A stretch of 64,000 nt of DNA from Escherichia phage JLBYU40: the sequence record NC_105514.1, one strand, 5' to 3'. The notes beneath the pieces are model-generated. The model worked only from the letters and a program-made list of their open reading frames with translations, searched no databases and had not been told where the DNA came from. The translations under genes were made by a program, and so were the position numbers. Below, in pieces: positions 1-64,000 of this stretch (positions are counted from its first letter, which is position 1; every line of letters begins with the position of its first letter).

Positions 1-84
1 GTAAGGATTTTGATGTATTCTTACCTAAACGTTTGTCACTTACTACTAATCGAAATACTTTCATTTCGAAATCCTCTATTAAAG

Positions 85-162
85 TGGAAGCGGGTGCAGG
101 AATCGAACCTACCTCTTTCTAGCTTATGAGACTAGCGATCTCTACCAGAGATCTAACCCGCA
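85..162 (-). tRNA. tRNA with CAU anticodon (Met or Ile2/lysidine)
   Basis: Reverse complement folds as cloverleaf: T-arm GTAGG-TTCGATT-CCTGC, anticodon arm CTAGT-CTCATAA-GCTAG, CCA encoded; position 1-72 is a U.U mismatch. Confidence 0.55.
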
Positions 163-168
163 ATTGTT

Positions 169-246
169 TGGTCTCCGTGGGAGGATTTGAACCCCCGACC
201 CTATCGCCCCAAACGAAACGCTCTGGCCAAACTGAGCTACACGGAG
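169..246 (-). tRNA. tRNA-Pro (UGG)
   Basis: Acceptor CTCCGTG/CACGGAG, D-stem GCTC/GAGC, anticodon loop TTTGGGG, T-loop TTCAAAT, CCA encoded. Confidence 0.65.
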
Positions 247-250
247 AATA

Positions 251-409
251 TTATTTCTTTAACCACAGCAAAGATAAGCCCAGCATACTAAAACCGCTAA
301 CTAATCCGATACATTTTTCTTCTATAGTAAAAGTATCTAGATTAAATGCTGTTATAGCTATTGGCATACACCATAATGCCATAAAAACTTGAGATATCTT
401 GTGTTTCAT
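251..409 (-). CDS. small hypothetical protein (about 52 aa, hydrophobic)
   Basis: ATG-to-TAA ORF read by hand on minus strand directly downstream of promoter 431-459; below the 60-aa cutoff of the ORF track. Confidence 0.3.
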   Translation of the reverse strand: MKHKISQVFMALWCMPIAITAFNLDTFTIEEKCIGLVSGFSMLGLSLLWLKK

Positions 410-430
410 TTTGCTTTCCTTCTCTTCACT

Positions 431-459
431 TTATAAAATATATTATACAGATAATAAAG
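431..459 (-). promoter_or_regulatory. sigma70-type promoter (minus strand: -35 TTGCTA, 17 bp, -10 TATAAT)
   Basis: Plus strand shows attata (431-436) and tagcaa (454-459) 17 bp apart inside the conserved AT-rich cassette. Confidence 0.6.
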
Positions 460-620
460 CAGAATAGCAAATGAATTTTTAATAAATTTACTTATTGTGT
501 AGGCCACCTGGAGGCTACCAACCCCACGGCTGACAAAGAAGTTTGCGAGACCTCTCTTAAATGCCAGAATAGACCCGCCGGTCTATCGGAACCTACATAA
601 TAAGTAAACTTTATAGTGTC

Positions 621-740
621 ATTCTAGACAGGACTCGAACCTGTTATCACTTGTGCGGACTTACGAGAACCATTCTTTCACTCGAATCGAACGAGCTTCT
701 GCCCCCGCCAAGCTGGTTTCCCCATCAACCACGCTAGAAT
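621..740 (-). ncRNA. unresolved tRNA-like element (about 120 nt)
   Basis: Perfect 7-bp acceptor pairing ATTCTAG/CTAGAAT, D-like stem TGGT/ACCA, T-arm ACAGG-TTCGAGT-CCTGT, but about 45 extra nt in the middle and no canonical anticodon arm. Confidence 0.3.
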
Positions 741-862
741 GTTTGATTGTTTTCAGTGCAAGAGTCCGAGTCTTGGACACGACCGCTTCGCAAGTACATA
801 GGCGGCTTATCATGAGTCAGCACTTCCGAATTGCTAGCTTCGTGTTCTGCACTGAAATTTTG

Positions 863-1210
863 TTAATTTAATAGTAAAGTACGATCTACTTCACCATTAA
901 TTGTTCGGCATTCTTCTGGGATTGCTGGTGTAGTCTTATATTCCCACCATTCAGAACCATCATATTCACCACGTTCTAACCAAGTTCCATCGGTAAACCA
1001 TACGTTACCATAAAGCAATTGTCCGCCGAAACCAGAATCATATTTAAAGTCTAGATTATCTAGAAAATCTTCAATATCTTTTTCTGTATAACCTACGGGT
1101 AATACCCAAACTTCTTTATCCCCATAATAACCGAATTCTATCTTAATACACTTAACTTCAGAATTAGTATTCTTTAGGGCAAGTAACAATTCTTCTTTAG
1201 CATTAATCAT
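863..1210 (-). CDS. hypothetical protein (115 aa)
   Basis: ORF track; colinear with minus-strand early genes. Confidence 0.5.
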   Translation of the reverse strand: MINAKEELLLALKNTNSEVKCIKIEFGYYGDKEVWVLPVGYTEKDIEDFLDNLDFKYDSGFGGQLLYGNVWFTDGTWLERGEYDGSEWWEYKTTPAIPEECRTINGEVDRTLLLN

Positions 1211-1236
1211 AGCGTATTTCTCGTGCTAGTTTAGTT

Positions 1237-1313
1237 TGGCGCGACCGATGGGATTCGAACCCACATTCTCTCCCGTGACAGGGGAGTACCATTACCAAGC
1301 CAGCCCCGGTCGC
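1237..1313 (-). tRNA. tRNA-Asp (GUC)
   Basis: Acceptor GCGACCG/CGGTCGC, anticodon arm CTCCC-CTGTCAC-GGGAG, T-arm GTGGG-TTCGAAT-CCCAT, CCA encoded. Confidence 0.7.
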
Positions 1314-1322
1314 ATAATTCAT

Positions 1323-1508
1323 TTACTCAGCTTTGAGTTTTTCAATAGCTGCATTAAGTTCCTTAAGAAACTCTTTTCGTACATTAAGACGATTAAGACT
1401 TACTAGTATATCATGTTTAAGTTCTTCGATGTATTTCTTCTCAACTTCAATATTGTTGATAGTGCTATCACGATGAACTTCTAGCTGTGCAATTACGTTC
1501 TTGGACAT
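1323..1508 (-). CDS. hypothetical protein (61 aa)
   Basis: ORF track; helical, charged sequence. Confidence 0.4.
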   Translation of the reverse strand: MSKNVIAQLEVHRDSTINNIEVEKKYIEELKHDILVSLNRLNVRKEFLKELNAAIEKLKAE

Positions 1509-1610
1509 GCTTGTTTCCTCAGTTATTAATGAAAATGGTATCTGTGGCTGAATTCGATGTCAGCAATGATAGCTGGTTGGCTACCGGTTTACTTAACTCT
1601 ACACAGAATT

Positions 1611-1688
1611 TGGCGGTTCCTGCTGGATTCGAACCAGCAACCCTCAACTTAACAAGATGCCGCTCTAACCAATTAGAGCTAAGGAACC
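1611..1688 (-). tRNA. tRNA-Asn (GUU)
   Basis: Acceptor GGTTCCT/AGGAACC, D-stem GCTC/GAGC, anticodon loop TTGTTAA, T-arm GCTGG-TTCGAAT-CCAGC, CCA encoded; anticodon stem has two mismatches. Confidence 0.55.
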
Positions 1689-2183
1689 ATATAAGTCAGA
1701 ACTAGAGTTAATACGTTCTAGATATTTACTAAGATCTCTAGAATTTATACTAAACCACTCATGTTCTTTTAAATCTTTGAAATACTGGTGAATTAGTTTT
1801 TCACCTTTTCGTTTGTCAAACCAAAAAGACCAATGCTCTAACTTATAATCCCTATAAGGGGAATAAGTCTGATATTGAGCTAATCTCTCTTTTGGATTTT
1901 GACTCATACCTATTTTATACTGATTTTTCCATGCAGGATTACTAATACAGTATACAAAACCTTCAGAAATAGGAAGTTTATTTTCCTGCTTAAACTTTAT
2001 AAAGGAAAGTGCAGCAAGTTTTCTCGAATACATAGTATTTGTATTCTTTTTGGTATTACCATTGGTTCCTGAAAGATTTATATATTCTTCCATAAATCTT
2101 TGGATTAGTTCTGCGGTTATATAGAAGGGCTCATTAGTAACAATACCTTTCTTTACCAAACTATCAAAAACTCTTGTATGCAC
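1665..2183 (-). CDS. T5orf172-domain (GIY-YIG-like) protein
   Basis: 172-aa ORF; motif YKIGMSQNPKERLAQYQTYSPY resembles the T5orf172 / MUG113 domain; 3' end overlaps the tRNA-Asn gene. Confidence 0.5.
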   Translation of the reverse strand: MHTRVFDSLVKKGIVTNEPFYITAELIQRFMEEYINLSGTNGNTKKNTNTMYSRKLAALSFIKFKQENKLPISEGFVYCISNPAWKNQYKIGMSQNPKERLAQYQTYSPYRDYKLEHWSFWFDKRKGEKLIHQYFKDLKEHEWFSINSRDLSKYLERINSSSDLYGSLALIG

Positions 2184-2204
2184 TACTTCTTTCCTTTAGT
2201 AATT

Positions 2205-2280
2205 TGGACGACCGCATGAGATTTGAACTCACATAAAAAGGATTTGCAATCCTTCGCCTAAGCCATTCAGCCAACGGTCG
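2205..2280 (-). tRNA. tRNA-Cys (GCA)
   Basis: Acceptor CGACCGT/GCGGTCG, anticodon arm AAGGA-TTGCAAA-TCCTT, T-loop TTCAAAT, CCA encoded. Confidence 0.65.
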
Positions 2281-2328
2281 GTTTATCTTGTTCTGTCATG
2301 TTGCTTCTCCAGTTCAATTTATGTAATT

Positions 2329-2357
2329 ATTATACAGAACTTTTGGAAACTAAGCAA
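2329..2357 (-). promoter_or_regulatory. sigma70-type promoter (-35 TTGCTT, 17 bp, -10 TATAAT)
   Basis: Plus-strand attata 2329-2334 and aagcaa 2352-2357; conserved cassette. Confidence 0.6.
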
Positions 2358-2627
2358 CTACATTTTTAAGAATTTGATGCCTTTCTTTTTCTTCTTATAT
2401 TTCCACGTTAATGGATTCTGCCGATTGTGAACGCTTGAGATCTTCGTCTCGTCAAAGTTCTTCAATATCATGTAATCACAAGATAATTGTTCTAATGGAA
2501 TGTGATCACCGTCAAAAGCATATACATAAGGCTGTTGACTAACACGATAATGATAGACTTTGTTAATTCTACGTTTTAGCGACTTATCAGCGCAGTAAAT
2601 AAAGAAGTTTTCAGGATGCATCAGCAT
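2358..2627 (-). CDS. hypothetical protein (89 aa)
   Basis: ORF track. Confidence 0.4.
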   Translation of the reverse strand: MLMHPENFFIYCADKSLKRRINKVYHYRVSQQPYVYAFDGDHIPLEQLSCDYMILKNFDETKISSVHNRQNPLTWKYKKKKKGIKFLKM

Positions 2628-2641
2628 CTCCTTCGATTTGG

Positions 2642-2713
2642 TGCACCCTGTTCGTATCGAACGAACCTCTCAAGCTCTTCAGGCAAGCGCTAATCCATCT
2701 CAGCTAAAGGTGC
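2642..2713 (-). tRNA. probable tRNA-Phe (GAA)
   Basis: Acceptor GCACCTT/AGGGTGC, D-stem GCTG/TAGC, anticodon loop CTGAAGA, T-arm GTTCG-TTCGATA-CGAAC; anticodon stem weak (two U.U). Confidence 0.4.
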
Positions 2714-2719
2714 AAATTT

Positions 2720-2796
2720 TGGCAAACCTACTAGGACTCGAACCTAGACCGTACGGTTTTGGAGACCGACATGCTGTCCAGTAACACTCTAGGAAT
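2720..2796 (-). tRNA. possible tRNA-Trp (CCA)
   Basis: T-arm CTAGG-TTCGAGT-CCTAG with encoded CCA, anticodon loop CTCCAAA; acceptor pairing imperfect, 5' boundary uncertain. Confidence 0.35.
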
Positions 2797-2804
2797 GCAG
2801 AAAT

Positions 2805-2881
2805 TGGCGTCCTGTGCGGGGATCGAACCCGCAAATCCTACCTTGAAAGGGTAGTGACTTTACCAGTTTGTCTAACAGGAC
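2805..2881 (-). tRNA. tRNA-Glu (UUC)
   Basis: Acceptor GTCCTGT/ACAGGAC, anticodon arm CTACC-CTTTCAA-GGTAG, T-arm GCGGG-TTCGATC-CCCGC, CCA encoded. Confidence 0.7.
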
Positions 2882-2888
2882 TTAAATT

Positions 2889-2979
2889 TGGTGTTGGATG
2901 ATGGAGTCGAACCACCCGAGACCCTTCCGAGTCGGCAGATTTACAGTCTGCTTCGCTACCTCTACGATACTAATCCAAC
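2889..2979 (-). tRNA. tRNA-Tyr (GUA), long variable arm
   Basis: Acceptor GTTGGAT/ATCCAAC, anticodon arm GCAGA-CTGTAAA-TCTGC, about 18-nt variable arm, T-loop TTCGACT, CCA encoded. Confidence 0.65.
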
Positions 2980-3042
2980 ATATTTAAAAGTATTCAAATA
3001 CTAGTTTAAACACTTTTAAATATGTTTCCGAATTAGATAACT

Positions 3043-3071
3043 ATTATATCAAGTTTTAAGGCACTGAGCAA
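3043..3071 (-). promoter_or_regulatory. sigma70-type promoter driving the tRNA operon (-35 TTGCTC, -10 TATAAT)
   Basis: Plus-strand attata 3043-3048 and gagcaa 3066-3071, 17-bp spacer. Confidence 0.5.
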
Positions 3072-3107
3072 GTCAAATTTTAAAGAACTTGCTCAGTGCT
3101 GTATTAG

Positions 3108-3383
3108 TTAGTCGAACTTAGGAGTGACAGTTAAGGAGAACGGAAGTTCGAAAACTTCTTCGCCCTCATTACTAACGGTAACTACACGACCTTTAAGTTC
3201 AGACATTAAAATATCAATATCAGCTTTTGCATCTGGAGCCATGCCAGCTTCAATACATTTAGCTTTAACTTCCGGTAAAAGCTCTACGTTATAGAGATAG
3301 AGCCACTCAATCTCACCTTCCCAGTCTTCCCAGGATTTGCAGATTGCACTTTCAATACCAGTTGCTACAACACGATTTTGCAT
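3108..3383 (-). CDS. hypothetical protein (91 aa)
   Basis: ORF track. Confidence 0.45.
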   Translation of the reverse strand: MQNRVVATGIESAICKSWEDWEGEIEWLYLYNVELLPEVKAKCIEAGMAPDAKADIDILMSELKGRVVTVSNEGEEVFELPFSLTVTPKFD

Positions 3384-3413
3384 TAATTAACTCCTTCATC
3401 AATTTATATAACT

Positions 3414-3443
3414 ATTATACCAGAAATTTAAAGTAAAAGGCAA
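3414..3443 (-). promoter_or_regulatory. sigma70-type promoter (-35 TTGCCT, -10 TATAAT)
   Basis: Plus-strand attata 3414-3419 and aggcaa 3438-3443, 18-bp spacer. Confidence 0.45.
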
Positions 3444-3473
3444 GTACATTTTTAAAAATTCTGTTTGGAGGAG

Positions 3474-3680
3474 CTAAACTCCAGATTTTTCGGCCAAGTC
3501 TAGACTAATAAGAGTTATAGCCATAATTGCTGCACCGTGTTCTTTTTCTCCGGTGTTTTTAGCAGAGTCTATAATATCCTTAATCTGTTCGTAATAACTT
3601 TTTACTTCTTGTTCAATGCCTGCCTCGGCTATCATGCCTTTAGCCATGAATCGTTGCATGGTAATTTCAGGATTAGCCAT
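3474..3680 (-). CDS. hypothetical protein (68 aa)
   Basis: ORF track; start overlaps stop of upstream small ORF (ATGGCTAA). Confidence 0.4.
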   Translation of the reverse strand: MANPEITMQRFMAKGMIAEAGIEQEVKSYYEQIKDIIDSAKNTGEKEHGAAIMAITLISLDLAEKSGV

Positions 3681-3840
3681 GTTGTTTCTCCAGTTTCATT
3701 TTTAATAGTTTACAGATGAAATCAACGTCTTCATCTGTGCCTAAGTCTCTATCCTCAAGGGTCGCCTTGAAGTTTTTCGTCAATTCCATGAGGATGACTT
3801 CCCTAGAACGACGTGTTGGCGGAGGTGGATGTCTATACAT
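3673..3840 (-). CDS. hypothetical small protein (about 55 aa)
   Basis: Hand-read ORF (MYRHPPPPTRRS...) with SD AAGGAAA upstream of ATG at 3840; stop overlaps next start. Confidence 0.35.
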   Translation of the reverse strand: MYRHPPPPTRRSREVILMELTKNFKATLEDRDLGTDEDVDFICKLLKMKLEKQHG

Positions 3841-3855
3841 CTTATTTCCTTAATT

Positions 3856-3932
3856 TGGTAGGGGTGGTGGGATTCGAACCCACAAAACCTGAATTTTAAG
3901 TCCAGTACCTATGCCAATTCGATTACACCCCC
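3856..3932 (-). tRNA. tRNA with UAA anticodon but short variable arm (identity uncertain)
   Basis: Acceptor GGGGGTG/CACCCCT, anticodon arm CTGGA-CTTAAAA-TTCAG, T-arm GTGGG-TTCGAAT-CCCAC, CCA encoded; D-arm poorly paired. Confidence 0.45.
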
Positions 3933-3939
3933 GTGTAAT

Positions 3940-4128
3940 TTAGTCAATTACTTTTGAAGCTTCAAGGTAGTCGATATAGTGTACGTTTTCTACCGTAATC
4001 ATATAATCTGCCACTTTATCCATAGCTTGGGCTTCAGAGGTAGCTCTGGCTAACCTATATCCTTTTTTATATTCATCAGAGTATTCTCTATCTTGAATAA
4101 ACACAACATAAACTACGTATAATTCCAC
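3940..4128 (-). CDS. hypothetical protein (about 62 aa; GTG start inferred)
   Basis: The 111-aa ORF in the track runs into tRNA genes; AGGGGG then GTG at about 4128 gives a tRNA-free CDS. Confidence 0.3.
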   Translation of the reverse strand: MELYVVYVVFIQDREYSDEYKKGYRLARATSEAQAMDKVADYMITVENVHYIDYLEASKVID

Positions 4129-4150
4129 TTGTAACCCCCTAATTAAGTTG

Positions 4151-4225
4151 GTGGCTCCCCGAGGATTCGAACCTACGTACCTTCCGGTTATGAGCCGGGT
4201 GCTCATACCATATGAGCTTGAGAAC
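4151..4225 (-). tRNA. tRNA with CAU anticodon (Met or Ile2)
   Basis: Acceptor GGTTCTC/GGGAGCC, D-stem GCTC/GAGC, anticodon arm CCCGG-CTCATAA-CCGGA, T-loop TTCGAAT; no encoded CCA. Confidence 0.5.
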
Positions 4226-4231
4226 CAAAAT

Positions 4232-4320
4232 CTGGCGGAAGAAGTGGGAATCGAACCCACAAGGCTATATTTCAAACCGACAGATTAGCAATCTGCTGCA
4301 ATACCGTTATGCTATTCTTC
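4232..4320 (-). tRNA. tRNA-Ser (GCU), long variable arm
   Basis: Acceptor GGAAGAA/TTCTTCC, anticodon arm GCAGA-TTGCTAA-TCTGT, long variable arm, T-arm GTGGG-TTCGATT-CCCAC, CCA encoded. Confidence 0.65.
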
Positions 4321-4342
4321 CGAATTTATAAGATATATTATA

Positions 4343-4864
4343 TTAGAAATTTAGCTTCATAGCAAGAAAATTTTTCAAGTTTTCGGTAGACATCTCATCT
4401 ACATCTACAGGAGAAACAAAGCCGTTTAATTTTCTAGCAAATTTTTCACCATCGGGATCATTGTCTCCAACAGCTACCAATTTAAAAGGTAGTAATTTCA
4501 GTTGCTTTAATAACGCTTTTCCTGGAGAAGAACCCAACATTGCTAGGGCTGGATAACCAGCGTTATGTAACGCAACTGCCTTAAATACAGATTCAGCAAT
4601 CAATACTACTTTTTCATCTCCATTGAGAGTTTCTAGTCCCCATACACACTGGGTAGTAGAATAAGTAAAGTATTTAGCTTCAAAGGGGCACTTACCATGA
4701 CCTTTTGGAGCAGAAGGATTATAAGTTTGATAGCCCCTCAACATCCCAGAGAAGTCATACAACGGGACTGTTAGCCATCCTTCTGGACTTAACCAGCAAT
4801 GATATTTATCTGTATCAAATCCCCTAGATAAGAGGTGCTGTGTTAGCTCATCAACATTCATATT
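4343..4864 (-). CDS. Toprim-like domain protein (hypothetical)
   Basis: Motifs IAESVFK and LVAVGDNDPDGEKFARKL resemble a Toprim acidic patch; start moved to MNVDEL. Confidence 0.4.
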   Translation of the reverse strand, partial: NMNVDELTQHLLSRGFDTDKYHCWLSPEGWLTVPLYDFSGMLRGYQTYNPSAPKGHGKCPFEAKYFTYSTTQCVWGLETLNGDEKVVLIAESVFKAVALHNAGYPALAMLGSSPGKALLKQLKLLPFKLVAVGDNDPDGEKFARKLNGFVSPVDVDEMSTENLKNFLAMKLNF

Positions 4865-4891
4865 TGGTTCCTCTCTCAAATTTATAGATAT

Positions 4892-4920
4892 ATTATACAG
4901 AGAATTTAGCATTCAAGCAA
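4892..4920 (-). promoter_or_regulatory. sigma70-type promoter (-35 TTGCTT, 17 bp, -10 TATAAT)
   Basis: Plus-strand attata 4892-4897, aagcaa 4915-4920. Confidence 0.6.
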
Positions 4921-5036
4921 TCAAATTTTTTAACTTTTTAGAGGAAAATCATAGGGCGCTTAAGGGTAACAGATAAGTGGTGAGGACCAAAATTTGTGAC
5001 CCCACTAAAAATCCGGGGGCAATTTTTAAAGACCCC

Positions 5037-5065
5037 TTGACATTTTCGCTGGGGTAGTGTAAAGT
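5037..5065 (+). promoter_or_regulatory. sigma70-type promoter (-35 TTGACA, about 17 bp, -10 TAAAGT)
   Basis: ttgaca at 5037-5042; TAAAGT/TATAT-like -10 about 17 bp downstream; followed by SD AGGAGG. Confidence 0.5.
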
Positions 5066-5127
5066 ATATGTTATGGATGAGTGATCAAAGAGACACACAT
5101 TTTCTATATACTAGGAGGTGTCAAAAA

Positions 5128-6114
5128 ATGACAGAAGAAGTAGCTAAGAGTCCTGAGACCGTCGCTAGCGTTGCAGCAGAACTGCACCGTCACGAGGAAT
5201 CAGATAAGAAAAAGTGGGAGAAGGTCAGAGCCTACGAAGAAAAACATCGTGAACACGATGATGAAGAAGATGACGATGATGAACATTGTCATAAATATGG
5301 AAAACATAAAATGCAAGAACCAGTAAACGTATTCACTAGTGGCTTCCCTGGCCTACTGGGTGGTTACCCAGCAAACGCAGGTGCTTTCGGTGGTGAAGGT
5401 ATGGGACTATTCGGAGCTATCCTAATCGGTGCTCTATTAACAGGTGGATTCGGTGGTTTCGGTGGATTCGGTGGACGTGGTGTAGTTGGTGAAGGTACCG
5501 CAGTTGATGCAGTACTTCAGAACCAAGATACCGCTAGTATTCTAGCAGCTATTAACACTACTCGTACAGAAGCTAATCAGGGTACTGGGGCTGTGTTAAG
5601 CGCAGTTAACAATGGTTTTAGCCAGACATCCCAAAACCAGAGCCGTGATACTCAGTCTGTACTAACTACGATTTATGGTACAGGTGCTAATCTGTCTAAT
5701 CAGATCTGCCAGGAAACTCGCAACGTTATTCAGGGTCAGTTCGATCTTTCTCGCCAGATTGATCAATCTTTCGCAGCTAACCAGATAGCTCGTGCACAAG
5801 ATAAATTTGATTCTGCACAGATCGCTTTCCAGCAGACTTTACAAACTAATAACCAGTTTGCCGCTGTTCAGGCTCAGATGTGTGCTAACCAGAACTCTCT
5901 GGAACGTCAGATCGCTGAATGTTGCTGTGAACTTCAGACTGCGATCGCTGGTGTAACTACTGCGCGTATCCAGGATGAGTTAGATGCATGTCGCCTACGT
6001 GAGGCAATCGCTGCGGGTAATGGTGCTAACGATCAGGTAATTAATCAAATCGCTGTAAGTCTTGGTGCAATCACTCAGACTCTGGCTGGTCTGCAGGCTA
6101 AACTGCCGGCTTAA
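5128..6114 (+). CDS. hypothetical protein: acidic/His-rich N-terminus, Gly-zipper hydrophobic segment, long Gln/Asn/Ala-rich helical region
   Basis: ATG 5128 after AGGAGG; GFGGFGGFGG and GAILIGALLTGG; codons biased to highly expressed E. coli-like usage. Confidence 0.6.
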   Translation: MTEEVAKSPETVASVAAELHRHEESDKKKWEKVRAYEEKHREHDDEEDDDDEHCHKYGKHKMQEPVNVFTSGFPGLLGGYPANAGAFGGEGMGLFGAILIGALLTGGFGGFGGFGGRGVVGEGTAVDAVLQNQDTASILAAINTTRTEANQGTGAVLSAVNNGFSQTSQNQSRDTQSVLTTIYGTGANLSNQICQETRNVIQGQFDLSRQIDQSFAANQIARAQDKFDSAQIAFQQTLQTNNQFAAVQAQMCANQNSLERQIAECCCELQTAIAGVTTARIQDELDACRLREAIAAGNGANDQVINQIAVSLGAITQTLAGLQAKLPA

Positions 6115-6135
6115 TATTAAGGGGAGGAGCCCATT

Positions 6136-6552
6136 ATGAGTAAATATGGTTTTGTAAATAACGGACTTAATCAAAGTATGGGCTCCCAGCAGCCCATTCC
6201 GGGTCTGGATAACCCCTACTTACAACAATTGCAACAGCGTTTAGCAGAAGCGCAACAGATGCAGCAACAACTCCAGCAAAACCCTGGAAGTGTGAGTCCT
6301 ATGCAAATGATGCAGCAAATGAGCGGGCAGTCGCAAATGCCTCAACAAATGCAGCAACAGGTGCCTCAGCAGCAAGTTCAGCAACAAACCCAACAACCGC
6401 AGGTTTCTGCGGAAGGACAGGCAGTACTAGCCCTTTTCGAAGACTTCGCAAAGACAGAGGATGGGAAACAGCTTGTATCACTTATGGGTAAGTTTAATAG
6501 CTTCTGCCAAAGCCAGGTTGCAAAAGCTCAAAATAGTGGTAATAACTCCTAA
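6136..6552 (+). CDS. hypothetical Gln-rich protein (138 aa)
   Basis: ORF with SD GGGGAGGAG upstream; about 35% Gln in the central region. Confidence 0.5.
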   Translation: MSKYGFVNNGLNQSMGSQQPIPGLDNPYLQQLQQRLAEAQQMQQQLQQNPGSVSPMQMMQQMSGQSQMPQQMQQQVPQQQVQQQTQQPQVSAEGQAVLALFEDFAKTEDGKQLVSLMGKFNSFCQSQVAKAQNSGNNS

Positions 6553-6561
6553 GGAGGAATT

Positions 6562-6756
6562 ATGTGTTGCAGAAAATCTGTTTCGTGCTGCCCAATGCCT
6601 GTAGCACGTTGTTGCTCTCCAGCAATGTTTACGCAAATACCGGCGTTCAATCCGTTTGCCTTTAAGCCTACTCTTATCCTGCCCCCTAGAGTAGATTTTC
6701 AGTCAAGATTGGCCTCCCGTATGGGTAGTTGCTGTAACAAGAGTATATGGTTCTAA
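6562..6756 (+). CDS. hypothetical Cys-rich small protein (64 aa, four CC doublets)
   Basis: Strong SD AAGGAGGA 5 nt before ATG; 8 Cys arranged as CC pairs. Confidence 0.4.
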   Translation: MCCRKSVSCCPMPVARCCSPAMFTQIPAFNPFAFKPTLILPPRVDFQSRLASRMGSCCNKSIWF

Positions 6757-6772
6757 GGAACCAAACAATAAA

Positions 6773-6806
6773 GCCCCTAGTCGAAAGACTTAGGGGCTTT
6801 TCTTTT
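6773..6806 (+). terminator. rho-independent terminator
   Basis: GCCCCTA/TAGGGGC stem followed by TTTTCTTTT. Confidence 0.6.
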
Positions 6807-6816
6807 ATCTTAAATA

Positions 6817-6851
6817 CAGAAAAGCCCTGCGCTCTCTAGGAAACGCAGGGC
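6817..6851 (-). terminator. rho-independent terminator for the convergent minus-strand gene
   Basis: GCCCTGCG/CGCAGGGC 8-bp stem; U-tract on minus strand (plus-strand agaaaa). Confidence 0.55.
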
Positions 6852-6876
6852 TTATTTCAGATGTTACATGCGGGTA

Positions 6877-7824
6877 TTATTTATTACGCATATCCATAAT
6901 CATTTGGCCATCATAGCCAGTGCCAACCACAGTCTGCGGTACACCACCTTGGTATTTCTGAGCACGAATCATTTCAACTTCCAGTTGCTTCCAGCGAATC
7001 ATCTCAGGAGTAATGGTACGTTGCAATGCGGCGTTAGCTTCAGCTTCTTTCTTAGCTGCATATAGTTTAGCATCTGCGTCACGTTCATTGGCAATAGCTT
7101 GGTTGTTGCGAGCTTCACGGTCTGCTTCTGCTTGTTTAACTTTTTGCTGTGCTTCCTGTTCAACGCGAGCCAGTTCAGCTTTCGCAGCATTAACTTGCTC
7201 TTCACGAACTTTGGTATTCTGTACCTGTTCCATGATTACCGGTGGCAAAGTAATATCCTGAAGGAATACCTGCTTAACTGTATAACCATATGGGCGTGCA
7301 TACTCTTCAACTTCCTGTTGAATTGCAGTTTGCAATTGAGCCTGAATTTTAGCATCAAACAAATCTTGTGCTTTAGGTACAGACTTACCAAACTCACGAA
7401 TAGTAGACAGTAATTTTTCAGTTACATACTTGTCTAGTGCCTGATCCTGAGTACCTGCGTTAATACGGTTAATTGGTGCCTTAGAACCATCAAACTGCAA
7501 CATAACAGTCAGGTCAACAGTGGATTTAAACTTATCCTGGCTAGGAACCTGAAGTTTATCTAATTTTACAGCAATATCTTTTGTACTAAAAGTGTCGAAA
7601 GATGCAAATGGGTTTACAAGATGGAAACCTGGTAATACTGGGTTAGGATCTACTTTACCCAGAAATGTTTGGGTTTTAACCGTACCATCAGAAACAATAG
7701 TATATGAATTAAAAGCTAGGATTAAACCTGCTAAACCAACTACAGCACCAATACCCCAACGTTTAATAGTACGAATTACTTTCTGCTCAGAAGTCAGTTC
7801 TTTCATATTTTTAGTATTAAACAT
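6877..7824 (-). CDS. SPFH / band-7 (prohibitin/HflK-like) membrane protein
   Basis: N-terminal TM helix (GIGAVVGLAGLILAF), then SPFH-like core and Ala/Glu/Gln-rich coiled coil. Confidence 0.6.
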   Translation of the reverse strand: MFNTKNMKELTSEQKVIRTIKRWGIGAVVGLAGLILAFNSYTIVSDGTVKTQTFLGKVDPNPVLPGFHLVNPFASFDTFSTKDIAVKLDKLQVPSQDKFKSTVDLTVMLQFDGSKAPINRINAGTQDQALDKYVTEKLLSTIREFGKSVPKAQDLFDAKIQAQLQTAIQQEVEEYARPYGYTVKQVFLQDITLPPVIMEQVQNTKVREEQVNAAKAELARVEQEAQQKVKQAEADREARNNQAIANERDADAKLYAAKKEAEANAALQRTITPEMIRWKQLEVEMIRAQKYQGGVPQTVVGTGYDGQMIMDMRNK

Positions 7825-7858
7825 ATATTTCCTTTGTTTTAGTTACAGTTAATAAAAT

Positions 7859-7933
7859 TGGCCGAGGTGACAGGATTCGAACCTGCATAAAGGAATTTAG
7901 AAGACTCCTGCCTCTCCCTTAGACTACACCCCG
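7859..7933 (-). tRNA. tRNA-Arg (UCU)
   Basis: Acceptor CGGGGTG/CACCTCG, anticodon arm GGAGT-CTTCTAA-ATTCC, T-arm GCAGG-TTCGAAT-CCTGT, CCA encoded. Confidence 0.65.
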
Positions 7934-8433
7934 TTTAAGTATTTTTAAGAACTCTCGTAAAAACTCTTAAAAATACAGACGATACCGGGAGAGTCATAGG
8001 TCTCACTCATTAAGTATTTCAAGACAAAATACAGTAACGTCTATTATTTTCCAGTTTAAGTCAGGGTGACTTAGTGGTTATGTCCTGCGGTATATTGAGG
8101 ACTCGGTTAGGCTTGGGGTCATGACTTCCCGCCTTTTGCTGCTACTCAACAGGAGTTATCGCGAATTACCTGTGCTATTGTGCACCATTAGTGACATCTC
8201 TCATGCCAGCATTTCCCACTTTGTGGATAGCTTGAAAAACTACTCCGATATGGAGAAAGAACTTCACTATCCTAGAATACCTTCTAAAGTTCTTCTTTAG
8301 CCTGGACATAGTTAAATCGTAATAAAACTATTCAGCAGACCGGTTGGTTAGTCTGGAACCAACTACCGCGTGGTTTAGGCAGTGCGCAACTAACCTCGGA
8401 AGCTTTTACGTTAAAAGCATCAGTTATCCAGTT

Positions 8434-8508
8434 CTTACCGACCGTAGGATTCGAACCTACATCTTCCACCAGTTACGGCTTGATAATACCAATTATACTA
8501 GGACGGCA
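8434..8508 (-). ncRNA. unresolved tRNA-like element
   Basis: T-arm GTAGG-TTCGAAT-CCTAC and partial acceptor pairing, but no canonical anticodon arm found. Confidence 0.25.
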
Positions 8509-8730
8509 GTGTTACTACATAAGTGATTTCCACACCCCACTATTTATAAATTAGAGAAGAGTTTAGGGAAGAGGTTTCAGACGCCTCATTTTACACGTTC
8601 TAGCCACTAACCGGGATTGCCGCCCCCTGTGTACTAGTTTTACAACTAACCCACCGACTCTATTCAATGCACTCCGGTTGGGATTCTGCACTCAGCGTAA
8701 TCGGCTCGCTGTTCCCTAATTTATGAATAT

Positions 8731-8759
8731 ATTATACAGAATTTATAAGCATTTAGCAA
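8731..8759 (-). promoter_or_regulatory. sigma70-type promoter (-35 TTGCTA, 17 bp, -10 TATAAT)
   Basis: Plus-strand attata 8731-8736, tagcaa 8754-8759; points into the 800-nt non-coding stretch. Confidence 0.6.
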
Positions 8760-8767
8760 ATGAATTT

Positions 8768-9202
8768 TTAGAAAAATTCACTAGCGATCAAAGCAGTTGT
8801 TTTACCGTCATAACGTCCAGGAAATTCTGCCTTAATAGTTTTCATTAATAGAGCTTTGGTAATACCTGGGTTTAATTTAACCAGTTCTGCAAAATACTCA
8901 CGAATTTCAGTTTCAGTCAGTTGACTTGGCTGATACTCTTGCAGCATGGAATAAAGCAGTTGCTCATAGTCTACATCAGTAGGAACTTTCGTACCAACTT
9001 TAATAGCGCGCTGCTTTGCATTTTCTAGAGCCTTAATCTGAGCTTTCAGATAGGCTACAAACTCGGTTCGAGTAACAATGTCTTTATCAATACGTTGCAG
9101 GTCGCCAATCATGGTCTGAAGATTAAGTGCCCGCTCTTTATCACCGTGAGTACGTGCTAGACTAAGCAGTCCACGAAGGGTCATTAGGATATTTTCACCC
9201 AT
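8768..9202 (-). CDS. hypothetical protein (144 aa)
   Basis: ORF track; start overlaps stop of upstream small ORF. Confidence 0.5.
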   Translation of the reverse strand: MGENILMTLRGLLSLARTHGDKERALNLQTMIGDLQRIDKDIVTRTEFVAYLKAQIKALENAKQRAIKVGTKVPTDVDYEQLLYSMLQEYQPSQLTETEIREYFAELVKLNPGITKALLMKTIKAEFPGRYDGKTTALIASEFF

Positions 9203-9370
9203 TATTTCATCCCCAATGCTTGGTTAAAAGATTGTTCTGTCATAACTGCTGAGACTTTGGCGAAATCAAACTTTTTAGGGTTCGTAGTGATTTCAGCAAC
9301 GTTAGAAGTTTTAACAGTTTTCGTAGTACGAATACCGCGAGTGTTAACACCAATAATTACAACTGATTTC
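9202..9370 (-). CDS. hypothetical small protein (about 56 aa)
   Basis: Hand-read ORF MKSVVIIGVNTRGIRTT... with SD GAGGAAG; stop overlaps next ATG. Confidence 0.35.
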
Positions 9371-9403
9371 ATATTTCGCTTCCTCTCATTAATTTATGAA
9401 AGT

Positions 9404-9432
9404 ATTATACAGAAATTTAAGTATTTAAGCAA
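9404..9432 (-). promoter_or_regulatory. sigma70-type promoter (-35 TTGCTT, 17 bp, -10 TATAAT)
   Basis: Plus-strand attata 9404-9409, aagcaa 9427-9432. Confidence 0.6.
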
Positions 9433-9440
9433 GTAAATTT

Positions 9441-9908
9441 TTAAGTTTTAGTGACAACAGGTTTATAAAACGTATGTCCCTTAATCTTAGTTGTTTTCTT
9501 AAACTTCTTTGTCCAGTAAGGTTTATCTTTACCACTATGGAAGTATAGTGCTCCATGTGTAGGATCTTGTGGTAAATCAACGTAGTATATCACTCTAGCT
9601 AAATTCTTAGCGGTTTGCCAAGCCTCATCAGTTTTATCAACTTTTGGTCTCTTAGATACCCAAGAGAACTGGTTAGACTGATATACTACTTTACAGTAGG
9701 AATCTGGGAATTTACCGGAGTTTACACGGTTTTTAGTAACATGTGCAATCGCCGTCATTCCCTTTATGCCCTCACCACGACTTTCGAAATAGATATTTTT
9801 AGCAATGCAATCTATTTCTTTTGCATCGTGCGATGCCTGACTACTAAAGCTGAAGGTAAGGGCAGCTACTAAAAGCAAAGCTGCCTTCATTCTTTTTACT
9901 ACTGCCAA
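9441..9908 (-). CDS. secreted cell-wall hydrolase, SleB-like (Hydrolase_2 family)
   Basis: N-terminal signal peptide (MKAALLLVAALTFSFSSQA); motifs resembling SleB-type cell wall hydrolases. Confidence 0.5.
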   Translation of the reverse strand: MAVVKRMKAALLLVAALTFSFSSQASHDAKEIDCIAKNIYFESRGEGIKGMTAIAHVTKNRVNSGKFPDSYCKVVYQSNQFSWVSKRPKVDKTDEAWQTAKNLARVIYYVDLPQDPTHGALYFHSGKDKPYWTKKFKKTTKIKGHTFYKPVVTKT

Positions 9909-10213
9909 TCATATTCAACACGATTGGGATTTTCTTTATACCCTAAGTCAAGCAAATCATTACGCATATTTTGCTTAGCTACTGGGTTCGAGGTTACTAG
10001 TACCACTTTCTTTGGTCTCTGCCCAAATTCTAAGAGTAAACGAAGAATTTGATAACCTTCCATACCATCTACAGCCAAGTCATTATCCATATAAACGAAA
10101 TGGCCTGTGGTATCAGTTTTATTCAGAAACTCTACAGCGGCTTCTGGGGTTCGAATGATAATGTCCATTCCGTGAAGATTGCGCACGTCATCAATCAAAA
10201 TATGAAAAGTCAT
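9899..10213 (-). CDS. stand-alone CheY-like receiver-domain protein (putative)
   Basis: ILIDD near N-terminus, central YMDNDLAVDGMEG, VVLVTSN, later Lys: pattern of response-regulator receiver domains. Confidence 0.4.
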   Translation of the reverse strand: MTFHILIDDVRNLHGMDIIIRTPEAAVEFLNKTDTTGHFVYMDNDLAVDGMEGYQILRLLLEFGQRPKKVVLVTSNPVAKQNMRNDLLDLGYKENPNRVEYDWQ

Positions 10214-10243
10214 AATAGCCTCGTTTCATCAATTTAAAAATAT

Positions 10244-10272
10244 ATTATACACATAATTTAGTAAATTAGCAA
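10244..10272 (-). promoter_or_regulatory. sigma70-type promoter (-35 TTGCTA, 17 bp, -10 TATAAT)
   Basis: Plus-strand attata 10244-10249, tagcaa 10267-10272. Confidence 0.6.
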
Positions 10273-10655
10273 ATACATTTTTAAATTGTGAAACTAGTAA
10301 ACCGATAAACAGCCTAGAGGCGCCACAGGCCATATCTTATGAGCCATGTACCTTTGATCTAGGGTTTGAATCATCAATGAATACTTTGCATCTTTTAGCT
10401 TTAGAAGTTTAGAAGTTTGAGTTCTTTAAACTTTTCAGCTTTCATACTTAAATGTTGATCTTTGAAGTTGTGTCGGTAATATCAACGACGCTTTGTTTTT
10501 ACGTGTCAGATTAAATGTCTGATGTAATAAACATAATCTCCAATAGATTATACTTTATAGTATGGTCAGCGGTCTTATTTAACCTCGTATTTCAACCGCT
10601 GCTGCGAGGTAAGATGCTTGGGCTTTCGTCTACCGATTTACTAGCTTTTAAATTA

Positions 10656-11294
10656 TTACTCTACTTCAATGAAGGTAGAGGCGTTAGACTCGGACAGAAC
10701 AAAGTCAACATTTGTTGCAAAGTCCTGATATTCCTCGTCATGCTGTTTAATCAGCTTTTCCAGTTCCAGCGGATCAATCAAGAATGGGGTATTCTTGAGT
10801 TCCAGCAGGTTGAGCTGCATTTTAACTTCATCTTCGGAAGTTTTCTTATCGCGGGTAGCCATGCTATCCTGCAAACGCTCATATTTAGCATCAAACTGTG
10901 CTTTCTGCGTATTAAACTTAACCGTAGCGGCATGGAACTGCTTACGCATGTTAGCCAGCAGTTGGGCTTTAAGTTCCATAGAACGCTTAGCTTCAATTGC
11001 TTCCGCAACGGTCATCTTACGAGAGCCAATCTCAACGATTGTTTCAGCATTGCTTTTAATCAGAGCAGCTTTGATACGATCACGCTGGGACATCATATCC
11101 AGGAGAGATTGGAAATCTGCCTTAATACGAGCAGACAGATCGTCTACTTCGATTGCAGCGCCAACTACAACCTTATTTTTATCCTTACCTTCACCAACAG
11201 CGATCAGAAGCTGCTGTTCAGTAGCTTTACGGATTTTAGCTTCCAGAGATTTGATAGTTGCCAGAGCGCGGGTTTTAGAAATACGAGTAGTCAT
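10656..11294 (-). CDS. hypothetical protein (212 aa, helical)
   Basis: ORF track; the two long plus-strand ORFs over it are antisense artefacts. Confidence 0.55.
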   Translation of the reverse strand: MTTRISKTRALATIKSLEAKIRKATEQQLLIAVGEGKDKNKVVVGAAIEVDDLSARIKADFQSLLDMMSQRDRIKAALIKSNAETIVEIGSRKMTVAEAIEAKRSMELKAQLLANMRKQFHAATVKFNTQKAQFDAKYERLQDSMATRDKKTSEDEVKMQLNLLELKNTPFLIDPLELEKLIKQHDEEYQDFATNVDFVLSESNASTFIEVE

Positions 11295-11346
11295 TATTTG
11301 CTTCCTTATATGAAGTTTGAGATTTGAATTTGTTTAAAGTTGGTCT

Positions 11347-11464
11347 ATTACAGACCAATTGCCAGCAGAGTGCGCAGAACAGTATCGTTACTGTTATCAA
11401 TTTTAGGATTAGCACGATTTAGCAGATCAAAGATTTTCTGGACACCTGATTGACGTTCAGCCAT
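11347..11464 (-). CDS. possible small basic protein (frame open upstream without ATG)
   Basis: Frame ...NGKKATRNLGIRRMAERQSGVQKIFDLLNRANPKID... with optimal-looking codons; only in-frame ATG gives 38 aa. Confidence 0.2.
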
Positions 11465-11570
11465 ACGACGGATACCCAGATTACGAGTAGCTTTCTTACC
11501 ATTTTTACGAACATTTTTAGATACTGGCGTATTTGTTTTCCTTTTATTGTTTTCTCAAATTTATGAATAT

Positions 11571-11599
11571 ATTATACAGAATTTTGGGGCCGGAAGCAA
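11571..11599 (-). promoter_or_regulatory. sigma70-type promoter (-35 TTGCTT, 17 bp, -10 TATAAT)
   Basis: Plus-strand attata 11571-11576, aagcaa 11594-11599; cassette nearly identical to 8719-8745. Confidence 0.6.
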
Positions 11600-11600
11600 A

Positions 11601-12302
11601 TCAAATTTTCATTTTTTCGATCATAGCTGCAACACAATAGCTTTCAACTAAGGCATCAAATGCAGGATCATGCTTAACCGGATAGATCCCATAACGAATA
11701 GTGTCCATCTTCTCCATTTTAGCTATTGCCCAGCTAATAGCTTCGGTCTCTAGAGCCTTATAACTGTATCCAGCTTGCATCCAGAGATTACGAAGAGATC
11801 GAACATTACCCAAATTCCAGAATTTCCACGGAACTACCTCTTCATTGGTTCCAGCATGGAACGTGTTTGCAGAGTAGATAGTCATATCAAATTCTGGGCC
11901 ATTGCCATAATACAAAGCATTTTCGCCTAGAGCCAACTCCATAATATTTTGAGCCATAGAGAAGGCAGCATAGTTAGAGCCGAGCTTATTAGTACAGTGA
12001 TGTTTACCATTTTGGAAGGCAATCAGTTTTGGATTACGTTCCTTCATAGCTTCCATTATGTGAATAGCAGAGGGGCTATTTTTAGCTTGATCCATCCAGA
12101 ATGCTAGAGTAGATGCTGTAACTTTGGCACCAGAATTAAGCTGATCCTGCACATCCAAAGTAACAAATACTAAGTCAGGGTCTTTGTCAATCCCATGCAT
12201 AGCCACAAAAGCGAAAGAAGGCATTGCGATATGAGTAGTACCACAATCTCCTGGAGTTCCTAGAGATTCAATATCTAGCATACCAAATGGTTTTACTTTC
12301 AT
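11601..12302 (-). CDS. putative exonuclease (DEDD-like motif)
   Basis: N-terminal LDIESLGT resembles Exo I motif of DnaQ-like 3'-5' exonucleases; otherwise unassigned. Confidence 0.4.
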   Translation of the reverse strand: MKVKPFGMLDIESLGTPGDCGTTHIAMPSFAFVAMHGIDKDPDLVFVTLDVQDQLNSGAKVTASTLAFWMDQAKNSPSAIHIMEAMKERNPKLIAFQNGKHHCTNKLGSNYAAFSMAQNIMELALGENALYYGNGPEFDMTIYSANTFHAGTNEEVVPWKFWNLGNVRSLRNLWMQAGYSYKALETEAISWAIAKMEKMDTIRYGIYPVKHDPAFDALVESYCVAAMIEKMKI

Positions 12303-12330
12303 AACTTATCCTTTATTGTGTAGAAAACTA

Positions 12331-12567
12331 TTAAAGAGCTGTCTCTTTAATAGACTCCCACTTCTTGGGGTCTTTAAAACCAGGAAGCATATCCTCACTG
12401 ACATCCCAGTTCTCTTCCATAGAGAAGTCGGGCCATTCATTCCAGCTACCTTCCAGCTCTTCATAACAGGCATCCATTACCTCATGAATAGAAAGTCGTG
12501 TATAATCCCTAGCTGACTTATGGGTGCTAGCACGGTTAAAATCATTCTTTGCTACAAAATTACGCAT
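12331..12567 (-). CDS. hypothetical protein (78 aa)
   Basis: ORF track; SD GGAGAAA upstream. Confidence 0.4.
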   Translation of the reverse strand: MRNFVAKNDFNRASTHKSARDYTRLSIHEVMDACYEELEGSWNEWPDFSMEENWDVSEDMLPGFKDPKKWESIKETAL

Positions 12568-12576
12568 AGTTTCTCC

Positions 12577-12600
12577 AAATAAGAGGGGCCTTCGCCCCCT
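12577..12600 (-). terminator. hairpin terminator/attenuator between minus-strand genes
   Basis: GGGGC-CTTC-GCCCC stem-loop, U-rich on minus strand. Confidence 0.4.
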
Positions 12601-12608
12601 GATTTAAA

Positions 12609-12824
12609 TCACTTGCCCAGCAGTTTAAGGATATTTTCCATAATAGTTTGGGCAGATTTTTCACTCTTGTTGGTTTCAGCCAACTTTAAAGCGAGTTCTT
12701 CCTGCTGTTTCTGAATATCCGCAGCAATTTTTTGATCAGCCTCAATACGAGCTTGAAGCTCATCAGTGATAGTGGTAAAGGAAGCAACGATTTCAGTAAC
12801 AGAACGTGGTTTCTTAGAGAACAT
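12609..12824 (-). CDS. hypothetical protein (71 aa)
   Basis: ORF track. Confidence 0.4.
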   Translation of the reverse strand: MFSKKPRSVTEIVASFTTITDELQARIEADQKIAADIQKQQEELALKLAETNKSEKSAQTIMENILKLLGK

Positions 12825-12887
12825 AAAAATATCCTTGATTAGTTAGAGAATTAGTAGATTGTAGGGGCTTCTGCCCCTATTTATCTA

Positions 12888-13403
12888 TTACTTCGCTTTA
12901 CGCTTGCGAGCTGGTTTAGCAGATTTACGAGCAGAATCACCCGTGAACTTAATGCCTACACCGTAACACAGAGCACGAACGTTATCTTTGCTATACTCTA
13001 CACCGAAGATATTTGGCTTAACAGAACCAAACTGTCCACGAGTATCACGCAATACATCTGCCGTTGGTTTGCGTTTCTGGTTAACTGCTTTCTCGTAATC
13101 TTTCATGGCCATGCCATTACGAGGGAACAATTCTGCTCCAGCATTGAAACTCAGTGCTACTGGAACAGATTTGTGACCGTAACCCTGTACATAGGTCACA
13201 AGGCGGGCTACAGAACGAGTTGCGTTCTTAGCCTTCGGCTTTTGACGAATCGGAGCCGGACGATTCAGTGCCTGTGCAGCTTGAGCATCAGTAGGGTGCT
13301 TGCGCAGGTGGCGTTCCAGACGAGCTTTGCGGTTAGCCTCAGTCTGAGGGAAAGTTTTAACTGTAGTAGCTGCTTGAGTTTTTGCGTTTTTCTGCTTAGC
13401 CAT
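12888..13403 (-). CDS. hypothetical basic protein (171 aa)
   Basis: Lys/Arg-rich termini; ORF track. Confidence 0.5.
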   Translation of the reverse strand: MAKQKNAKTQAATTVKTFPQTEANRKARLERHLRKHPTDAQAAQALNRPAPIRQKPKAKNATRSVARLVTYVQGYGHKSVPVALSFNAGAELFPRNGMAMKDYEKAVNQKRKPTADVLRDTRGQFGSVKPNIFGVEYSKDNVRALCYGVGIKFTGDSARKSAKPARKRKAK

Positions 13404-13442
13404 TATTTATTTTCCTTTTTGTTTATCAATTTATGAAGTATA

Positions 13443-13470
13443 TTATACGAGAATTTGAAGCGTTTAGCAA
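13443..13470 (-). promoter_or_regulatory. sigma70-type promoter (-35 TTGCTA, 16 bp, -10 TATAAT)
   Basis: Plus-strand attata 13443-13448, tagcaa 13465-13470. Confidence 0.55.
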
Positions 13471-13486
13471 ATGAATTTTTTAAAAA

Positions 13487-13765
13487 TTATCTACCAACCA
13501 TCTTGGCTTGTTCTGCATCGGAAACATATTGATACGCTCCTTTATTATACGCTGGAGCAGTACACATTTTCTTACGCTCAATCTCTTCTTGAGCTTTTCT
13601 TTCGCGTTCAGCTAATTCTTCGTCCAGATAAACTAAACGTTGTTCTGGAGGGGGTGGAAGACGTGTCTCTGGCTCACCAATATTAGCCTTTCTTATTTGA
13701 CGAGGTGATTGTGCACGTTTTCTCAATGGTTTAAATCCTAATGAATTTGAGTTATAAATCCGCAT
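13487..13765 (-). CDS. hypothetical protein (92 aa)
   Basis: ORF track. Confidence 0.4.
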   Translation of the reverse strand: MRIYNSNSLGFKPLRKRAQSPRQIRKANIGEPETRLPPPPEQRLVYLDEELAERERKAQEEIERKKMCTAPAYNKGAYQYVSDAEQAKMVGR

Positions 13766-13792
13766 AAAGCCCTCCTCACTTTCAATATGAAT

Positions 13793-13821
13793 ATTATACT
13801 AAATTAGAGGGCTTTAAGCAA
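13793..13821 (-). promoter_or_regulatory. sigma70-type promoter (-35 TTGCTT, -10 TATAAT)
   Basis: Plus-strand attata 13793-13798, aagcaa 13816-13821. Confidence 0.55.
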
Positions 13822-13841
13822 GAAGATTTTTAATTTATTTA

Positions 13842-14318
13842 TCACATCTCGGCCATTTCAGCTTCAGTAATAACTGTGTTACACAATGCATCTACAGCTT
13901 CATTACCACTAATACCAGAATGTCCTTTAACCTTAATAAAGGTAGGATTAGTATTGTGAAAGTTGATATACTGCTGTGTTAATTTAAATGCTTCCTGCCA
14001 AAGTTCTAGATTAAGAGGGACTTCACCATCTGCTTTCTTCCAGCCTTTCCTTTGCCAAGAAAACATCCAACTTTCCATACCATTTTTGCAATAAGCAGAA
14101 TCAGTATAGATAACAATTGGTCTATTATCTTTTTTAACTGACCAACGTAGAGCCTCTACAATAGCCGTGAGTTCCATCTCATTATTTGTAGTTTTAGGAC
14201 TATATCCAGATTTAGAACCTAAACGATCGTCGTTATCATCATAGACAATAAAACCCCAAGCACCTGGACCTGGATTAGACTTACAAGCACCATCTGTATA
14301 AATGTGGAAAACCGACAT
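13842..14318 (-). CDS. rnh: ribonuclease H (RNase HI family)
   Basis: IYTDGACKSNPGPGAWG and TDSAY motifs; start set to MSVFH after SD GGGAGG. Confidence 0.85.
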   Translation of the reverse strand: MSVFHIYTDGACKSNPGPGAWGFIVYDDNDDRLGSKSGYSPKTTNNEMELTAIVEALRWSVKKDNRPIVIYTDSAYCKNGMESWMFSWQRKGWKKADGEVPLNLELWQEAFKLTQQYINFHNTNPTFIKVKGHSGISGNEAVDALCNTVITEAEMAEM

Positions 14319-14599
14319 TATACCTCCCAACTAATTTTAAGACCCATGTCTACAAAGGCGGCTTCTCGGTAGTATTGTGAGAGATGATACCCCTTATCCG
14401 ATAAGGTTTTTAGTACCGATTTAGCTGCTCCTGGCATTTCTCTAGGATTATATAGCCATCTAGCGTAAGGATTATCTCGAATAATTACTTCTGTATTTCC
14501 AGACTTAGCAGCTTCTACAATCTTTTCTTCTATAAACTTTAGAAATGCGGGTACTTCTGTTAATCCTGCAAGTTCTTGGGCTTCTTTGGCTGAAATCAT
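14318..14599 (-). CDS. hypothetical protein (93 aa)
   Basis: ORF track; stop overlaps RNase H start. Confidence 0.45.
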   Translation of the reverse strand: MISAKEAQELAGLTEVPAFLKFIEEKIVEAAKSGNTEVIIRDNPYARWLYNPREMPGAAKSVLKTLSDKGYHLSQYYREAAFVDMGLKISWEV

Positions 14600-14624
14600 T
14601 GTATACCTCCAATTTATAAAATAT

Positions 14625-14653
14625 ATTATATTTAAATTTCACTAAATAAGCAA
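14625..14653 (-). promoter_or_regulatory. sigma70-type promoter (-35 TTGCTT, 17 bp, -10 TATAAT)
   Basis: Plus-strand attata 14625-14630, aagcaa 14648-14653. Confidence 0.6.
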
Positions 14654-14659
14654 ATGAAA

Positions 14660-14686
14660 TTTAAATATAATAGCCCCGAAGGGCTA
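14660..14686 (-). terminator. hairpin terminator downstream of thyA
   Basis: TAGCCC-CGAA-GGGCTA stem-loop with flanking U-rich tract on minus strand. Confidence 0.45.
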
Positions 14687-14692
14687 TTTAAG

Positions 14693-15532
14693 TTAAGAGG
14701 ACATTTTAGCTTTAAGAGCCGGATGCGGATCATATCCTTCAAGCTGGAAGGACCAAGCTGCCGTATTATTTTCTAATAAATCGTAAAGATCTACAAACTC
14801 TGGCATTACTAGAGTAGGTAAAGCACGAGGTTTACGTTTTACCTGCTCTTCTACCTGTTCCATGTGGTCATTATAGATATGAGTATCACCGCCACTAAAG
14901 ATAAGATAACGAGGTTTTAATCCTGTCAGTTTTGCTAATATGTGCGTTAATAAAGCATAACTAGCAATATTGAAAGGTAAACCGAGGAAACAATCTACAG
15001 AACGTTGGGTCCATTTAAGATCTAGGTATCCATCGTTACTTACATAGCACTGGAAGCCGTAGTGACATGGTGGTAATGCCATTTTATCAAGTTCAGCTAC
15101 GTTCCATGCAGAAACTAGATGTCTGCGGCCATGAGGATTATTCTTGAGTCCTTCAATAAGTTCTATAATCTGATCTCTCCCACCAAAGTTGCGCCACTGT
15201 TTACCATATACTGGTCCTAGATTACCCTTATCATACCCCATACTTATAGCTTGGTCTTCATAATTTGGAGTCCAGATGGTCCACTGTCCTTCGTCACGAC
15301 CAAATGTGAATACACGTAGATCATGGAGATTTGTGGAACCAGACAAGAACCATAAGAGTTCTCCTACTACTGATTTCCAGGCCAGGCGTTTAGTAGTTAC
15401 AGCCGGGAATCCCTCACGTAGGTCGAACTTAGCATAGGAATCAAAAATCGAAACTGTGCCCGTTCCTGTACGATCGTTACGTGGTTCACCTAGTAAAATT
15501 ACATCTGTCAAAATTTTTAAGTATTGTTGCAT
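14693..15532 (-). CDS. thyA: thymidylate synthase
   Basis: 279 aa; active-site region ALPPCHYGFQCYV and typical ThyA N-terminus. Confidence 0.9.
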   Translation of the reverse strand: MQQYLKILTDVILLGEPRNDRTGTGTVSIFDSYAKFDLREGFPAVTTKRLAWKSVVGELLWFLSGSTNLHDLRVFTFGRDEGQWTIWTPNYEDQAISMGYDKGNLGPVYGKQWRNFGGRDQIIELIEGLKNNPHGRRHLVSAWNVAELDKMALPPCHYGFQCYVSNDGYLDLKWTQRSVDCFLGLPFNIASYALLTHILAKLTGLKPRYLIFSGGDTHIYNDHMEQVEEQVKRKPRALPTLVMPEFVDLYDLLENNTAAWSFQLEGYDPHPALKAKMSS

Positions 15533-16065
15533 TAATAAGTAACCAATTCCTGTACAAATCGCAGGCTGTTATCACTGTTTGCGCCAGTTGCGTAAACTAA
15601 ACGAGTAGATTCATAGTTGTAATCTAGAATCGTATTATCCAGATGTACATCTGCCTCTAGTTTTTGATCACTAAAGATTGTGGATACAAAAGCACTTTCA
15701 ATATGTCCATGAATATACATTTCTAGAAGAAGGTTAGCCCCACCTAGAACTACTGTCTGCTGATCTTTCAGAAATGTAGGTAAAGCATCCCCAATCTTAG
15801 AAATTGGAGTGTAAATATCATGTGTAATATCGTCTGGCAGTGGACGATCAGCACGAATAAATAGGTCAGAAGCTCCAATCATACGTTCTCTAACGGCGTA
15901 TGGAAGAGCTAAATAAGTACCCGCACCAATGATGATGTTATCTGGATTCAACACGTCCAGTTGAGAATAGAAAGCATCTAGTTCTTCTTTGAAGGAACCC
16001 CATGGAAGTTTACCGCGGAGGCCGAACTCCCCATTCGGCCCAACTGCATACATTGCTGTAATCAT
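15532..16065 (-). CDS. frd: dihydrofolate reductase
   Basis: 177 aa; N-terminal AVGPNGEFGLRGKLPW matches DHFR signature; stop/start overlap with thyA. Confidence 0.8.
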   Translation of the reverse strand: MITAMYAVGPNGEFGLRGKLPWGSFKEELDAFYSQLDVLNPDNIIIGAGTYLALPYAVRERMIGASDLFIRADRPLPDDITHDIYTPISKIGDALPTFLKDQQTVVLGGANLLLEMYIHGHIESAFVSTIFSDQKLEADVHLDNTILDYNYESTRLVYATGANSDNSLRFVQELVTY

Positions 16066-17207
16066 AAGAAATCTCCAAATTCATTACCTAGATCTTTCAG
16101 AGTATCAGCAGAGGTCTCAGTTACCTGACCTACACGGTAAGCTGCACCAATCTGGATTTCTTGCGGAGCAGGCTGTAGAGAAGTAGTATCCAACCAGTTC
16201 ATGATCCATGGAATAGGGTTTTTGGTGATTACTGGTAAGTGACTAGGCCATTCTACACCGATGTGCATAAATGCATTACGTCCCACAAAGTACAGATATT
16301 CTTCTAGAAGTTCTGCATTCAAGCCAATCAGACTACGACCTTTGAAAATGAAATGACCCCATTCAATTTCAGTTTTCAGAGTTTTCAGGAGCTGTGCTGG
16401 TGCTTTAGCCACTGCTTCATCTACCAGATCTTTGTCAAACTGCTGAAACATAATCTGGATGATTGCTTTGGACATCTGAGTGTGCAGAGCTTCATCTTTA
16501 GCGATTAATTGCAGATTTTTAGCAATACCTTGCAGAATATCGTTCTCTGCTAATGCAAAGGTACATGCAAAGGATGCGTAAAACTGCATTGCTTCCAGAC
16601 CATAGATAGCAAAGTAAGCGTCTAATAGTTTAGCCTGAGTTTCACGTTTAACTTCAGGGAACTCCGTTTCTGGATATGTATTGTCGCCACGATGATCGCG
16701 TACTGCGATGAAATACTGACCTAACTGGTACAGTTCATCGAATAGTTCAACAGAATCAGCGATGCGTGCGAATGCTTCTTGGTTTTTGGTTACAGAATCA
16801 ATAAATTCTGCTGGGTCAGTCAGCACATTACGAATAATATTGCTATAAGCACGACTATGCAGGTCTTCAAAATAGCTCCACTGTTTGAGCATACCTTCCA
16901 ATTCTGGACGACTTACAAGTGGCATAATAGCTGCTTCAGGGGCACGACTGATAAAGGAATCAGTTTGAGTCTGCCATGCTAGGTTCAGGAGTGTAATTTC
17001 CTGAATTTCCCGTGGGAGGTTAGGCCATTGTTTCTTATCTGCTTCCAGACTGATTTCAGTTTCAGTCCAAAATTGAGAGCGTTGCAGAAGTGCCAGACGT
17101 TCTAGTTCTGGATGTGCTACACGTACATAATCTGCGATACCGAGAGAATCTCCCAGGAAAAGGTCAGCATTAGTATGATCCCAATTCAGGTTTAGTAAAG
17201 TAGTCAT
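16062..17207 (-). CDS. nrdB: ribonucleotide reductase class Ia small subunit
   Basis: 381 aa; ferritin-like di-iron ligand pattern; adjacent to nrdA. Confidence 0.85.
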   Translation of the reverse strand: MTTLLNLNWDHTNADLFLGDSLGIADYVRVAHPELERLALLQRSQFWTETEISLEADKKQWPNLPREIQEITLLNLAWQTQTDSFISRAPEAAIMPLVSRPELEGMLKQWSYFEDLHSRAYSNIIRNVLTDPAEFIDSVTKNQEAFARIADSVELFDELYQLGQYFIAVRDHRGDNTYPETEFPEVKRETQAKLLDAYFAIYGLEAMQFYASFACTFALAENDILQGIAKNLQLIAKDEALHTQMSKAIIQIMFQQFDKDLVDEAVAKAPAQLLKTLKTEIEWGHFIFKGRSLIGLNAELLEEYLYFVGRNAFMHIGVEWPSHLPVITKNPIPWIMNWLDTTSLQPAPQEIQIGAAYRVGQVTETSADTLKDLGNEFGDFL

Positions 17208-17238
17208 TGATTTTCCTCTTTCTCACTATTTCAGGAAT

Positions 17239-17268
17239 ATTATAGCAAATCTGGTAGCGATTAGCAAG
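17239..17268 (-). promoter_or_regulatory. sigma70-type promoter upstream of nrdB
   Basis: Plus-strand attata about 17239-17244 and tagcaa 17263-17268, 18-bp spacer. Confidence 0.5.
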
Positions 17269-17276
17269 TAAAATTT

Positions 17277-17306
17277 CAAAGAAAAAGGAGACCCGAAGAT
17301 CTCCTT
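17277..17306 (-). terminator. hairpin terminator after nrdA
   Basis: AGGAGA...TCTCCT stem with U-rich flanks. Confidence 0.45.
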
Positions 17307-17313
17307 ATTTTTA

Positions 17314-19644
17314 TTAAATAGTACAACCGCCTGATGCACAACCGGCTGCTTCTTCTCCTGCACCACCACCATTAGCGGTGTTGAAGTTTGCGTAGTAGAA
17401 AGTCTTCCACCCATACTTAACAGCAGTCATGAAATCACGAACTACTACTGGACCAGGAATGATTTCATTCTCAAACTTGGTGTAGTCATAGTACATATTC
17501 GTACTGATAGACTGACTGAAGAATTTCTGCATAGTTGCTACCCATTTGATCCACTCGATACGATCTACATCATAAGCCAGTTTATAGCTCATTAACGTTT
17601 CCCAATCGGTTGCACCCGGAGCAATTGCAATTACTTTATTCACTGCACTACCCTTGATAGATACAATCTTACGAGGCGGTTCAATAGAGTTAGTAACACC
17701 TAACAGAACAGAAGAACTTTCTCCCGGCATCTGAGCAGTCAGAACAGAGTTACGCATACCATATTTCAGAATATCTGCACGTAGAGACTCCCAATCCATT
17801 TCTAGACCTACGGATACCAGTTCATCAACAGTTTTCTTGTACGTGTCGATTACCAGAATTCCTTTAGATGGTTTAGTACGATCAAACCACTCACATGCAC
17901 CCTGTTCTTTAGCTAGGCGTACAGAGGCTTTATGTAGGAAGTAGGACAGTTTTTCAGCCTCACGGTGAATCCAGTTACGGGCTTCAATACCTTCGTAAGC
18001 CAGACCTTCTGCTGCCATTGCACCTGCTGCGTTCATTAGGCCAATACCAACATTACGACGTTTCTTAGCCGTATATTCCATAGTTGGGAACGGATAATCC
18101 TGAATTTCGATAATTGTATCAACGAATTTCAGAAGGATGTAGCAAGTTTTTTCCCACTCAGCTAGAGATTCCATGCGTCCAAGTACAACACCACCTAAGT
18201 TACACAGAGATACTTCACCAATATCCTCCGGCTTCATTTGATCAAGCTGCTCTTTTGTCTTATACAGCTCTGTAATGTGATGGAATGGGCGTGTAGGCTG
18301 AGTAATCTCAACACAAAGGTTTGTCATACGGATCGGATCAAGGAAATTACCGTGACGATTAGATTCCCCGATGTGATGAGCATACATACGTCCTGTTTCC
18401 ATTCGGATACGTAGCCAAGTATCTAGGATTTCTTTTGCAGAGACTTTAGGAGCTGCAGGAACTGTTTTTCCTTCGTGGTCGATCTTTGTAAGAGATGCCA
18501 CACGTTTCTCCGCTGCCACGTAGATTTCTTCAAATTTAGCCTCGTCATCACTATAAAACGCTTCATGAACTTCTGGAGCATAGAAGTATGACATTAGCGT
18601 AATATCTTCATTTTTCAGATAACGTTTTAACAAAAGATTGTTGAAGCTCAGAGAATAATCCATCTTATCGATTTTATTCTCATCTGTAGCACGTTGTTGC
18701 TTAACCTGCATTAATTGAATGATTTCAGGGTCGAAGTATGGATAAGACACTGTAGCAGAACCACCACGAGTTTGCTGAGTATTGGCCTTTACTGAGCGGT
18801 CAATGTGTCGATAATATGGCAGTTTTCCGGAATGCGGGAATGCCCCATTTCGCACCGGATCAGCAATTGATCGGCTTTCAAGATGATACCCGATTCCCGC
18901 TCTGGCTGCGACCATTTTGAAGACGATGTGCTCGGCGGTGTCGATTGAATCCAACGTGTCAGTGGAATCCACGAGGCAGCAACTAGCAAATCCACGGTCA
19001 CTAGAGCGCAGACCAACCAGTGGCGGCGTAGGAACGTTGATTTTGTGGAGCGACATTGCGTTGTAGAGGTCGATTGCATCTAGAATTGTCCAGTTAGGTT
19101 GAGATAACATCGCCATTGCCATACCCATGTAGGCAAACTGCGGGGTTTCGTAAATTTCACCAGTGGCTATGTTACGACGGGAATACTTATCAAAGAACTG
19201 CTTCAGCCCACCACTAGTAAAAAGACGGTCACGATCATGGTCGATAACCTGATTCAGAGCTTCAAATTGCTCATCGGTAATCCATGCACTCATGTCTTCC
19301 CATGCACCTACGCTAACCATGTGGTCATGGAAGAAGCGTAGAGAAGGTGGTTCGAAAGAGTCATAAAGGCGTTTACGCATTTGCGCAAGACGTAATTCCT
19401 TTGCTGGCACATCGTATGCTGGGTTATCTTTGATAAGACTTTCAGCAGCTTTAATTAATGCGTCCATCAGAGTGTCGGAATCTACAACCCCTTTAGGTAG
19501 AGTTTTTTGAGCAGCCATAGTAATGGCTGACCAGCTTACATCAACTGTTTTGCAACCATACTCTGCCCAACCATTGAGTTTTTCAGGAGCAAAGTCTTCT
19601 ACAGTACCGTCACGTTTAATTACTTTTTCAATGCGATGGCTCAT
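17314..19644 (-). CDS. nrdA: ribonucleotide reductase class Ia large subunit
   Basis: ATP-cone start MSHRIEKVIKRDGTVEDF after SD AAAGGAAAG; radical/cysteine motifs, C-terminal CxxC tail; the longer tracked ORF would include a promoter. Confidence 0.9.
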   Translation of the reverse strand: MSHRIEKVIKRDGTVEDFAPEKLNGWAEYGCKTVDVSWSAITMAAQKTLPKGVVDSDTLMDALIKAAESLIKDNPAYDVPAKELRLAQMRKRLYDSFEPPSLRFFHDHMVSVGAWEDMSAWITDEQFEALNQVIDHDRDRLFTSGGLKQFFDKYSRRNIATGEIYETPQFAYMGMAMAMLSQPNWTILDAIDLYNAMSLHKINVPTPPLVGLRSSDRGFASCCLVDSTDTLDSIDTAEHIVFKMVAARAGIGYHLESRSIADPVRNGAFPHSGKLPYYRHIDRSVKANTQQTRGGSATVSYPYFDPEIIQLMQVKQQRATDENKIDKMDYSLSFNNLLLKRYLKNEDITLMSYFYAPEVHEAFYSDDEAKFEEIYVAAEKRVASLTKIDHEGKTVPAAPKVSAKEILDTWLRIRMETGRMYAHHIGESNRHGNFLDPIRMTNLCVEITQPTRPFHHITELYKTKEQLDQMKPEDIGEVSLCNLGGVVLGRMESLAEWEKTCYILLKFVDTIIEIQDYPFPTMEYTAKKRRNVGIGLMNAAGAMAAEGLAYEGIEARNWIHREAEKLSYFLHKASVRLAKEQGACEWFDRTKPSKGILVIDTYKKTVDELVSVGLEMDWESLRADILKYGMRNSVLTAQMPGESSSVLLGVTNSIEPPRKIVSIKGSAVNKVIAIAPGATDWETLMSYKLAYDVDRIEWIKWVATMQKFFSQSISTNMYYDYTKFENEIIPGPVVVRDFMTAVKYGWKTFYYANFNTANGGGAGEEAAGCASGGCTI

Positions 19645-19682
19645 TTGGCTTTCCTTTTTATAGTTATCAGGATTTAAGGAAT

Positions 19683-19711
19683 ATTCTACTTTATTATCGG
19701 TCATTAGGCAA
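19683..19711 (-). promoter_or_regulatory. sigma70-type promoter upstream of nrdA (-35 TTGCCT, 17 bp, -10 TAGAAT)
   Basis: Plus-strand attcta 19683-19688 and aggcaa 19706-19711. Confidence 0.45.
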
Positions 19712-19786
19712 ATAAAATTTTCTGATAGAAAAGGCCCGAGTATTTTCATACCCAGGCCCTGTATATTACCAGTCTAGCTTTTTAGC

Positions 19787-20008
19787 TTATTCAATTACTT
19801 TAGCTCTAGCTACTTCTTTTAATAGAATATCTATGGAGGTGCTCAGCTCGTTATAATTGAATGGTTTATTTGGATTTGAGGTTACAATTTTCCACGCTAG
19901 GGTTGTCTTAGGACTTTCTTCCCCTTCCTTACGTGTAATCATATTAGCAGCACTCAGTGAAGTACGATGTATTTTAGTTTTACGGCTCAGATGAACGACG
20001 TTTCCCAT
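19787..20008 (-). CDS. hypothetical protein (about 73 aa)
   Basis: Start moved to MGNVVHL after SD GGAAGGTG. Confidence 0.4.
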   Translation of the reverse strand: MGNVVHLSRKTKIHRTSLSAANMITRKEGEESPKTTLAWKIVTSNPNKPFNYNELSTSIDILLKEVARAKVIE

Positions 20009-20009
20009 A

Positions 20010-20771
20010 TTACACCTTCCCCATGTCTTTAAAAATATCATAGAATGCTTTAGACTCAACAGAACGAACGTTATCAATCAATTCGATCATTGAGAAGGGG
20101 GCATTTTCGTATTTCTCATAGACTTCCATAAGGAGTGCTAGACCTGAGTCGCCTTTAATGTCTTTCTGGGCTATATCTCCGCAGATAATTAAACGGCAGT
20201 CTTGTCCTACACGAGTTAGGAGACAAATCATTGCCTCAACGGAAATATTCTGAGCTTCATCGACAATTACATAGGAGTTGTTGAAAGTTCTGCCACGAGC
20301 ATGTTCGATAGCCAAAAATTTAATTTTCTGACGTTCGACATACCCTTTATATGCATGATCGCCAATGGCCCATTTCATACCATCAGCTATTGGCTCCAAC
20401 CAAGGCTCTAGCTTTTCCGCTAGATCACCAGGAAGCATACCAAGAGACTTACCTAGAGGTTCATTAGGACGTACGAGAATCACTTGCTCAATATCTGAGT
20501 GAATGTCTACTAGTTCCTGAGCTGCAAGAACGGACGGAATAAAGGTTTTACCAGTACCTGGCTCACCGATACCCACAGTCACTGTGTTGTTCTTGATCAT
20601 ATTGATATATGATTTTTGCTCGCGGTTTTTACCTACTAGGGATTTAGCAACTGGGTTAGCGTAATCATTAGAAAAATCAGCCTGAATTACGTTATTCTCA
20701 TATTTGTTGCCACGCTTTCTTGAACCATTGCGGTTCTCTCTTTTTTGACGTGCTTTTCCCATAAATAACAC
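20010..20771 (-). CDS. phoH: PhoH-like ATPase
   Basis: Walker A GIGEPGTGKTF and Walker B ...SYVIVDEAQN. Confidence 0.8.
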   Translation of the reverse strand: MLFMGKARQKRENRNGSRKRGNKYENNVIQADFSNDYANPVAKSLVGKNREQKSYINMIKNNTVTVGIGEPGTGKTFIPSVLAAQELVDIHSDIEQVILVRPNEPLGKSLGMLPGDLAEKLEPWLEPIADGMKWAIGDHAYKGYVERQKIKFLAIEHARGRTFNNSYVIVDEAQNISVEAMICLLTRVGQDCRLIICGDIAQKDIKGDSGLALLMEVYEKYENAPFSMIELIDNVRSVESKAFYDIFKDMGKV

Positions 20772-20835
20772 TCCTATAGTGTACTTCGCTAACAGAGGAT
20801 CAACAAAAAGATCTTGTTTATCAACTTACAAATAT

Positions 20836-20864
20836 ATTATACCAATATATACAGTAAAAAGCAA
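20836..20864 (-). promoter_or_regulatory. sigma70-type promoter (-35 TTGCTT, 17 bp, -10 TATAAT)
   Basis: Plus-strand attata 20836-20841, aagcaa 20859-20864. Confidence 0.55.
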
Positions 20865-21056
20865 CTACAATTTTAAATAAGCCTATGATATTGCATTTAA
20901 ATAAAAAATTTGCTTGCTTTTAACGTGAGATGTGTGATACTAGATAATCATTTTATATCGCGTGCACGAGTGCGTGATTATACAATTTTTAATAGAGATT
21001 GGCAAATAAAATTTTTTGACTCAGATCATGTTATAGAACTTTATAGTAAAATATTG

Positions 21057-21085
21057 TTGACATCCGCCCTCGAATGAGTTATAAT
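21057..21085 (+). promoter_or_regulatory. sigma70 consensus promoter upstream of nrdD (-35 TTGACA, 17 bp, -10 TATAAT)
   Basis: ttgaca 21057-21062 and tataat 21080-21085. Confidence 0.65.
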
Positions 21086-21114
21086 AGTAGTCTTAGTTAG
21101 AGAAGGAGGGTGTA

Positions 21115-22989
21115 ATGAATCGTAATGAAGAACTAAAATATAAAGAAATGCAGGCGTTAATTAGAAACTGCAAAGAGATTATCGAAGGGTCAGCAGATGA
21201 AGAGCTGCTGTTTAATAATGCTAATAAACCCTCAGAACGTTTCCCTACACAAAGGGATATGCTTGCAGGTGAATTGAGTAAGTATCTAATTCTAGAAGAA
21301 ATGCCAATTCAGATTCGAAATGCTCATATGATTGGGGATATTCATTTCCATGATGCTGATTATGCTGCATTAGGCATGACTAACTGTTGCCTGGTAGCTC
21401 TGGAAGATATGTTGAAGAATGGTATGAAGGTTGGTAATGCTGAAATTAGCACTCCAAACTCTATCACTACTGCGGCGGCTATTACTGCTCAGATTATCAC
21501 TCAGGTTAGCTCCCATCAGTATGGTGGTACTTCTGTAGATCGCCTTGATGAAGTATTAGCCCCTTATGTTCGTAAATCCTATGACAAAAATCATGCGTTT
21601 GCAAAACGCTGGACTAAGGATGAGGCCAAAGCATCCGTAATGGCTACGGAGATGACTGAAAAAGAAGTCTATGATGCTTGTCAGGGTCTAGAGTATGAGA
21701 TCAATACGATGTTCAACTCTAATGGTCAGAGTCCATTTATTACCTTTGGTTTTGGTCTAGGAACTTCTTGGGAAGCTCGTCTAGTACAGAAAGCAATACT
21801 GAAAGTACGTATGGATGGTTTAGGTATCAATAAACGTACAGCTATCTTCCCGAAACTGGTATTTGTACTTCGTGATGGAGTAAATATGAAACCAGGAGAT
21901 GTTAATTATGACATCAAGAAGTTAGCTATGAAATGTACTGCTGAACGTATGTATCCAGATTATATCAGCTATGACAAAGTTGTAGAAGTTACTGGAGACT
22001 ACAAAGTTTCTATGGGCTGCCGTTCATTCCTAGCTGCTACAGAAGATGGTGAAACTGCAGGTCGTAATAACTTAGGTGTTGTTTCTGTAAACTTGCCTAG
22101 AATTGCTATCGAAGCTGAAGGAAATATTGACCTATTCTTTGATTTGCTTGAGCTACGTGTAGATACAGCATTAAAAGCGTTGGAGTGGAGAGTTGATCGC
22201 TTAAAATACATTCAAGCTAAAGCTGCACCCATCCTCTATATGTCAGGAGCCTTTGGGTTACGCTTAGGGCCTGATGAATATGTATTTGATCATTTCTATA
22301 ACCGTGCTTCTGTATCTCTAGGGTATATTGGTTGCCATGAAATGCTACAGTTCATGTTTGGCAAAGATGTAGACACAATGTCCGAGACCTGCATTAAGTT
22401 TGTTCAGCGTGTATTGCAGTACATGCGAGATAGAGTCGATCAGAAGAAGGAAGAAACTAAGTTAGGTTATAGCCTGTATGCTACACCATCAGAATCCCTA
22501 TGTGATCGTTTTTGTCGTCTAGACCGTGAATATTTCCCGGAGCATGAAGATATTCTGTCTAAAGGATACTACACTAACTCGCACCACCTTGATGTAGAAC
22601 GCAAAGTTGCTCCCAATGTGAAATTTGATTATGAATCTAATTTTACTCCGATTGCTTCTGGTGGGTGCATTTCCTATGTAGAACTACCAGATATGAAACG
22701 ATTCCCAGATGCACTGGAATGGGTTATTAATTATGCTGCTAGTAAAGTTCATTACTTCGGTATTAATACTCCAGTGGATTCTTGTGGTAAATGTGGATTC
22801 TTAGGTGAAACAATAGCATCCGAAGATGGATTTAAGTGCCCTATCTGTGGTAATCATGACCCCGAAACTCTTGAAGTAACTCGTCGAGTTTGTGGGTATC
22901 TTGGAAATCCAGGTGCTCGTCCATTTAACCCGGGCAAACAGCACGAGGTTATGGGCAGAGTGAAACATCAGGATATTCGAGCTAAATAA
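21115..22989 (+). CDS. nrdD: anaerobic ribonucleoside-triphosphate reductase (class III, glycyl radical)
   Basis: 624 aa; C-terminal Zn-ribbon CPICG and glycyl-radical motif RVCGYLG. Confidence 0.9.
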   Translation: MNRNEELKYKEMQALIRNCKEIIEGSADEELLFNNANKPSERFPTQRDMLAGELSKYLILEEMPIQIRNAHMIGDIHFHDADYAALGMTNCCLVALEDMLKNGMKVGNAEISTPNSITTAAAITAQIITQVSSHQYGGTSVDRLDEVLAPYVRKSYDKNHAFAKRWTKDEAKASVMATEMTEKEVYDACQGLEYEINTMFNSNGQSPFITFGFGLGTSWEARLVQKAILKVRMDGLGINKRTAIFPKLVFVLRDGVNMKPGDVNYDIKKLAMKCTAERMYPDYISYDKVVEVTGDYKVSMGCRSFLAATEDGETAGRNNLGVVSVNLPRIAIEAEGNIDLFFDLLELRVDTALKALEWRVDRLKYIQAKAAPILYMSGAFGLRLGPDEYVFDHFYNRASVSLGYIGCHEMLQFMFGKDVDTMSETCIKFVQRVLQYMRDRVDQKKEETKLGYSLYATPSESLCDRFCRLDREYFPEHEDILSKGYYTNSHHLDVERKVAPNVKFDYESNFTPIASGGCISYVELPDMKRFPDALEWVINYAASKVHYFGINTPVDSCGKCGFLGETIASEDGFKCPICGNHDPETLEVTRRVCGYLGNPGARPFNPGKQHEVMGRVKHQDIRAK

Positions 22990-23031
22990 GCTAATCAGCT
23001 GGGTTGCTAGTCGACCTGGCTTTTATTTTAT

Positions 23032-23060
23032 TTGCTTTCAGCCAAAAATTTATATATAAT
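23032..23060 (+). promoter_or_regulatory. sigma70-type promoter (-35 TTGCTT, 17 bp, -10 TATAAT)
   Basis: ttgctt 23032-23037, tataat 23055-23060; AT-rich upstream. Confidence 0.6.
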
Positions 23061-23088
23061 AGATTTATAAATTTGAGAGGAGAAAGCT

Positions 23089-23370
23089 ATGAGCGAGTTG
23101 CTTCCTAAAGTAGATGTCTCCCATCTTGGAGAGCCTAGTGAAGAACGTAAGGCTCTAGATTGGTTGGGTGGATTTGATTATCGTCGTGTTGTTGCAACAT
23201 GGAATGATAAGAAAGTTAAGAAGTTTCGGGTACATTATGTAGGTAAAGACAAGTGGCTCTGGATTGATTATGAAGAATCAAAGGGGTCTACTAAGGCTGT
23301 GAAAATTTATTGTATGTATGGGTATTATTATGCTCACTGTGATAAGAATGAATTTACAGTACAGAACTAA
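23089..23370 (+). CDS. hypothetical protein (93 aa)
   Basis: ORF track; SD GAGAGGAG upstream. Confidence 0.5.
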   Translation: MSELLPKVDVSHLGEPSEERKALDWLGGFDYRRVVATWNDKKVKKFRVHYVGKDKWLWIDYEESKGSTKAVKIYCMYGYYYAHCDKNEFTVQN

Positions 23371-23379
23371 GGAACAAGA

Positions 23380-23583
23380 ATGAAAAACGTAAAACATCTT
23401 AAATATCGCTTAATTTACAACGGACGTATGGAAACAGAAGATCTGGCCCAATTAGCTATTAATTCTAATGAGGTTACGGTGCGTGCTCTGGCAATTGAAA
23501 AGTTGCGTGCCTCTTATGAAAATCGTGTTATGGAACTGGAGGAGAAACTTTATGGACTTCTTGAATCAGAATCTAAAAAGTAA
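23380..23583 (+). CDS. hypothetical protein (67 aa)
   Basis: ORF track. Confidence 0.4.
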   Translation: MKNVKHLKYRLIYNGRMETEDLAQLAINSNEVTVRALAIEKLRASYENRVMELEEKLYGLLESESKK

Positions 23584-23746
23584 TCCAGAAAACATGCTTA
23601 TTGAGCAATGGAACTTTGGTTATAATGCTGGTGTAGCTACTTGTATTGCTAGATTGGATACGCTTATTAAGCAAGAAAAGGTACGCCCTGAGGAAGCAAT
23701 TTTACTCCAAAATATTATCGAAGGATTTAAGCAAGGAATCGTATAG
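23552..23746 (+). CDS. hypothetical protein (about 64 aa)
   Basis: Start at MDFLNQ after SD GGAGGAG; overlaps next gene start. Confidence 0.4.
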   Translation: MDFLNQNLKSNPENMLIEQWNFGYNAGVATCIARLDTLIKQEKVRPEEAILLQNIIEGFKQGIV

Positions 23747-24582
23747 TGCGTAGATTAGTTATTATTAGCGGTGCAGGTTTGAGTGTTGAAAGTGGTGTAC
23801 GAGCTTTTCGTACTGATACTGCTAGTGGTAAAGCATTGTGGGATGATTATGATCTAGAAGAAGTATGTAATATTCATGCCTTTCGTGGTAATTTTTATCA
23901 TAAAACCCATATGTTTTACAACAAACGTCGTGAAGAGCTAAAAACTGTTGAACCCAATCTTGCACATTTGCGTATTGGTGAATGGTATAAACAATATCCA
24001 GGTCAAGTAGTAAACTTGACTACCAACGTTGATGACCTTATTGAGCGTGCTGGCGTTCCACATAGTGACATTCTGCACATTCACGGATATTTAAAAGAGG
24101 TTGTTGTAGCTGATAGCTACAATAGTAGCAATAAACGGATTATTGATGTAGGGTATAATTCTATTGATCCAGATGATTATAAATGGGTTAAACCTAATGT
24201 AATCTTCTTTGGAGAACATGCTCCTGCATACGCAGAAATGTATAATGTTTTTGATGGTATTACCAGTCAAGATATGATCATTGTGGTTGGTTGCTCTAAT
24301 CAAGTAATTAACTTCTACTGGGAATTATTTCCTGTTCTTAATTTGACTGCTGCCAAACTAATGGTAGTTAACTACTATGATAGTGCCATAGCAGCAGAGC
24401 CAGGCTATCAAGGTATGACTCGTAGTGAGATGTACCAACTGGAAGATCGTGGTATTCCTTACTGGAGTAAAGGTGCAGTAGATGCTTTTAGTGACCCTGA
24501 TTTTATTGCTCGTGTGGAAGCCCATTTAGAGGGTAGACCTTATGTGCCGGAGAGAAGGGGAAACAGATATGTCCATAGTTAA
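23746..24582 (+). CDS. Sir2-family (sirtuin-like) NAD-dependent protein
   Basis: N-terminal ISGAGLSVESGVRAFR matches sirtuin NAD-binding motif GAGIS..SGIP.FR. Confidence 0.55.
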   Translation: MRRLVIISGAGLSVESGVRAFRTDTASGKALWDDYDLEEVCNIHAFRGNFYHKTHMFYNKRREELKTVEPNLAHLRIGEWYKQYPGQVVNLTTNVDDLIERAGVPHSDILHIHGYLKEVVVADSYNSSNKRIIDVGYNSIDPDDYKWVKPNVIFFGEHAPAYAEMYNVFDGITSQDMIIVVGCSNQVINFYWELFPVLNLTAAKLMVVNYYDSAIAAEPGYQGMTRSEMYQLEDRGIPYWSKGAVDAFSDPDFIARVEAHLEGRPYVPERRGNRYVHS

Positions 24583-24751
24583 ATCTGTTTATACACATCC
24601 CGATGATATATTTGTATGGGCGGACGGTAGTTGGTGCTATCGCTGTGAGCTGTGGGAAATGGACTATAAATCCGATGACTATGGTGTCATATATGTTGAT
24701 ACGGCTGAGTATGATACGTTCTTAGAAAGGAACAAAAATGGAAATAAGTAA
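24569..24751 (+). CDS. hypothetical protein (about 60 aa)
   Basis: Start at MSIVKSVY after SD; overlapping ORF-track entry trimmed. Confidence 0.35.
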   Translation: MSIVKSVYTHPDDIFVWADGSWCYRCELWEMDYKSDDYGVIYVDTAEYDTFLERNKNGNK

Positions 24752-25244
24752 TACTCCAATTATTTTTCTAGATATTGATGGGGTGCTCAATTCGAGCATC
24801 TCCCACCATCATGCGCCTGATCATGAAAAGATTTTCTTTGGAAGTGACTGGGTTTTCAAACCGCTTCTCAAGGCTTTTCAGGACTTTATTCGTCCTTCTC
24901 CGATAATGATTGTTGGAGTATCCTCATGGTTCCCTGTCAGGAATGAGATGGAGAACGTTCAGATTATGACCGGATTAGGTCTTATCGATCGTTTTCTTGG
25001 TACAACGGATTTTACTGGTGGTGGGCTATCTAGGGGTAATTCTGTTCTTCGCTTCGTTGAAAAGCATAAGCTCAAACATTGGTGTGTGCTGGATGATGCT
25101 GGTGCTATGATGTACCAGTATCCAACGGTTATAGTCAACGGTAGAACTGGAATAAATCTTCAAGATTTAAGAGCTGTTAGCTATATGCTAGAATTTAGCC
25201 CAGATCTTGAAATGTGTAAATCCTTACAACAATTTAAGGTGTAA
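24738..25244 (+). CDS. HAD-superfamily-like hydrolase (putative)
   Basis: N-terminal IIFLDIDGVLN resembles HAD motif I (DxDGV). Confidence 0.4.
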   Translation: MEISNTPIIFLDIDGVLNSSISHHHAPDHEKIFFGSDWVFKPLLKAFQDFIRPSPIMIVGVSSWFPVRNEMENVQIMTGLGLIDRFLGTTDFTGGGLSRGNSVLRFVEKHKLKHWCVLDDAGAMMYQYPTVIVNGRTGINLQDLRAVSYMLEFSPDLEMCKSLQQFKV

Positions 25245-25246
25245 AT

Positions 25247-25675
25247 ATGTTCAATAATGTATTCTCTAAAGAAGCTAACCCAATTTTGGTTAACTTTTGG
25301 CGTACTCTCCCGGCTAGCCTGTATAATGAGGCTATTAACTCCTTGAAAATATGGTGTGAAAATAATGAAATCTCCTTTGCTTTTAAAGATGATATTGATG
25401 AGGCCCCCTGTATTGGTTTAGTTGTGCAGGTAGAGGATGGTCTTGAAGAGATTGTGGGCTGGAAAGAGTTAGACGAAATGGGCTTAGTTTTTGCGTTAAA
25501 TTATAAGCTGTTTATGCCTGCTAAGCATCGCCTCGTTGTTAACCATAAAACTAGTGAATCTCCTGGTTTTCAGGTTAATGAACGTTATGGTTGGTCTTAC
25601 TCACCGGAAGAAGTAAATGAGGGGATTCAGAAACTTCGCCGTTTTGGTTATCAGATTCCGGGTTTAACTGCTTAA
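25247..25675 (+). CDS. hypothetical protein, paralog A
   Basis: Shares conserved blocks with the next ORF (PCIG, MGL..ALN, IPGL). Confidence 0.5.
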   Translation: MFNNVFSKEANPILVNFWRTLPASLYNEAINSLKIWCENNEISFAFKDDIDEAPCIGLVVQVEDGLEEIVGWKELDEMGLVFALNYKLFMPAKHRLVVNHKTSESPGFQVNERYGWSYSPEEVNEGIQKLRRFGYQIPGLTA

Positions 25676-25684
25676 GGAGGCAGA

Positions 25685-26077
25685 ATGGAACAAGTATATT
25701 GGCGTCAGATTGATCCTAGTTTGGTGAAGCGTGCGGAGAAGCTGCTACAACGTTGGTTGGGGGTAAGACAAGCCTCCTTCACTTTTCCGGAGCAGCAAAT
25801 AGACGATCCCTGTATTGGTGTTTTCCTATCAGGCTACGCTAGGGAATGGGAATTGGATTGGAATGAATTGTCTGCTATGGGCTTGATTGTTGCCCTAAAC
25901 TTCTCTTTGTTCCATCCACGTGGTTTGGCCATATGTCGTGTGCCTGATGACGGTTGTTCGCCCCATCTTTTACAGGTGGAAGATGATATTTGGGAGTACA
26001 CTCCAGATATTCTCACAGAAGCTAAAGAACAATTAAATCGTGTTGGGATTTATGTTCCGGGCTTAAATGATGAATGA
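25685..26077 (+). CDS. hypothetical protein, paralog B
   Basis: Tandem paralog of 25247-25675. Confidence 0.5.
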   Translation: MEQVYWRQIDPSLVKRAEKLLQRWLGVRQASFTFPEQQIDDPCIGVFLSGYAREWELDWNELSAMGLIVALNFSLFHPRGLAICRVPDDGCSPHLLQVEDDIWEYTPDILTEAKEQLNRVGIYVPGLNDE

Positions 26078-26216
26078 TTTTTATTAGCTGAAATTTGTAA
26101 TCCGGGCTATTAGTGCTCGGATTATTACATAATCTTTCCAGTCGATTGACAGTCAAAATAAATTGTCGTTGACAATTTGGATGGATTATGTAATAATATA
26201 TGTATTGGAGGTGAGG

Positions 26217-26669
26217 ATGTCATTCACACAGCAAGAACTTTTAGATAACTTCCGATATGAAGATGGTAAGTTATTTAGAACTACAGGAAGAAATGCAGGG
26301 AAAGAATGTTGTGTTTCTACGGGTAACGGATATTATCGTATATCTCTAGGGAATAGGACTATGCTTCGGCATAGAGCAATATTTTTAATGCATCATGGAT
26401 ACTTACCTGATTTAGTAGATCATGTGAATACTATAAAAGGTGATGATCGTATTGAAAATCTTAGAGAGCAGACAGTGTCCGGTAATCTAAGAAATATCAA
26501 ATATAAGAAAGGAATGCATGTTTACCCTTCTGGTAGTAAGAACTGGCAAGTAGTATTTACTATTAACCGTAAACGTATAGTTAAAGGAACATATGACAAC
26601 TATGAGGTTGCATGTTCTATGGCCAAGATGTTTAGAGGTCAATTATACGGTAGGGAATCAATCCAGTAA
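26217..26669 (+). CDS. HNH homing endonuclease (HNH plus AP2-like DNA-binding region)
   Basis: Start MSFTQQELL after SD GGAGGTGAGG; HNH region HRAIFLMHHGYLPDLVDHVN..NLR. Confidence 0.55.
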   Translation: MSFTQQELLDNFRYEDGKLFRTTGRNAGKECCVSTGNGYYRISLGNRTMLRHRAIFLMHHGYLPDLVDHVNTIKGDDRIENLREQTVSGNLRNIKYKKGMHVYPSGSKNWQVVFTINRKRIVKGTYDNYEVACSMAKMFRGQLYGRESIQ

Positions 26670-27204
26670 AATTTCATTTGCAAGGGAGTATTATTTTATA
26701 GTATAATATTCCCATAAATGAGAGACATTAGTAAAAATTGATTTTGCTAATTTTTCTTGTTTACAATCCGCGATACGGAACAGTTAGGCTGCCCCATTAA
26801 GGGTTGTTTTAACTGTTACGTGTTAGTTTTTAAACAAATAGTTAATAGAATACTTAGCGATCTGCGTCCCATAGGAACCCTGGTAAGGCCTCGAAGCAAC
26901 CTAGTATGAGGTGGTTGTGAAGTGAGATGGGAGGAGTGAAAAACTCCGAGACGTGATTCTGTAAGTTATATTGCATCTAGTATGAGCTAGTATATGAAGC
27001 ATTAGGTGAGCAAATCTGGCTTAGCGGCCATCCTCAAGGATTTGTGCGGTATAACAAAGCAGCAGCGCAGCGTGAAAGTGGAAGTTGCCACCCCACTTCA
27101 GTATTTGCGATTAATTTGTTGAGAAATTGACAGTAACAGTTGTTCTATTCTTTCTGAATAGTCCTAAAGAAAACTTATTTCATTTCCAACACAGGAGTAT
27201 TGTT

Positions 27205-29991
27205 GTGTTTTCAATCCTACAAGGTCATGCAGGATTTCATCGCGATTTAGCCACAGGCAATTGGCGAGAAGTTAAAGCAGAAGACTATCTTTTTGCTAAA
27301 AGATTTTCCTCAAAGCATCCTGAAGGTAAACCAGCTTCAATGCCCTTCAAGTTTGATGTAATTGATGAAGTTGATCCTCAAACCCTAGTAGAAATGCTTC
27401 CTCTTATGAGACGTTTAACGTCTGACCCTCATATCGTTGCGGTACGAGGTCGATGTCTTGCACCTAAAAATAATGTGCGACGTAAGAAGGGCAACTTTAA
27501 TGTATCTAACCCAAGTCATATAATTGCAATGGACGTGGATGGTATTGTAGATACAGGTGGTTGTAACAAGTTTGATCTTGTTGGCATGGCCCGACATATT
27601 ATTAGGATGTTAAATAGTATTAGTGAGGATATGTTTCCTCTTGATGCAGGGTTTATCGCTCATGCATCATCTTCGGCTGGGCTAAAACCAGGTATCCGAA
27701 TGCACTTAATACTAGAATCTAATGTTAAAGTAACTCAGGGTCAAATCAAGTTCTTATTTACATCTATCAATGAAAGTAGTAGACAAAAGTATGGCTTTGA
27801 TATTGCCGACTTAGCTTATTACTCTTCCGTACAGCTCCATTATTTTGCAGATCCGTTATTTACAGATGGTATAGTAGATCCGTTTAAAGCGGAGGGTGCT
27901 TCACGTCTGGTATTTGTTAAGGGTTCTAAAGTAAATTTACCCAATAATCTGGTTGACTATGAAACAACTAGAGGCGAGTTTAAAGAGGAGTTTTACTCTT
28001 TACTCGATCAAATTAAAGGTAAAAAAGCCGCCTCCGATAAAGTAGAGGAAACTATCAGCGAACTAGAAGAAGCTGAGGATGGAGTGTATCTACGTATTAT
28101 TCCTAAACTCTATCACAGGGCTTTAGAGGATGGTGTTGATTTTGCATGGCTAGAAAAAGAAATCCGTCCAGCCTTATCAGAGTATATTGCAACTAAAGAT
28201 AATAGTCGTAATATTCAAGACTACTTTAACAACGGTCGTAAGCAGGCTCTGAAAGCGTTTGTTAATAATTCTAAACGTGATATACCGGATGTTTTAAAAG
28301 GTATTCCACTTAAAAAGCTAGAAACTAACTCTCTAGAGACTGATAACTTCTTGAAATTAAATACTGTACCACCAGAAGGTTATATGACTTTTGTAAAAGC
28401 AAGTCTAGGTACAGGTAAAACTACGGCGGTTGTGCGTTGGCTGGATTCAGGAGTTATTAAGGGTAATTTCTTAGCAATTACCAATACTAGGGCACTAGTG
28501 TCTTCAAATGCTAAGAAATTTAGTGCAGGACAATATGATAAGTCTGTAGATATGCTTAATTTTAAGCGCGGTGCTATTGACCGTATGTCCACAACTATTC
28601 ACTCTTTACATAAGTTCAAGAGTTTTATTGGTCAAATTGATGCAATCTTTATCGATGAATGTGATGCTGTAATGAATGACCTATTATTCGCCCCGGTTGT
28701 TAAGCAACGTCGCGAGTGTATTCAGGTTCTTCGGGATATTCTTGCAACTGCAAAAATCATTATATTATCTGATGGTGATATTAGTGCTGAAACAATTGAA
28801 GCATATGGTTCTTTGATTGAGTTTGATAAACCGGTTGCATTTTATAATCATCACCGTAAGATGCTGTCAAAAGCTCATGCTTATGAGTTCCCTGATGAAT
28901 CTAGTATTTGGGTTGCACTTCAGACTTCTCTAGAGATGGGTGAGAAATCTATTCTGGTATCTGACTGTGGGCCGGATGAGCTGAATGAGAAGGGCATGGC
29001 ATTGCGTCATAATACGGGTGCATTAGTTAAGGAAATCCACTCAAACTCTACGTCTGATGTAGATATTAGACGTATCCTGGATTACACAACTAATGAGTTA
29101 ATTGACCAACAAATTGATTGCTTATTATGTAGTCCATCCGTAACGAGTGGTGTTGACTTCAACTATTTTGATAACGTATTCGTTATTACTAGAACCAGTA
29201 ATCAGGCGCCAAACATGCGTTTCCAAGCAATCAGGCGCGACCGTGGTGCTCAGAACATCTATTATTTTATTGATAAATCCACTAGTGGATTCTCCGCAGG
29301 TTCCGAACAATATAATATTGATGAAGGTTGGCTGGAGTTAGCACAGCAATTATACGCACGTCGCAGAGAGCTAGAATCTAGGAACTATACTAGTACTTTA
29401 CGTTATTACTTGCTTGATCAGGGTGCAACTATTGATATTTTCAGCGAAAGCTGGGGAACTATTGAAGGTGCTGGTAAAGAGTACACAGAAGAGCGAATTA
29501 AAGCTATTCTACATTCAACTCCGGATTATTGTGCTCCACGTCATGCGGATGCGTATGAAGCTAAACTACTTCTTGTTCGCTATTATCATCTCGAGTCTAT
29601 TAAAGATGTAACAGTTGAGCATGTTGAACAATATATCAAAGATAAACCAAATGATCGAGCTGCATTCTTCCATAAGATGCATGAGATGTTCTGGGAAGAT
29701 ATTAAGAAGTGTTCAAATGTGACCATTAAACCATTCATAGAAGCTCTGAAAGGTAAGAAGAAGGATTTCTTCCTTAAAACAGGTCAGAGTGCTAACCCAA
29801 AATATGCTAGAATGTATCTTGGTATGATGGGTATTGGTAAGGATATGAACACTGAAAATATTGTAGACTGGTACAGAACCTATTGTAAAATCGAGTGTAT
29901 GCCAATTCCTTTCAAATTCATGACAGAGGAAGAGAAGGCTATGGCAGAAGAAGTAATGTCCGAACTTGGAGCAACCAATGAAGATGCATAA
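27205..29991 (+). CDS. large P-loop ATPase / helicase-like protein (putative replication initiator or origin-binding)
   Basis: GTG start after SD AGGAG; Walker A SLGTGKTT, Walker B IFIDECDAV, SGVDF-like motif; about 928 aa. Confidence 0.55.
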   Translation: MFSILQGHAGFHRDLATGNWREVKAEDYLFAKRFSSKHPEGKPASMPFKFDVIDEVDPQTLVEMLPLMRRLTSDPHIVAVRGRCLAPKNNVRRKKGNFNVSNPSHIIAMDVDGIVDTGGCNKFDLVGMARHIIRMLNSISEDMFPLDAGFIAHASSSAGLKPGIRMHLILESNVKVTQGQIKFLFTSINESSRQKYGFDIADLAYYSSVQLHYFADPLFTDGIVDPFKAEGASRLVFVKGSKVNLPNNLVDYETTRGEFKEEFYSLLDQIKGKKAASDKVEETISELEEAEDGVYLRIIPKLYHRALEDGVDFAWLEKEIRPALSEYIATKDNSRNIQDYFNNGRKQALKAFVNNSKRDIPDVLKGIPLKKLETNSLETDNFLKLNTVPPEGYMTFVKASLGTGKTTAVVRWLDSGVIKGNFLAITNTRALVSSNAKKFSAGQYDKSVDMLNFKRGAIDRMSTTIHSLHKFKSFIGQIDAIFIDECDAVMNDLLFAPVVKQRRECIQVLRDILATAKIIILSDGDISAETIEAYGSLIEFDKPVAFYNHHRKMLSKAHAYEFPDESSIWVALQTSLEMGEKSILVSDCGPDELNEKGMALRHNTGALVKEIHSNSTSDVDIRRILDYTTNELIDQQIDCLLCSPSVTSGVDFNYFDNVFVITRTSNQAPNMRFQAIRRDRGAQNIYYFIDKSTSGFSAGSEQYNIDEGWLELAQQLYARRRELESRNYTSTLRYYLLDQGATIDIFSESWGTIEGAGKEYTEERIKAILHSTPDYCAPRHADAYEAKLLLVRYYHLESIKDVTVEHVEQYIKDKPNDRAAFFHKMHEMFWEDIKKCSNVTIKPFIEALKGKKKDFFLKTGQSANPKYARMYLGMMGIGKDMNTENIVDWYRTYCKIECMPIPFKFMTEEEKAMAEEVMSELGATNEDA

Positions 29992-30496
29992 ACCAATGCC
30001 TCCTATGGCATTTATCCTAGAAAAGCTTAGGTATGACGAAAGTACTGGGGACTTAATTTGGTTATCTGGCCCAAGGAAGGGAAAGATAGCGGGCTCCAAA
30101 ATGAAAACTGGGAGACAGTTAGAGTTTATGATAAATGGAGAGCATACAGCTTACTTAGCCCATAGAATAATCTGGTTTATAAAGACAGGCGAAGATCCTG
30201 GAGATAAAACTATCGACCACAAAGACGGTGATAGTTTAAACAACTTGTGGGATAATTTACGTAAGGCTACCTATTCCGAAAATGGAAAGAATAAGAAGTG
30301 TTCTACTAATTCTACCGGATTCACTGGAGTTGTAAAACGAGGTAATAGGTATATGGCCTACGCTTACTGCAATGGAAAACAGCATATTTTTGGTAGACGA
30401 GATACCCCGGAAGAAGCCCATCAGCTATACCTTAGGGGAGTTAAAGAACTGTTTGGTGAATTTAATCCCTCGGAGAGATATGACAGTGAAGAATAA
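29966..30496 (+). CDS. HNH-AP2 homing endonuclease
   Basis: DHKDGDSLNNLWDNLR (HNH) followed by GFTGVVKRGNRYMAYAYCNGKQHIFGRRDTPEEA (AP2-like). Confidence 0.6.
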   Translation: MEQPMKMHKPMPPMAFILEKLRYDESTGDLIWLSGPRKGKIAGSKMKTGRQLEFMINGEHTAYLAHRIIWFIKTGEDPGDKTIDHKDGDSLNNLWDNLRKATYSENGKNKKCSTNSTGFTGVVKRGNRYMAYAYCNGKQHIFGRRDTPEEAHQLYLRGVKELFGEFNPSERYDSEE

Positions 30497-30713
30497 AAAA
30501 TGGGAAACAAGGAAGTTCCCCGTAAAAGAGCGTAAAGTTCCTGTTTACGATACTTCGGAAAAGCTATGTAGGGTGGTACCGCACAGATTAGCTGGCATCC
30601 CTAACATATCCGAATGGTTACTTAAACAACGGAAAACAAACGTGTCTCTTCGCATCGGCTTTGAGTTAGATAAAGTCTATGCTGAACTTGCTTCTTTGCT
30701 CAAGGAATCGTAA
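30480..30713 (+). CDS. hypothetical protein (about 77 aa)
   Basis: Start at MTVKNKKW after SD GGAGAG. Confidence 0.35.
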   Translation: MTVKNKKWETRKFPVKERKVPVYDTSEKLCRVVPHRLAGIPNISEWLLKQRKTNVSLRIGFELDKVYAELASLLKES

Positions 30714-30721
30714 AAATTTAT

Positions 30722-30750
30722 TTGCTTTCAGGAAAATTTTTCTGTATAAT
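30722..30750 (+). promoter_or_regulatory. sigma70-type promoter (-35 TTGCTT, 17 bp, -10 TATAAT)
   Basis: ttgctt 30722-30727, tataat 30745-30750. Confidence 0.6.
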
Positions 30751-30783
30751 AGATTCATAAATTTGAGAGAGAGGAGTTTAAAT

Positions 30784-31488
30784 ATGGCTGGTTCTCGCAG
30801 AAAGAAACATATCCATGAAATCCCGGATGAAGTCTTTAAAAAAGTTATAGAGCATCTGGAGAACGGTGGTACTAAGAAAGCAGCATGTGAAATGCTTGGC
30901 GTATCATCCAATCCAACTATGGAAAGGATGATTGAAGAATGGCAAGACCGCCAGATTCAAGTTGCCGAGATGAAGAAAAAGAAACGTGGTACACTCATTG
31001 AAGGTATTGAGTTGGCCAACGTTATTGAACAGTATCTATCTGGCGATTCTTTTGAAGAAATTGCCGACCGTAATTACCGCTCTGTAGCAATGGTTAAATC
31101 TGTTCTGGAACGCTATGGTGCTTTGCTTCGTTTGAACGATATTGTAGACCCATTGAATCCTCCAATTATTCCTGATGATGCTGTGGCAGAAGAATTTGAA
31201 GTTGGTGAGCTTGTTTGGGTTCCTGGATACCAGTGTATTGGTGAAATCAAAAAAGCAATGGATAATCCTGTTGGTTGTTACCGTGTTTGGCTTCTATCAG
31301 AAGGCAAACAACAGAACGTCCATTATATGAATTACGAGCTGGCTTCTGTTAAACATCTGGAAAAGTTAGGGGTAGACGTAAAATCTCTAGGGTATAAATG
31401 GACTCGTGAAGAAATTATCACACTGATTAATGAAGCTGTTAAGGCTGCCTTGAAACTTGATAAAGAAAAAGGAAAACGCCGTGAGTAG
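30784..31488 (+). CDS. putative HTH DNA-binding protein
   Basis: Start MAGSRRKK after SD GAGAGGAG; N-terminal HTH-like KKAACEMLGVSSNPTMERMIEEW. Confidence 0.5.
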   Translation: MAGSRRKKHIHEIPDEVFKKVIEHLENGGTKKAACEMLGVSSNPTMERMIEEWQDRQIQVAEMKKKKRGTLIEGIELANVIEQYLSGDSFEEIADRNYRSVAMVKSVLERYGALLRLNDIVDPLNPPIIPDDAVAEEFEVGELVWVPGYQCIGEIKKAMDNPVGCYRVWLLSEGKQQNVHYMNYELASVKHLEKLGVDVKSLGYKWTREEIITLINEAVKAALKLDKEKGKRRE

Positions 31489-31732
31489 ACTAACTGATTT
31501 ACTTAAAGATGGAGAAGTAAAAACTCTGTATCGTAGAAGCTGGGATAATGATAATAATGGCTTAGTGTTACTAACTTTAGATGCTGACTCAGATGTAGCT
31601 ACTCAGCATACCTGGGTAGCCGGTAACTATCCATATAGCGAGGTTGTTTCATTAACAGTATGCGAAGCTATTGCTGACGATTGGGAGGTTGCCAGCATTG
31701 ATGATATGCTCGCTGTTGGCCTGGTGGAGTAA
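31484..31732 (+). CDS. hypothetical protein (GTG start inferred)
   Basis: SD AAGGAAAA then GTG; overlapping ORF-track entry trimmed. Confidence 0.35.
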   Translation, partial: SRLTDLLKDGEVKTLYRRSWDNDNNGLVLLTLDADSDVATQHTWVAGNYPYSEVVSLTVCEAIADDWEVASIDDMLAVGLVE

Positions 31733-31748
31733 CTACTTAAAAATTTCA

Positions 31749-31777
31749 GTTGCTTAATCCTACAATTCTTGATATAA
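31749..31777 (+). promoter_or_regulatory. sigma70-type promoter (-35 TTGCTT, 17 bp, -10 TATAAT)
   Basis: ttgctt 31749-31754, tataat 31772-31777. Confidence 0.6.
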
Positions 31778-31835
31778 TATTCTCATAGTTTGAAAGAACT
31801 ATTCTGTTTAATTCTTAATTAAGGAAATATAAAAT

Positions 31836-32246
31836 ATGACTACTCCAACTCAGTGGACTGATGAACTGTTCGAAAAAATGTCTTCCGAATACGTTGCTCG
31901 TATGGAGCAATTCCCAGAGGATGAACGTCCGGGTGTTAGCATGGAAATTGTTAGCGAAATTGCCCAGGAAAATGGTGTAACTCCGAACGGTTTTCGTATG
32001 AAGCTGACTAAAGCAGGTTTGTATATCAAGAAAGCTGCTGGCTCTGCTTCTAAATCTAGCGCATCTACTGGAGAAAAAGCTTCCGGTGGTTCTCGTACCT
32101 CCAAAGCCCAAGCTCACGCCGATCTTCGCTCAGCATTCTCTGATGCTGGCCTAGCACCAGATTTTCTGGATAATGCAATTATCGACAAACTGACCGGTAA
32201 AGCGGCTGCTCATCTGGCAGAAGCAATCCGAGCTATCACTAAGTAA
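31836..32246 (+). CDS. hypothetical protein (136 aa)
   Basis: ORF track; SD AAGGAAA upstream. Confidence 0.5.
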   Translation: MTTPTQWTDELFEKMSSEYVARMEQFPEDERPGVSMEIVSEIAQENGVTPNGFRMKLTKAGLYIKKAAGSASKSSASTGEKASGGSRTSKAQAHADLRSAFSDAGLAPDFLDNAIIDKLTGKAAAHLAEAIRAITK

Positions 32247-32282
32247 TTTTTAGATAAATCCACCAACAAAAGGAACACAGTT

Positions 32283-32579
32283 ATGACCAAAGCTGAAATT
32301 ATCGCACAATGTGAAAAATTTGGTGAGTTTTATCTTCATTATGAGAAACTTCGTCAGAAAGGAACCACGTACCTTCAGGGTACGATGGAATTTGATCCAG
32401 CCCAAGATAAATATCTAGCTGAGCGTATTAAACGTGAACGTATTCGTAAAGCGAAAGATGATGAGATCCTTGTCTTCTCTCGTACTAATGATAGCTTCCG
32501 TTTTATTCCTGTCGAGAAAGTCCGTCGTGTGACTAGCCTCCAATCAGAGTTAGATCGTGCTTCTCCAGTAGGCCGATAA
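32283..32579 (+). CDS. hypothetical protein (98 aa)
   Basis: ORF track. Confidence 0.5.
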   Translation: MTKAEIIAQCEKFGEFYLHYEKLRQKGTTYLQGTMEFDPAQDKYLAERIKRERIRKAKDDEILVFSRTNDSFRFIPVEKVRRVTSLQSELDRASPVGR

Positions 32580-32629
32580 GAAACCAATTAGCCCCTATAT
32601 GGGGCTTTTTGTGTATTTGGAATATGTAA

Positions 32630-32938
32630 ATGAGCGAACAGGTAAATCAAAACTATGAAGGACACGTTGATGACCAGTCCATCATACTTTGGGAGAAGGA
32701 GGGAGAACAAGTAAGATTAACAGTATCTGAATTTCGTGGGAATCTATACATGGGTATTCGTTACTGGCTTCTTGATATTAATGATGAATGGTTTCCAACG
32801 AAATCTGGCTTCTCTTTTCCTTACACCCTAGAAACAACATCACAGCTTTTCTATGCGTTTACACAGATTCTTAGCGAATCTGAGGTTTTACATGAAGTAC
32901 AGAAACGAGCTGAAGAACTCAAAGCCAAGAATGCCTAG
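32630..32938 (+). CDS. hypothetical protein (102 aa)
   Basis: ORF track. Confidence 0.5.
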   Translation: MSEQVNQNYEGHVDDQSIILWEKEGEQVRLTVSEFRGNLYMGIRYWLLDINDEWFPTKSGFSFPYTLETTSQLFYAFTQILSESEVLHEVQKRAEELKAKNA

Positions 32939-32955
32939 TTCTTGGCTTTTTCTTT
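32924..32955 (+). terminator. rho-independent terminator
   Basis: GCCAAGAA/TTCTTGGC 8-bp stem then TTTTTCTTT; overlaps stop codon. Confidence 0.6.
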
Positions 32956-32965
32956 ATAAATGTAT

Positions 32966-32994
32966 TTGCTTTCAACTCAGTTTTATTATATAAT
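32966..32994 (+). promoter_or_regulatory. sigma70-type promoter (-35 TTGCTT, 17 bp, -10 TATAAT)
   Basis: ttgctt 32966-32971, tataat 32989-32994. Confidence 0.6.
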
Positions 32995-33024
32995 ATTTAT
33001 ATAAATTAATGAGAGGGTTGCAAA

Positions 33025-33297
33025 GTGAAAAAGATAAATATAAGCACACTTAAACCTTTCCCATACATCGGACAGCCTCTTATACTTATGTGGGAGGAGA
33101 AGATTAATGGAGAAAAGTATACTAAAATTAGAAGCGGGTATAAGCTGATTTCACTTCATTACGAAAAAGAAGTATTAACAGCTGAAATATACTCTCCGTT
33201 GTCAGATAGGCTAGTAAAAACTACGTATTTGCATCTCTGCAAAAATTTTACATGGCACGGATCCACTAGACAGCTCACGTACTATGAGGCAGAATAA
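33025..33297 (+). CDS. hypothetical protein (90 aa, GTG start)
   Basis: SD GAGAGGG 7 nt before GTG. Confidence 0.4.
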   Translation: MKKINISTLKPFPYIGQPLILMWEEKINGEKYTKIRSGYKLISLHYEKEVLTAEIYSPLSDRLVKTTYLHLCKNFTWHGSTRQLTYYEAE

Positions 33298-34269
33298 ATG
33301 ACTAATGTAAAAGAATTTATCAAACGTTGCCAAGAAGCGTATTACCAGGGAATGTCTTTAATTTCTGACGAAGAATATGATCGTCTGATTAAAAGATTTC
33401 CGTTAGAAGAAGAGATCGGGCCTAAGGGTGATATTCCACATCTGTACCGTATGTATTCTTTACAGAAAGTTTATTATAACCGTGGGGATAAACCACCATT
33501 TAATCCTTTAGGTCAGGTAGAAACTGATAAGTTAGATGGTTGTGCAATTTCTCTGCTATATATTAATGGCGAATTTGTTCAAGCATTAACCCGTGGTAAT
33601 GGTATTCTGGGGAATGATGTCACAAGCAACGTAAGATTGCTGAACATCCCTAAAAAGATTTCCCAAAAAGTACCTACCCAAATCACTGGTGAAGTTCTAA
33701 TTACAAAGGAAGTAGAAAATAAGCGTAACTTTGCCTCTGGTGCTATTAACCTCAAAGATAGCGATGATTTCGTACAACGTATCGGGGAAGGTGGTTTAAT
33801 CTTCGTTGCATATGGTATCCAGTGTTCCCCTGATTCTGTAGGTATTACAGAATCGTATTTAAAAGATATGCTTTGGCTAGAGAATGAGAACTTCTTAACA
33901 GTTGTTAATGTGCGTTCCTTCTTTAAGTGGATTCCGACGGATGGTAAAGTTGTTCGTATTAATGACAACAACAAATTCTTCCGAGAAGGCTGGACTAATA
34001 AATTCCCCCGTGGAGCATTTGCTATTAAAGAGGATGAAGAAGGCGAGATTACAACTCTTACTAAAGTTGAGTGGCAGGTAGGGGCTTCTGGTAAAGTAAC
34101 TCCAGTTGGTTATTTCGAACCGGTAATTATTGATGATGCTACAATTGTTAAAGCGACTCTTAATAACGTTGATTATATTAACTCTCTCGATCTAGAGATC
34201 GGTTGCCAGATTCGAGTGATTCGTGCTGGTGGTGTAATCCCGTGTATAGTAGAGCGAGTATACGATTAA
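33298..34269 (+). CDS. NAD-dependent DNA ligase, N-terminal (adenylation) part
   Basis: KxDG adenylation motif (TDKLDGCAIS) and NAD-ligase-like N-terminus. Confidence 0.75.
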   Translation: MTNVKEFIKRCQEAYYQGMSLISDEEYDRLIKRFPLEEEIGPKGDIPHLYRMYSLQKVYYNRGDKPPFNPLGQVETDKLDGCAISLLYINGEFVQALTRGNGILGNDVTSNVRLLNIPKKISQKVPTQITGEVLITKEVENKRNFASGAINLKDSDDFVQRIGEGGLIFVAYGIQCSPDSVGITESYLKDMLWLENENFLTVVNVRSFFKWIPTDGKVVRINDNNKFFREGWTNKFPRGAFAIKEDEEGEITTLTKVEWQVGASGKVTPVGYFEPVIIDDATIVKATLNNVDYINSLDLEIGCQIRVIRAGGVIPCIVERVYD

Positions 34270-34412
34270 TACATAACCCTTTGCTACCCATCTACCATAT
34301 CGGAATTATAAAGTGGTTATTGACATTTTCGCCGCTTAGGTATATACTATTATCATTCAGTTGAGGGATAGAAAGTTATGGCGAGGGTAAGCAAAGTTAG
34401 TTAAAATTGTAA

Positions 34413-34441
34413 TTGCTAAATGCTTAAATACTTGCTATAAT
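34413..34441 (+). promoter_or_regulatory. sigma70-type promoter between the ligase halves (-35 TTGCTA, 17 bp, -10 TATAAT)
   Basis: ttgcta 34413-34418, tataat 34436-34441; a second TTGACA/TATACT pair near 34320-34348. Confidence 0.55.
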
Positions 34442-34468
34442 ATTTATATAAATTGATAAGGAAGAAAT

Positions 34469-35251
34469 TTGATGAAAATCGAAATTCCAACACAATGTCC
34501 CTCTTGTGGTTCTAAGCTAGATCTTGTCAACGGACAATTATTCTGTCGTAATAAGTCCAACTGTCCAGCGCAATCAAGTAAGTTAATTGAGAACTTCTGT
34601 ACAAAAATGAAGTTAAAGGGCTTTGGCCCGAAAACTATTGAGAAGCTGGAGCTGACGAAGATTTCAGAACTATTTTACCTAGCCGAAGAAGCTTTGGTTA
34701 GAGCCGTGGGTAGCAAGGTTGCCGCTAAGTTAATTAGCGAATTAAATACTAAAGTTCGCGGAGACATTGACTTTGGTTCAGTTCTCGGTTCTTTAGGAAT
34801 CCCTCTAATTGGAGAGGTTGCAGCAAAGAAATTATCCCAAAATTGCACCAGTTTTCACGATGTGAAGGCTGATGGCAAAGCTGGAGAAAACTATAAAGCC
34901 TGGCTAAATTCCCCACAAGGCAAGGATGTTATCGAATTACCGTGGAAATTCACAACTGGTATTAAAGGTGCTAAAACTGAGGTCATCATCACTGATGGTC
35001 TAGTAGCCCAACCAAATGGAATCACGGTGTGTATTACCGGATCTTTGCAAGATTTTGCAAATCGAACGGATGCAACAAACTATTTAGAAGGTCTAGGATA
35101 TACGGTTAAGAAATCCGTTACCAAAGATGTCAAATACCTAATCTGTGAGGATGAATCAAAACGTTCTTCCTCATCTTATAAGAAAGCCGAAACGAATGGG
35201 ATAGAAATCCTGTCGATTAAAGAACTATTGGAGAAAAATAATAATGTCTAA
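34469..35251 (+). CDS. NAD-dependent DNA ligase, C-terminal part (Zn-finger / HhH / BRCT-like)
   Basis: CPSCGSKL...CRNKSNCPAQ zinc-finger pattern and HhH-like GFGPKTIEKL. Confidence 0.7.
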   Translation: MMKIEIPTQCPSCGSKLDLVNGQLFCRNKSNCPAQSSKLIENFCTKMKLKGFGPKTIEKLELTKISELFYLAEEALVRAVGSKVAAKLISELNTKVRGDIDFGSVLGSLGIPLIGEVAAKKLSQNCTSFHDVKADGKAGENYKAWLNSPQGKDVIELPWKFTTGIKGAKTEVIITDGLVAQPNGITVCITGSLQDFANRTDATNYLEGLGYTVKKSVTKDVKYLICEDESKRSSSSYKKAETNGIEILSIKELLEKNNNV

Positions 35252-36011
35252 ACTGAACTGGAACGTAGAAGGTGTAACCGAGTCTCTGAAAGCAAAAGCC
35301 ACTGCTCTGGGTGTTGCTGTAATCTCTCAAGAACAAGTAGCTGCTATTGCTGCTGAACTGGCTGCTGAAACTGGCAAAGATGTTACTGCTCGCTCTGTTG
35401 GCTCTAAACTGCGTAAAGAAGGTTTCGAAGTACAGAAAGCTAACGAAGTACAGAAATCTCCGTGGACTCCTGAGCAGGAAGCTGAACTGGTTGATTTCCT
35501 GAACGCTCATGCTGGTCAGTATACTTATGCTGAAATCGCTGCTGCTGTAGCTGGTGGTCAATTTGGTGCTAAGCAGGTACAGGGTAAGATTCTGAGTCTG
35601 GAAATGACCGCTTCTGTTAAACCAACCGAAAAAGCTGCTGCTGTTCGTTCCTTCACTCCGGATGAAGAAACTGATTTTGTTAATCAGGTTGTTGCTGGTG
35701 CTACTATTGAAGCTATCGCTGCTCACTTCGGTCGTAATATCAAGCAGATCCGCGGTAAAGCTCTGAGCCTGCTTCGTGAAGGTCGTATCGCCGCTATGCC
35801 GGTACAGGAAACCTCAAGTGCTAAAACTCGTGAAGATCTGTTAGAAGGTCTGGATCTGGTTAACATGACTGTTGCTGAGATCGCTGAGAAAACTGGTAAA
35901 TCTGAGCGCGGTGTTAAATCTATGCTGTCTCGTCGTGGTCTGGTTGCTAAGGACTATGATGGTGCCGCTAAGCGTGCTAAACTGGATGCAAAAGCTGCGG
36001 CTGCTGAATAA
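35244..36011 (+). CDS. putative abundant DNA-binding protein with three internal repeats
   Basis: Three about 55-aa repeats each ending in an HTH-like segment; codons skewed to highly expressed usage. Confidence 0.5.
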   Translation: MSKLNWNVEGVTESLKAKATALGVAVISQEQVAAIAAELAAETGKDVTARSVGSKLRKEGFEVQKANEVQKSPWTPEQEAELVDFLNAHAGQYTYAEIAAAVAGGQFGAKQVQGKILSLEMTASVKPTEKAAAVRSFTPDEETDFVNQVVAGATIEAIAAHFGRNIKQIRGKALSLLREGRIAAMPVQETSSAKTREDLLEGLDLVNMTVAEIAEKTGKSERGVKSMLSRRGLVAKDYDGAAKRAKLDAKAAAAE

Positions 36012-36028
36012 TCTGGTAAATTAAACCT

Positions 36029-36060
36029 AAGGGGAGGGGGCTATGCTCCTTCCCCTTTTT
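36029..36060 (+). terminator. rho-independent terminator
   Basis: GGGGAGG...CCTTCCCC hairpin then TTTTT. Confidence 0.55.
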
Positions 36061-36093
36061 GCATTTAGAAGGCACGAAAGCGTGCAAAGGAGA

Positions 36094-37566
36094 ATGACCT
36101 TGTTTAACGTGCAAGCTGTAGTGTTGAAGATGCTTCTAGCTTCCGAACAGAAGCAAATAGCATTGGAAACATTCTCAAAACTGCATAAAGATCATTTTAA
36201 TGACGCTTTCTCCTCAATTTACCAAGCCGTCCAGAATTATTATAAAAAATATAACACAATGCCGTCCATTGATGCACTGATGCTTGAGGCTAATAGGAAC
36301 GCCCGCCTTTCTCAAGCTCTAGTCGTTTTAGCTAACACTCAAATTCCAGAAGTTAGCATGGAACAGGCACTTGAAGTCCTAGAGGCCGAGTATACACAGG
36401 ATTTATTCCTGAAGCTTCTAGAAACAGACGTGCTTCAAGATTTAACAATGCTGGATCAGGGAGAAATTCTTAACCGAGTTGCCTCCCTTCACTTAAAATT
36501 AGAAGAGAAAGTAACGAATACTGGAAAAGTATTCAACGCAGATAACATGCGTATTTTCCAGAGAGAAGAAGATACCAAACTGAACTTAATCGCTCTTGGT
36601 ATTTGTAATGAGTTCGACGCTCAAATTGGTTTAGCTCGCACAGAAACGTTACTGCTTGGTGGTTGGCGTGGTACTGGTAAATCCATTATCTGTTCAAACA
36701 TACAGGTTCAGCAATATTTGAATGGGGATATTGCTCCATACTTCTCAATTGAGATGAAAGAACATGAAGTATTTAGACGTAATCTAGCCATGTTAGCCGG
36801 TGTATCAGCACTAGCAATGCGTAATAATACTCTAGAAGGTGCAGCTCTGTTGAGATTAGCCAGAACTAGAGCTAGGATGTTTAATGGTGGTGAAGAGCTT
36901 TTCGATAACTTCGTTAAACAGTACACAATGGCTAAGATGAGTGATTTCTACGATATGGAAAGTAAGCTAATAGAAGGATATGAGCTACATACTCCTATGA
37001 TTATTGTTTATGATCCTGAGCTGTCTATTACAACAGTTGACGTAGAATTAAATAAATTAGTTGCTAGATATGGGGATAAAGTTACAGTAGCTTTACTGGA
37101 CTATATTAACCAAACCCGACTTCCAGACTCTAAAACCATTGATATGTATGACTGGAAAGAACAGATGGTTGTTAGCTCGTCTTTCAAATCTATCTGCCAG
37201 AAACATAACGTGGCTGGTGTAGCCCCTTACCAGATTGATCAAGATGGTAGAACACGTATGTCAAAGGGGATTCTTGATTCCGCAGACATGGCTGCTAATC
37301 TTAATGCTGCAAAAGCTGATAATGGTCAAGGTGCTATTATGTTTGACTTCGTTAAGACTCGTTCTTCTGATAGCGTGAAGTTTATGCCTAAAATGAACTG
37401 GGAAACCCTACGGATGGATAACACTACCAACCTAGCAATGGAAGATATATCTCAAATGGAAGCTGAGTTCGTTATCCCTATTGAGAAGGATAAGCCGGCT
37501 CAATCTAAACGTGCTAAGAAAGACAAAGCTGAAAATTCAACGGGTGAACAGGCCAGCGATATATGA
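36094..37566 (+). CDS. DnaB-like replicative helicase (RecA-fold ATPase)
   Basis: Start MTLFNV after SD AAAGGAGA; Walker A GGWRGTGKS, DnaB-like C-terminal domain. Confidence 0.65.
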   Translation: MTLFNVQAVVLKMLLASEQKQIALETFSKLHKDHFNDAFSSIYQAVQNYYKKYNTMPSIDALMLEANRNARLSQALVVLANTQIPEVSMEQALEVLEAEYTQDLFLKLLETDVLQDLTMLDQGEILNRVASLHLKLEEKVTNTGKVFNADNMRIFQREEDTKLNLIALGICNEFDAQIGLARTETLLLGGWRGTGKSIICSNIQVQQYLNGDIAPYFSIEMKEHEVFRRNLAMLAGVSALAMRNNTLEGAALLRLARTRARMFNGGEELFDNFVKQYTMAKMSDFYDMESKLIEGYELHTPMIIVYDPELSITTVDVELNKLVARYGDKVTVALLDYINQTRLPDSKTIDMYDWKEQMVVSSSFKSICQKHNVAGVAPYQIDQDGRTRMSKGILDSADMAANLNAAKADNGQGAIMFDFVKTRSSDSVKFMPKMNWETLRMDNTTNLAMEDISQMEAEFVIPIEKDKPAQSKRAKKDKAENSTGEQASDI

Positions 37567-38453
37567 GTAGAATAACAGAACTACTTGATCTGAAAGGCAT
37601 TGAATATAAAGACACAGGTGGGGACATCCTCATCTGTTGTCTCAATCCAGATCATGACGATAAACACCCAAGTTTGCGTATTGACCCTGAAACAGGTATT
37701 ATGCACTGCTTGAGTTGTGGCTTCGGTAAAGGTATACCGAGCATTTACCACTATTTTAATGAGACTCAGTACCGACAGTCCCCAAGGCTATCGCAAGTAC
37801 GTAAAAAGATTTCAGAGATTAGGAATGGATCAACGAATCTTGCAATTCCTGAATCTGCTTGCCTTTTCGAAGGTGATTTCCGAGGTATAAGTTCTAAGAC
37901 CTTGAAGAAATATTTTGCTTTCCAACACCAAGCAGACTGGGAAGGCAGAATTGTATTCCCAATCACAGATGCTGTTGGACGCAATATCCTATTTTTGGGT
38001 CGTTCTATAAACAGTTCTGCCCCTCCTAAATACTTAGTAAAACCAAAACAAGTTTCACCGCCAATTTTTCCTGTACGATATAATACTCCAGTCCTTATTC
38101 TAGTTGAAGGCATCTTTGATATGCTGAACCTAGAGGATAATGGTATAGACTATGCTTCTTGCTGCTTTGGTACACATCAGTTTACTTCGGATAACATTGC
38201 AGATAAGTTCAGTCCTTATATTATTGCCGGTGTAAAAGTTGTTGTTATCTTACTAGATAATGATGCTTCTGGTAATAAAGCTGCACAAGCATTGGCCAAG
38301 CTAATTCGTACAAAAACGCGTTTAACACCTATAGTTGCTAACTTTCTTCTGCCTGAAGGTAAAGACCCTGGTGACTTAAATAAAGAAGAGATTGATATGT
38401 TAGCAAAACGTATTGAAATTTTAGTTGCTGAATCGCTTAAAGATTTGGTATAA
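37563..38453 (+). CDS. DNA primase (DnaG-like: CHC2 zinc finger plus Toprim)
   Basis: Zn-finger CCLNPDHDDKHPSLRIDPETGIMHCLSCG; Toprim EGIFD...LLDNDASG. Confidence 0.8.
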   Translation: MSRITELLDLKGIEYKDTGGDILICCLNPDHDDKHPSLRIDPETGIMHCLSCGFGKGIPSIYHYFNETQYRQSPRLSQVRKKISEIRNGSTNLAIPESACLFEGDFRGISSKTLKKYFAFQHQADWEGRIVFPITDAVGRNILFLGRSINSSAPPKYLVKPKQVSPPIFPVRYNTPVLILVEGIFDMLNLEDNGIDYASCCFGTHQFTSDNIADKFSPYIIAGVKVVVILLDNDASGNKAAQALAKLIRTKTRLTPIVANFLLPEGKDPGDLNKEEIDMLAKRIEILVAESLKDLV

Positions 38454-38454
38454 T
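38425..38454 (+). promoter_or_regulatory. sigma70-type promoter with extended -10 (TTGCTG, 18 bp, TGgTATAAT)
   Basis: Lies within the 3' end of the primase gene, upstream of the polymerase start. Confidence 0.45.
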
Positions 38455-38515
38455 ATATTGGTAAGTTAGAGAAGAAACACTGAAGTTATACTTGCTTACC
38501 AAGAGGAGATTAAAT

Positions 38516-41083
38516 TTGAAAATCGCAGTAGTTGATAAAGCTCTAAATAACACTCGTTATGATAAACATTTCCAGTTATACGGCGAGGAAGTTGATGTAT
38601 TCCATATGTGTAACGAGAAGTTGTCCGGTCGTTTGCTCAAAAAGCATATTACTATCGGGACTCCGGAAAACCCATTTGACCCGAATGATTATGATTTTGT
38701 TATACTAGTAGGTGCTGAACCTTTCCTGTACTTCGCAGGTAAGAAAGGCATTGGTGACTATACTGGTAAACGTGTAGAGTATAATGGATATGCTAACTGG
38801 ATTGCGAGTATCAGCCCAGCCCAGTTACACTTTAAGCCTGAAATGAAACCAGTTTTTGATGCAACAGTAGAGAATATCCACGATATTATCAATGGTCGTG
38901 AGAAGATTGCAAAAGCTGGTGATTACCGTCCTATTACTGACCCTGACGAGGCGGAAGAATATATCAAGATGGTGTATAGTATGGTTATCGGACCTGTCGC
39001 ATTCGACTCCGAAACCTCAGCATTATACTGTCGAGATGGTTATCTGCTTGGTGTTTCTATATCTCACCAAGAGTATCAGGGTGTGTATATTGATTCTGAT
39101 TGTCTCACAGAGGTTGCAGTATATTATCTCCAGAAAATTCTGGATAGTGAAAACCACACTATTGTTTTTCACAACTTGAAGTTTGATATGCACTTTTATA
39201 AGTACCATCTGGGACTTACATTTGATAAAGCACATAAAGAACGCAGGCTCCATGATACCATGTTGCAGCATTATGTTCTAGATGAGCGTCGTGGTACTCA
39301 TGGCTTGAAATCTCTAGCAATGAAGTACACCGATATGGGTGACTATGACTTTGAACTAGATAAGTTCAAGGATGATTACTGCAAAGCACATAAAATCAAG
39401 AAAGAAGATTTCACCTATGATTTAATTCCGTTTGATATTATGTGGCCTTACGCTGCAAAAGATACCGATGCTACCATACGTTTACACAACTTCTTCTTAC
39501 CAAAAATTGAGAAGAATGAAAAACTTTGCAGTCTGTATTATGATGTCCTAATGCCTGGTTGTGTATTTCTCCAGCGTGTTGAGGATCGTGGTGTACCAAT
39601 TTCTATTGATCGCTTGAAAGAAGCACAGTACCAGTTAACTCATAATCTGAATAAAGCTCGTGAGAAGCTGTATACTTATCCAGAAGTAGTTCAGCTAGAG
39701 AAAGATCAGAATGAAGCATTTAATCCTAACTCTGTTAAGCAGCTACGTGTTCTTCTATTTGATTATGTTGGCTTAACTCCAACAGGTAAATTGACGGATA
39801 CTGGAGCAGACTCTACAGATGCAGAAGCTCTGAATGAACTGGCTACGCAGCATCCAATTGCTAAAACTCTGCTAGAGATTCGTAAGCTGACTAAGCTGAT
39901 CTCTACTTACGTTGAGAAAATTCTTCTGAGCATTGATGCTGATGGTTGCATTCGTACTGGCTTCCACGAACACATGACTACTTCTGGTCGTCTGAGTTCT
40001 TCTGGTAAGCTGAACCTGCAACAGTTACCTCGTGATGAATCTATTATCAAGGGTTGTGTAGTAGCTCCTCCTGGGTATCGTGTAATCGCATGGGACTTAA
40101 CAACTGCGGAAGTTTATTATGCTGCTGTTCTATCTGGTGATAGAAATATGCAACAGGTATTTATCAACATGAGAAATGAACCTGATAAATACCCTGACTT
40201 CCACTCTAACATCGCACACATGGTATTTAAGCTCCAATGCGAACCTCGTGATGTTAAAAAGTTATTCCCAGCTCTGCGTCAAGCAGCTAAAGCAATTACC
40301 TTTGGTATTTTGTATGGTTCTGGCCCAGCTAAAGTAGCTCATTCTGTTAACGAAGCTCTTCTGGAGCAGGCTACTAAGACAGGCGAACCGTTTGTAGAGT
40401 GTACTGTTGCAGATGCTAAAGAGTACATTGAAACTTACTTCGGTCAGTTCCCGCAGCTTAAGCGTTGGATTGATAAGTGCCACGATCAGATCAAGAATCA
40501 TGGATTTATCTATAGTCACTTTGGTCGTAAACGTCGTCTGCATAATATCCACTCCGAAGACCGTGGTGTTCAGGGTGAAGAAATCCGTTCTGGATTTAAC
40601 GCAATCATTCAGTCTGCTTCTTCTGATAGCCTCCTTTTAGGTGCGGTAGATGCAGATAATGAGATCATTTCTCTTGGCCTAGAACAAGAGATGAAGATTG
40701 TTATGCTAGTTCACGACTCCGTAGTTGCTATTGTTCGTGAAGACTTGATTGATCAATACAATGAAATCCTGATTCGTAATATTCAGAAAGACCGTGGTAT
40801 CAGTATTCCTGGCTGTCCGATTGGTATTGATTCAGATTCTGAAGCTGGAGGTTCTCGTGACTATTCTTGTGGTAAGATGAAGAAACAGCACCCATCAATC
40901 GCTTGTATTGATGATGATGAATATACTCGTTATGTCAAGGGTGTATTACTTGATGCAGAGTTCGAGTATAAGAAACTAGCTGCAATGGATAAAGAGCATC
41001 CAGATCATAGCAAATACAAGGATGATAAGTTTATTGCTGTATGTAAAGATCTGGATAACGTGAAAAGGATTCTCGGTGCTTAA
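38516..41083 (+). CDS. DNA polymerase, family A with 3'-5' exonuclease domain
   Basis: TTG start after SD AAGAGGAG gives 855 aa; exo motifs near VAFDSETS; polymerase motifs ...KAITFGILYGSG and LVHDSV. Confidence 0.9.
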   Translation: MKIAVVDKALNNTRYDKHFQLYGEEVDVFHMCNEKLSGRLLKKHITIGTPENPFDPNDYDFVILVGAEPFLYFAGKKGIGDYTGKRVEYNGYANWIASISPAQLHFKPEMKPVFDATVENIHDIINGREKIAKAGDYRPITDPDEAEEYIKMVYSMVIGPVAFDSETSALYCRDGYLLGVSISHQEYQGVYIDSDCLTEVAVYYLQKILDSENHTIVFHNLKFDMHFYKYHLGLTFDKAHKERRLHDTMLQHYVLDERRGTHGLKSLAMKYTDMGDYDFELDKFKDDYCKAHKIKKEDFTYDLIPFDIMWPYAAKDTDATIRLHNFFLPKIEKNEKLCSLYYDVLMPGCVFLQRVEDRGVPISIDRLKEAQYQLTHNLNKAREKLYTYPEVVQLEKDQNEAFNPNSVKQLRVLLFDYVGLTPTGKLTDTGADSTDAEALNELATQHPIAKTLLEIRKLTKLISTYVEKILLSIDADGCIRTGFHEHMTTSGRLSSSGKLNLQQLPRDESIIKGCVVAPPGYRVIAWDLTTAEVYYAAVLSGDRNMQQVFINMRNEPDKYPDFHSNIAHMVFKLQCEPRDVKKLFPALRQAAKAITFGILYGSGPAKVAHSVNEALLEQATKTGEPFVECTVADAKEYIETYFGQFPQLKRWIDKCHDQIKNHGFIYSHFGRKRRLHNIHSEDRGVQGEEIRSGFNAIIQSASSDSLLLGAVDADNEIISLGLEQEMKIVMLVHDSVVAIVREDLIDQYNEILIRNIQKDRGISIPGCPIGIDSDSEAGGSRDYSCGKMKKQHPSIACIDDDEYTRYVKGVLLDAEFEYKKLAAMDKEHPDHSKYKDDKFIAVCKDLDNVKRILGA

Positions 41084-41573
41084 TTTCAAATTGCCCGTCT
41101 ATGCATTACGGGCGTTTGTATCAATTGAGCAAGAAGGTGATTATTCCGTAATTACAACAAGATATAATAAATATGTGCTAGATAACAGGAAGTTGTCTGG
41201 CACGTTTTCTCAACGTAGGCTTATTCTATTTGAGAAACGGAAAGAATTACCATACAAGCTCTATCCTATTAGGGGTAGAATATCAATGTTGTCTCAATTA
41301 GTTGGGTCAAAGCGTAACCAATTTATAGATTCTGATGGAAATCTTATTAATTGGAAGAAAACTACGTTCTATGATGTTGTCACCTCTAAAGTTTTGCATT
41401 CAGCTAGAATTTATAATGGAAAATACCAATGCTATGTGGCTAAAGTTCCTTATCCATTTGTATTATCCTATGTTCCAGCTTATATAAGCTATATTCTGGT
41501 AAATAATAGCCCTGTTATTTATCAAGTCCATCAAGAGGAGCCTGAAATTCCTAGACTTAGAATAAAATTATGA
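41076..41573 (+). CDS. hypothetical protein (start uncertain)
   Basis: ORF track; GTG start overlaps polymerase stop. Confidence 0.35.
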   Translation: MLNFKLPVYALRAFVSIEQEGDYSVITTRYNKYVLDNRKLSGTFSQRRLILFEKRKELPYKLYPIRGRISMLSQLVGSKRNQFIDSDGNLINWKKTTFYDVVTSKVLHSARIYNGKYQCYVAKVPYPFVLSYVPAYISYILVNNSPVIYQVHQEEPEIPRLRIKL

Positions 41574-42922
41574 AGGTTGTTATATCTAATAAAGCCTATT
41601 TCAAGCCCGATGATGAACTTTGGGATTATTGTAGTAAGCAAACCACTTATCACATAGAGACAATGACTAGTAAATACCCTATTATGTATAAGAATAGTGG
41701 TGTTGTTGCCAAAGAGATTAAGTGGATTCCTATTACGCGTCTGGACTTACTGGATGCTAAAGGAGTAAAATACGAATTAGTCGATAAACGCACATTAGCT
41801 CCGGTAGATATACCAAAACCTAAGTTCAAGCTGCGTGAAGAAGATCAACTTCCAATATACGAAGAATGCGATGATACATGTATTATTAATGGTAAGCCTG
41901 GATTTGGTAAAACTATCCTAGCCCTTGCACTTGCGTATAAATTTGGCCAGAAAACGTTGGTAATCTGTACGAATACATCCATTCGTGAAATGTGGGCAGC
42001 GGAAGTTCGTAAATGGTTTGGGTTTGAACCAGGCATCATAGGTTCTGGGAAATACAATATTGATCCACCAATTGTAGTCAGTAATATTCAAACAGTGAAT
42101 AAACATGCAAATACTCTTTCTAAGGTATTCGGTACTGTTATAGTTGATGAAGTTCACCATTGTGTGGCTACAACTTTCACTAATTTCCTAGAAATATCAT
42201 GTGCTCGCTATAAAATTGGACTATCCGGTACACTAAAACGAAAAGATGGTTTACAAGTTATGTTCAAAGATTTCTTTGGATATAAGATATTTAGTCCACC
42301 GGTTAATAATACTGTTGCACCTACAATCCATAGGTACTCCGTGCCTGTTGAGCTATCAGGAAACCAAAACGTACCGTGGGCGTTACGTGCTAATGATGTA
42401 TACAATCATCCTGAATATCGAGAGACTATTATAAATCTAGCACATTTATACGTGAATATGGGGCATAAAGTACTCATTGTAAGCGATAGAACAGAGTTAA
42501 TCCAAACAGTACTAGAAGCTCTTGCACAGCGTGGTGTTACAACATATGAAATTATAGGGGCAACCCCCTTAGATGACCGATTAAAAATTCAGGAAGATAT
42601 AGCAAAAGGTGGGCCTTGTGTACTTGCAGCAGCTCAAAGTATCTTCTCTGAGGGTATTTCCCTTAATGAGCTATCTTGTTTAATAATGGGAAGCCTCATT
42701 AATAATGAATCTCTCATTGAACAGCTTGCAGGGCGTGTTCAACGTATTGTCGATGGTAAACTCGACCCCATTGTTGTAGATCTAATTATGAAAGGTGGCA
42801 CTGGACTAAGACAGGCTTCGGGACGTATGGCAGTATATCGTAACAACGGGTGGAAAACTATTACTATGACTCCGGAGAAAGCAGTTCAATTAGCTAAAAT
42901 TGCATTTGGCAACAGCTTATAA
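41570..42922 (+). CDS. SF2 DNA helicase (DEAH-like)
   Basis: Walker A NGKPGFGKT, Walker B IVDEVHH, helicase C-terminal motifs. Confidence 0.8.
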   Translation: MKVVISNKAYFKPDDELWDYCSKQTTYHIETMTSKYPIMYKNSGVVAKEIKWIPITRLDLLDAKGVKYELVDKRTLAPVDIPKPKFKLREEDQLPIYEECDDTCIINGKPGFGKTILALALAYKFGQKTLVICTNTSIREMWAAEVRKWFGFEPGIIGSGKYNIDPPIVVSNIQTVNKHANTLSKVFGTVIVDEVHHCVATTFTNFLEISCARYKIGLSGTLKRKDGLQVMFKDFFGYKIFSPPVNNTVAPTIHRYSVPVELSGNQNVPWALRANDVYNHPEYRETIINLAHLYVNMGHKVLIVSDRTELIQTVLEALAQRGVTTYEIIGATPLDDRLKIQEDIAKGGPCVLAAAQSIFSEGISLNELSCLIMGSLINNESLIEQLAGRVQRIVDGKLDPIVVDLIMKGGTGLRQASGRMAVYRNNGWKTITMTPEKAVQLAKIAFGNSL

Positions 42923-42934
42923 ATGATGTATAAT
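42906..42934 (+). promoter_or_regulatory. sigma70-type promoter (TTGGCA, 17 bp, TATAAT)
   Basis: ttggca 42906-42911, tataat 42929-42934. Confidence 0.45.
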
Positions 42935-43005
42935 ATATACATAAATTTGAGAGAGAAAGTTTCGGGTTGATAAGAAAGTCCGAAGCAGAAAAATAAAAAT
43001 TTTAG

Positions 43006-43035
43006 TTGCTAAATTCTCTCGAAATCTAGTATAAT
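43006..43035 (+). promoter_or_regulatory. sigma70-type promoter (TTGCTA, 18 bp, TATAAT)
   Basis: ttgcta 43006-43011, tataat 43030-43035. Confidence 0.5.
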
Positions 43036-43142
43036 ATATACATAAATTCGAGGAGAAAACAAAAATTAAATTCTTCGATTATGAAAAGCTATACTTACTA
43101 GCTAGAGGAAATTCCGACTTAATTATTAAGCTATTCAAAAGA

Positions 43143-43427
43143 ATGCTTACAGAGCCTGATGCTCACCAATTATTGGTCGGTTCCTCATTCATTTTGAATG
43201 AATCAACAATAGTTGATAATCCAAATAAATTGTCTAATAGACAACTGGCAGAATATCTAGGAATTTTAAGTCTACGAAATTATGCCGAATACAAGTTTAC
43301 AAACGATCCTAGTTTGGACATACAATATGTTCCAGTATGGATACCACGGTTAGTAATCGACACTAACCCACTAATCGCAATTAACAAATCGAAATTAATC
43401 TTTAAAGAGGAAATAAAATATGGCTAA
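43143..43427 (+). CDS. hypothetical protein (94 aa)
   Basis: ORF track. Confidence 0.4.
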   Translation: MLTEPDAHQLLVGSSFILNESTIVDNPNKLSNRQLAEYLGILSLRNYAEYKFTNDPSLDIQYVPVWIPRLVIDTNPLIAINKSKLIFKEEIKYG

Positions 43428-44193
43428 GTCTTGGGGCGAAACTACTGGCGGTTCTAACGATAAAATCGAATTCCTGAAGTTCAACAACGGTATCACTCGT
43501 GTTCGTATCGTTTCTGGTGTTCTTCCACGTTATGTCTATTGGCTGACTAATAAAGAGGGTAGCGTAGCTCCTTTCGAATGTCTCCGTTTTAACCGCGACA
43601 AAGAGAGCTTTGTTCGTGGTAAAGCTGATCCGGTTCATGAGATGGGCTTCTTTGAGAAAGAGCTGGATAAAGATGGTAATCGAGTTCCGCTGAAACCGAA
43701 GAAAAACTATATCGCTTTTGTTATCGACCGTTCTGATAACAAACTGAAAGTAATGGAAGTCAAAGCTACTATTCTGAAAGGCATCCAGTCTATCATGAAG
43801 CAGTTGAATCTGGCAACTCCGTTTGATATTGATATTTCTATTGAGAAAAAAGGCAAAGGTTTCGATACTGAGTATGATGTACAGCAGATTGCTGCTATGC
43901 AGTTCCAGATTAAGCTGCAAGATCCTAACAGTGCGGAATCTAAGCAATATGCTGCGGATGTAGATCTGATTGGTGAAGCTATGTGTGATGAAGATGGCGA
44001 CATCATTAAGTTCGAAAAAGTTCCTTCTCTGGAGCAAACATATCCGGTTCCTACCTATGAAGAGCAGAAAGAAGCAATTCAAGCCTTCATGGAAGGTCGT
44101 GAGAATAAAGATGATGATGCCAAATCTGGTAACAGCAATGCTGGTTCCCAGAAAGGTATTGACCAAGAAGCTGCAAGCGATCTGGACGACTAA
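43420..44193 (+). CDS. abundant acidic-tailed protein, possible ssDNA-binding protein
   Basis: Strong SD AAAGAGGAAA; optimal codon usage; acidic C-terminal tail ...DQEAASDLDD. Confidence 0.45.
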   Translation: MAKSWGETTGGSNDKIEFLKFNNGITRVRIVSGVLPRYVYWLTNKEGSVAPFECLRFNRDKESFVRGKADPVHEMGFFEKELDKDGNRVPLKPKKNYIAFVIDRSDNKLKVMEVKATILKGIQSIMKQLNLATPFDIDISIEKKGKGFDTEYDVQQIAAMQFQIKLQDPNSAESKQYAADVDLIGEAMCDEDGDIIKFEKVPSLEQTYPVPTYEEQKEAIQAFMEGRENKDDDAKSGNSNAGSQKGIDQEAASDLDD

Positions 44194-44199
44194 TAAATA

Positions 44200-44220
44200 G
44201 AGGGGCTTCGGCCCCTTTTC
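44200..44220 (+). terminator. rho-independent terminator with UUCG tetraloop
   Basis: GGGGC-TTCG-GCCCC followed by TTTTC. Confidence 0.65.
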
Positions 44221-44230
44221 TTATATCTTT

Positions 44231-44708
44231 ATGATTACACAAGATAGACTTAAAGAGCTATTGGACTATGATCCTCTAACTGGTGTATTTAGATGGAAAG
44301 TCTCAAGGGGAAGAGTATCAAAAGGCTCCATAGCAGGGACGGAAGTATGGGTATCTGATAACTATATCAGATTGGAAATCCGAATTGATGGTAAAAGGTA
44401 TAAAGCACATCAGCTAGCTTTCCTATATGTGTATGGATACATTCCAGAAGAAATCGACCATAAGGATAGGAATCCATTAAATAATGCCATAGATAATTTA
44501 CTAGACTCTTCTAAGTCACGCAATCAGTTGAAATAGAAACAGGAATAGTAATAAAGAATTACCAAAAGGTGTTTTCTTAAAACATTCAACTGGTAGGTAT
44601 TTTGTTCAAATTAAAGGTAAGCATTATGGATATACAGATTCCATACATGAAGCAGAGACTGTAGCAAATGCAGTATATGATAGTCTATTAAGTGAAAATA
44701 CTATTTAG
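44231..44708 (+). pseudogene. frameshifted HNH-AP2 homing endonuclease
   Basis: HNH part in one frame to TAG at 44534-44536; AP2-like part (...LPKGVFLKHSTGRYFVQIKGKHYGYTDSIHEAE...) continues in another frame from about 44532 to TAG 44706-44708 without a start codon. Confidence 0.5.
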
Positions 44709-45669
44709 TGCTGATCATCATATTAAGCTGGGCCAAGATAAAATACCCAAAGAATGGCAGAAGCGTCGCTTCCTGATGCTAGGAGAACGGTTAAATGATA
44801 TATTCCATAATCATAACTGTGATCTTCATATTGCTGGTGGTGATATACTTGATGTTGCCGATCCGTCGTCAGAAGAAATAGAGCTGCTTGAACAGTTCAT
44901 GTCAAGACTCGACCATCCAGGCAAAATCTTTACTGGAAATCATGAAATGTTAACTAAAACCATTTCATGTCTATATCATTATGCAGGAGTTATTAATAAA
45001 GTAACGAGTGGTAAGTGGGAAGTAATTACCAAACCATATCGTTCCCCTGAATTTGATATTGTTCCATATGACGAAATCCATAAATCTAAGTGGAAACCAT
45101 CTGAATCAAAACTATGTTTCACACATGTTCGTGGTGAAATCCCTCCACATGTAAAACCAGAAATTGATCTAACTAAATATAACTGTTATGATACTGTAAT
45201 TGCTGGCGATTTACATTCTTATACTAATAGCCAGACTATCGGATCTACTAGACTTCTCTACCCAGGGTCTCCATTAACTACATCGTTCCATAGAGAACGC
45301 ACAAAAGGTACAAATGGTTGCTTTATCATTGATACCGACACATTAAAAGTAGAATGGATTGAACTCGGTGATTTACCACAACTGATTCGTAAAACAATCG
45401 GAGCTGGTGAAGAGATGGAACCTAGTGATTACGATCGTGTAGTATATGAAGTTACTGGTGACGTTGTTCAGTTAAAGTCAATCAAAGACTCTGATTTATT
45501 AGATAAGAAAATTAACCATCGAGTTACTAAAGACGCTAAGTTAAATCTTGTTGATCTTGATATGCTAGGCGAACTTGAACTTTACTTCCGTGAAGTCGAG
45601 AAGCTATCTCAAGGCGACATTGATAGAATCTTGGCTAGAGCTGCGAAATATGTCAAAGATTACAATTAA
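44692..45669 (+). CDS. SbcD/Mre11-like nuclease
   Basis: Calcineurin-like phosphoesterase motifs (DHH, GNHE); GTG start as in ORF track. Confidence 0.75.
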   Translation: MKILFSADHHIKLGQDKIPKEWQKRRFLMLGERLNDIFHNHNCDLHIAGGDILDVADPSSEEIELLEQFMSRLDHPGKIFTGNHEMLTKTISCLYHYAGVINKVTSGKWEVITKPYRSPEFDIVPYDEIHKSKWKPSESKLCFTHVRGEIPPHVKPEIDLTKYNCYDTVIAGDLHSYTNSQTIGSTRLLYPGSPLTTSFHRERTKGTNGCFIIDTDTLKVEWIELGDLPQLIRKTIGAGEEMEPSDYDRVVYEVTGDVVQLKSIKDSDLLDKKINHRVTKDAKLNLVDLDMLGELELYFREVEKLSQGDIDRILARAAKYVKDYN

Positions 45670-47488
45670 GACACTAAAATTTAGTAACGTTATGTCTTAC
45701 GGTAAGGACATCGTAATTCATTTCGATAAGAATCCAGTTACTCAAATAATTGGTGGCAATGGGCTAGGGAAATCCACCATCGCTACGGTTATCGAGGAAT
45801 TGTTTTATAACAAGAACTCACGTGGTATTAAGAAGGATGCTCTGTTCTCTTGGGCTTCTCCGAAAAAAGAGTATGATATGCACGCTTACTTCTCGAAAGA
45901 TGAAGATGAGTACGAATTGCATAAAGTAGTTAAGTCAACTGCTAAAGTAACTCTTATTAAGAATGGAGAAGATATTAGTGGACACACGGCAACTCAAACA
46001 TACAAGATGATTGAAGAGATTATGGGTGGTGACTTCCAAACATTCACCAAACTGATTTATCAATCGGTGGGTTCCAATCTAGATTTTCTAAAAGCAACGG
46101 ATGCAACACGTAAGGCTTTTCTTGTCAATTTGTTCAATCAAGAACAGTATAAAGAAATGTCAGAAACTATTAAGGCTGACCGTAAAGAAATAGCAAATAC
46201 CTTAAATAATTTGCAGGGCCAAATGGCTGTAGTTACGAAAATCCTTAATGGAAAAAATAATCTAGGAACTTTGCAGGAACCTGTAGAAGTACCGGAGTTT
46301 GATGAAGAGCCATTAGCACAAGAACTTACTGAATCGAAAATTAAGGCGGCATTAGCCAAGTCTCAAGAGGCTAATATTACTAAGTTGCGTAATTTGGACA
46401 AAGCTGTACAAGTTGCCGAACAATCTTTCGAGCCTTTCAAAAATTTGCCTGCGCCCACTGACCAAAATGAAGAGATCTCAAGTGTTACGCGTGACCTAAC
46501 GATTGTGACCTCACGTGCGGGCGAAGTTAAGAAACGTTATCAGAAGTTCAAGCAAGAGGCTTCAAATACTGAATGTCCTACTTGTGGTACTCATCTGGAT
46601 ACAACTGCTGCTCAAAAAGCAATGGATATGGCTAGAACAGAATATGACCCTCTGTTCAAAGAGAAACAATCTCTTGAAGCTAAGTTAGAACAGTTGAAGA
46701 AAGAACAACTTGAGTACACTACATATATTAGAGCAAAGGATGCTTTGGATAAAGCAGTAGCAGCTAGAGACGAGTTCAAAAATTCAATGAGTGATGCTTC
46801 TTTTGAAGAACTCAATGTGCAAAACCTACAGGTGCAAATCCGACAATTAGAACAGGAAATCGCTAATGGCCGTTCTAAGGTTGCAATTGCCAAAGAGCAT
46901 AATGCAAATGTCGAATTAGCCAATGCAAAATATAAAGCGAAACTAGAACAGATTGAGAAAGCTGAGGCAGAAATGTCTGAGATTACTTCCAAACTGGATG
47001 AGGTATCAGAAGCTGTTGCTGATCTCGATATTCTGATCGCTGCATTAAAGAATCTAGTAGGATATAAACTAGAGCATAGTGTGAAAGTATTTGAAGAGCT
47101 TATCAATAAATATCTTTCCATTATGACTGGAGGTAAATTCGCACTTGGATTTGAACTTGATGAAACAAAATTACAAGTAGTAATCTTCAATGATGGAAAC
47201 CGTACCAGTATGGAGAACTGCTCTACTGGTCAGCAAAGTCGAATTAATCTAGCAACCCTATTAGCTATTCGAATGCTATTAACATCTATTAGTAAAGTTA
47301 ATATTAATCTTCTGTTCCTTGACGAAGTAATTAGCTTTATTGATACGAAAGGACTTGATACCCTAGTTGAACTATTAAATGAGGAAGAAAGTCTAAATTC
47401 TATCATTGTTTCTCATGGGCATACGCATCCATTAGCTCATAAGATTACTGTCAAAAAAGATGCAGAAGGATTTTCCTACTTAGAATAA
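45650..47488 (+). CDS. SbcC/Rad50-like ATPase
   Basis: Start MSKITIKTLKF; Walker A GGNGLGKST, coiled-coil middle, C-terminal LLFLDEV. Confidence 0.75.
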   Translation: MSKITIKTLKFSNVMSYGKDIVIHFDKNPVTQIIGGNGLGKSTIATVIEELFYNKNSRGIKKDALFSWASPKKEYDMHAYFSKDEDEYELHKVVKSTAKVTLIKNGEDISGHTATQTYKMIEEIMGGDFQTFTKLIYQSVGSNLDFLKATDATRKAFLVNLFNQEQYKEMSETIKADRKEIANTLNNLQGQMAVVTKILNGKNNLGTLQEPVEVPEFDEEPLAQELTESKIKAALAKSQEANITKLRNLDKAVQVAEQSFEPFKNLPAPTDQNEEISSVTRDLTIVTSRAGEVKKRYQKFKQEASNTECPTCGTHLDTTAAQKAMDMARTEYDPLFKEKQSLEAKLEQLKKEQLEYTTYIRAKDALDKAVAARDEFKNSMSDASFEELNVQNLQVQIRQLEQEIANGRSKVAIAKEHNANVELANAKYKAKLEQIEKAEAEMSEITSKLDEVSEAVADLDILIAALKNLVGYKLEHSVKVFEELINKYLSIMTGGKFALGFELDETKLQVVIFNDGNRTSMENCSTGQQSRINLATLLAIRMLLTSISKVNINLLFLDEVISFIDTKGLDTLVELLNEEESLNSIIVSHGHTHPLAHKITVKKDAEGFSYLE

Positions 47489-47491
47489 AAC

Positions 47492-47974
47492 ATGGCTGTA
47501 GATAGTAGAGAGAAAGGTAAACGTGGTGAATATCAGGTAAGAGATATTCTACGTGAGCGTACAGGTCTTGAGTGGGAACGTGTTCCTGGCTCTGGTGCTT
47601 TTGGCCAGAGCCATGGACTAAAAGGTGACATCTACCTTCCACCACAAAGCGGACACATTAGTAAATACTGCTTCGAAGTTAAGTGGTATAAAGATGATAA
47701 TATATCAAGTAATTTATTTAATGTTGGTGAATCCACTCTAGAGAAGTGGTGGCAGCAGTGCTCACGTGAAGGTGAGCAGATGAACTCCAAACCTGCATTA
47801 ATATTCAAAAAAGACAGAGGACAGTGGTTAATAGCTTTGGATAGCTCAGACCCGATGGTTGACAACTTAATGAGTCGTACCCATATGGTGTTAAATAAGA
47901 AAGACATGGAAATCGTAATTGGCTTATTTGAGCCGTGGCTACATCATGCATCTGTTGAGGACTTAATTAAATAA
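47492..47974 (+). CDS. hypothetical protein, possible PD-(D/E)xK-type nuclease
   Basis: 160 aa; D...E.K-like pattern (GDIYL...FEVKWYK); weak assignment. Confidence 0.4.
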   Translation: MAVDSREKGKRGEYQVRDILRERTGLEWERVPGSGAFGQSHGLKGDIYLPPQSGHISKYCFEVKWYKDDNISSNLFNVGESTLEKWWQQCSREGEQMNSKPALIFKKDRGQWLIALDSSDPMVDNLMSRTHMVLNKKDMEIVIGLFEPWLHHASVEDLIK

Positions 47975-48849
47975 TGAGTAAATCCTGGGGAAAATTTATT
48001 GAAGAAGAGGAAGCTGAAATGGCTTCCCGTCGTAACCTAATGATTGTCGATGGAACTAACTTAGGCTTTCGCTTCAAACATAACAATAGTAAAAAACCAT
48101 TTGCCTCAAGTTATGTTTCCACTATTCAGTCTCTTGCAAAATCTTATTCTGCTAGAACTACAATAGTTTTAGGAGATAAGGGGAAGTCTGTATTCCGCTT
48201 AGAACATCTCCCCGAGTATAAAGGGAACCGAGATGAGAAATACTCGCAGCGTACGGAAGAGGAGAAAGTATTAGATGAGCAGTTCTTCGAGTATTTGAAA
48301 GATGCTTTCGAATTATGTGAAACTACATTCCCAACTTTCACTATTCGTGGTGTAGAAGCAGACGACATGGCAGCTTATATTGTTAAGCTCATTGGGCATC
48401 TATATGATCACGTTTGGTTGATTTCTACTGACGGTGACTGGGATACCTTATTAACTGATAAAGTTTCACGCTTCTCTTTCACAACACGTCGTGAATATCA
48501 TCTTCGTGATATGTACGAGCATCATAATGTTGACGATGTAGAGCAGTTTATCTCTCTGAAAGCAATTATGGGTGATTTAGGGGATAATATCCGTGGTGTT
48601 GAAGGTATTGGGGCAAAACGCGGATATAATATTATTCGTGAATTTGGTAACGTTCTGGATATTATTGATCAACTTCCACTGCCTGGAAAACAGAAATATA
48701 TACAGAATTTAAATGCTTCGGAAGAATTGCTTTACCGAAATCTAATTCTGGTTGATTTACCTACCTACTGTGTGGATGCTATTGCTGCTGTAGGTCAAGA
48801 TGTATTAGATAAGTTCACAAAAGATATTTTGGAGATTGCAGAACAATGA
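47974..48849 (+). CDS. flap endonuclease / 5'-3' exonuclease
   Basis: 291 aa; N-terminal LMIVDGTNLGFRF and H3TH region GDLGDNIRGVEGIGAKRG. Confidence 0.9.
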   Translation: MSKSWGKFIEEEEAEMASRRNLMIVDGTNLGFRFKHNNSKKPFASSYVSTIQSLAKSYSARTTIVLGDKGKSVFRLEHLPEYKGNRDEKYSQRTEEEKVLDEQFFEYLKDAFELCETTFPTFTIRGVEADDMAAYIVKLIGHLYDHVWLISTDGDWDTLLTDKVSRFSFTTRREYHLRDMYEHHNVDDVEQFISLKAIMGDLGDNIRGVEGIGAKRGYNIIREFGNVLDIIDQLPLPGKQKYIQNLNASEELLYRNLILVDLPTYCVDAIAAVGQDVLDKFTKDILEIAEQ

Positions 48850-49292
48850 TTAAAATTAAATTAACTCACCCAGATTGTATGCCTAAGATTGGTTCCGAAG
48901 ATGCCGCAGGTATGGATCTGCGAGCATTCTTTGGTACAAACCCTGCCGCAGATTTACGTGCTATTGCGCCAGGCAAATCCCTAATGATTGACACTGGTGT
49001 CGCGGTAGAAATTCCGCGAGGTTGGTTCGGTTTGGTGGTTCCTCGTAGCTCTTTAGGTAAGCGCCATTTGATGATTGCAAACACCGCAGGGGTGATCGAC
49101 TCAGACTATCGTGGTACTATTAAGATGAACCTCTATAATTACGGTTCTGAAATGCAAACTCTGGAGAATTTCGAGAGACTTTGTCAGCTAGTGGTACTCC
49201 CACATTACTCAACTCATAATTTTGAAATCGTTGATGAGTTAGAAGAGACTGTACGTGGGGAAGGAGGATTTGGAAGTTCAGGAAGTAAGTAA
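48846..49292 (+). CDS. dut: dUTPase
   Basis: 148 aa; conserved dUTPase motifs (GVIDSDYRG, RGEGGFGSSG). Confidence 0.9.
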   Translation: MIKIKLTHPDCMPKIGSEDAAGMDLRAFFGTNPAADLRAIAPGKSLMIDTGVAVEIPRGWFGLVVPRSSLGKRHLMIANTAGVIDSDYRGTIKMNLYNYGSEMQTLENFERLCQLVVLPHYSTHNFEIVDELEETVRGEGGFGSSGSK

Positions 49293-49317
49293 TCTACATA
49301 TAAAATAAATAATAAAC

Positions 49318-49351
49318 CCCAGTGGACAAAATCCACTGGGGTTTTCTTTTA
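49318..49351. terminator. bidirectional rho-independent terminator at the early/late boundary
   Basis: CCCCAGTGGA-CAAAA-TCCACTGGGG 10-bp stem with T-tract on the plus side and A-tract on the other. Confidence 0.7.
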
Positions 49352-51118
49352 TTGTGATACTAATTGTACCTTTAATTGCTCAAGCTCTTTCTCTAGATCT
49401 TCAATCCGTTTAATAAGATCTTGCACAACATGCATAGTGTCAAGAAGCATTGGAGTTGTATCTAGTTCCTTTTGCTCCTGCTCTATTCCGTCATCATTAT
49501 AAAATTTTCTAGTTTTTACATAAAGTGGTTCTATAGTCTCTACTTGCTGAGCAATAACCCCACGTCGGACACGAGATTTTTCATCGTTATTATATACAAA
49601 GGATTGGAATTCTAATCCTTTTAATACCTCGATGGACTTAGTTGCGTCTATAGCCTTAATATCATGCTTTAAGCGAGAATCAGATACAGCATTTAATTGC
49701 AAAGTATAGGTTGCTGAAGCACCTGGCCACCAAGAATAAAAATAAATACTATTATTATTCGGCTGAATTTTTAAACGCACACCAAATTTATTATCATCAT
49801 CTCCCGCTACCTGCCAACAAGAATCTGCAAATGAGCCTAAGTCATTATGAATTAATCCAAAATGTGCAGATGTCTTATACCCTGCGGAAGAAGACTGGGA
49901 ACCGCTCAATATACTATAAAAGTTAAATGTACTACCTATATTGACCTCGTTCTGAGAAAGAGTACCTTGTACCCGGCCAGTCTGAGACCACGCCATGCCA
50001 GTAACTAATCTAGCTTTAAAACGATCCGTTACAAAATCCCCATTATCTACAAGCTGGGCGGAATTCGATTTACCGGTAGATTTATTGTCTATTAGTAGTT
50101 CAGTAGAGTAGGTGCCACCAATAGTAGCTTTAGCTCGTAGTGTACTTACAGCCTCACTACTAGTACCTACTTTATACTCAGATAGTACACTCCCTCCATA
50201 AACAGTAGTACCAGTATTAGGTTTGACAACACCACCACTAATAACACTCCACGAAGTCTTTGCAGCCACGAACCCACCAGAAGCACGGATTACCCAGACA
50301 CCTATAAAGCTGTTTGGAATAATAGTACCTTTTATTCCATAACGCCCATAAACAGGGTCCGCTAAGTTTGCATCAAAACTAAATCCGTATTGGTTATCAG
50401 GATTAACTACGGCAAATGATTTAGATGCACCTCCAGGAGCGGCACCTAAGCCGTTTTCACCACCAATCGCCCCAATAAGACCAAATCTAGATGAATATCT
50501 ATTAAGCGCTTCTTCATATGCACCAGCAATAGCGCCAGGAAAACTACCAGTAATATTGGGTGCTGCAGCTTCTGATATTGAACCAGCTTGACCAGCATCT
50601 CCCCCACCGTCACCACGAGCGAATAACCCTTTGATTGAATCTAGTTGCACACCATTACGATCTGGGACGCGGAAAGTAGTGGTACCATCTCCCGTAGAAT
50701 ATTTCCCACGTTGTTTGATATCAGACACCCAAATGTCATCACTAATTGCCCCCACCATTTGAGCGTAAGCCCAAAGCTCCGGCCAGTCAGCCCTGTTAAG
50801 AAGCTGCCCATCAGAAACTACCTCATAAGGTTGAATATACGCACGGCTATCTCGAAGATGAAAATCCCCCACCCCGTAGTTCATAACACCATTCATTGTG
50901 GGTCCTACTGTGCCAGTATTAAGTTTGTTCTCCACCCAACGCTTAGTTGCGGCATCATAGTCCCCAACAGGATCCCCCGCAAGAGGGGTGGACCCAATAG
51001 GACGCACATTTAACCATGCTGCTGCACGGTCTGCTAAGTCACTTAAATTATTATTCTTGTTAAGTGACTCATTTTTAAGTTTTGTAATATCCGTAGGAAT
51101 TACTGTTTTAGTTACCAT
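49349..51118 (-). CDS. tail fibre protein with C-terminal intramolecular-chaperone (S74-like) domain
   Basis: C-terminus ...SDSRLKHDIKAIDATKSIEVLKGLEFQSFVYN...GVIAQQVE matches autoproteolytic chaperone of phage fibres. Confidence 0.7.
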   Translation of the reverse strand: MVTKTVIPTDITKLKNESLNKNNNLSDLADRAAAWLNVRPIGSTPLAGDPVGDYDAATKRWVENKLNTGTVGPTMNGVMNYGVGDFHLRDSRAYIQPYEVVSDGQLLNRADWPELWAYAQMVGAISDDIWVSDIKQRGKYSTGDGTTTFRVPDRNGVQLDSIKGLFARGDGGGDAGQAGSISEAAAPNITGSFPGAIAGAYEEALNRYSSRFGLIGAIGGENGLGAAPGGASKSFAVVNPDNQYGFSFDANLADPVYGRYGIKGTIIPNSFIGVWVIRASGGFVAAKTSWSVISGGVVKPNTGTTVYGGSVLSEYKVGTSSEAVSTLRAKATIGGTYSTELLIDNKSTGKSNSAQLVDNGDFVTDRFKARLVTGMAWSQTGRVQGTLSQNEVNIGSTFNFYSILSGSQSSSAGYKTSAHFGLIHNDLGSFADSCWQVAGDDDNKFGVRLKIQPNNNSIYFYSWWPGASATYTLQLNAVSDSRLKHDIKAIDATKSIEVLKGLEFQSFVYNNDEKSRVRRGVIAQQVETIEPLYVKTRKFYNDDGIEQEQKELDTTPMLLDTMHVVQDLIKRIEDLEKELEQLKVQLVSQ

Positions 51119-51127
51119 TATAAAACC

Positions 51128-51406
51128 TTACGCCCACTCTCTAAGAGGCTGTTCCAACTGAACTATAAAAGGCTCAAAGTATTCATAAGTAAAGGATTCA
51201 CCAAGAATCCTTACATTAACATAGTATCCTTCATTACGGGTGTATCTAGGTTCCTCATCGCCTGGTGCGGAGATTTCAGTATAAGTATAGCCAATCTCGT
51301 CCAGGAGAAACATATCTCGTAACTCTTCATTTTCTTGCCAGTTTATTCCAACTAAGAAATTTTTATATTCGTTCTTGTCTTTAAATTTTAATATTATATC
51401 TTTCAT
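51128..51406 (-). CDS. hypothetical protein (92 aa)
   Basis: ORF track. Confidence 0.4.
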   Translation of the reverse strand: MKDIILKFKDKNEYKNFLVGINWQENEELRDMFLLDEIGYTYTEISAPGDEEPRYTRNEGYYVNVRILGESFTYEYFEPFIVQLEQPLREWA

Positions 51407-53775
51407 ACAGACTCCCTCATTTGACGATCCGTTAATTCTTTATGCCAGATTCTAAAATTTCTGACATGCCCGAAAAGATGTTTCCCACCATCTGCACTTA
51501 TGCCGCCGATACGAAGATTTTTAGATAAACCAGCTTTCCATGTTGTTTTCACAGGCGCACCGAACACAGCGTTTGTTACGCATCTTAATTCTGAGCTTTT
51601 GTTGCAAACAAAACCCGTCACCATTTTCCCGCTTGTTTTTGTTGATACTGGCGTAAATGACTGACTGACCCCCAACTGAGAATAAGGCAGCGGCTCTACT
51701 GTATCGCTTGATGGAACCCTGAAAGCAACTAATAACTGGTCTTCTGGTGCATTTGCTACATGTACTATCCTTGGTGCTGAGTTTGGGGCTATATCCCAAT
51801 TTCTATTTACCTCAACAAGTAGACTTAACGGTATAGAGGATGGTTGATTGCAATCAGTTGGTATTAGGACCATGTCACTAGCTCTTGTGGCGGGCGTACT
51901 GCTTGTAATTATGAACGATGAAGCGCATGACCCTTTTTCAATTTGCGGAGTAGTCACCTCAACAAAACTAGAATCATCATAAGTGGCATCGGCTTTTTGC
52001 ACAATCTGAATTCCACCGTTAATATATGCTGAGTTATCTGTAACTTTATAAACAACCTCTATAGCAACCCATTCACCATCCTGAACAACATTTTTCACAG
52101 TGATGTTAGACGCATCCTGCCCGGACGTGAATGTAGCTAGCGTGTCGCTGTCAATAAAAAGAACAGCAACAGTAGCAGGTGTTTCTCCTTTGCTAAATCT
52201 AGCAACAAATCTTAGATTATGTCCTCTTGCCCTAAACGATAGTGTAACTGCGTCATCTTTAACTACAGATATATTGTTTTGCGAGTTACCTAATATAATC
52301 CCATATGTACCAGTAGAGCCAGAGTAAACACCAGGCCCGAACGTTGCATATTTAAAACCACGATCATCGGTTTTTGTTTCACTTTTGCTTAGCCCTGAAT
52401 TCGAGTTCCATAATTCTGGCGCGTTTGAATTCGCAAAATAGTTAGTTCTCTGACCTTCAATAAGCAGACCTTCTTTTTCAAAACGTGGCTCATTAATTTC
52501 TGCAATGGTAAGAGCGCCGGACTTATTAATATATGTCGCAGTTGATGCACGGGTAAAGCTAACAATCTTGTCGCTAGGCAGTGTTATTTCCTCATCACCG
52601 ACTGTTATTTTTTTATAGCCTGGTGCAAAGCCGGTGATCATATCTAGAGAATCATTAAACGGTATCCATACATCTGGAAGAGGTTGAATGTCGGGGGTAG
52701 AATTAGCAGCAGCTTCTGATCTATCAGCCTCAGTTTTTGAACGGTCGGCTTCAGTTTTAGCAGTATTAGCACTATTGGCAGCACTAGTAGCTTGTTTTCC
52801 TGCTTCAGTAGCAGAATTGGCAGCACTAGTTGCAGAAGTTGCAGCTTGGTTTTTTAGCGCGGTAGTTTCTGTTATCGCGCTATTTTTAATGCCTTGTGTA
52901 TCTGTTTTTAACTGCGCAACATCTGCCTTTATAGCTGTTGTCTCTGTTACAGCACTGTTTTTAATGGCCTGAGTATCTGATTTTAGTTGCTCAACATCTG
53001 ATTTTAAGCCTTGAATAGTAGTTACTGACTGACTAGCTGAAGTTGCGGAACTAGCTGCGTTAGTCTCACTAGCTTTGGTTTTAGTCTCACTAGCTTTTGC
53101 ATTAGTCTCACTAGCTTTTGCATTAGTTTCAGAGGTTTTTGCAGCAGAAGCTGATGTAGCAGCTTGTGTAGAGAATGTTTCCGCCTCATTCCTAAAACCA
53201 CTGGAATCCGCAGCGGAAGCGGCAGCATTAGTCTCACTGACCTTTGCATTATCCTCACTAAGTTTTGCCGCTGCAGCCGAAGCAGTAGCATTAGTTTCAC
53301 TAGCCTTAGCATTAGTCTCGGAGGCCTTAGCTTTGGTTTCACTAGACTTTGCATTAGTTTCTGATGTTTTTGCATTAGTCTCGGAGGTTTTAGCCTTAGT
53401 TTCACTAGCTTTCGCATTAGTCTCGGATACTTTAGCTGCTGCGGCTGATTCTGCAGATTTATCCGCTGATGCAGCAGATTGAGTAGCAGATGTAGCAGAC
53501 TGAGTAGCAGAAGCTTCTGAAGCTCCGGCAGAAATAGCAGCTTCCTGCTCCGAATTCTTAGCATTAAGCTCTGAGGTCTTAGCTGCTATCTCAGAATCTT
53601 TTGCAGCTGCAGCAGATTTAGCAGCGGCCTCTATAGAAGATACTAACTCACTAGCAGTAATAGAACTAATAGAATTTCCAAGAATTACTGTATATCTAGG
53701 AAATTTACTAGCAGTAGCTTTCGTATCATCTATATTCAGTATTTGTTGCACAATAATTTTAGTAGTTACCGCCAT
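51403..53775 (-). CDS. tail fibre protein (proximal part) with tandem heptad-like repeats
   Basis: 790 aa; long run of SETNAKA/SETKAKT repeats then beta-rich C-terminal domain. Confidence 0.65.
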   Translation of the reverse strand: MAVTTKIIVQQILNIDDTKATASKFPRYTVILGNSISSITASELVSSIEAAAKSAAAAKDSEIAAKTSELNAKNSEQEAAISAGASEASATQSATSATQSAASADKSAESAAAAKVSETNAKASETKAKTSETNAKTSETNAKSSETKAKASETNAKASETNATASAAAAKLSEDNAKVSETNAAASAADSSGFRNEAETFSTQAATSASAAKTSETNAKASETNAKASETKTKASETNAASSATSASQSVTTIQGLKSDVEQLKSDTQAIKNSAVTETTAIKADVAQLKTDTQGIKNSAITETTALKNQAATSATSAANSATEAGKQATSAANSANTAKTEADRSKTEADRSEAAANSTPDIQPLPDVWIPFNDSLDMITGFAPGYKKITVGDEEITLPSDKIVSFTRASTATYINKSGALTIAEINEPRFEKEGLLIEGQRTNYFANSNAPELWNSNSGLSKSETKTDDRGFKYATFGPGVYSGSTGTYGIILGNSQNNISVVKDDAVTLSFRARGHNLRFVARFSKGETPATVAVLFIDSDTLATFTSGQDASNITVKNVVQDGEWVAIEVVYKVTDNSAYINGGIQIVQKADATYDDSSFVEVTTPQIEKGSCASSFIITSSTPATRASDMVLIPTDCNQPSSIPLSLLVEVNRNWDIAPNSAPRIVHVANAPEDQLLVAFRVPSSDTVEPLPYSQLGVSQSFTPVSTKTSGKMVTGFVCNKSSELRCVTNAVFGAPVKTTWKAGLSKNLRIGGISADGGKHLFGHVRNFRIWHKELTDRQMRESV
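53040..53460 (-). repeat. tandem imperfect 21-nt repeats encoding Ala/Ser/Thr-rich heptads inside the tail-fibre gene
   Basis: Plus-strand unit gcattagtctcactagctttt recurs back-to-back; creates long antisense ORF artefacts. Confidence 0.7.
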
Positions 53776-54197
53776 TATTTAGTTACCCCATCACTGATAA
53801 ATACTTTACCCTCCATTATACGAAAGGAGCTAATAGCTGATCCTATGACATCTCGTGTCATAATTATATCATAGTATCCTGCAAAACGTTGGCGAGGATT
53901 ATATTTATCTCTTTCTTTGGTGGCTTTGGCACCAATATTCTCTACCGCCTCTATGGGCAAACTTATGGCTATAGCACCTTGAGCAGCATCAATAATTTTA
54001 GTAGTAAAAGATGCCAAAGTCTCCGCATTCTCATCAAGACTGGCCTTTATAGTACCTCTTAGAGAATACCCTGTTAAGTTAACAGGGGTATTTGTAGGTG
54101 GATAAGTACTATCGTCAACATCTAAGAACTGCATCATTAGACCATAAGGTACTTTTTCATCTATTACTAAGTCTATAACTCTATTTTCAGTACTCAT
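53775..54197 (-). CDS. tail structural protein (collar-like, 140 aa)
   Basis: Size and position between fibre and baseplate genes match the T5 collar protein by synteny; inference only. Confidence 0.45.
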
Positions 54198-54203
54198 TAT
54201 TTA

Positions 54204-56276
54204 TTACCTTATATGGATATACCCACTATTTAGGTCTATCTTCATCTTGTAGTATGCCTCAGGGTTTCCCGATAATGCAGCATTCCTATCATAAATGATG
54301 TTAACACCGATCTGAGATAAGAAAGCATTTCCTGCTACAATTTTATCTGCCGTCACCGTTCCGTTAACAATCATGTTTCCGTGGAGAACCATTGCAGGGT
54401 TAACCCAACCAGACCCATTCCATTGCCTTGTAAATGCTGATTGTGGGGCATTACTATTAAATTCAGTTAATACATCGTATTTAACTGGTGGAGAACCGAA
54501 GTTACTTTGAAAGAAGGAATTAGCTTGTCCATCATCCCAACCACCTAAACCTGCTATACCTACAGAATACATCCCAGGACCACGTTGTCCATCATGCCCT
54601 ATAGTACCTTCAGTACCACTCCACTGAACTACATCCGACCAGCTAGTACCCTCTAATAACCTATTAGTAACTGGATCAAGCGTACCTGTAGTGGCATAGA
54701 TATTTTGTGTCATATCTGTACGGTTAGGTGGAGTTTTTGACCAACCAGGAGGAGGATAATCTTGTTCTAGTGGTTTAGCAGGTAGAGATGTTGCTAACTT
54801 ATAAACAAATACTGTTTGCTTACCTTGCATACCAGTACCAAGATCTACATCGCCATTAGGAGTTCCAATAACTACCCCACTAGAAATACGTAGCACATCA
54901 CCATCATAACGAATCCACTGTGTGGCATTACCAATGTCTAATTTAGCTTTGGCAGAGGTATTATCCATACCCATCCAAATACCAGAGTTATTATCCCCCC
55001 AAGATTTACCTTGAGTGTAAATTGCTGGATTATCCTTACCAGATAAGTTAGTCATGATAAAGTTCGCAGCATTAATATCTCTAGTAATTACTTTACCATC
55101 AACGTTAACAACACGGTTTATGGGGTCAAAAGAAATAGGTGCTTTTCCTTCTTCGTCTAGCAGACCAATGTTAATAGCACCAGTAGCTGCGTCGATTAAG
55201 AATGTCTGTCTCCAGATTTCTCCATCTTTCATGCTGCCCTTAATAAAGGCATAATTAACATCAATACCCGTCTCATTGACAAAGCTGTTGTCTAGGGGAG
55301 TATCTTCATTAAGTATAAACGTTACAGGAGCTGATTCTGTTATATCTTGCTTATTTGGTCCCCAGGCAATTGATGATACCTTAAAAGTATGCTCAACTTT
55401 CCACGGGAATGATATAATCGTTGCAGCTCTAGCAGCCCCAACGTTTATCTTTTGAGCTTTAGCCCAGCCAGTCTTAGCGTATTCTTCAGAGTTTATATAA
55501 GTAACCAGAAATTCACGGACATTAGCACCCGCACCACGTTCCCAGTCCCACTCTATTCTGACATCATATCGTTCCTTACCATCTGCAATTCGTGCAGCTT
55601 TAAAGGCAATGTTAGTAGGTGCAGTAGGTGGTACAAAATTATAAGCTACAGTGAAAATGCTCGGATATTCATAATAACCAGATGAGTCAACTGTAATACC
55701 ATCTGGCATCGTAACTTGACCAGATATTCTGATCTTATAGTCGCCAACAGGAACACCACCAAATTTGATAGTAGGTCCCAATGCGCCTATATAATATTTA
55801 ACCCATTCACTATCTTCTGATGCAGTACTTTTTAATTCAATAGTGCAGTAACTAGCTTCACCAGCAGTCTCTACAACAACTATTGGAGCACCAACACCAA
55901 CGTCAACGGGTTCTGATTCAGATCTTGCTGTAGTAATTATTGGCTTTTCCTTTGTTCTAAAGTTAGTTTCATTAGAGAGGTTGATACCAATCTTAGCTTC
56001 CAGTAACTCTGAGTCAATAATTGAGTCATAGAAAGCCCCCTGAATCTCATAGGAGGTAGAGGGGGTTAGATTATTAATCATTACGAAGAAAGTATCTATA
56101 CCGGTGTAATCACGTCTATCTATACTTTCTCCTATTTTTAACCAAAAAGATCTACCAATAACATCATAATCAGTATAAATGGAGTGCTGGACATAAGCCA
56201 AAGTATATCCAGTCATTATACTATTTAAGACCATTTTGGCTGGTGCATTATTTGAAATCATTAAATGGATGCCCAC
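54204..56276 (-). CDS. tail tip / baseplate structural protein (690 aa)
   Basis: Beta-rich, Gly/Thr/Asn-rich; position upstream of the fibre genes. Confidence 0.5.
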   Translation of the reverse strand: MGIHLMISNNAPAKMVLNSIMTGYTLAYVQHSIYTDYDVIGRSFWLKIGESIDRRDYTGIDTFFVMINNLTPSTSYEIQGAFYDSIIDSELLEAKIGINLSNETNFRTKEKPIITTARSESEPVDVGVGAPIVVVETAGEASYCTIELKSTASEDSEWVKYYIGALGPTIKFGGVPVGDYKIRISGQVTMPDGITVDSSGYYEYPSIFTVAYNFVPPTAPTNIAFKAARIADGKERYDVRIEWDWERGAGANVREFLVTYINSEEYAKTGWAKAQKINVGAARAATIISFPWKVEHTFKVSSIAWGPNKQDITESAPVTFILNEDTPLDNSFVNETGIDVNYAFIKGSMKDGEIWRQTFLIDAATGAINIGLLDEEGKAPISFDPINRVVNVDGKVITRDINAANFIMTNLSGKDNPAIYTQGKSWGDNNSGIWMGMDNTSAKAKLDIGNATQWIRYDGDVLRISSGVVIGTPNGDVDLGTGMQGKQTVFVYKLATSLPAKPLEQDYPPPGWSKTPPNRTDMTQNIYATTGTLDPVTNRLLEGTSWSDVVQWSGTEGTIGHDGQRGPGMYSVGIAGLGGWDDGQANSFFQSNFGSPPVKYDVLTEFNSNAPQSAFTRQWNGSGWVNPAMVLHGNMIVNGTVTADKIVAGNAFLSQIGVNIIYDRNAALSGNPEAYYKMKIDLNSGYIHIR

Positions 56277-59110
56277 TCCACAGACTGTTCTCCATCATCC
56301 CCTTCAGCTCTAATACGAAAATACAATTTTCTATTTATACCTAGAGCACCGCTGTTCTGGAGAGCAAAATCTGCCTTATTATACGTTAATAAATAGTCAT
56401 AAGTATACTGATTTTCAATACGTACACTTCTTAACATCCTATTTTGTGAATCGTGTATTTCAAGGGTATAAAATATACTCTCTATTATATCTTCTTCAGG
56501 TATTCTATCCCAGGCTAGTTTCACATCTGGGCCAACAAACTCAGTTACATCTCCGGAAGCAGTATTAGTTACCCTAAAATTAGATACTACACTAAGGTTT
56601 TTAGCAGAGTTAAGTTCTATAGACAGAGTCACCGGGGAACTTCTTCTACCATTAATATCTACTGCTCTTATCTCAAATATAGCCAGACCTGCTGGTTCTC
56701 CAATTATTTCTTGGATCATACGTTCGTTAGGGTTGGTCTCTAACTGTTGTACTATGTAAGGTTCGGCATGACCTGAGTGCACAATAGAGTAATAAACTAC
56801 ATTATTGGTTAGACTCGGAAGCCAGGATAACTCACCATTTTTACCTATAGAGCCTACTAAACCACCAGGAGTAGGGGTATACTTAAAGTCTCTAGGAGGA
56901 AGGACATTATTACTAATATCGGGAATATCATTACCGCTATTATCAACCTGCTCAGAGTTGATGAATACATCTTTTCCATACTCCTGTAGAGTAACATTTA
57001 TCTTTCCTTCTCTAGAGTTTTCCACTTCGTCTACTAGGAAGTACTTCTTATCCCACCCATAACGGTCGTATGTAAATGCAATAGCATCATTAGGCTCAAT
57101 ACCAATGAATTGATATGGCAATGAGAAAGAAAGTGTTCTTGAGTATCTAGATTTCTTAAGTTCCCTATCAGCAAAACTTCTTGCAGTATAGTAATTAGTA
57201 ATATTAGCAAAAGATAGTTGTAATTTTTTATCTAGGTTCTTGTCCTGTTCCTTATACTTGGAATTATAGAACGTAATGGAATTAGTTTTCCAGCTAAGGG
57301 CGGGATCTACGATAGATGCTTGAACTGAGTTGAATTTATTTCTACCAGTAGTATCTGATAGCTCCAAATCACCGTAAGTATCTAGAAAATTAATCTCTAA
57401 CGGAGTATTAGAGTATTTTTCTACAGTAACTCTATACTGGCCAGATAAATTGTTAATAGCCCCACCGTAGGACTCTAATAAACCTTGCACATTTTTAAAT
57501 ACTGATTCAGATGTATCCAGAATAGTATTCATTTGTACTATTTGTCTATTTTCTGCTAGTGGATCAGTCCACCCAACGTATCTCCAATATGGCTGCCAAG
57601 ATACCTGATAGGATTCATCTATAATATCTAAAATAGCTGCTTCCTGTATTAGTTGCTGAAGAGGGAACTGATCAATGGTAATATCAGCACCATATCTATC
57701 AGAGGTTAAGTAATCAAGTGTTTGCCAAATACCATTTAAGCTAGTACTATTAGCAGTTACTCTACCATCAGAATGATAGACTTTTACTTTTTTACCTTGA
57801 ATTTCAGCACTAACTTCTGGAATCTCAGTCCTATTTTCATTAATAGTGAAGCGCACCACTGCGTATGCAGTATCTAGTAGCTTATACCTAGCATCCCAGT
57901 ATTCAGGGCCATTGCCATTCATATTTTGAAGATAGAATCCGCGGTTTTTAGCGATGTCCACTAATACATCCGAGGCCGTTTGATCAGATTTTCCGTGATA
58001 CGTCCAAATCCTTATATCACCATTACCATCATTATATTTATATTCCTGACCATGCACAGAAGGACTACTGGAAGATATTCCTGATGCTATTCTTTGCATG
58101 GTGTCTCCGGCTACTTTTTTAACACCGAAACAGGTTCTAGCAGAGCTATCATTAGAATCCATACAAATCATGGGGTTATCACCAAAGGAGAAATCAAGAA
58201 AACCATCAATCTCCCCTTCAGCAAAGGCGTATACGACATAAACTATGTTGGGATTGTGTAGTTCTGTATCAGCAAAAATTGGTATTCCTGGTATTTTCTG
58301 TACGCCATAAACTACTGTGATATATTTAGCAGCAAGGTTAAAATCTATATCTACTTCCTTAGTGACAGTTTCATAGTATTTTTTAAGGCTGTAGCTTCTA
58401 GATAAGCCAAATAGTTTTTTCTTTGATTTTAGCTTATACCTTTCTTCCTGTACTTGGTACTTTGCTAGTATAGATATACTCTTATTAGAATGAAAGAACC
58501 CATAGTCTTCTTGGTACTCAGGTCTTTTAGCACCGTTAGATGGTACTAACTGTCCAGCTACAACTTCAAGTCCCCTATGGGAGGCGTCATCAGTATATCT
58601 ACCATTAACTCTATCAAAGTCATAGAATTGGTTAGAACAATTCCAGGTAATTGTAGAGGTTCCTACTCCAGAGGTACTAATATTATCTTTAATGCCCCCT
58701 CCAGTAATCCTCCCCCTAAAGTATAGTAGAGGACCATTTGTATCTGGGTCTACTGGTAGAATAGAACCATCTTCGGTAATAATTGCTTGATGAATTGATA
58801 CGGTTCTATCTAAGAAGGATACACCATTTTGCACTAGTTTTAGTACTTCATCCTGTGCTGTACCAGTAATAGTAAAAGATAGACTACCAATAGATAAATC
58901 TCTATTTTGTTTGTGTGTGCTAATAGACTTAACTTTACCCGCCTGGTATAGAATGCCATTATATAGTACATCCCTAAAATAATCAGTTAAATAAATAAAA
59001 GCAGTACTAGTACCAGTAGAGCCAGGTAACTCTAGAGAAATTAGACTAGCAGTTTTTATTTTGCTATTATTTTTTAAGTAGTTTCTAGCACTATCTAGTA
59101 TTTTTTTCAT
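56261..59110 (-). CDS. baseplate hub / tail tip protein (949 aa)
   Basis: Large structural protein immediately downstream of the Dit-like gene; size and order fit a T5-type hub. Confidence 0.55.
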   Translation of the reverse strand: MKKILDSARNYLKNNSKIKTASLISLELPGSTGTSTAFIYLTDYFRDVLYNGILYQAGKVKSISTHKQNRDLSIGSLSFTITGTAQDEVLKLVQNGVSFLDRTVSIHQAIITEDGSILPVDPDTNGPLLYFRGRITGGGIKDNISTSGVGTSTITWNCSNQFYDFDRVNGRYTDDASHRGLEVVAGQLVPSNGAKRPEYQEDYGFFHSNKSISILAKYQVQEERYKLKSKKKLFGLSRSYSLKKYYETVTKEVDIDFNLAAKYITVVYGVQKIPGIPIFADTELHNPNIVYVVYAFAEGEIDGFLDFSFGDNPMICMDSNDSSARTCFGVKKVAGDTMQRIASGISSSSPSVHGQEYKYNDGNGDIRIWTYHGKSDQTASDVLVDIAKNRGFYLQNMNGNGPEYWDARYKLLDTAYAVVRFTINENRTEIPEVSAEIQGKKVKVYHSDGRVTANSTSLNGIWQTLDYLTSDRYGADITIDQFPLQQLIQEAAILDIIDESYQVSWQPYWRYVGWTDPLAENRQIVQMNTILDTSESVFKNVQGLLESYGGAINNLSGQYRVTVEKYSNTPLEINFLDTYGDLELSDTTGRNKFNSVQASIVDPALSWKTNSITFYNSKYKEQDKNLDKKLQLSFANITNYYTARSFADRELKKSRYSRTLSFSLPYQFIGIEPNDAIAFTYDRYGWDKKYFLVDEVENSREGKINVTLQEYGKDVFINSEQVDNSGNDIPDISNNVLPPRDFKYTPTPGGLVGSIGKNGELSWLPSLTNNVVYYSIVHSGHAEPYIVQQLETNPNERMIQEIIGEPAGLAIFEIRAVDINGRRSSPVTLSIELNSAKNLSVVSNFRVTNTASGDVTEFVGPDVKLAWDRIPEEDIIESIFYTLEIHDSQNRMLRSVRIENQYTYDYLLTYNKADFALQNSGALGINRKLYFRIRAEGDDGEQSVEWASI

Positions 59111-59721
59111 AAACTTTCCCGTAAATTTAATGAGATGCCGGAATATGTTCCGTTATTATTTAATGTAGATCCGAAAGCATCACCATTCATGAGTTTTGTC
59201 CTAAATAGTATCCCATTAAATACTGGTTTTTCAGCTCCAGTAGTAGTTACAAATAAATCAGGATATACGTTAATAGACCATGAATTACCTGACTTGTTAA
59301 ATGATGTTATTTTATATACTTTTGGGTGGTTAGACAGCTTAAATAGATCCCCCGGTTTTGGAGTACCTGTAAGAAGTCCTTTTGTATCCATAGTTATATT
59401 AGAACCCTTCTGTCCAGCAGGTATATTTACTAGACTAGTATTACCTCTAACTCTAAAAGCTTCGTATTGGGGTAATATAACATCTATATAACCACCAGTC
59501 CTTTTGTATTCTAGAATAAAAGCATCTAGAACACCATATTCATCTGGAAATAATTCTGGATAAGAAATATTTATACCCCAGTATTGAGCAGATACTTTAA
59601 CTTCGTTAACTTTACCATTTGGTAACTCATCACGAATTACTGGGTCATTATCAATCAGGTTAACACTTTCGAATCCTAAGCCTGAAAGTTCTGGATTCGT
59701 GTATGGGTCTGGTAATCTCAT
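59107..59721 (-). CDS. distal tail protein (Dit-like, 204 aa)
   Basis: Synteny: directly downstream of tape-measure gene; size typical of siphovirus Dit. Confidence 0.5.
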   Translation of the reverse strand: MRLPDPYTNPELSGLGFESVNLIDNDPVIRDELPNGKVNEVKVSAQYWGINISYPELFPDEYGVLDAFILEYKRTGGYIDVILPQYEAFRVRGNTSLVNIPAGQKGSNITMDTKGLLTGTPKPGDLFKLSNHPKVYKITSFNKSGNSWSINVYPDLFVTTTGAEKPVFNGILFRTKLMNGDAFGSTLNNNGTYSGISLNLRESL

Positions 59722-59748
59722 AGTTAATTTCTCCTCTTTAATAACAAT

Positions 59749-59777
59749 ATTATAATAGTATTAGAAAATTTTATCAA
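59749..59777 (-). promoter_or_regulatory. sigma70-like promoter upstream of the Dit-like gene (TTGATA, 17 bp, TATAAT)
   Basis: Plus-strand attata 59749-59754 and tatcaa 59772-59777. Confidence 0.4.
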
Positions 59778-59792
59778 GAAATTTTTATTTTT

Positions 59793-59826
59793 CCATAAAG
59801 AAAAGGAGGACTCAAAGTCCTCCTCC
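59793..59826 (-). terminator. hairpin terminator after the tape-measure gene
   Basis: GGAGGAC-TCAAA-GTCCTCC stem with U-rich tract on minus strand. Confidence 0.5.
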
Positions 59827-59830
59827 AGTT

Positions 59831-62800
59831 TTAAGAATTTCCTAATGTTTTCAGACTAGCACCGTTCTCATTCAGAGCTAATTCTACTGCGTCTCTTAGA
59901 GCACCACTATTACTAGAAGCAAACTCTCTAAAACTTGCAGCATCCATAGCACTAATATTCAGGATGATAGGTCTTCCTGAAGTTGAGTTAGACGAGGTTT
60001 TTAGCTCATCATTAGGTGTAGCTTTCATAGGAACCATAGGGGTAACTACTTCTGTACCATGCTCACCCATTTGATAGCTAACCCCTGGATACATATTACC
60101 ACCCTCAGCACGAGGAACGAAAGAGTTGGCACTACCTATACCTTGATCGCCACGAATATAAGATAGTTCACCTGCATTAGCAGACATGGACACATCTATA
60201 TTCTTCTGACGCTCTCCTAAGGTTAAGTAACTAGTTGTATCCGCCCCAGAATCAGCAATACTTGACATACCAGATGCAGAAGATGCTTGTGCTAATGCCA
60301 ATGCACCCGCTAAACCTGCCGCAACCATTAAAGGAATAGAGAACGGGTATGGTACAGCTGTTGCCGCTTGCATTACAGCTACTGCAGTTTGGATGATAAT
60401 CTGCTTCTTAGCTGCGTCTTGTTGAATCTTCAGCTTTTCAGCTTCCAACTTCTTCAACTTAGCTTTAGATGCTTCTGATTTACCATCACGTTTCTGCTCC
60501 GCTGCGATAGCTGCATCAATAGCACTAACCTGTTGACTAGTACTATACTGAATCATAGAAGATACAGTTTGCATGCCAGAAGCAATCAAGGAGGTAGTAT
60601 CTAGGGATCCCTGAGAGAACTGAATCATAGCGTTAGTTAAGTTACCCATACTTTGAGCCACAGCGGTTGCTTCAGAATTTAATTCAGATAGTTTAGAGAT
60701 TGCCTGATCATAAGAAGCCATTCTATTTTGCATATCAGCAAAATCTTTATCCTCCCCAGATAGTCCAGTTGTAGGAGTATATACAGCACCTACAGAAGAT
60801 CCCACCTGTTGCTGCATCTGGATATCTCTCTGTTTTCTAAGCTGCTCTAAGGCCGCCGAAGTTTTATAAATCTCATTACGATATTTAATTTCTTCCTCAG
60901 TATTGCCCTTAGACAGCTCCAGCTGTTGCTGCAGAATGGATAATCTTTCAGTAAGAATTTGAGATTGACCAGTAACATTCCTCTGCGTTTGGCTGACCTC
61001 TAGCGCATCCATGAGAGCTGATACATGTGAGGCAGTTGCCTGTTTCTCCGCTTCCCATATTTCTCTGCTTATTTGTGCTTGAGCACGTCTAGACTGTTCT
61101 GCCTCTTTCTGTTTGTCCGCTTGTTTTGTATACCATTCGTACTTCTCTTTCTCTATAGTTAGTTCTAGTTTTAGCTGAGCTAATCTATATTGAGTAGTAG
61201 TCATAGTGCGGTCATTCAGAAGAGCTATCTCACGATCTACACCCAGGATTTTATCTGTATAATCCTTAACCTTCTTCTGGGCCTCCATACCCTGATTGGT
61301 AAGTTTAAGTTTCTCCAGCTGAATTTTTTCAATTTCTTTCTCAACAGCTTTATTTCCCTGGTTTGTTTGAAGAACACGGCGTAAAGCAGCTTCTTGCTCT
61401 TCTAACTGTTGCAACTCTAAACGTCTACCAGCTTCCTGAGCCTTTTCCTTATCCTTAGTTTGATTATACACATCGGCTATTTTCTGTTGAACTGCTAACT
61501 GATTTTTAGTTTCATTACCAGTTAGTTTAACATACTCGGACAAGGCCTGAGAAGCAGTTTTCATCTCAGATAACGTATTATAGCCTAAATTAAGATTTTT
61601 AACATACTCATCTGCACTTTTACCCGTACCTAGAGATAGAGATTCTATGTTTTTTATAGCATCTGCTAACGTAGCACTAGTTTTAGCAGCAGTATCTGTA
61701 TTCTGAGCAACGTTCTGTATATCATTAGCTAAGTCACTAGCAGTTTTCTTAGTCTGATTGTACGCTTTCTGCTGCTCAGTTAGTCCTTTTAATACAGTAG
61801 AGTTAAAATCGTATACAGCATCAGGATCAGTAGTATCTCTCTGTAGATTAATTTGCTTCTGAAACTCGGGGTTAGCTTTTGCAGCAGCAGCTCCAGCAGC
61901 TTGATACGCTGATTTCCAAGCATTGAGGTTTTCAGTAGAATCCTCTACTTCTTTACCAAGTCTAGTTACTTGTAAACCCATAGCTGCAGTTTCTGCTACA
62001 AATTGCTTATTGGCCTCCGAAGCACCTGCTGCTGCAAGACCAACAGGAATACCTTCACCAACTTGACGTATAGCTAGTTTTGTATAGAAATCTGCTTGTT
62101 CCATTCGTTTATCGAACTCAGATTTTAGCTTATTACGCTTATCAAGAGATTCCTTATACATATCTAGAGCTTTATTATAGCCTTCTTCAGAAGCAGCTAA
62201 ACTTAAAGCAACAGCACCAACGTTGGTAGGGTCTATCTGTCTATTAGTTTTTTCTTGAGCTCTAGCTGCCTCAGCAGATATAGAAGCCTGAGATGTATAA
62301 AATACTGTGTTGATAGCATCAATTACTGGCCCTAAATACTTAGCAGCAGCTTGTTGTATTTTTCTTAGCGCAGCATCTGCATTAGCAGCAAATTGCTCCC
62401 ATGGAGTTGCACGTAGTACTTCATCTAGGTAGCCAAACCGCTTAGTAGATTCAGCAATTACCGCGTTAGCGTATGCTTGTTGTTTCTGGAAAGTGGTAAG
62501 ACTATTAACATTATATGTTATACCTGTGTTTGCAGCATTTAACTGTTTAACATAATCAGCGTATGCGTCATTAAGACGTATGGTGACACCAAGTTCATCC
62601 AGAAGTTCGATTTCTTGTTTAGATACACCCTTAATTACACGGTTAAGTGCGTCAGTCATATCAACGCCAAGAACAGCAGCAGCACGACGAGCTACTAAAC
62701 CAAATTTATTAAGTTGTTCGGCATCAAATCCATAAGCAGACGCTGAAGATGCCTGTCTCATTGCTTCTTCAAAAGAAATAGCATATCCAGCAGCTTCTTG

Positions 62801-63511
62801 TAGTGATCTAGCAAGGGACTGAACAGGAGTACCTGTCTGAGTACCTACTATAACACCAAATTTTTCTAGACGATTTAGCTGATCACCTAGTTTAAGCTGT
62901 TCGAATGCAGATTGCAAAACGAAGATGTTGGAAGCAAGAGCTGCATACATAATAGGTAAACTACCACCGATTTTAGCCATTGCCGCAAAATCACGAGTTG
63001 CACCACGTGCTGAACCAGAAGTATTACCAATAGCTCTAGAAGCTCTACCAGCGGCACCAGCAGTATCATTAAAACCCCTAGCTGTGCCACCTAATGCTCT
63101 ATTAGTATCATATAATCTATCCTGGACTTTTTCTGTTGCAGCTGCAACATCATTACCCATTGTTTTAACAGATCTAGAAACTCCATCGAATCCAATTTCT
63201 AGTTTATCTGTTACTTCAATAAGCTGGATAGCCAGGTAGTCTAGCTTATCACCAATACCATCAATGGATTTAGTGATACCAGCCATACCCCTACTAGCTT
63301 GCATTTTAGTAAGACTTTTCGCTGCTCTGTCTGCTGCCCTCTCAATGGAATAAAGAGTTCTGGGCATTTTACCTAACTGCTCATTTGTCAGTTCGGAAGC
63401 AGCAGCAGCATTTTCCAACGCATCAGATACGTTTTCAATAGACTTTGCAGTACGAGTTGCCCCCTTCTGTTTAACGTCTATTAGTAATTCTCGTATTAGC
63501 TTATCAGTCAT
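59831..63511 (-). CDS. tail tape-measure protein (1226 aa)
   Basis: Very long, Ala/Gln-rich helical protein with hydrophobic C-terminal segment and C-terminal metallopeptidase-like region; position before Dit. Confidence 0.75.
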   Translation of the reverse strand: MTDKLIRELLIDVKQKGATRTAKSIENVSDALENAAAASELTNEQLGKMPRTLYSIERAADRAAKSLTKMQASRGMAGITKSIDGIGDKLDYLAIQLIEVTDKLEIGFDGVSRSVKTMGNDVAAATEKVQDRLYDTNRALGGTARGFNDTAGAAGRASRAIGNTSGSARGATRDFAAMAKIGGSLPIMYAALASNIFVLQSAFEQLKLGDQLNRLEKFGVIVGTQTGTPVQSLARSLQEAAGYAISFEEAMRQASSASAYGFDAEQLNKFGLVARRAAAVLGVDMTDALNRVIKGVSKQEIELLDELGVTIRLNDAYADYVKQLNAANTGITYNVNSLTTFQKQQAYANAVIAESTKRFGYLDEVLRATPWEQFAANADAALRKIQQAAAKYLGPVIDAINTVFYTSQASISAEAARAQEKTNRQIDPTNVGAVALSLAASEEGYNKALDMYKESLDKRNKLKSEFDKRMEQADFYTKLAIRQVGEGIPVGLAAAGASEANKQFVAETAAMGLQVTRLGKEVEDSTENLNAWKSAYQAAGAAAAKANPEFQKQINLQRDTTDPDAVYDFNSTVLKGLTEQQKAYNQTKKTASDLANDIQNVAQNTDTAAKTSATLADAIKNIESLSLGTGKSADEYVKNLNLGYNTLSEMKTASQALSEYVKLTGNETKNQLAVQQKIADVYNQTKDKEKAQEAGRRLELQQLEEQEAALRRVLQTNQGNKAVEKEIEKIQLEKLKLTNQGMEAQKKVKDYTDKILGVDREIALLNDRTMTTTQYRLAQLKLELTIEKEKYEWYTKQADKQKEAEQSRRAQAQISREIWEAEKQATASHVSALMDALEVSQTQRNVTGQSQILTERLSILQQQLELSKGNTEEEIKYRNEIYKTSAALEQLRKQRDIQMQQQVGSSVGAVYTPTTGLSGEDKDFADMQNRMASYDQAISKLSELNSEATAVAQSMGNLTNAMIQFSQGSLDTTSLIASGMQTVSSMIQYSTSQQVSAIDAAIAAEQKRDGKSEASKAKLKKLEAEKLKIQQDAAKKQIIIQTAVAVMQAATAVPYPFSIPLMVAAGLAGALALAQASSASGMSSIADSGADTTSYLTLGERQKNIDVSMSANAGELSYIRGDQGIGSANSFVPRAEGGNMYPGVSYQMGEHGTEVVTPMVPMKATPNDELKTSSNSTSGRPIILNISAMDAASFREFASSNSGALRDAVELALNENGASLKTLGNS

Positions 63512-63594
63512 GTTTTATTTTTCCCAATAAAAAAGGCTCTGGGCAAATCACCCAGAGCCAAGCCTCATCGTGGAACGCCCATTGGAGGAAACTT

Positions 63595-63963
63595 TTACCG
63601 TGCACGAGATCTAGCATGTGGCTTAACGTTAGGAATCCTTCCGTTTTGCGGTTTATGCTTCTCAGCACGTTTACGTGCAGCATCTACAGCTTTAGCATCA
63701 AATATATTGATAATGTGTAGAACAAATTCTTTCTCTATAGGATCAGTAATCCCATAAATATCAAATAAAACACCTAGAGCAGCCTTATCTTTACCTATAA
63801 AGATAGGAAAGTCACCTGGTATGAAGCAGTCAATTAGACTGTTATAAATATTCATACTAATAGATACAATAGGTGGAAAATCTTCGAGTTCAACAGGCAT
63901 AGCCTTAGGATCAGGTTCTATACCCATTGACTCACAAAGTATTAAATATTGTTGTTTGGTCAT
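63595..63963 (-). CDS. putative tail assembly chaperone (122 aa)
   Basis: Small gene immediately upstream of tape-measure gene; positional inference only. Confidence 0.35.
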   Translation of the reverse strand: MTKQQYLILCESMGIEPDPKAMPVELEDFPPIVSISMNIYNSLIDCFIPGDFPIFIGKDKAALGVLFDIYGITDPIEKEFVLHIINIFDAKAVDAARKRAEKHKPQNGRIPNVKPHARSRAR

Positions 63964-64000
63964 TTTAGATGCTGAGCTTTTAATACATTTATCTGCAAAA

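What the first reader, a model, noticed from the sequence alone, without database searches (positions are those of the whole stretch)
9899..10213. Orphan CheY-like receiver-domain protein in a phage early operon
The 104-aa product carries the hallmarks of a two-component receiver domain (N-terminal acidic pair ILIDD, central Asp in YMDNDL, conserved Thr/Ser and Lys) with no output domain or cognate kinase nearby. A phage single-domain response regulator could act as a phosphate sink or decoy to rewire host signalling.
Basis: partly seen in the sequence, partly recalled or inferred. Interest (0 to 1): 0.5.

Follow-up and report, generated by a model that had tools for sequence, protein, structure and literature searches.

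The report
T5-type cREC receiver-fold protein
This is gene T5.084 of a T5-like phage: a small protein with the fold of a bacterial signalling 'receiver' domain that belongs to an already described but untested phage family (cREC), predicted to trim phosphate ends on damaged RNA or ADP-ribose rather than to act as a signalling decoy.

Summary
The ORF is real: 9899-10213, minus strand, 104 aa, with a GAGG ribosome-binding site and its own promoter-like site. The window is a T5-like phage (Demerecviridae), and the gene is the orthologue of T5.084.

It is not a canonical CheY-type receiver:
- It scores 12.6 bits on PF00072, whose cut-off is 30.2.
- It lacks helix alpha-1, helix alpha-5 and the conserved Lys.
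- It carries extra invariant residues: R11, R21, D45 (a D-x-D motif) and N76.

It passes PF20274 (cREC_REC, E 3.7e-15). Aravind's group defined this family in 2021-22. They report it is never linked to histidine kinases and predict a cyclic-phosphate phosphoesterase acting in RNA repair or NAD/ADP-ribose processing. No experiment has tested this.

I reproduced one link. In rV5-like phage Murica, cREC sits between an RnlA-type RNA ligase and a Sir2. That Sir2 is 56.5% identical to the Sir2 in this window, which lies next to an RNA-repair HAD phosphatase.

The decoy or phosphate-sink idea is unsupported. This is an already known kind of gene, so interest is low to moderate.

The parts
9899..10213 (-). 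CDS of the cREC protein, 104 aa, orthologue of T5.084 / YP_006912.1. Near-invariant residues: D8, D9, R11, D17, R21, D43, N/H44, D45, G53, P67, T/S74, N76, Y92.
10219..10222 (-). Shine-Dalgarno GAGG, five bases upstream of the ATG.
   Evidence: Read directly from the sequence. The minus strand reads AAACGAGGCTATTATG.
10244..10272 (-). Sigma-70-type promoter-like site, TTGCTA-17-TATAAT. It probably starts the transcription unit cREC, SleB-like hydrolase, DUF7616, YqeY-like.
   Evidence: Consensus scan, 10 of 12 matches. The T5 record annotates a promoter at the equivalent place, 43067-43141. Function is inferred, not shown.
9441..9890 (-). Downstream gene, 8 bases after the cREC stop: SleB-type cell-wall hydrolase (Hydrolase_2) with an N-terminal signal-like segment. 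Orthologue of T5.083. It is a neighbour; a functional link is unproven.
   Evidence: PF07486 E 2.2e-25. The adjacency is broken by inserts in phages Ace and KKP_3711 and is absent in My1.
23746..24582 (+). Sir2-family protein, a putative pathway partner. It is 13.5 kb away on the other strand.
   Evidence: PF02146 E 8.3e-25. It is 56.5% identical to the Sir2 of phage Murica, which sits directly after a cREC gene and an RnlA-type ligase. Partnership is inferred.
24738..25244 (+). HAD_SAK_2 phosphatase ('Swiss Army Knife' RNA-repair HAD), a putative pathway partner.
   Evidence: PF18143 E 1.5e-19. The Sir2 + HAD-SAK neighbourhood of T5-like phage SP15 is described in PMC9503650. Partnership is inferred.

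Best explanation
The gene encodes the T5.084-type member of the cREC family (PF20274). This is a stand-alone, stripped-down receiver-fold protein, expressed early from its own promoter. It most likely works as a small aspartate-based phosphoesterase, not as a signalling module.

Proposed chemistry (inferred, not shown):
- D43, at the end of strand 3, corresponds to the phospho-acceptor Asp of receivers. It attacks a phosphate ester.
- D45, two residues on, completes a D-x-D pair like motif I of HAD phosphatases. It serves as the general acid/base.
- D8 and D9 hold a metal ion or orient water.
- R11, R21, T74 and N76 bind the phosphoryl oxygens in place of the receiver Lys.

Proposed substrate (inferred from gene context and the literature): a cyclic phosphate. 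This would be either the 2',3'-cyclic phosphate end left on tRNA/RNA by host metal-independent nucleases, or the ADP-ribose 1'',2''-cyclic phosphate produced when a 2'-phosphate is removed using NAD+.

In T5-like phages the protein would belong to a dispersed RNA-end clean-up kit: cREC, Sir2 and the HAD_SAK_2 phosphatase, possibly with the Rv2179c-like 3'-5' exoribonuclease. This kit would protect the translation apparatus alongside the phage's large tRNA set.

Shown: family membership, the fold, the conserved residues, and the ligase-cREC-Sir2 operon in another phage. Inferred: catalysis, substrate and biological role.
For: Membership:
- PF20274 56.8 bits against a cut-off of 27.
- All 59 relatives but one carry PF20274, and UniRef/NCBI already name them 'cyclic-phosphate processing receiver domain-containing protein'.
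- BFVD structural hits are other phage cREC proteins.

Fold:
- AF2 pLDDT 94.8, pTM 0.86.

Active-site-like conservation across 184 diverse members: D8, D9, R11, R21, D43, D45, T/S74 and N76 are each conserved in at least 181 of 184. This is a denser polar constellation than a signalling receiver has. It includes a D-x-D pair as in HAD phosphatases (established knowledge: in HAD enzymes the Asp+2 residue is the general acid/base).

Context:
- In rV5-like phage Murica the order is RNA_lig_T4_1, then cREC_REC (E 2e-14), then SIR2. An AAA_33 kinase and a Metallophos gene are divergently transcribed, and a tRNA cluster lies next door.
- That Sir2 is 56.5% identical to the one in this window, which sits beside HAD_SAK_2.
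- In metagenomic phage L018, RtcB lies two genes downstream of cREC.
- In KVP40-like phages, cREC lies upstream of DUF2828/DUF7788 and an RNaseH-like DUF458 protein.
- Here the gene borders the 12-tRNA region and lies 1.4 kb from an Rv2179c-like exoribonuclease.

Literature: the family definition and prediction come from PMC7824862 and PMC9503650.

Conditional role: the T5.084 knock-down is 'Not Fit' in E. coli DH10b (5 guides, p 0.88). So are Sir2 (T5.102) and T5.105. This fits an accessory, host-dependent function.
Against: - No cREC protein has been assayed or solved. PMC9503650 says so, and there is no PDB relative.
- In T5-like phages cREC is not adjacent to Sir2/HAD. It is 13.5 kb away on the opposite strand. 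These phages show no RNA ligase or polynucleotide kinase in the regions examined, so a complete repair pathway is not evident.
- Its immediate neighbours do not suggest RNA repair: a SleB-type wall hydrolase, DUF7616 and a weak YqeY-like protein.
- A census of 140 ORFs around cREC in 12 unrelated viral contigs found no single recurrent partner. RNA-related genes appear only as singletons.
- Which Asp is the nucleophile is unresolved. The strand end and the hydrophobic pattern point to D43. The low-confidence sequence alignment to CheY registers D45.
- I had no model coordinates, so active-site geometry was not checked.
Confidence: 0.55

Rival explanations
1. The protein is an orphan single-domain response regulator. 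Host histidine kinases, phosphotransfer proteins or acetyl phosphate phosphorylate it, and it acts as a phosphate sink or decoy that rewires host two-component signalling.
For: Receiver-like fold. The acidic pair, an Asp at the end of strand 3 and a Thr at the end of strand 4 are conserved, so an acyl-phosphate could form. The gene is early-expressed and single-domain.
Against: - PF00072 scores 12.6 bits, below the 30.2 cut-off.
- Only 8 residues separate D9 from strand 2, so helix alpha-1 cannot exist in any family member. Alpha-1 is the principal kinase/Hpt docking surface in solved kinase-receiver complexes (established knowledge).
- There is no helix alpha-5 and no conserved Lys.
- The family is reported never to be linked to histidine kinases (PMC7824862).
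- The extra invariant residues R11, R21, D45 and N76 look enzymatic.
- The protein is conserved across phages of Escherichia, Salmonella, Pectobacterium and Vibrio. No shared kinase target is evident among these hosts.
Confidence: 0.05
2. The protein is an anti-defence enzyme that destroys nucleotide immune signals rather than repairing RNA. Candidate signals are cyclic oligonucleotides or their 2',3'>P-terminated products, cyclic mononucleotides, and ADP-ribose-derived signals of Thoeris- or TIR-type systems.
For: It shares the predicted phosphoesterase chemistry of the main model. The authors of the family raise cADPr or cyclic-nucleotide processing as one option. The gene is dispensable in a defence-poor lab host. 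The family is phage-restricted and lies in early accessory regions full of small genes.
Against: The gene is near-universal in T5-like phages and syntenic, unlike typical patchy anti-defence cargo. The clearest operon link is to an RNA ligase and Sir2, not to known signal sponges or nucleases. There is no PADLOC-related hit. The glycosidic cADPR isomers are not phosphoester substrates.
Confidence: 0.15
3. The protein is a nucleotide-pool phosphatase or nucleotidase. It would serve the deoxynucleotide-metabolism genes of the same early region: ribonucleotide reductase, dihydrofolate reductase, thymidylate synthase.
For: It shares a strand and region with nrdAB, frd and thy. In phage My1 it lies two genes after RNase H in that block. 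The D-x-D chemistry resembles HAD nucleotidases.
Against: It has its own promoter and is separated from that block by several unrelated genes. In other phage lineages it is not linked to nucleotide metabolism in any recurrent way. T5 already has a dedicated 5'-deoxyribonucleotidase, dmp (named in the CRISPRi-ART supplement).
Confidence: 0.1
4. The protein is a non-catalytic pseudo-receiver. It would be a small phosphate- or ligand-binding adaptor that regulates a partner protein, for example the adjacent SleB-type hydrolase.
For: Tight spacing with the SleB-like gene, 8 bases. A Hydrolase_2 gene also abuts a cREC gene in the unrelated contig L015. Many receiver-fold proteins are non-enzymatic.
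Against: Near-invariance of eight polar residues at the strand ends is typical of catalysis. The SleB adjacency is absent in My1 and interrupted in Ace and KKP_3711. The L015 cREC is frameshifted. SleB carries a signal-like N-terminus, so the two proteins would sit in different compartments.
Confidence: 0.1

Closest known systems
cREC, the cyclic-phosphate processing Receiver domain (Pfam PF20274). Defined by Iyer, Anantharaman, Krishnan, Burroughs and Aravind in 2021 (PMC7824862) and treated further in PMC9503650.
   Same: It passes the family's curated threshold over the full model, positions 2-86 of 88. It is a stand-alone ~100-aa phage protein and shares the family's conserved Asp residues. 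It co-occurs in the genome with Sir2 and an RNA-repair HAD. Identical and near-identical sequences already carry this name in UniRef and NCBI.
   Different: Nothing structural. In T5-like phages the gene is not in an operon with a ligase, Sir2 or Nudix gene, as in the described neighbourhood types. It heads a unit with a SleB-type hydrolase, DUF7616 and a YqeY-like protein.
Canonical two-component receiver domains (CheY, Spo0F; Pfam PF00072 Response_reg).
   Different: No helix alpha-1, no helix alpha-5 and no conserved Lys. Extra invariant residues R11, R21, D45 and N76. Below the PF00072 threshold. Foldseek gives only E 3e-3 and TM 0.57. No kinase partner.
HAD-superfamily phosphatases with the DxDxT motif, such as the 3'-phosphatase domain of T4 polynucleotide kinase-phosphatase and the HAD_SAK_2 protein in this window.
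   Same: An invariant D-x-D pair at a strand end, suggesting an aspartyl-phosphate intermediate with an Asp+2 acid/base. The proposed role is healing RNA ends.
   Different: The D-x-D follows strand 3, not strand 1. There are no HAD squiggle, flap or cap elements. No HAD Pfam hit. This is resemblance in chemistry, not membership.
2H phosphoesterases (LigT/ThpR and the CPDase domain of tRNA ligases).
   Same: The predicted reaction, opening 2',3'- or 1'',2''-cyclic phosphates, and the same kinds of RNA-repair neighbourhoods (PMC9503650).
   Different: An unrelated fold and catalytic residues (two H-x-T/S motifs). The comparison is functional only.

Membership tests
cREC (PF20274) | Passes the curated Pfam gathering score over most of the model | tested here: met
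   56.8 bits against 27, E 3.7e-15, protein residues 4-87 on profile positions 2-86 of 88.
cREC (PF20274) | Receiver-like Rossmannoid fold with conserved aspartates at the strand ends | tested here: met
cREC (PF20274) | Never associated with a histidine kinase | tested here: met
   No kinase among 19 scanned proteins elsewhere in the window, in 40 kb of annotated SP15, or in the 25 families listed (of 36 matched) for the census of 140 neighbouring ORFs. One canonical receiver protein lies 2.6 kb from a cREC in L023.
cREC (PF20274) | Gene-neighbourhood link to RNA-repair or NAD/ADP-ribose enzymes | tested here: inconclusive
   Met in Murica, where the order is RnlA, cREC, Sir2, and in L018, where RtcB lies two genes away. 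In this window Sir2 and HAD_SAK_2 are in the same genome but 13.5 kb away on the other strand. The immediate neighbours are not RNA-repair genes.
cREC (PF20274) | Cyclic-phosphate phosphoesterase activity | not testable with these tools
   A prediction only. The family is described as experimentally uncharacterised (PMC9503650).
Two-component receiver (PF00072, CheY-like) | Passes the PF00072 gathering score | tested here: not met
   12.6 bits against 30.2, E 0.16. CheY chains in the PDB give only E 0.3-1.
Two-component receiver (PF00072, CheY-like) | Complete (beta-alpha)5 fold, including alpha-1 and alpha-5 | tested here: not met
   DSSP of the model gives strand 4-7, loop, strand 18-20, helix 23-32, strand 39-42, helix 53-62, strand 69-72, helix 77-89 and a short hairpin. 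That is only three helices. The D9-to-strand-2 spacing is 8 residues or fewer across the family.
Two-component receiver (PF00072, CheY-like) | Acidic pair after strand 1 and phospho-acceptor Asp at the end of strand 3 | tested here: met
   D8 and D9 follow strand 4-7. D43 follows strand 39-42. All are near-invariant. Caveat: the low-confidence hhalign alignment to CheY registers D45, not D43, with D57.
Two-component receiver (PF00072, CheY-like) | Conserved Thr/Ser at the end of strand 4 | tested here: met
   T/S74 in 183 of 184 members. It aligns with CheY T87.
Two-component receiver (PF00072, CheY-like) | Conserved Lys at the end of strand 5 | tested here: not met
   No conserved Lys column anywhere in 184 members. 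The C-terminal region conserves only G91 and Y92.
Two-component receiver (PF00072, CheY-like) | Phosphorylation by a histidine kinase or by small-molecule phosphodonors | not testable with these tools
   Needs phosphotransfer profiling or acetyl-phosphate / BeF3- assays.
HAD phosphatases | DxDxT motif after strand 1, with squiggle/flap and motifs II-IV | tested here: not met

The most novel reading that the evidence does not exclude
cREC proteins may be a new class of phage counter-defence enzyme built on the receiver fold, destroying a host immune signal or toxic nucleotide such as a cyclic-phosphate-terminated oligonucleotide or an ADP-ribose-derived messenger. A rarer alternative is that they are genuine phospho-acceptors that drain a host phosphorelay. 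Either would make T5.084 the first receiver-fold anti-immune effector, and it is near-universal in T5-like phages.
Probability: 0.15. Interest if true: 0.75.

Novelty: already known. Interest (0 to 1): 0.27.

Why it matters
It corrects an attractive but unsupported story, a phage response-regulator decoy, to an existing annotation: a cREC-family predicted phosphoesterase. The gene still has value as a target. It is the T5.084 orthologue, near-universal in a model phage group, small, confidently modelled and easy to express, and no cREC protein has ever been assayed. Showing its substrate would test a five-year-old prediction that the signalling receiver fold was recruited as an RNA-end or ADP-ribose-processing enzyme. 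It would also clarify how T5-like phages, which carry about 20 tRNAs, Sir2 and an RNA-repair HAD but no evident RNA ligase, cope with host tRNA-cleaving defences.

Tried and rejected
- Sequence search of the PDB with the single protein gave only noise. De novo beta-trefoils scored E 0.02 and CheY scored E 0.3-1.
- A profile search of the PDB returned TAL-effector repeats at E 1.6e-8. This is an artefact: many weak repeats resembling the strand-4 motif 'PxxVVLVTSNPVG' are summed, and no single stretch passes.
- hhalign of the family profile against CheY was weak (probability 11%). It disagreed by two residues with the structural register.
- NCBIfam and PADLOC gave no hit for cREC.
- The AlphaFold-database Foldseek library was unavailable.
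This collection therefore said nothing useful about bacterial distribution.
- Fused proteins from the 50%-cluster search showed no informative partner domain, apart from one HNH fusion.
- The census of neighbours in 12 viral contigs found no dominant partner.
- A functional tie to the adjacent SleB-type hydrolase was considered and set aside. The adjacency is not kept in My1, is interrupted in Ace and KKP_3711, and its only outside recurrence involves a frameshifted cREC.

Full report
**Observation**

The window carries an ATG-initiated ORF on the minus strand at 9899..10213. It encodes 104 aa: MTFHILIDDVRNLHGMDIIIRTPEAAVEFLNKTDTTGHFVYMDNDLAVDGMEGYQILRLLLEFGQRPKKVVLVTSNPVAKQNMRNDLLDLGYKENPNRVEYDWQ. 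A GAGG Shine-Dalgarno sequence lies five bases upstream of the ATG, at 10219-10222 (sequence). A sigma-70-type site, TTGCTA-17-TATAAT, lies at 10272-10244. The stop codon is 8 bases from the ATG of the next gene at 9890. The plus-strand ORFs that overlap the gene are short (42-62 aa).

**Source and gene identity**

The window is a T5-like phage of the Demerecviridae.
- The 5-kb region around the gene is 97-98% identical to Salmonella phage Kenya-K17, Escherichia phages HK6 and BB1, and hundreds of other phages.
- Twelve tRNA genes lie just downstream, at 85-7933.
- In the T5 reference the gene is T5.084 (YP_006912.1), annotated 'hypothetical; similar to KVP40.0304', with a promoter annotated directly upstream. 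The T5 product is 96% identical to this one.
- tblastn finds the protein in 492 phage records, all annotated 'hypothetical'. These include essentially all T5-like phages, the distant Pectobacterium phage My1 (50%), and KVP40-like vibriophages (about 37%).

**Family**

Pfam places the protein in PF20274, cREC_REC ('Cyclic-phosphate processing Receiver domain'). The score is 56.8 bits against a cut-off of 27, E 3.7e-15, covering almost the whole model. The canonical receiver model PF00072 scores 12.6 bits against a cut-off of 30.2. PHROG 1479 (unknown function) matches at 3.9e-30.

All relatives but one found in the 5.8-billion-protein collection carry PF20274, and UniRef and NCBI already name some of them accordingly. 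An exhaustive profile search finds 4125 clusters at 50% identity. Nearly all are stand-alone proteins of about 100 aa.

**Structure**

AlphaFold2, run with a 36-sequence alignment, gives pLDDT 94.8 and pTM 0.86.
- Foldseek agrees but weakly: DesR receiver, E 3e-3, TM 0.57.
- BFVD returns other phage cREC proteins.

The fold is a reduced receiver, however. DSSP gives strand 4-7, a 10-residue loop, strand 18-20, helix 23-32, strand 39-42, helix 53-62, strand 69-72, helix 77-89 and a short C-terminal hairpin. Helix alpha-1 and helix alpha-5 of the (beta-alpha)5 receiver are absent. The spacing between the acidic pair and strand 2 is too short for a helix in every family member.

**Conserved residues**

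In 184 diverse members the near-invariant positions are:

| Residue | Conserved in |
|---|---|
| D8 | 182/184 |
| D9 | 181/184 |
| R11 | 182/184 |
| D17 | 159/184 |
| R21 | 183/184 |
| D43 | 183/184 |
| H/N44 | H 120, N 56 |
| D45 | 183/184 |
| G53 | 182/184 |
| P67 | 181/184 |
| T/S74 | 183/184 |
| N76 | 181/184 |
| Y92 | 152/184 |

No Lys is conserved, so the fifth receiver hallmark is missing.

D43 sits at the C-terminal end of strand 3 after four hydrophobic residues, as D57 does in CheY. D45 is the 'D+2' position and N76 the 'T+2' position. A low-confidence hhalign alignment to CheY (probability 11%) instead registers D45 with D57, while matching T74 with T87. Both Asp residues are invariant, so a phospho-acceptor candidate exists either way. 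I could not resolve which one it is without coordinates.

**What is known about the family**

Only two papers in the searchable library discuss cREC.
- Iyer et al. 2021 (PMC7824862) defined it as a divergent receiver domain that is never found in histidine-kinase systems. It is linked instead to NAD+/ADP-ribose-processing and RNA-repair genes, including operonic links to several RNA ligase families. They proposed that it hydrolyses 2',3'-cyclic RNA ends or cyclic ADP-ribose derivatives.
- Iyer et al. 2022 (PMC9503650) restate this, note Nudix fusions and Sir2-centred neighbourhoods, and say explicitly that cREC is experimentally uncharacterised.

No solved structure exists. No paper in the library treats T5.084 specifically.

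**Independent check of the context claim**

The window encodes a Sir2 protein (23746-24582, +) directly followed by a HAD_SAK_2 'Swiss Army Knife' RNA-repair phosphatase (24738-25244, +). This is the T5-like (SP15-type) neighbourhood described in PMC9503650. It lies 13.5 kb from cREC on the other strand.

The same Sir2 clade occurs in rV5-like phages at 56.5% identity. In phage Murica the gene order is:
1. RNA_lig_T4_1
2. cREC_REC (E 2e-14)
3. SIR2
4. a pyrophosphohydrolase (the record's own annotation; no Pfam hit)

A divergently transcribed AAA_33 kinase and a Metallophos phosphoesterase flank this set, and a tRNA cluster lies next to it.

Other contexts:
- In metagenomic phage contig L018, RtcB lies two genes downstream of cREC.
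- KVP40-like phages have cREC upstream of DUF2828/DUF7788 and an RNaseH-like DUF458 protein.
- A census of 140 ORFs within 5 kb of cREC in 12 unrelated viral contigs showed no dominant partner. RtcB, an Rv2179c-like exoribonuclease, a PolyA_pol-type nucleotidyltransferase, Hydrolase_2 and an L7/L12-CTD protein each appear once. A second L7/L12-CTD neighbour occurs in L011, which was outside this census.

The RNA-repair association is therefore real but not universal. In T5-like phages the putative partners are dispersed.

**Local neighbourhood**

Downstream on the same strand lie:
- a SleB-type cell-wall hydrolase with a signal-like N-terminus (9441-9890)
- DUF7616 (9202-9372)
- a weak YqeY-like protein (8768-9202)
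- the stable-RNA and tRNA region

Upstream, past a 440-bp gap, lie a 212-aa protein with no family hit and an Rv2179c-like 3'-5' exoribonuclease (11601-12302).

The position of cREC is not fixed. In My1 it lies two genes after RNase H. A homing endonuclease in Ace, or a small ORF in KKP_3711, separates it from the hydrolase.

**Functional data**

In the CRISPRi-ART screen of T5 (PMC11879866, supplementary tables), T5.084 was targeted by 5 guides. Mean fitness was -4.20 and p was 0.88, scored 'Not Fit' in E. coli DH10b. Sir2 (T5.102) and T5.105 were also 'Not Fit'. One sentence of the supplementary text lists T5.084 among Fit genes. This contradicts the paper's own 17-gene list and its tables, so I follow the tables. 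Dispensability in a lab host fits a conditional, host-dependent role.

**Interpretation**

The best-supported reading is that this is an ordinary member of the cREC family: a minimal receiver-fold protein acting as a small Asp-based phosphoesterase. Three points are inference:
- The D43-x-D45 pair mimics HAD motif I, a nucleophile plus an Asp+2 acid/base.
- D8 and D9 would bind a metal ion or water.
- R11, R21, T74 and N76 would hold the phosphoryl group where receivers use Lys.

The likely substrates are cyclic phosphates on cleaved tRNA/RNA or on ADP-ribose. The enzyme would act in a clean-up pathway with Sir2 and the HAD phosphatase. Membership has about 0.95 confidence. The specific mechanism has about 0.45.

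The phosphate-sink or decoy model has no support. The protein lacks the kinase-docking helix alpha-1 and fails the receiver model. It also belongs to a family reported never to be linked to kinases.

Other rivals remain open at low probability: an immune-signal-degrading enzyme, a nucleotide-pool phosphatase, and a non-catalytic adaptor.

**Verdict**

The feature is already known at the level of family and database annotation, although no one has tested its function.

Noticed in passing
window 8436-8507 (-): Rfam tRNA model match (35.5 bits, E 7.6e-5) that ARAGORN did not call. It lies in the stretch that the T5 record annotates as stable 'RNAX' of unknown function, and other records label it tRNA-OTHER/Undet.
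   Followed up: partly
window 8731-8759 (-) and 10244-10272 (-): Two promoter-like sites with the same hexamers and spacing, TTGCTA-17-TATAAT. One precedes cREC and one precedes the RNAX/tRNA-like region. Both coincide with promoters annotated in T5.
   Followed up: partly
window 9441-9890 (-); L015 5578-5991: A SleB-type Hydrolase_2 with a signal-like N-terminus lies 8 bases after cREC. A Hydrolase_2 gene also directly precedes a frameshifted cREC in an unrelated 28-kb viral contig. T5 has a separate endolysin (my own knowledge, not checked here), so the role of this second wall hydrolase in the early region is unclear.
   Followed up: partly
L011 6306-6659; L014 2182-2736: In two phage contigs with no DNA similarity, whose cRECs are 36% identical, the gene immediately after cREC encodes a protein with a ribosomal L7/L12 C-terminal-domain motif.
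   Followed up: partly
window 23746-26077 (+): A block of Sir2, a HAD_SAK_2 RNA-repair phosphatase and two paralogous DUF7415 proteins (142 and 130 aa), followed by an HNH endonuclease. In phage SP15 the HAD is annotated as a second 'Sir2'.
   Followed up: partly
window 10656-11294, 11601-12302, 12609-12824 (-): Likely misannotations propagated in public records. The 212-aa protein with no Pfam hit is called 'tail fiber protein'. The Rv2179c-like 3'-5' exoribonuclease is called 'metallopeptidase'. A 71-aa ORF is called 'tail length tape-measure protein'.
   Followed up: no
window 4343-4912 (-): A Toprim-like 189-aa protein, annotated 'DNA primase' in other records. It weakly matches a PADLOC DRT 'RTasDnaG-like' model (E 1.1e-5). 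By size and position it appears to correspond to T5.076 (not tested by alignment), which is labelled 'anti-defense, Known, Semi-Fit' in the CRISPRi-ART table.
   Followed up: no
PMC11879866 supplementary text against its tables: An internal inconsistency. One sentence lists T5.084 and T5.090 as 'Fit', but the paper's 17-gene Fit list and its fitness tables score both as 'Not Fit'.
   Followed up: yes
L012 6314-6637; L023 8835-9284: One viral contig carries a tandem second cREC-like gene, detected by my own HMM at E 8e-6 but not by Pfam. Another encodes a canonical PF00072 receiver protein 2.6 kb from its cREC.
   Followed up: partly
cREC residues 64-83 (strand 4 and the start of the following helix): The motif 'PxxVVLVTSNPVGxxNM' resembles the TAL-effector repeat 'LTPxQVVAIASNxGGKQALE'. 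The resemblance is strong enough to produce spurious summed HMM hits to TALE structures at E 1.6e-8.
   Followed up: yes
window 10214-10655: A 440-bp non-coding gap upstream of cREC. The equivalent neighbourhood is a site of mobile insertions in relatives: a homing endonuclease in Ace, and an 'HNH endonuclease' annotated over the cREC match in Kenya-K44.
   Followed up: no

What the first reader, a model, noticed from the sequence alone, without database searches (positions are those of the whole stretch)
23746..26077. Phage-encoded Sir2-like protein clustered with a HAD-like hydrolase and two tandem paralogous small proteins
The ORF at 23746-24582 opens with a sirtuin-type NAD-binding motif (GAGLSVESGVRAFR). 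Sir2 domains are known as NAD-consuming effectors in bacterial anti-phage systems, so a phage copy next to a HAD-like protein (FLDIDGVLN) and two duplicated unknowns is a plausible NAD/nucleotide-metabolism or counter-defence island rather than core replication machinery.
Basis: partly seen in the sequence, partly recalled or inferred. Interest (0 to 1): 0.55.

Follow-up and report, generated by a model that had tools for sequence, protein, structure and literature searches.

The report
T5-phage sirtuin, phosphatase and DUF7415 operon
This is the already annotated early accessory operon of T5-like phages (T5.100 to T5.107): an intact CobB-like sirtuin, a small HAD phosphatase and two DUF7415 proteins, published in 2022 as a predicted but untested NAD-dependent RNA-repair module.

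Summary
23746-24582 encodes a 278-aa sirtuin (Pfam SIR2, E 8e-25) with every catalytic motif intact. 24738-25244 encodes a HAD phosphatase (HAD_SAK_2). 25247-25675 and 25685-26077 are true paralogues (32% identity).

The window is a Tequintavirus, and these genes are T5.102, T5.105, T5.106 and T5.107. They lie in one early operon under strong purifying selection (dN/dS about 0.05-0.13).

The sirtuin belongs to the CobB/SIRT5 lineage. It has no zinc cysteines and matches no model of a defence system, so the analogy to the NAD-depleting Sir2 proteins of bacterial defence is not supported.

Iyer et al. 2022 already described this sirtuin+HAD neighbourhood in phage SP15. They predicted Tpt1-like removal of RNA 2'-phosphates. 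I reproduced the supporting contexts in rV5-like and jumbo phages.

New here:
- Each "unknown" holds two DUF7415 domains.
- The DUF7415 pair stays with Sir2 in Sugarlandvirus, where the HAD gene is absent.
- DUF7415 is a mobile phage domain, sometimes fused to nucleotide-pool enzymes.
- T5-like phages seem to lack an RNA ligase.

A published T5 knock-down screen scores T5.100-T5.106 as not needed for fitness and T5.107 as marginally needed. The function remains untested. The finding is a known feature of modest interest.

The parts
22997..23031 (+). Intrinsic terminator after nrdD, marking the upstream boundary of the operon
   Evidence: A 10-bp stem with 5 G-C pairs followed by a T run; sequence. 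T5 and AKFV33 annotate a terminator at the same place.
23032..23061 (+). T5-type early promoter: TTGCTT (23032-23037), 17 nt spacer, TATAATA (23055-23061)
   Evidence: Read directly. It fits the T5 promoter consensus quoted in the AKFV33 record, and T5 annotates a promoter at this position. Consensus match only; no transcript data.
23089..23370 (+). Small ORF (93 aa), positional counterpart of T5.100; function unknown
   Evidence: phrog_7953, E 1e-65. Annotated as a CDS in ECOP18.
23380..23583 (+). Small ORF (67 aa), T5.101 family; function unknown
   Evidence: phrog_5236, E 1e-46, the same PHROG that the CRISPRi-ART supplement assigns to T5.101.
23552..23746 (+). Small ORF (about 64 aa; the longest frame opens at 23468); function unknown. 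Its TAG stop overlaps the sirtuin GTG start by one base.
   Evidence: phrog_5827 matches only aa 32-92 of the long form. The AKFV33 orthologue orf104 is 64 aa. TAGTG overlap seen.
23746..24582 (+). Sirtuin (278 aa), orthologue of T5.102. CobB/SIRT5-like, without zinc cysteines. Motifs: GAGxS 9-13, FR 21-22, Y58-x-x-R61(R62), N94/D96, H113-G114, FFGE 154-157, G182-x-S184, N209.
   Evidence: Pfam SIR2 88 bits. CobB 1s5p E 2e-17 with residue alignment. These residues are invariant in 24 phage homologues. Model pLDDT 86. Best fold match is CobB, TM 0.85. dN/dS 0.08-0.12.
24569..24751 (+). Small ORF (60 aa), orthologue of T5.104; function unknown. It overlaps the end of Sir2 and the start of HAD. 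T5.103 is absent from this window.
   Evidence: Alignment with T5.104 and ECOP18_138. RBS GAAGGGG followed by ATG at 24569. phrog_5116, E 3e-30.
24738..25244 (+). HAD-superfamily phosphatase (168 aa), orthologue of T5.105. Motif I D12-x-D14-G, motif II S62/S63, motif III R99, motif IV D119-D120. Little room for a cap domain.
   Evidence: Pfam HAD_SAK_2 71 bits, covering 1-138 of 139 positions. Invariant residues across six phage homologues. dN/dS 0.05-0.13.
25247..25675 (+). DUF7415 protein A (142 aa), orthologue of T5.106, with two DUF7415 domains
   Evidence: Pfam DUF7415 117 bits in two stretches. The halves scanned separately score 68.7 and 52.2 bits. Paralogue of the next gene.
25685..26077 (+). 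DUF7415 protein B (130 aa), orthologue of T5.107, with two DUF7415 domains. The C-terminal domain (aa 57-110) is the widespread stand-alone type.
   Evidence: Pfam 109 bits; halves score 59.3 and 54.1 bits. My own domain HMM scores 65.5 bits on aa 57-110. Model pLDDT 82.6. T5.107 is scored 'Fit' in the CRISPRi-ART screen.

Best explanation
Shown: this is the conserved early accessory operon of T5-like phages (T5.100 to T5.107). It encodes a catalytically intact sirtuin of the CobB/SIRT5 lineage, without zinc cysteines, a small HAD phosphatase, and two proteins that each hold two DUF7415 domains. It is not a defence-type Sir2 NADase.

Inferred mechanism, which I favour (about 0.4): the one predicted by Iyer et al. 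2022. The sirtuin would use NAD+ as Tpt1/KptA does. It would transfer ADP-ribose onto a phosphate at a damaged RNA end, such as a tRNA cut by a host nuclease, releasing nicotinamide. The His113-activated ribose hydroxyl would then resolve the adduct and free the RNA hydroxyl. The HAD would remove a terminal RNA phosphate, or would dephosphorylate the ADP-ribose phosphate by-product.

The DUF7415 proteins have no visible catalytic features. I take them to be binding or adaptor modules whose link to the sirtuin is unproven. Sealing of the RNA would have to rely on a host ligase.
For: Identity of the genes:
- 93-96% nucleotide identity to ECOP18, AKFV33, SP15 and others, with gene-by-gene correspondence to T5.
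- One promoter and overlapping or closely spaced genes.

Active enzymes:
- All sirtuin motifs are invariant in 24 phage homologues.
- All HAD motifs are invariant in six homologues.
- dN/dS is 0.05-0.13.

Context pointing to RNA or ADP-ribose end processing:
- Iyer et al. name SP15-type sirtuin+SAK-HAD neighbourhoods and predict KptA-like chemistry.
- rV5-type sirtuins, 57-60% identical to this one, sit beside an Rnl1-type RNA ligase, a cREC domain, an AAA_33 kinase and a calcineurin-like phosphoesterase in two genera with different gene order.
- In two jumbo-phage lineages the sirtuin gene is followed by a Nudt16-like Nudix, cREC and PIN-PhoH. One lineage also has a 2H/Acb1-like gene.
- In Aeromonas phage PX29 a HAD_SAK_2 homologue lies about 0.7 kb upstream of rnlA and a DUF7415 ORF directly downstream of it.

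Other support:
- The invariant Y58-x-x-R61-R62 implies an anionic group in the substrate (the role of YxxR in SIRT5 and CobB is from established knowledge).
- The His-assisted ribose-OH attack of sirtuins parallels step 2 of the Tpt1 reaction (inference).
- T5 is already known to counter tRNA-cleaving immunity with its own tRNA (PMC11464382, listed). Twelve tRNA genes lie in this window.
Against: - No sirtuin has been shown to act on RNA. I found no later paper testing the prediction.
- Everything needed for ordinary lysine deacylation is retained, including the FGE loop. The closest sequences and folds are true protein deacylases, CobB and SIRT5.
- tblastn with three Rnl1-type ligases and with the kinase, cREC, phosphoesterase and MazG-like proteins found nothing in this window or in the first 50 kb of the T5-like phage MM-1.
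- Sugarlandvirus has no HAD gene in the operon.
- PHB05 and ValKK3 show no RNA-repair neighbours.
- Inside Demerecviridae the synteny may simply be inherited.
- Knock-down of T5.102 and T5.105 gave no fitness effect on a laboratory host. That fits a conditional role but proves nothing.
Confidence: 0.4

Rival explanations
1. Ordinary protein deacylase. The phage sirtuin removes acetyl, succinyl or malonyl groups from lysines of host or phage proteins early in infection, consuming NAD+ and producing O-acyl-ADP-ribose. The HAD and DUF7415 genes are merely co-transcribed neighbours.
For: - Full-length match to canonical SIR2 and to CobB-type NCBIfam models.
- Best sequence and fold matches are CobB and SIRT5.
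- The catalytic His, Asn and Asp, the FGE loop and the class-III YxxR motif are invariant.
- Nudix and NAD-salvage genes beside jumbo-phage homologues would equally serve O-acyl-ADP-ribose and nicotinamide recycling.
- This is the standing database annotation and the reading given for Vibrio phage sirtuins in PMC5107563.
Against: - It does not explain the repeated linkage to domains that process cyclic phosphates and RNA ends: cREC, 2H, Rnl1-type ligase, kinase and PIN-PhoH.
- The zinc cysteines, which shape the peptide cleft, are lost in the whole clade.
- Host CobB restricts T4 and lambda (PMC4271551), so a simple extra copy of CobB activity is not obviously useful to a phage.
- All NCBIfam scores are far below the equivalog cut-offs.
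Confidence: 0.3
2. The sirtuin works on the NAD+ pool or on NAD-derived immune signals, as an NADase or ADP-ribosyltransferase, to blunt Thoeris, DSR or other NAD-centred defences. The HAD and the paralogues help to process the products.
For: - The enzyme must bind NAD+.
- Jumbo-phage homologues sit next to Nampt and NMNAT/ADPR-pyrophosphatase genes and a Nudix gene.
- The operon is dispensable on a laboratory host, as counter-defence genes often are.
- DUF7415 ORFs occupy variable accessory positions in P2-like prophages.
Against: - No match to any PADLOC defence model. No defence-type Sir2 structure appears among the top 50 fold matches.
- Consuming NAD+ would add to, not counter, NAD-depleting defences.
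- No Macro, NADAR, SLOG or Tad-like sponge domains are present in the operon.
- T5-like phages carry no NAD-salvage genes next to it.
Confidence: 0.1
3. No functional module. The four genes are unrelated accessory genes that share a Demerecviridae early transcription unit by descent. DUF7415 proteins act on their own as small binders of host factors, for example in host take-over or anti-defence.
For: - Outside Demerecviridae neither the HAD nor DUF7415 lies within 4 kb of the sirtuin gene.
- Sugarlandvirus has no HAD gene in the operon.
- DUF7415 occurs alone in many unrelated settings: between nrdD and nrdG, in a P2 late operon, in the early operon of a 186-like prophage, and fused to varied domains.
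- Only T5.107 shows a knock-down phenotype.
- Sir2 has diverged much more than the HAD between Tequintavirus and Epseptimavirus, 52-60% against 89% identity, as if exchanged independently.
Against: - Sir2 followed by the two DUF7415 genes is kept across three Demerecviridae genera down to 36-57% protein identity.
- HAD_SAK_2 and DUF7415 lie together again around rnlA in PX29.
- Iyer et al. count the sirtuin-HAD pair as a conserved neighbourhood.
Confidence: 0.2

Closest known systems
Phage T5 genes T5.102 (Sir2-like), T5.105, T5.106 and T5.107, and the 'Escherichia phage SP15 type' sirtuin + Swiss-army-knife HAD neighbourhood of Iyer et al. 2022 (Viruses 14:1977)
   Same: Same genes in the same order, between nrdD and the origin-binding protein gene. 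Amino-acid identity to T5 is 92-98% and nucleotide identity to SP15 is 93.8%. Same promoter and terminator layout.
   Different: This window lacks T5.103 and carries an extra HNH gene after the operon. The passage of the 2022 paper that I read does not name the DUF7415 genes.
E. coli CobB and human SIRT5 (class III sirtuins; NAD-dependent lysine deacetylase/desuccinylase)
   Same: Same fold (TM 0.85 to CobB), NAD loop, catalytic His, Asn and Asp, FGE loop, and the YxxR motif.
   Different: Only about 25% identity. All four zinc cysteines are missing in the whole phage clade. Scores fall well below the NCBIfam equivalog cut-offs. Gene context is nucleic-acid metabolism. The substrate is unknown.
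Tpt1/KptA RNA 2'-phosphotransferase (ART superfamily)
   Same: The proposed chemistry: NAD+-dependent ADP-ribosyl transfer to a phosphate, then attack by the ribose hydroxyl. Also the company of 2H, Nudix and phosphatase enzymes.
   Different: The fold is unrelated. This is an analogy of function only, and the activity is not demonstrated.
Defence-associated Sir2 NADases (ThsA of Thoeris, DSR1/DSR2, Sir2-HerA, Sir2-pAgo)
   Same: Sir2 superfamily Rossmann domain that binds NAD+.
   Different: No PADLOC match. No fused sensor domain and no partner ATPase or Argonaute. Fold matches are to deacylases. It is encoded by a virulent phage in an early operon.
T4 PseT (polynucleotide kinase-phosphatase) with RnlA: phage tRNA repair against anticodon nucleases
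   Same: A DxD-type HAD phosphatase with no obvious cap domain. In PX29 a homologue lies close to rnlA.
   Different: No kinase domain. No RNA ligase was detected in T5-like genomes. No sequence-detectable relative has a solved structure.

Membership tests
Sir2 family, canonical sirtuins (Pfam PF02146) | Rossmann NAD-binding loop GAGxSxxxGxxxFR | tested here: met
   GAGLSVESGVRAFR at aa 9-22. G9, A10, G11, S13, S16, G17, F21 and R22 are invariant in 24 homologues.
Sir2 family, canonical sirtuins (Pfam PF02146) | Catalytic His (HG motif) and the Asn/Asp of the TQNID motif | tested here: met
   H113-G114 and T92-T93-N94-V95-D96 align with the CobB HG and TQNID motifs and are invariant.
Sir2 family, canonical sirtuins (Pfam PF02146) | Zinc-binding module with two CxxC pairs | tested here: not met
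   There is no cysteine between aa 114 and 152; the only cysteines are C41 and C183. This holds for the whole phage clade. The model still predicts a three-stranded sheet there. The same loss was noted for KVP40-type phage sirtuins (PMC5107563).
Sir2 family, canonical sirtuins (Pfam PF02146) | Overall sirtuin fold | tested here: met
   AlphaFold model pLDDT 86. Foldseek best match CobB 1s5p, E 4e-18, TM 0.85; then SIRT5, Sir2Tm and Sir2Af.
Sir2 family, canonical sirtuins (Pfam PF02146) | NAD+-dependent deacylase or ADP-ribosyl-transfer activity | not testable with these tools
   Needs biochemistry.
Class III sirtuins (CobB/SIRT5 type) | Y-x-x-R pair that binds a negatively charged acyl group | tested here: met
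   FYNKRR: Y58 and R61 align with the FYNARR of CobB and are invariant, together with R62. The role of the motif is from established knowledge of SIRT5 and CobB.
Defence-associated Sir2 effectors (Thoeris ThsA, DSR, Sir2-HerA, Sir2-pAgo) | Sequence match to defence Sir2 models | tested here: not met
   No PADLOC family at E <= 0.01.
Defence-associated Sir2 effectors (Thoeris ThsA, DSR, Sir2-HerA, Sir2-pAgo) | Fused sensor domain or partner gene (SLOG, TIR, HerA, pAgo) | tested here: not met
   Single-domain protein. The neighbours are small ORFs, a HAD and DUF7415 proteins.
Viral sirtuin clade predicted to act in RNA repair (Iyer et al. 2022) | Conserved neighbourhood with a Swiss-army-knife HAD phosphatase (SP15 type) | tested here: met
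   The HAD_SAK_2 gene lies 156 bp downstream of the sirtuin gene. SP15 is 93.8% identical over the region. Paper text.
Viral sirtuin clade predicted to act in RNA repair (Iyer et al. 2022) | Close relatives embedded in clusters with RNA ligase, cREC, kinase, 2H or Nudix | tested here: met
   57-60% identity to the JES2013 and VIK251 sirtuins, which sit beside an Rnl1-type ligase, cREC and an AAA-type kinase. Jumbo-phage homologues sit beside Nudt16-like Nudix, cREC and PIN-PhoH.
Viral sirtuin clade predicted to act in RNA repair (Iyer et al. 2022) | A complete repair pathway (RNA ligase) in the same genome | tested here: not met
   tblastn with three Rnl1-type ligases found nothing in the window or in MM-1 positions 1-50000. 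The last part of the genome, about 24 kb, and other ligase types (RtcB, Rnl2) were not searched.
Viral sirtuin clade predicted to act in RNA repair (Iyer et al. 2022) | RNA 2'-phosphotransferase-like activity | not testable with these tools
   It is a prediction in the paper too. No experimental follow-up was found.
HAD superfamily, HAD_SAK_2 (PF18143) | Four HAD motifs: DxD, S/T, K/R, DD | tested here: met
   D12, D14, S62/S63, R99 and D119-D120 are invariant in six homologues. Pfam 71 bits against a cut-off of 27.5.
HAD superfamily, HAD_SAK_2 (PF18143) | No cap domain, the architecture typical of HADs that act on macromolecular ends | tested here: inconclusive
   Only about 45 residues separate motifs I and II in a 168-aa protein. 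No structure was predicted, and no solved relative was found by sequence.
DUF7415 (PF24187) | Match to the Pfam model above the gathering score | tested here: met
   Each half of each protein passes on its own, with 59.3, 54.1, 68.7 and 52.2 bits against a cut-off of 27. However, my own HMM of stand-alone domains matches only the C-terminal halves, and hhalign of the N-terminal against the C-terminal half is not significant.

The most novel reading that the evidence does not exclude
A canonical-lineage sirtuin that has dropped its zinc module works on RNA phosphate ends, a convergent Tpt1. In T5-like phages its constant partners are the two double-DUF7415 proteins rather than the HAD. Together they would form an uncharacterised NAD-dependent module that protects phage translation from tRNA-cleaving immunity. 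DUF7415 would be a mobile adaptor domain that also docks nucleotide-pool enzymes.
Probability: 0.15. Interest if true: 0.75.

Novelty: already known. Interest (0 to 1): 0.3.

Why it matters
If the published prediction holds, this would be the first sirtuin shown to act on nucleic acid rather than protein. It would also be a new route by which T5-like phages, already known to beat tRNA-cleaving defences with their own tRNAs, repair or tolerate RNA damage.

It matters for phage therapy genomics as well. Hundreds of Escherichia, Salmonella and Klebsiella phage genomes carry the gene.

As it stands, the window adds only another copy of a known, annotated operon. The useful additions from this work are:
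- the domain structure and mobility of DUF7415;
- its persistence next to the sirtuin gene in a genus with no HAD gene in the operon;
- the apparent lack of a phage RNA ligase;
- a widespread mis-annotation of the HAD as a second Sir2.

Tried and rejected
- HAD: sequence and profile searches against PDB found no relative.
- Internal duplication of the DUF7415 proteins: hhalign of the N-terminal against the C-terminal half was not significant, and my stand-alone-domain HMM hits only the C-terminal halves. The claim of two domains therefore rests on the Pfam model alone.
- Defence systems: PADLOC gave no relevant hit for any operon protein.
- The idea that DUF7415 is the cREC domain of the rV5-type clusters is rejected. 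The cREC proteins match PF20274 and show no similarity to DUF7415.
- The idea that Sir2 is split by an HNH gene in phages annotated 'Sir2 x2' is rejected. The second 'Sir2' is the HAD, mislabelled through phrog_18062.
- Search for an RNA ligase, kinase, cREC, phosphoesterase or MazG-like gene in T5-like DNA: none found.
- Burroughs & Aravind 2016, the source of the SAK-HAD name, is not held in the library. No paper mentions DUF7415.
- The literature searches run turned up no experimental work on the T5 sirtuin.


Full report
**What is there.** The window is a T5-like phage (Tequintavirus). Region 23000-26700 is 93-96% identical to ECOP18, AKFV33, SP15, MM-1 and many others. Annotated records map the genes one for one onto phage T5.

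- The sirtuin gene (23746-24582) is T5.102, annotated "putative Sir2-like protein".
- The small ORF before the HAD is T5.104. Its start is most likely the ATG at 24569.
- The HAD gene (24738-25244) is T5.105.
- The two paralogues (25247-25675 and 25685-26077) are T5.106 and T5.107.

A terminator follows nrdD at 22997-23031. A T5-type promoter (TTGCTT, 17 nt, TATAATA) lies at 23032-23061. Three further small ORFs precede the sirtuin gene. All genes overlap or lie a few bases apart, each with its own ribosome-binding site. The finding is therefore the downstream two-thirds of a single early operon of about 3 kb, lying between nrdD and the origin-binding protein gene. In this phage an HNH homing-endonuclease gene, with its own promoter-like site, has been inserted after the operon.

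- The sirtuin matches Pfam SIR2 end to end (88 bits, E 8e-25) and E. coli CobB (E 2e-17).
- The HAD matches HAD_SAK_2 (71 bits).
- The two unknowns are 32% identical (E 6e-20), and both match DUF7415.
- Against T5, AKFV33 and ECOP18, all four genes have dN/dS of 0.05-0.13. They are expressed, constrained genes.

**The sirtuin.** I aligned 24 phage homologues with 54-86% identity to this protein. The invariant positions are:

- the NAD loop: G9, A10, G11, S13, S16, G17, F21, R22;
- Y58, R61 and R62;
- P70, N71 and H74;
- T92-T93-N94-V95-D96-D97-L98;
- H113-G114;
- K149, P150, V152, F154, F155 and E157;
- G182 and S184;
- N209.

The residue alignment with CobB identifies these as the NAD loop, the class-III YxxR pair, the TQNID Asn and Asp, the catalytic His and the FGE loop.

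The one canonical feature that is missing is the zinc site. No cysteine lies between aa 114 and 152, here or anywhere in the clade. The AlphaFold model (pLDDT 86) still places a small three-stranded sheet at that position.

Foldseek ranks CobB first (TM 0.85), followed by SIRT5, Sir2Tm and Sir2Af. No defence-type Sir2 appears in the top 50. PADLOC returns nothing. NCBIfam returns only CobB-type models, far below their cut-offs. The protein is thus a divergent member of the deacylase lineage.

**Distribution and context of the sirtuin.** tblastn finds it in 1006 phage records. These include T5-like phages, rV5-like phages (57-60% identity), phi92-like phages, KVP40-like Vibrio phages (about 40%) and jumbo phages. 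The neighbours differ by lineage.

- *rV5-like phages.* In JES2013 and Mydovirus VIK251 the sirtuin gene sits with an Rnl1-type RNA ligase, a cREC domain protein (PF20274), a small P-loop kinase, a calcineurin-like phosphoesterase, a MazG-like pyrophosphatase and a DNA ligase. The gene order differs between the two.
- *Jumbo phages.* In two lineages it is followed by a Nudt16-like Nudix, cREC and a PIN-PhoH protein. In Eneladusvirus a 2H/Acb1-like gene, Nampt and an NMNAT/ADPR-pyrophosphatase lie just upstream.
- *PHB05 and ValKK3.* Nothing informative was found.

In none of these phages is a HAD_SAK_2 or DUF7415 gene within 4 kb of the sirtuin gene.

**Prior knowledge.** Iyer, Burroughs, Anantharaman and Aravind (Viruses 2022; PMC9503650, section 3.7.3) already define this as a distinct viral sirtuin clade with three neighbourhood types. 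[quoted passage not shown] SP15 is one of my near-identical hits.

They propose that the sirtuin acts like KptA/Tpt1, removing RNA 2'-phosphates left after cleavage by metal-independent nucleases. [quoted passage not shown] I found no later paper that tests this. The core of the finding is therefore both annotated and already interpreted in the literature.

**The HAD.** D12, D14, S62/S63, R99 and D119-D120 are invariant across six phage homologues, so it is probably an active phosphatase. At 168 aa, with about 45 residues between motifs I and II, it has little room for a cap domain. HADs that act on macromolecular ends typically lack a cap, but I did not model it. No solved relative is detectable by sequence.

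Homologues occur in T4-like phages in variable regions. In Aeromonas phage PX29 the homologue lies directly after td and about 0.7 kb upstream of rnlA.

**The paralogues.** Pfam's DUF7415 model matches each half of each protein independently and well above threshold. The operon thus carries four DUF7415 copies. One caveat applies: my own HMM built from stand-alone domains finds only the C-terminal halves, and a profile comparison of the two halves is not significant.

A profile search of 1.8 billion representative proteins found 162 relatives at E <= 0.001. Most are stand-alone proteins of 65-120 aa built around a conserved core, W-N-E-L-S..G-L..R-I-N.E-I-L-H-P-L-G-L-A..R. A few are fusions:

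- to a dATP/dGTP pyrophosphohydrolase domain (PF04447);
- to a thymidylate-kinase-like domain;
- to DUF3850/ASCH;
- to long regions that match no other Pfam family; some, such as P0170, look like coiled coils by eye.

Stand-alone copies occur in several settings:

- between nrdD and nrdG in Klebsiella T4-like phages;
- directly after rnlA in PX29;
- at several different positions in P2-like prophages.

The predicted fold (pLDDT 82.6) has no informative structural neighbour, and no catalytic-looking conserved residues stand out. I read DUF7415 as a small, mobile, non-enzymatic phage domain, probably a binding module.

Two facts tie it to this operon. First, Klebsiella phage Sugarland (Demerecviridae; its sirtuin is about 50% identical to this one) keeps Sir2, a small ORF and two double-DUF7415 genes before the terminator, but has no HAD gene in the operon. 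Second, in the CRISPRi-ART knock-down screen of T5 (Adler et al. 2025; PMC11879866 supplements), T5.107 is one of only 17 genes scored "Fit" (p = 0.02). T5.100 to T5.106, including the sirtuin and the HAD, are "Not Fit". That screen also scores the origin-binding protein and the nrd genes "Not Fit", so a negative result there is weak evidence.

**How it most likely works.**

*Shown:*
- an intact NAD-binding sirtuin active site;
- an anion-binding YxxR(R) motif;
- an intact HAD active site;
- co-transcription;
- purifying selection.

*Inferred:* the acceptor of the ADP-ribosyl transfer. Two readings compete.

- *RNA-end reading.* It is supported by repeated, independent linkage of this clade to enzymes with no role in protein deacylation: cREC, 2H, RNA ligase, polynucleotide-type kinase and PIN-PhoH. 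It is also supported by the HAD and DUF7415 genes lying on either side of rnlA in PX29. A mechanistic parallel exists too: the sirtuin's His-activated ribose hydroxyl attack resembles step 2 of the Tpt1 reaction.
- *Protein-deacylase reading.* It is supported by everything in the protein itself, and by the fact that the Nudix and NAD-salvage neighbours would fit it equally well.

Several points count against the RNA reading in T5-like phages specifically. I found no RNA ligase, kinase or cREC gene in this window or in the first 50 kb of a T5-like genome, so a host ligase would be needed. The HAD is also dispensable in one genus.

I put the RNA-end mechanism at about 0.4, plain protein deacylation at about 0.3, and NAD-pool or signal manipulation at about 0.1. 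Cutting across all three, there is roughly a 0.2 chance that the neighbours are not functionally coupled at all.

Host CobB restricts T4 and lambda (PMC4271551). That makes a simple extra CobB activity an odd thing for a phage to carry. T5 is already known to evade the tRNA-cleaving PARIS system with its own tRNA (PMC11464382), and 12 phage tRNA genes lie in this window. An RNA-damage theme would fit that biology.

**Verdict.** The cluster is accessory and NAD-linked, but it is not analogous to defence Sir2 proteins, and it is not a proven four-gene module. The feature is already known, since it has been annotated since the T5 genome was sequenced and its sirtuin-HAD pairing and predicted function were published in 2022. 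Interest is modest. The open question is biochemical and directly testable.

Noticed in passing
window 24738-25244; also L002 3963-4469 and L017 4656-5171: The HAD gene is labelled 'Sir2 (NAD-dependent deacetylase)' in many RefSeq and Pharokka records. The cause is phrog_18062, which carries that name but matches aa 77-168 of the HAD (E 5e-58). This is a propagated mis-annotation, which is why records list 'Sir2 x2'.
   Followed up: yes
window 26163-26669 (likely start ATG 26217): An HNH homing-endonuclease gene (Pfam HNH_3), with its own sigma-70-like promoter at 26169-26197, is inserted between the end of the operon and the origin-binding protein gene. T5 has none at this spot; ECOP18 and AKFV33 have one.
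   Followed up: partly
window 24542-24751 versus L007 4156-4514: T5.103 is missing here, through a deletion of about 150 bp relative to T5. T5.103, T5.104 and AKFV33 orf106 are small paralogues that share a W-x-D-G-S-W-C-Y-R motif.
   Followed up: partly
T5.107 orthologue, window 25685-26077: In the published CRISPRi-ART screen of T5, T5.107 is one of only 17 'Fit' genes (p = 0.02) and is listed there as of entirely unknown function. Its paralogue T5.106 is 'Not Fit'.
   Followed up: partly
P0105, P0106, P0077, P0158 (representative proteins); L011, L013, L014: The DUF7415 domain is fused in some proteins to a dATP/dGTP pyrophosphohydrolase (PF04447), a thymidylate-kinase-like domain or DUF3850/ASCH. 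As a stand-alone ORF it sits at different accessory positions in P2-like prophages: between gpL and gpX; between an RNase_T exonuclease gene and a Dam methylase gene; and two genes from ogr.
   Followed up: partly
L008 3480-3713 (Klebsiella phage KP182): A 77-aa stand-alone DUF7415 ORF lies exactly between nrdD and nrdG in Jiaodavirus phages. In T5-like phages the operon also follows nrdD directly. This may be coincidence, or it may point to a link with anaerobic ribonucleotide reduction.
   Followed up: no
window 20010-20771 (minus strand); L021 5546-7000; L022 5455-6894: A PhoH-like ATPase gene lies near the sirtuin gene in T5-like phages (without a PIN domain, 3 kb upstream, divergently transcribed) and in two jumbo-phage lineages (as a PIN-PhoH fusion, 1-1.5 kb downstream).
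   Followed up: no
L021 1-2478 and 2781-3227 (Erwinia phage pEa_SNUABM_47): Just upstream of the sirtuin gene, this jumbo phage carries genes annotated as NMNAT/ADP-ribose pyrophosphatase and Nampt, together with an ORF that matches the anti-CBASS Acb1 / 2H phosphoesterase family.
   Followed up: no
Sir2 versus HAD across Demerecviridae (L017, L016): Between Tequintavirus and Epseptimavirus the sirtuin is only 52-60% identical, whereas the adjacent HAD is 89% identical. The T5-type sirtuin is as close to rV5-type sirtuins (57-60%) as to the Epseptimavirus one. This suggests that the sirtuin gene has been exchanged between phage families.
   Followed up: partly
window 85-7933, minus strand: A cluster of 12 tRNA genes: Met, Pro, Asp, Asn, Cys, Phe, Trp, Glu, Tyr, Leu, Ser and Arg.
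   Followed up: no
window about 20800-21100 and about 50000: The GC skew changes sign near 21 kb, matching the divergent phoH/nrdD promoter region, and again near 50 kb, which I did not examine.
   Followed up: no
records MG065690, MG065682 and MG065650: Records named 'Campylobacter phage A135/A112b/B15' (135-150 kb) carry sirtuins with the same 52-57% identity to this one as those of Escherichia rV5-like and phi92-like phages. The host names look doubtful.
   Followed up: no

What the first reader, a model, noticed from the sequence alone, without database searches (positions are those of the whole stretch)
26670..29991. 530-bp non-coding leader followed by a large P-loop ATPase flanked by two HNH homing endonuclease genes
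The region 26670-27204 has no ORF but is rich in short inverted repeats; it precedes a roughly 928-aa protein with Walker A (GTGKT) and Walker B (DECD) motifs and a large unassigned N-terminal domain, bracketed by HNH genes at 26217-26669 and 29966-30496. This could be a replication origin plus initiator/helicase, or a mobile cassette delivered by the homing endonucleases.
Basis: partly seen in the sequence, partly recalled or inferred. Interest (0 to 1): 0.5.

Follow-up and report, generated by a model that had tools for sequence, protein, structure and literature searches.

The report
Structured leader RNA before T5 primase-helicase
The "empty" 535 bp in front of the phage T5-type replication gene encodes a large, intricately folded RNA that matches no catalogued RNA family and is conserved across T5-like phages, while the gene behind it is a primase fused to a herpesvirus-like origin helicase and the two flanking HNH genes are independent selfish insertions.

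Summary
The window comes from a T5-like phage (Tequintavirus; 96.6% identical to phage MM-1). 26670-27204 has no conserved ORF. 27205-29991 is the T5.108 homologue, annotated as "replication origin binding protein". HNH genes sit on both sides.

- **Protein.** Residues 1-250 form an archaeo-eukaryotic primase (AEP) fold with invariant DxD, H and D motifs. The remainder is an SF2 helicase whose closest solved structure is the HSV-1 UL9 origin-binding protein.
- **HNH genes.** Each is present in only about 4-5 of 34 related genomes, independently of the other. They did not deliver the locus; both the gene and the leader are core to the family.
- **Leader.** It starts at a standard T5 early promoter. 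Its length is conserved (464-489 nt), even though the central 300 nt has diverged beyond blastn detection between two types. Across 11 lineages, 49 of 69 predicted pairs show compensatory changes (shuffled 27.7±2.9), and G·U cells outnumber A·C cells 128 to 12. It has no Rfam match, and I found no paper describing it.

Its function is unproven. I rank a cis-acting leader of the primase-helicase mRNA first (about 0.4), then a processed trans-acting RNA, then an origin transcript.

The parts
26098..26716 (+). Segment that replaces the short T5-type intergenic region. It is the upstream HNH cassette: its own promoter (26169-26197), the HNH ORF (26217-26669), and a substitute promoter for the leader RNA.
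   Evidence: In an alignment with HNH-less relatives L004 and T5, homology is lost after the T5.107-homologue stop region. It partly resumes at the -35 element and is complete from GAGAG at 26720. Promoter scan. Pfam HNH_3. The cassette is present in only 5 of 34 genomes.
26678..26708 (+). Sigma-70 early promoter of the leader RNA: TTGCAA, 18 nt, TATAAT(A). The inferred transcription start is near 26714.
   Evidence: Promoter scan. It is one of 23 matches to the T5 early-promoter pattern TTGC-N16-20-TATAATA in the window, against 0.5 expected. An equivalent promoter is conserved at the same place in relatives and is annotated in T5 NC_005859.
26720..27204 (+). Structured leader RNA of about 485-490 nt, a family not in Rfam, running without a terminator into the start codon of the primase-helicase gene.
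   Evidence: Length from GAGAG to the start codon is conserved at 464-489 nt. Covariation. The pairing is specific to the + strand. There is no conserved ORF, no Rfam match and no terminator.
26720..26758 (+). P1, the 5'-terminal hairpin (GAGAGACAUUAGUA / UGCUAAUUUUUCUU).
   Evidence: Helix 1 of A8: 13 pairs, 6 with compensatory changes. Coordinates.
26772..26798 (+). P2, a nearly invariant hairpin with internal loops (GAUACGGAACAGUUAGGCUGCCCCAU).
   Evidence: Helix 2: 98% of cells paired, and 5 of 9 pairs compensated in the Klebsiella, Eos, KEY and L208 lineages. The motif occurs once per T5-like genome in IMG/VR.
26811..27141 (+). P3, a long-range helix (AACUGUUAC at 26811-26819 with GUAACAGUU at 27133-27141) that closes a core of about 330 nt containing helices P4-P10.
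   Evidence: A perfect 9-bp inverted repeat (I20). It is replaced by GAUUAUUAUAC/GUAUAAUAAUU in DU_PP_V and by GGUUAUUAUAUAAC/GUUAUAUAAUAACC in My1. 5 of 6 pairs are compensated. T5-type phages show a G-C to A-U change.
27008..27051 (+). P9 hairpin with an invariant apex GGC-UUAGC-GGCC and a freely covarying outer helix (GCAAAUC / GAUUUGU).
   Evidence: Covariance model R1 scores 48.3 bits, E 1e-14, and this is its only hit in the 64-kb window. There is one hit per related genome, including Providencia and Proteus phages. Pair counts. Outer-helix sequences in 16 lineages.
27077..27097 (+). P10 hairpin (AGUGG / CCACU) with a loop containing GUUGCCACC.
   Evidence: Helix 10. It is AUAUGA/UCAUAU in T5 and UAAGGG/CCCUUA in My1.
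27145..27161 (+). Small hairpin CUAUUC-UUUCU-GAAUAG between the closed core and the ribosome-binding site.
   Evidence: It covaries: CUAUC/GAUAG in Klebsiella phage and CUUUCC/GGAAAG in DU_PP_V.
27205..27954 (+). AEP (archaeo-eukaryotic primase / PrimPol) domain, residues 1-250 of the 928-aa protein.
28372..29991 (+). UL9-like SF2 helicase plus a C-terminal helical domain, residues 390-928. Walker A is at 28408-28422 and Walker B at 28654-28665.
   Evidence: Pfam Herpes_ori_bp at 29.2 bits against a cut-off of 20, covering residues 394-533 only. PDB profile hits to UL9 at E 1e-6. Foldseek top hits 9hgj/9hgi at E 2e-15, followed by generic SF2 helicases.
29978..30496 (+). Downstream free-standing HNH homing endonuclease, the homologue of T5 hegI (T5.109). 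It overlaps the 3' end of the primase-helicase gene.
   Evidence: Pfam HNH_3. Annotations. It is present in 4 of 34 genomes. Where it is present, the last 100 residues of the neighbouring gene are 96-99% identical; where absent, about 91%.

Best explanation
**What it is (shown).** This is the replication-initiation locus of a T5-like phage.
- A standard early sigma-70 promoter (26678-26708) drives a transcript whose first ~490 nt (26714/26720-27204) fold into a conserved multi-helix RNA.
- That RNA has a 5'-terminal hairpin P1, an almost invariant hairpin P2, and a long-range helix P3 that closes a core of about 330 nt. The core holds at least seven further helices, including the signature hairpin GGC-UUAGC-GGCC.
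- No terminator follows. In this phage the RNA is therefore necessarily the 5' leader of the mRNA for the 928-aa protein.
- That protein is an AEP primase-polymerase domain fused to a UL9-like SF2 helicase.
- The two HNH genes are independent free-standing homing endonucleases that have inserted at the edges of this conserved block.

**How it most likely works (inferred).** The folded leader acts in cis on its own mRNA. It sets the amount or timing of primase-helicase production, through translation initiation, transcript stability or read-through. It probably does so by binding a factor, with the protein itself as the obvious candidate.

**How likely.**
- A real, + strand, structure-selected RNA: about 0.85-0.9.
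- Co-transcription with the gene in this phage: about 0.8.
- A cis-regulatory role: about 0.4.
For: **Identity of the locus**
- Megablast gives 96.6% identity to Tequintavirus MM-1/BB1. The gene is the T5.108 homologue.

**Promoter**
-, and the T5 annotation.
- The promoter is conserved in more than 10 lineages.

**Non-coding status**
- No ORF is conserved.

**Length and architecture**
- Length is kept at 485-489 nt in Markadamsvirinae, 477 in Sugarlandvirus and DU_PP_V, 487 in Eos and 464 in My1.
- This holds although the central ~300 nt of the window type and the T5 type no longer align by blastn.
- Both types fold into the same architecture.

**Covariation**

| Alignment | Sequences | Cells paired (shuffled) | Pairs with compensatory change (shuffled) | Slid controls |
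|---|---|---|---|---|
| A3 | 9 | 93.7% (77.6) | 36 of 59 (19.8±2.2, 0/500) | 8-13 |
| A8 | 11 lineages | 88.7% (73.0) | 49 of 69 (27.7±2.9, 0/500) | 16-27 |

**Strand**
- 128 G·U cells against 12 A·C cells.
- The + strand has the lower folding energy: z -4.0 against -2.0.

**P9 hairpin**
- Covariance model R1 finds exactly one site per genome, including in Providencia and Proteus phages.

**Read-through into the gene**
- No terminator lies between the RNA and the gene.
- The core lies a similar ~60 nt from the start codon in the enterobacterial lineages.
- In three distant lineages (L205, Aeromonas TS3, Vibrio 70E37-4) a terminator-like hairpin followed by a U-tract sits between the upstream region and the gene. 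This is an attenuator-like layout.

**Protein**
- AEP motifs are invariant.
- UL9 is the best structural match.

**HNH genes**
- They are polymorphic and independent of each other.
Against: **Against a cis-regulatory role**
- No expression platform was found. There is no conserved helix that sequesters the ribosome-binding site; pairing of the 5' linker with that region was predicted only among near-identical sequences.
- There is no terminator in the enterobacterial lineages.
- In Proteus RP7-like phages a strong TTGACA-17-TATAAT promoter lies between the structured region and the gene, only 45 nt before the ATG. There the gene can be expressed without the RNA.
- A closed 330-nt core with ten helices is larger than nearly all known cis-regulators. 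It resembles stand-alone ornate RNAs.

**Limits of the structural evidence**
- The helices were predicted by RNAalifold on the same alignments used for counting, which inflates the counts.
- Only about 11-15 independent lineages exist.
- MFE z-scores are modest in several lineages, for example -1.2 in Klebsiella phage.
- The homologous RNA was not detected in Vibrio phages or in lineages L206/L207. These keep an upstream gap but lack the UUAGCGG hairpin.

**No expression data**
- No transcript data were available.
Confidence: 0.4

Rival explanations
1. **Stand-alone functional RNA.** The folded core is released or accumulates as a stable non-coding RNA. This would happen by processing of the 5' leader, or by termination in those lineages that have a terminator. 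The RNA would act in trans, for example as the RNA subunit or scaffold of a ribonucleoprotein, or as a decoy for a host RNA-binding or defence factor. Its position next to the primase-helicase gene would then simply reflect conserved gene order.
For: - Its size and complexity (ten helices, a closed core, invariant loops) resemble orphan large RNAs more than leaders.
- It has its own strong early promoter.
- Proteus RP7-like phages have a separate promoter for the gene downstream of the RNA.
- Terminator-like hairpins follow the upstream region in L205, Aeromonas TS3 and Vibrio 70E37-4.
- The 5'-terminal hairpin P1 is the kind of feature that stabilises RNAs.
Against: - There is no terminator and no recognisable processing site in the window or its close relatives.
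- No target complementarity was identified.
- The RNA always lies directly upstream of the gene and in the same orientation in all lineages examined.
- The distant lineages that have terminators were not shown to carry the homologous RNA. The only indication is a weak covariance-model hit in TS3, E 0.0017.
Confidence: 0.27
2. **Origin transcript.** The promoter and structured RNA form a transcription-activated replication origin. The folded transcript makes a persistent RNA-DNA hybrid, or is bound by the primase-helicase. This opens the duplex next to the initiator gene, so that the UL9-like helicase loads and the AEP domain primes. The precedents are ColE1 RNA II and the T4 and T7 origin transcripts.
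For: - The element sits directly beside the only UL9-like, origin-binding-type gene of the phage.
- The T5 equivalent lies at 59.07-59.54 kb of 121.75 kb, the centre of the genome. From memory, classical electron microscopy placed the first T5 origin there.
- It has a strong early promoter.
- Conserved folding of a pre-primer of about 500 nt has a precedent in ColE1 RNA II (established knowledge).
Against: - There are no iterons or other direct repeats.
- There is no AT-rich unwinding element: GC is 0.35-0.39, like the rest of the genome.
- No promoter-like site lies on the minus strand within 26708-27204 that could give an antisense regulator.
- The GC-skew turning points of the window, near 21 kb and 49 kb, follow the direction of transcription, not this site.
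- The central sequence is replaceable as long as pairing is kept. This argues against sequence-specific DNA binding there.
- The origin has not been mapped at sequence resolution in any source I could read.
Confidence: 0.2
3. **DNA-level element only.** The inverted repeats act as DNA hairpins or cruciforms, or as single-stranded DNA initiation signals for the primase. The RNA fold would be incidental.
For: - Many inverted repeats are present.
- AEP-type primases such as RepB' use hairpins in single-stranded DNA (for the fold match; the mechanism is established knowledge).
- G·T wobble pairs can also form in single-stranded DNA of the + strand.
Against: - A double-stranded cruciform would need both strands to pair. 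With 128 G·U cells against 12 A·C cells, the minus strand would be only 73% paired.
- Nested long-range helices 250-330 nt apart, and a promoter conserved at a near-constant distance upstream, are typical of RNA.
Confidence: 0.06

Closest known systems
T5 gene T5.108, 'replication origin binding protein' (PHROG 3712); annotated 'DNA primase' in the BASEL phages
   Same: It is 93% identical over the full length. It has the same neighbours: Sir2-like genes upstream, then T5.110, D2 and D3 downstream. The PHROG match has E 0.
   Different: Nothing essential differs. The window phage additionally carries the upstream HNH cassette, which T5 lacks.
Herpesvirus UL9 origin-binding protein (Pfam PF02399; PDB 9hgj/9hgi)
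   Same: It has an SF2 helicase core with the same motif I-II region. UL9 is the best structural match for the C-terminal 550-600 residues, with Foldseek E 2e-15.
   Different: Identity is only 14%, and the Pfam match covers 140 of 820 profile positions. The phage protein carries an N-terminal AEP primase domain, which herpesviruses encode separately as UL52. Sequence-specific origin binding has not been shown.
AEP primase-helicase fusions: poxvirus D5/E5, pRN1 ORF904-type PrimPol with SF3 helicase, VapE/D5_N proteins
   Same: It has an N-terminal AEP fold with DxD, H and D motifs followed by a helicase.
Large orphan structured RNAs often found in phages (ROOL, GOLLD), and long structured leaders (T-box, cobalamin riboswitch)
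   Same: It is several hundred nucleotides long, has many covarying helices, is phage-encoded and has no known function.
   Different: It shows no sequence or structure match to any of the 4227 Rfam 15 families. It is confined to Demerecviridae, with one copy per genome, always directly upstream of the primase-helicase gene. No terminator or SD-sequestering platform was found in this phage.
ColE1 RNA II pre-primer and T4/T7 origin transcripts
   Same: It has a promoter followed by a folded transcript of about 500 nt, next to replication functions.
   Different: No antisense regulator promoter and no AT-rich unwinding element were found, and no origin is mapped here. Unlike RNA II, the transcript continues into a protein-coding gene.
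Free-standing HNH homing endonucleases of T5 (hegA-J; F-TflI etc.)
   Same: They have an HNH_3 domain and are intergenic or overlap gene ends. They show presence/absence polymorphism and a co-conversion signature in the neighbouring gene.
   Different: Their cleavage sites are unknown. The upstream cassette carries its own promoters and replaces the native promoter of the RNA.

Membership tests
AEP (archaeo-eukaryotic primase / PrimPol) superfamily | AEP catalytic fold (mixed beta-sheet core flanked by helices) | tested here: met
AEP (archaeo-eukaryotic primase / PrimPol) superfamily | Motif I DxD, motif II (S/G)xH, and the acidic residue of motif III | tested here: met
   D110, D112, S155, S157, H167 and D202 are invariant in 48 homologues down to 32% identity.
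AEP (archaeo-eukaryotic primase / PrimPol) superfamily | Primer synthesis activity | not testable with these tools
   This needs biochemistry.
Herpes_ori_bp (UL9-type origin-binding SF2 helicase, PF02399) | Profile match above the Pfam gathering score | tested here: met
   29.2 bits against a cut-off of 20, but only residues 394-533 match profile positions 51-197 of 820.
Herpes_ori_bp (UL9-type origin-binding SF2 helicase, PF02399) | UL9 is the closest structure over the helicase and C-terminal region | tested here: met
   Foldseek 9hgj_A E 2.2e-15 over 556 columns, ahead of BLM, Mss116 and Mfd at about 1e-9. TM-scores are low (0.34-0.38).
Herpes_ori_bp (UL9-type origin-binding SF2 helicase, PF02399) | Sequence-specific binding to a replication origin | not testable with these tools
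   No repeated candidate binding sites were found near the gene. The name 'origin binding' in annotations is inherited from the Pfam match.
Free-standing HNH homing endonuclease | HNH nuclease domain | tested here: met
   HNH_3 at 43.6 and 47.5 bits against a cut-off of 24.8. PHROG 99 at E 1e-41 and 3e-53.
Free-standing HNH homing endonuclease | Presence/absence polymorphism at a fixed site between otherwise collinear genomes | tested here: met
   The upstream gene is in 5 of 34 genomes and the downstream gene in 4 of 34, independently. Boundaries were mapped. There is a co-conversion signature in the last 100 residues of the neighbouring gene.
Any described RNA family (Rfam 15, including ROOL, GOLLD, T-box, riboswitches, RNase P, tmRNA, 6S) | Covariance-model match | tested here: not met
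   Nothing reached gathering score in the window except tRNAs. In the leader nothing scored below E 0.6. Nothing relevant was found in 8 related loci.
Riboswitch / attenuator-type cis-regulatory leader | Conserved structured sensor domain directly upstream of, and co-oriented with, the regulated gene | tested here: met
Riboswitch / attenuator-type cis-regulatory leader | Expression platform: an intrinsic terminator or a conserved helix that sequesters the ribosome-binding site | tested here: inconclusive
   No terminator is present in the window. SD pairing was predicted only where the sequences do not vary. Terminator-like hairpins are seen only in distant lineages whose homology is unproven.
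ColE1 RNA II-type / R-loop origin | Origin of DNA synthesis at the 3' part of the transcript; antisense or unwinding elements | tested here: not met
   No AT-rich element, no repeats and no minus-strand promoter inside the leader were found. Whether this is an origin is itself not testable here.
Iteron-type DNA origin | Arrays of direct repeats for initiator binding | tested here: not met
   Only two-copy matches of 9-25 nt at scattered spacings were found.

The most novel reading that the evidence does not exclude
The folded RNA may be a working partner of the primase-helicase encoded right behind it. It would be an origin-specifying or primer-providing RNA, or the RNA subunit of the initiation complex. 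Initiation of T5-family replication would then be RNA-guided rather than iteron-guided. The two sequence-divergent but iso-structural "alleles" (window type and T5 type) could then be specificity variants that co-evolve with the N-terminal domain of the protein.
Probability: 0.2. Interest if true: 0.85.

Novelty: new variant of a known kind. Interest (0 to 1): 0.62.

Why it matters
T5 is a classical model phage, yet its replication origin and initiation mechanism have never been defined at sequence level. The gene called "origin binding protein" owes its name only to a Pfam match.

This work shows two things:
- The protein is an AEP primase fused to a UL9-like helicase.
- The roughly 0.5 kb in front of it, left blank or filled with spurious small ORFs in hundreds of GenBank records, is a structure-selected RNA of about 490 nt.

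That gives a concrete, testable handle on how T5-like phages start replication or control it. These phages are widely used in therapy and in defence-system research. It also adds a large RNA family absent from Rfam.

The practical consequences are to stop annotating the small ORFs in the leader, and to treat the two HNH genes as optional selfish insertions.

Tried and rejected
**Sequence collections**
- A scan of metagenome contigs with the P2 motif gave 120 hits, of which 119 were chance matches. Only L148 was a true T5-like contig. The pattern, with 15 specified bases, was too short for that database.
- The IMG/VR scan returned only genomes already in hand.
- The first protein search with the N-terminal 400 aa found only two fragments. 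Searching with an alignment of distant homologues was needed.

**Alternative readings of the leader**
- Small ORFs as real genes: rejected.
- Iterons, or a UL9-box-like binding array: no repeats were found.
- A mutually exclusive P2/P3 pairing (ACGGAACAGUUA against UAACUGUUACGU, I8) as a riboswitch-like switch: rejected by eye, because the P3 5' strands of DU_PP_V and My1 are not complementary to P2.
- An anti-SD pairing: not conserved, by inspection of the alignments.
- The motif TTTTTGCACCC seen before the gene in distant lineages: absent from the window.

**Methods that fell short**
- MFE z-scores across lineages were only moderately informative, and one run timed out.
- A covariance model of the whole RNA could not be built, because the limit is 400 columns and calibration time is capped. 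Only the P9 hairpin was modelled.

**Literature**
- Literature searches found no description of this RNA and no sequence-level T5 origin.
- A 2023 catalogue of more than 10,000 candidate phage RNAs may contain fragments of it. It does not discuss it, and I could not check its lists.


Full report
**1. Where the window comes from**

The region 26100-30600 matches 448 phage records, and the best match is 96.6% identical over its full length (Escherichia phages MM-1, MM-2 and BB1, genus Tequintavirus). Gene order equals that of phage T5. Sir2-like genes and the T5.105-T5.107 homologues come first. A gap follows, then T5.108 ("replication origin binding"), hegI, T5.110, D2 and D3. The window also has a tRNA cluster. 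It holds 23 copies of the T5 early-promoter pattern TTGC-N16-20-TATAATA, against 0.5 expected.

**2. Checking the observation**

Every stated feature is present.

- The leader spans 26670-27204, 535 bp. It ends at a GTG start codon preceded by AGGAG, and this is the start used in annotated relatives.
- The protein is 928 aa with GTGKT and DECD motifs.
- Both flanking ORFs match Pfam HNH_3 above the cut-off.
- Short ORFs exist in the leader, and some pipelines annotate them. Their ends shift between close relatives, and they are absent in other lineages. They are not genes.

**3. The protein**

Pfam recognises only 140 residues, as Herpes_ori_bp. A profile of 11 homologues hits only HSV-1 UL9 among solved structures, again over helicase motifs I-II.

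*The N-terminal domain is an AEP primase.*

- Alignment of 48 homologues down to 32% identity shows invariant D110, D112, S155, S157, H167 and D202. This is the DxD / sxH / D pattern of archaeo-eukaryotic primases.
- An exhaustive HMMER search with residues 1-400 found only 81 proteins. Eight of the ten weakest-scoring matches I scanned carry PriCT_2, D5_N, VapE or DUF5906 domains downstream of the matched region, so they are AEP primase-helicases.

*The rest is a UL9-like helicase.* For the full-length model (pLDDT 87.2), Foldseek puts HSV-1 UL9 first at E 2e-15, well ahead of generic SF2 helicases at about 1e-9.

The protein is therefore an AEP primase-polymerase fused to a UL9-like SF2 helicase. 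T5-like phages also encode a separate putative primase next to a putative replicative helicase (gene table in PMC5519627). This protein need not be the lagging-strand primase, and an initiation-specific role is plausible. That last step is inference.

**4. The HNH genes**

Among 33 related loci plus the window, the upstream HNH is present in 5 and the downstream HNH in 4, in different combinations.

- The upstream cassette (about 26098-26716) brings its own promoter. It also replaces the native promoter of the leader with an equivalent one. Homology with HNH-less genomes resumes exactly at the first bases of the RNA.
- In one relative (L030) the cassette carries a duplicated copy of the promoter and of the first hairpin of the RNA.
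- Genomes with the downstream HNH share 96-99% identity over the last 100 residues of the primase-helicase. Genomes without it share about 91%. This is a co-conversion signature.

These are classic free-standing homing endonucleases sitting at the edges of a conserved block. They did not deliver the block.

**5. The leader is a structured RNA**

*(a) Transcription.* A promoter TTGCAA-18-TATAAT lies at 26678-26707. It belongs to the early-promoter class of the phage. T5 has a promoter annotated at the same place, and equivalent promoters occur in all lineages inspected. No terminator follows.

*(b) Length without sequence.* The distance from the conserved GAGAG to the start codon is 485-489 nt in E. 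coli and Salmonella phages, 477 nt in Klebsiella phages and DU_PP_V, 487 nt in Eos and 464 nt in My1. Yet the central ~300 nt (26825-27131) of the window type and the T5 type no longer match by blastn.

*(c) Same architecture.* Independent consensus folding of the two types gives the same layout:

- a 5' hairpin P1;
- a conserved hairpin P2;
- a long-range helix P3 enclosing everything up to 27141;
- a long helix P4;
- a helix P5 closing a multi-branch junction;
- the hairpins P9 and P10;
- a small hairpin before the ribosome-binding site.

*(d) Covariation.* The tool's own controls support the helices.

| Alignment | Sequences | Cells paired (shuffled) | Pairs with compensatory change (shuffled) | Slid controls |
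|---|---|---|---|---|
| A3 | 9 | 93.7% (77.6±1.2) | 36 of 59 (19.8±2.2, 0/500) | 8-13 |
| A8 | 11 lineages, including Erwinia phage KEY and two metagenomic lineages | 88.7% (73.0) | 49 of 69 (27.7±2.9, 0/500) | 16-27 |

Individual helices change completely between lineages. P3 is AACUGUUAC/GUAACAGUU here, GAUUAUUAUAC/GUAUAAUAAUU in DU_PP_V, and GGUUAUUAUAUAAC/GUUAUAUAAUAACC in My1. The outer helix of P9 is different and complementary in 16 lineages.

*(e) Strand.* G·U occupies 128 cells and A·C occupies 12. The + strand also folds better relative to shuffles: z -4.0 against -2.0.

*(f) Specificity.* A covariance model of P9 finds one site per genome, at 27008-27051 in this window (48.3 bits), and nothing else in 64 kb. 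It also finds the Providencia and Proteus phage sites, and a weak site in an Aeromonas phage.

*(g) Caveats.*

- The helices were predicted on the alignments on which they were counted.
- The number of independent lineages is small.
- The central region is hard to align.
- MFE z-scores are weak in some lineages.

Even so, the combination of complete helix replacement, length conservation and strand asymmetry is hard to explain without selection on an RNA fold.

**6. How far the RNA extends**

Every Demerecviridae lineage examined has 390-1300 nt without a credible gene upstream of the primase-helicase gene. The homologous RNA, judged by the UUAGCGG hairpin, is demonstrable in the following:

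- Markadamsvirinae;
- Sugarlandvirus and Eos;
- both Pectobacterium phages;
- Erwinia phage KEY;
- Providencia PR1-like phages;
- Proteus RP7-like phages;
- metagenomic relatives of these groups.

It is not detectable in Vibrio phages or in two lineages with shorter gaps, L206 and L207.

**7. What it does**

Nothing here measures function. Four readings were weighed.

*Cis-acting leader.* In this phage the RNA is by construction the 5' leader of the primase-helicase mRNA. Its core ends about 60 nt before the start codon. In some distant lineages a terminator-like hairpin sits between the upstream region and the gene. These points favour a cis-acting leader, which I rank first at about 0.4. Against it, there is no conserved platform that sequesters the ribosome-binding site. 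RP7-like phages also have a strong promoter between the RNA and the gene.

*Processed, trans-acting RNA.* The RP7 promoter, together with the size of the fold, supports this reading (about 0.27).

*Origin transcript.* This stays possible (about 0.2). The element lies beside the UL9-like gene, and the T5 equivalent lies at the centre of the genome, at 59.1-59.5 of 121.75 kb. From memory, classical electron microscopy placed the first origin there. However, there are no iterons, no AT-rich element and no antisense promoter. The central sequence is also freely replaceable as long as pairing is kept.

*Pure DNA element.* This is unlikely because of the strand asymmetry.

**8. Comparison with what is known**

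- The protein and the HNH genes are known and annotated, although "origin binding" is an inherited name. The AEP assignment agrees with the "DNA primase" label used for the BASEL phages.
- The RNA matches none of the 4227 Rfam 15 families.
- I found no paper that describes it. A catalogue of more than 10,000 candidate phage RNAs might include fragments.
- It works like, but is not a member of, the class of large orphan phage RNAs or long structured leaders.

**9. Verdict**

- The finding of value is the undescribed ~490-nt structured RNA in a model phage family.
- Interest is 0.62.

Noticed in passing
window 441-43036 (23 sites): There are 23 matches to the T5 early-promoter pattern TTGC-N16-20-TATAATA, against 0.5 expected by chance. 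All sites up to 20.8 kb are on the minus strand and all from 23.0 kb onward are on the plus strand. This marks a divergent early transcription switch near 21-23 kb, which also explains the GC-skew minimum there.
   Followed up: partly
L010 ~1955-2055, L024, L031 (equivalent to window ~26758): A 98-nt insertion sits immediately after hairpin P1 of the leader RNA. It is flanked by the direct repeat TTTTTCTT, is present in three relatives, and may be a small mobile or extra structural module. KKP_3822 has a T/C-rich insertion at the same spot, and GEC_vB_N3 has a 7-nt duplication nearby.
   Followed up: partly
L030 1844-2018: The upstream HNH cassette is followed by a copy of the promoter and of the first ~40 nt (P1) of the RNA. 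The native promoter and the complete RNA come after it. This is a duplication that marks the right-hand recombination boundary of the cassette.
   Followed up: partly
L205 1240-1270 and 1455-1480; L042 ~1200-1230; L040 ~1395-1425: The motif TTTTT(T)GCAC(C/T)C follows a hairpin just upstream of the primase-helicase gene in a Providencia-like lineage, in Aeromonas phage TS3 and in Vibrio phage 70E37-4. In the Providencia-like lineage it occurs twice, flanking an inserted 56-aa ORF. It is absent from the window. It could be a terminator with a conserved downstream signal.
   Followed up: partly
window 27046-27056 and equivalents in 10 lineages: A conserved motif, GUGCGAAG or GUGCGGUAU, lies directly 3' of the P9 hairpin. 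Its reverse complement, CTTCGCAC, resembles the core of the HSV UL9 box I site as I remember it. For a 7-mer this is most likely coincidence.
   Followed up: no
window 29688-29988: The last 100 residues of the primase-helicase are 96-99% identical among genomes that carry the downstream HNH, but about 91% identical to genomes that lack it. This is a likely co-conversion tract of homing.
   Followed up: partly
L010, L032, L033 at 5506-5805; DaisyDussoix L002 6995-7357: A third HNH insertion site lies between the T5.110 and D2 homologues in some relatives. This stretch is therefore a hotspot for homing endonucleases.
   Followed up: no
window 26671-26695 and 27177-27201: A 25-nt direct repeat at 76% identity links the promoter region brought by the HNH cassette to the region just upstream of the primase-helicase start codon (D1). 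Its meaning is unknown.
   Followed up: no
L041 (Vibrio phage PG07) ~830-1000: The non-coding region upstream of the homologous gene contains a direct repeat of about 57 nt (GACTATCACTTTGTAGCCTCAATCCTCGGATTGTGTGAGTCAGTTAACTTCTGTCG) in place of the enterobacterial-type RNA.
   Followed up: no
OQ990039.1 (phage SUT_E420) 59046-60422: The N-terminal 400 aa of the homologue match in two pieces that span 1377 nt instead of 1200 nt. This suggests an insertion inside the gene in that phage.
   Followed up: no
window 85-8507, minus strand: A cluster of 12-14 tRNA genes, as is typical of T5-like phages.
   Followed up: no
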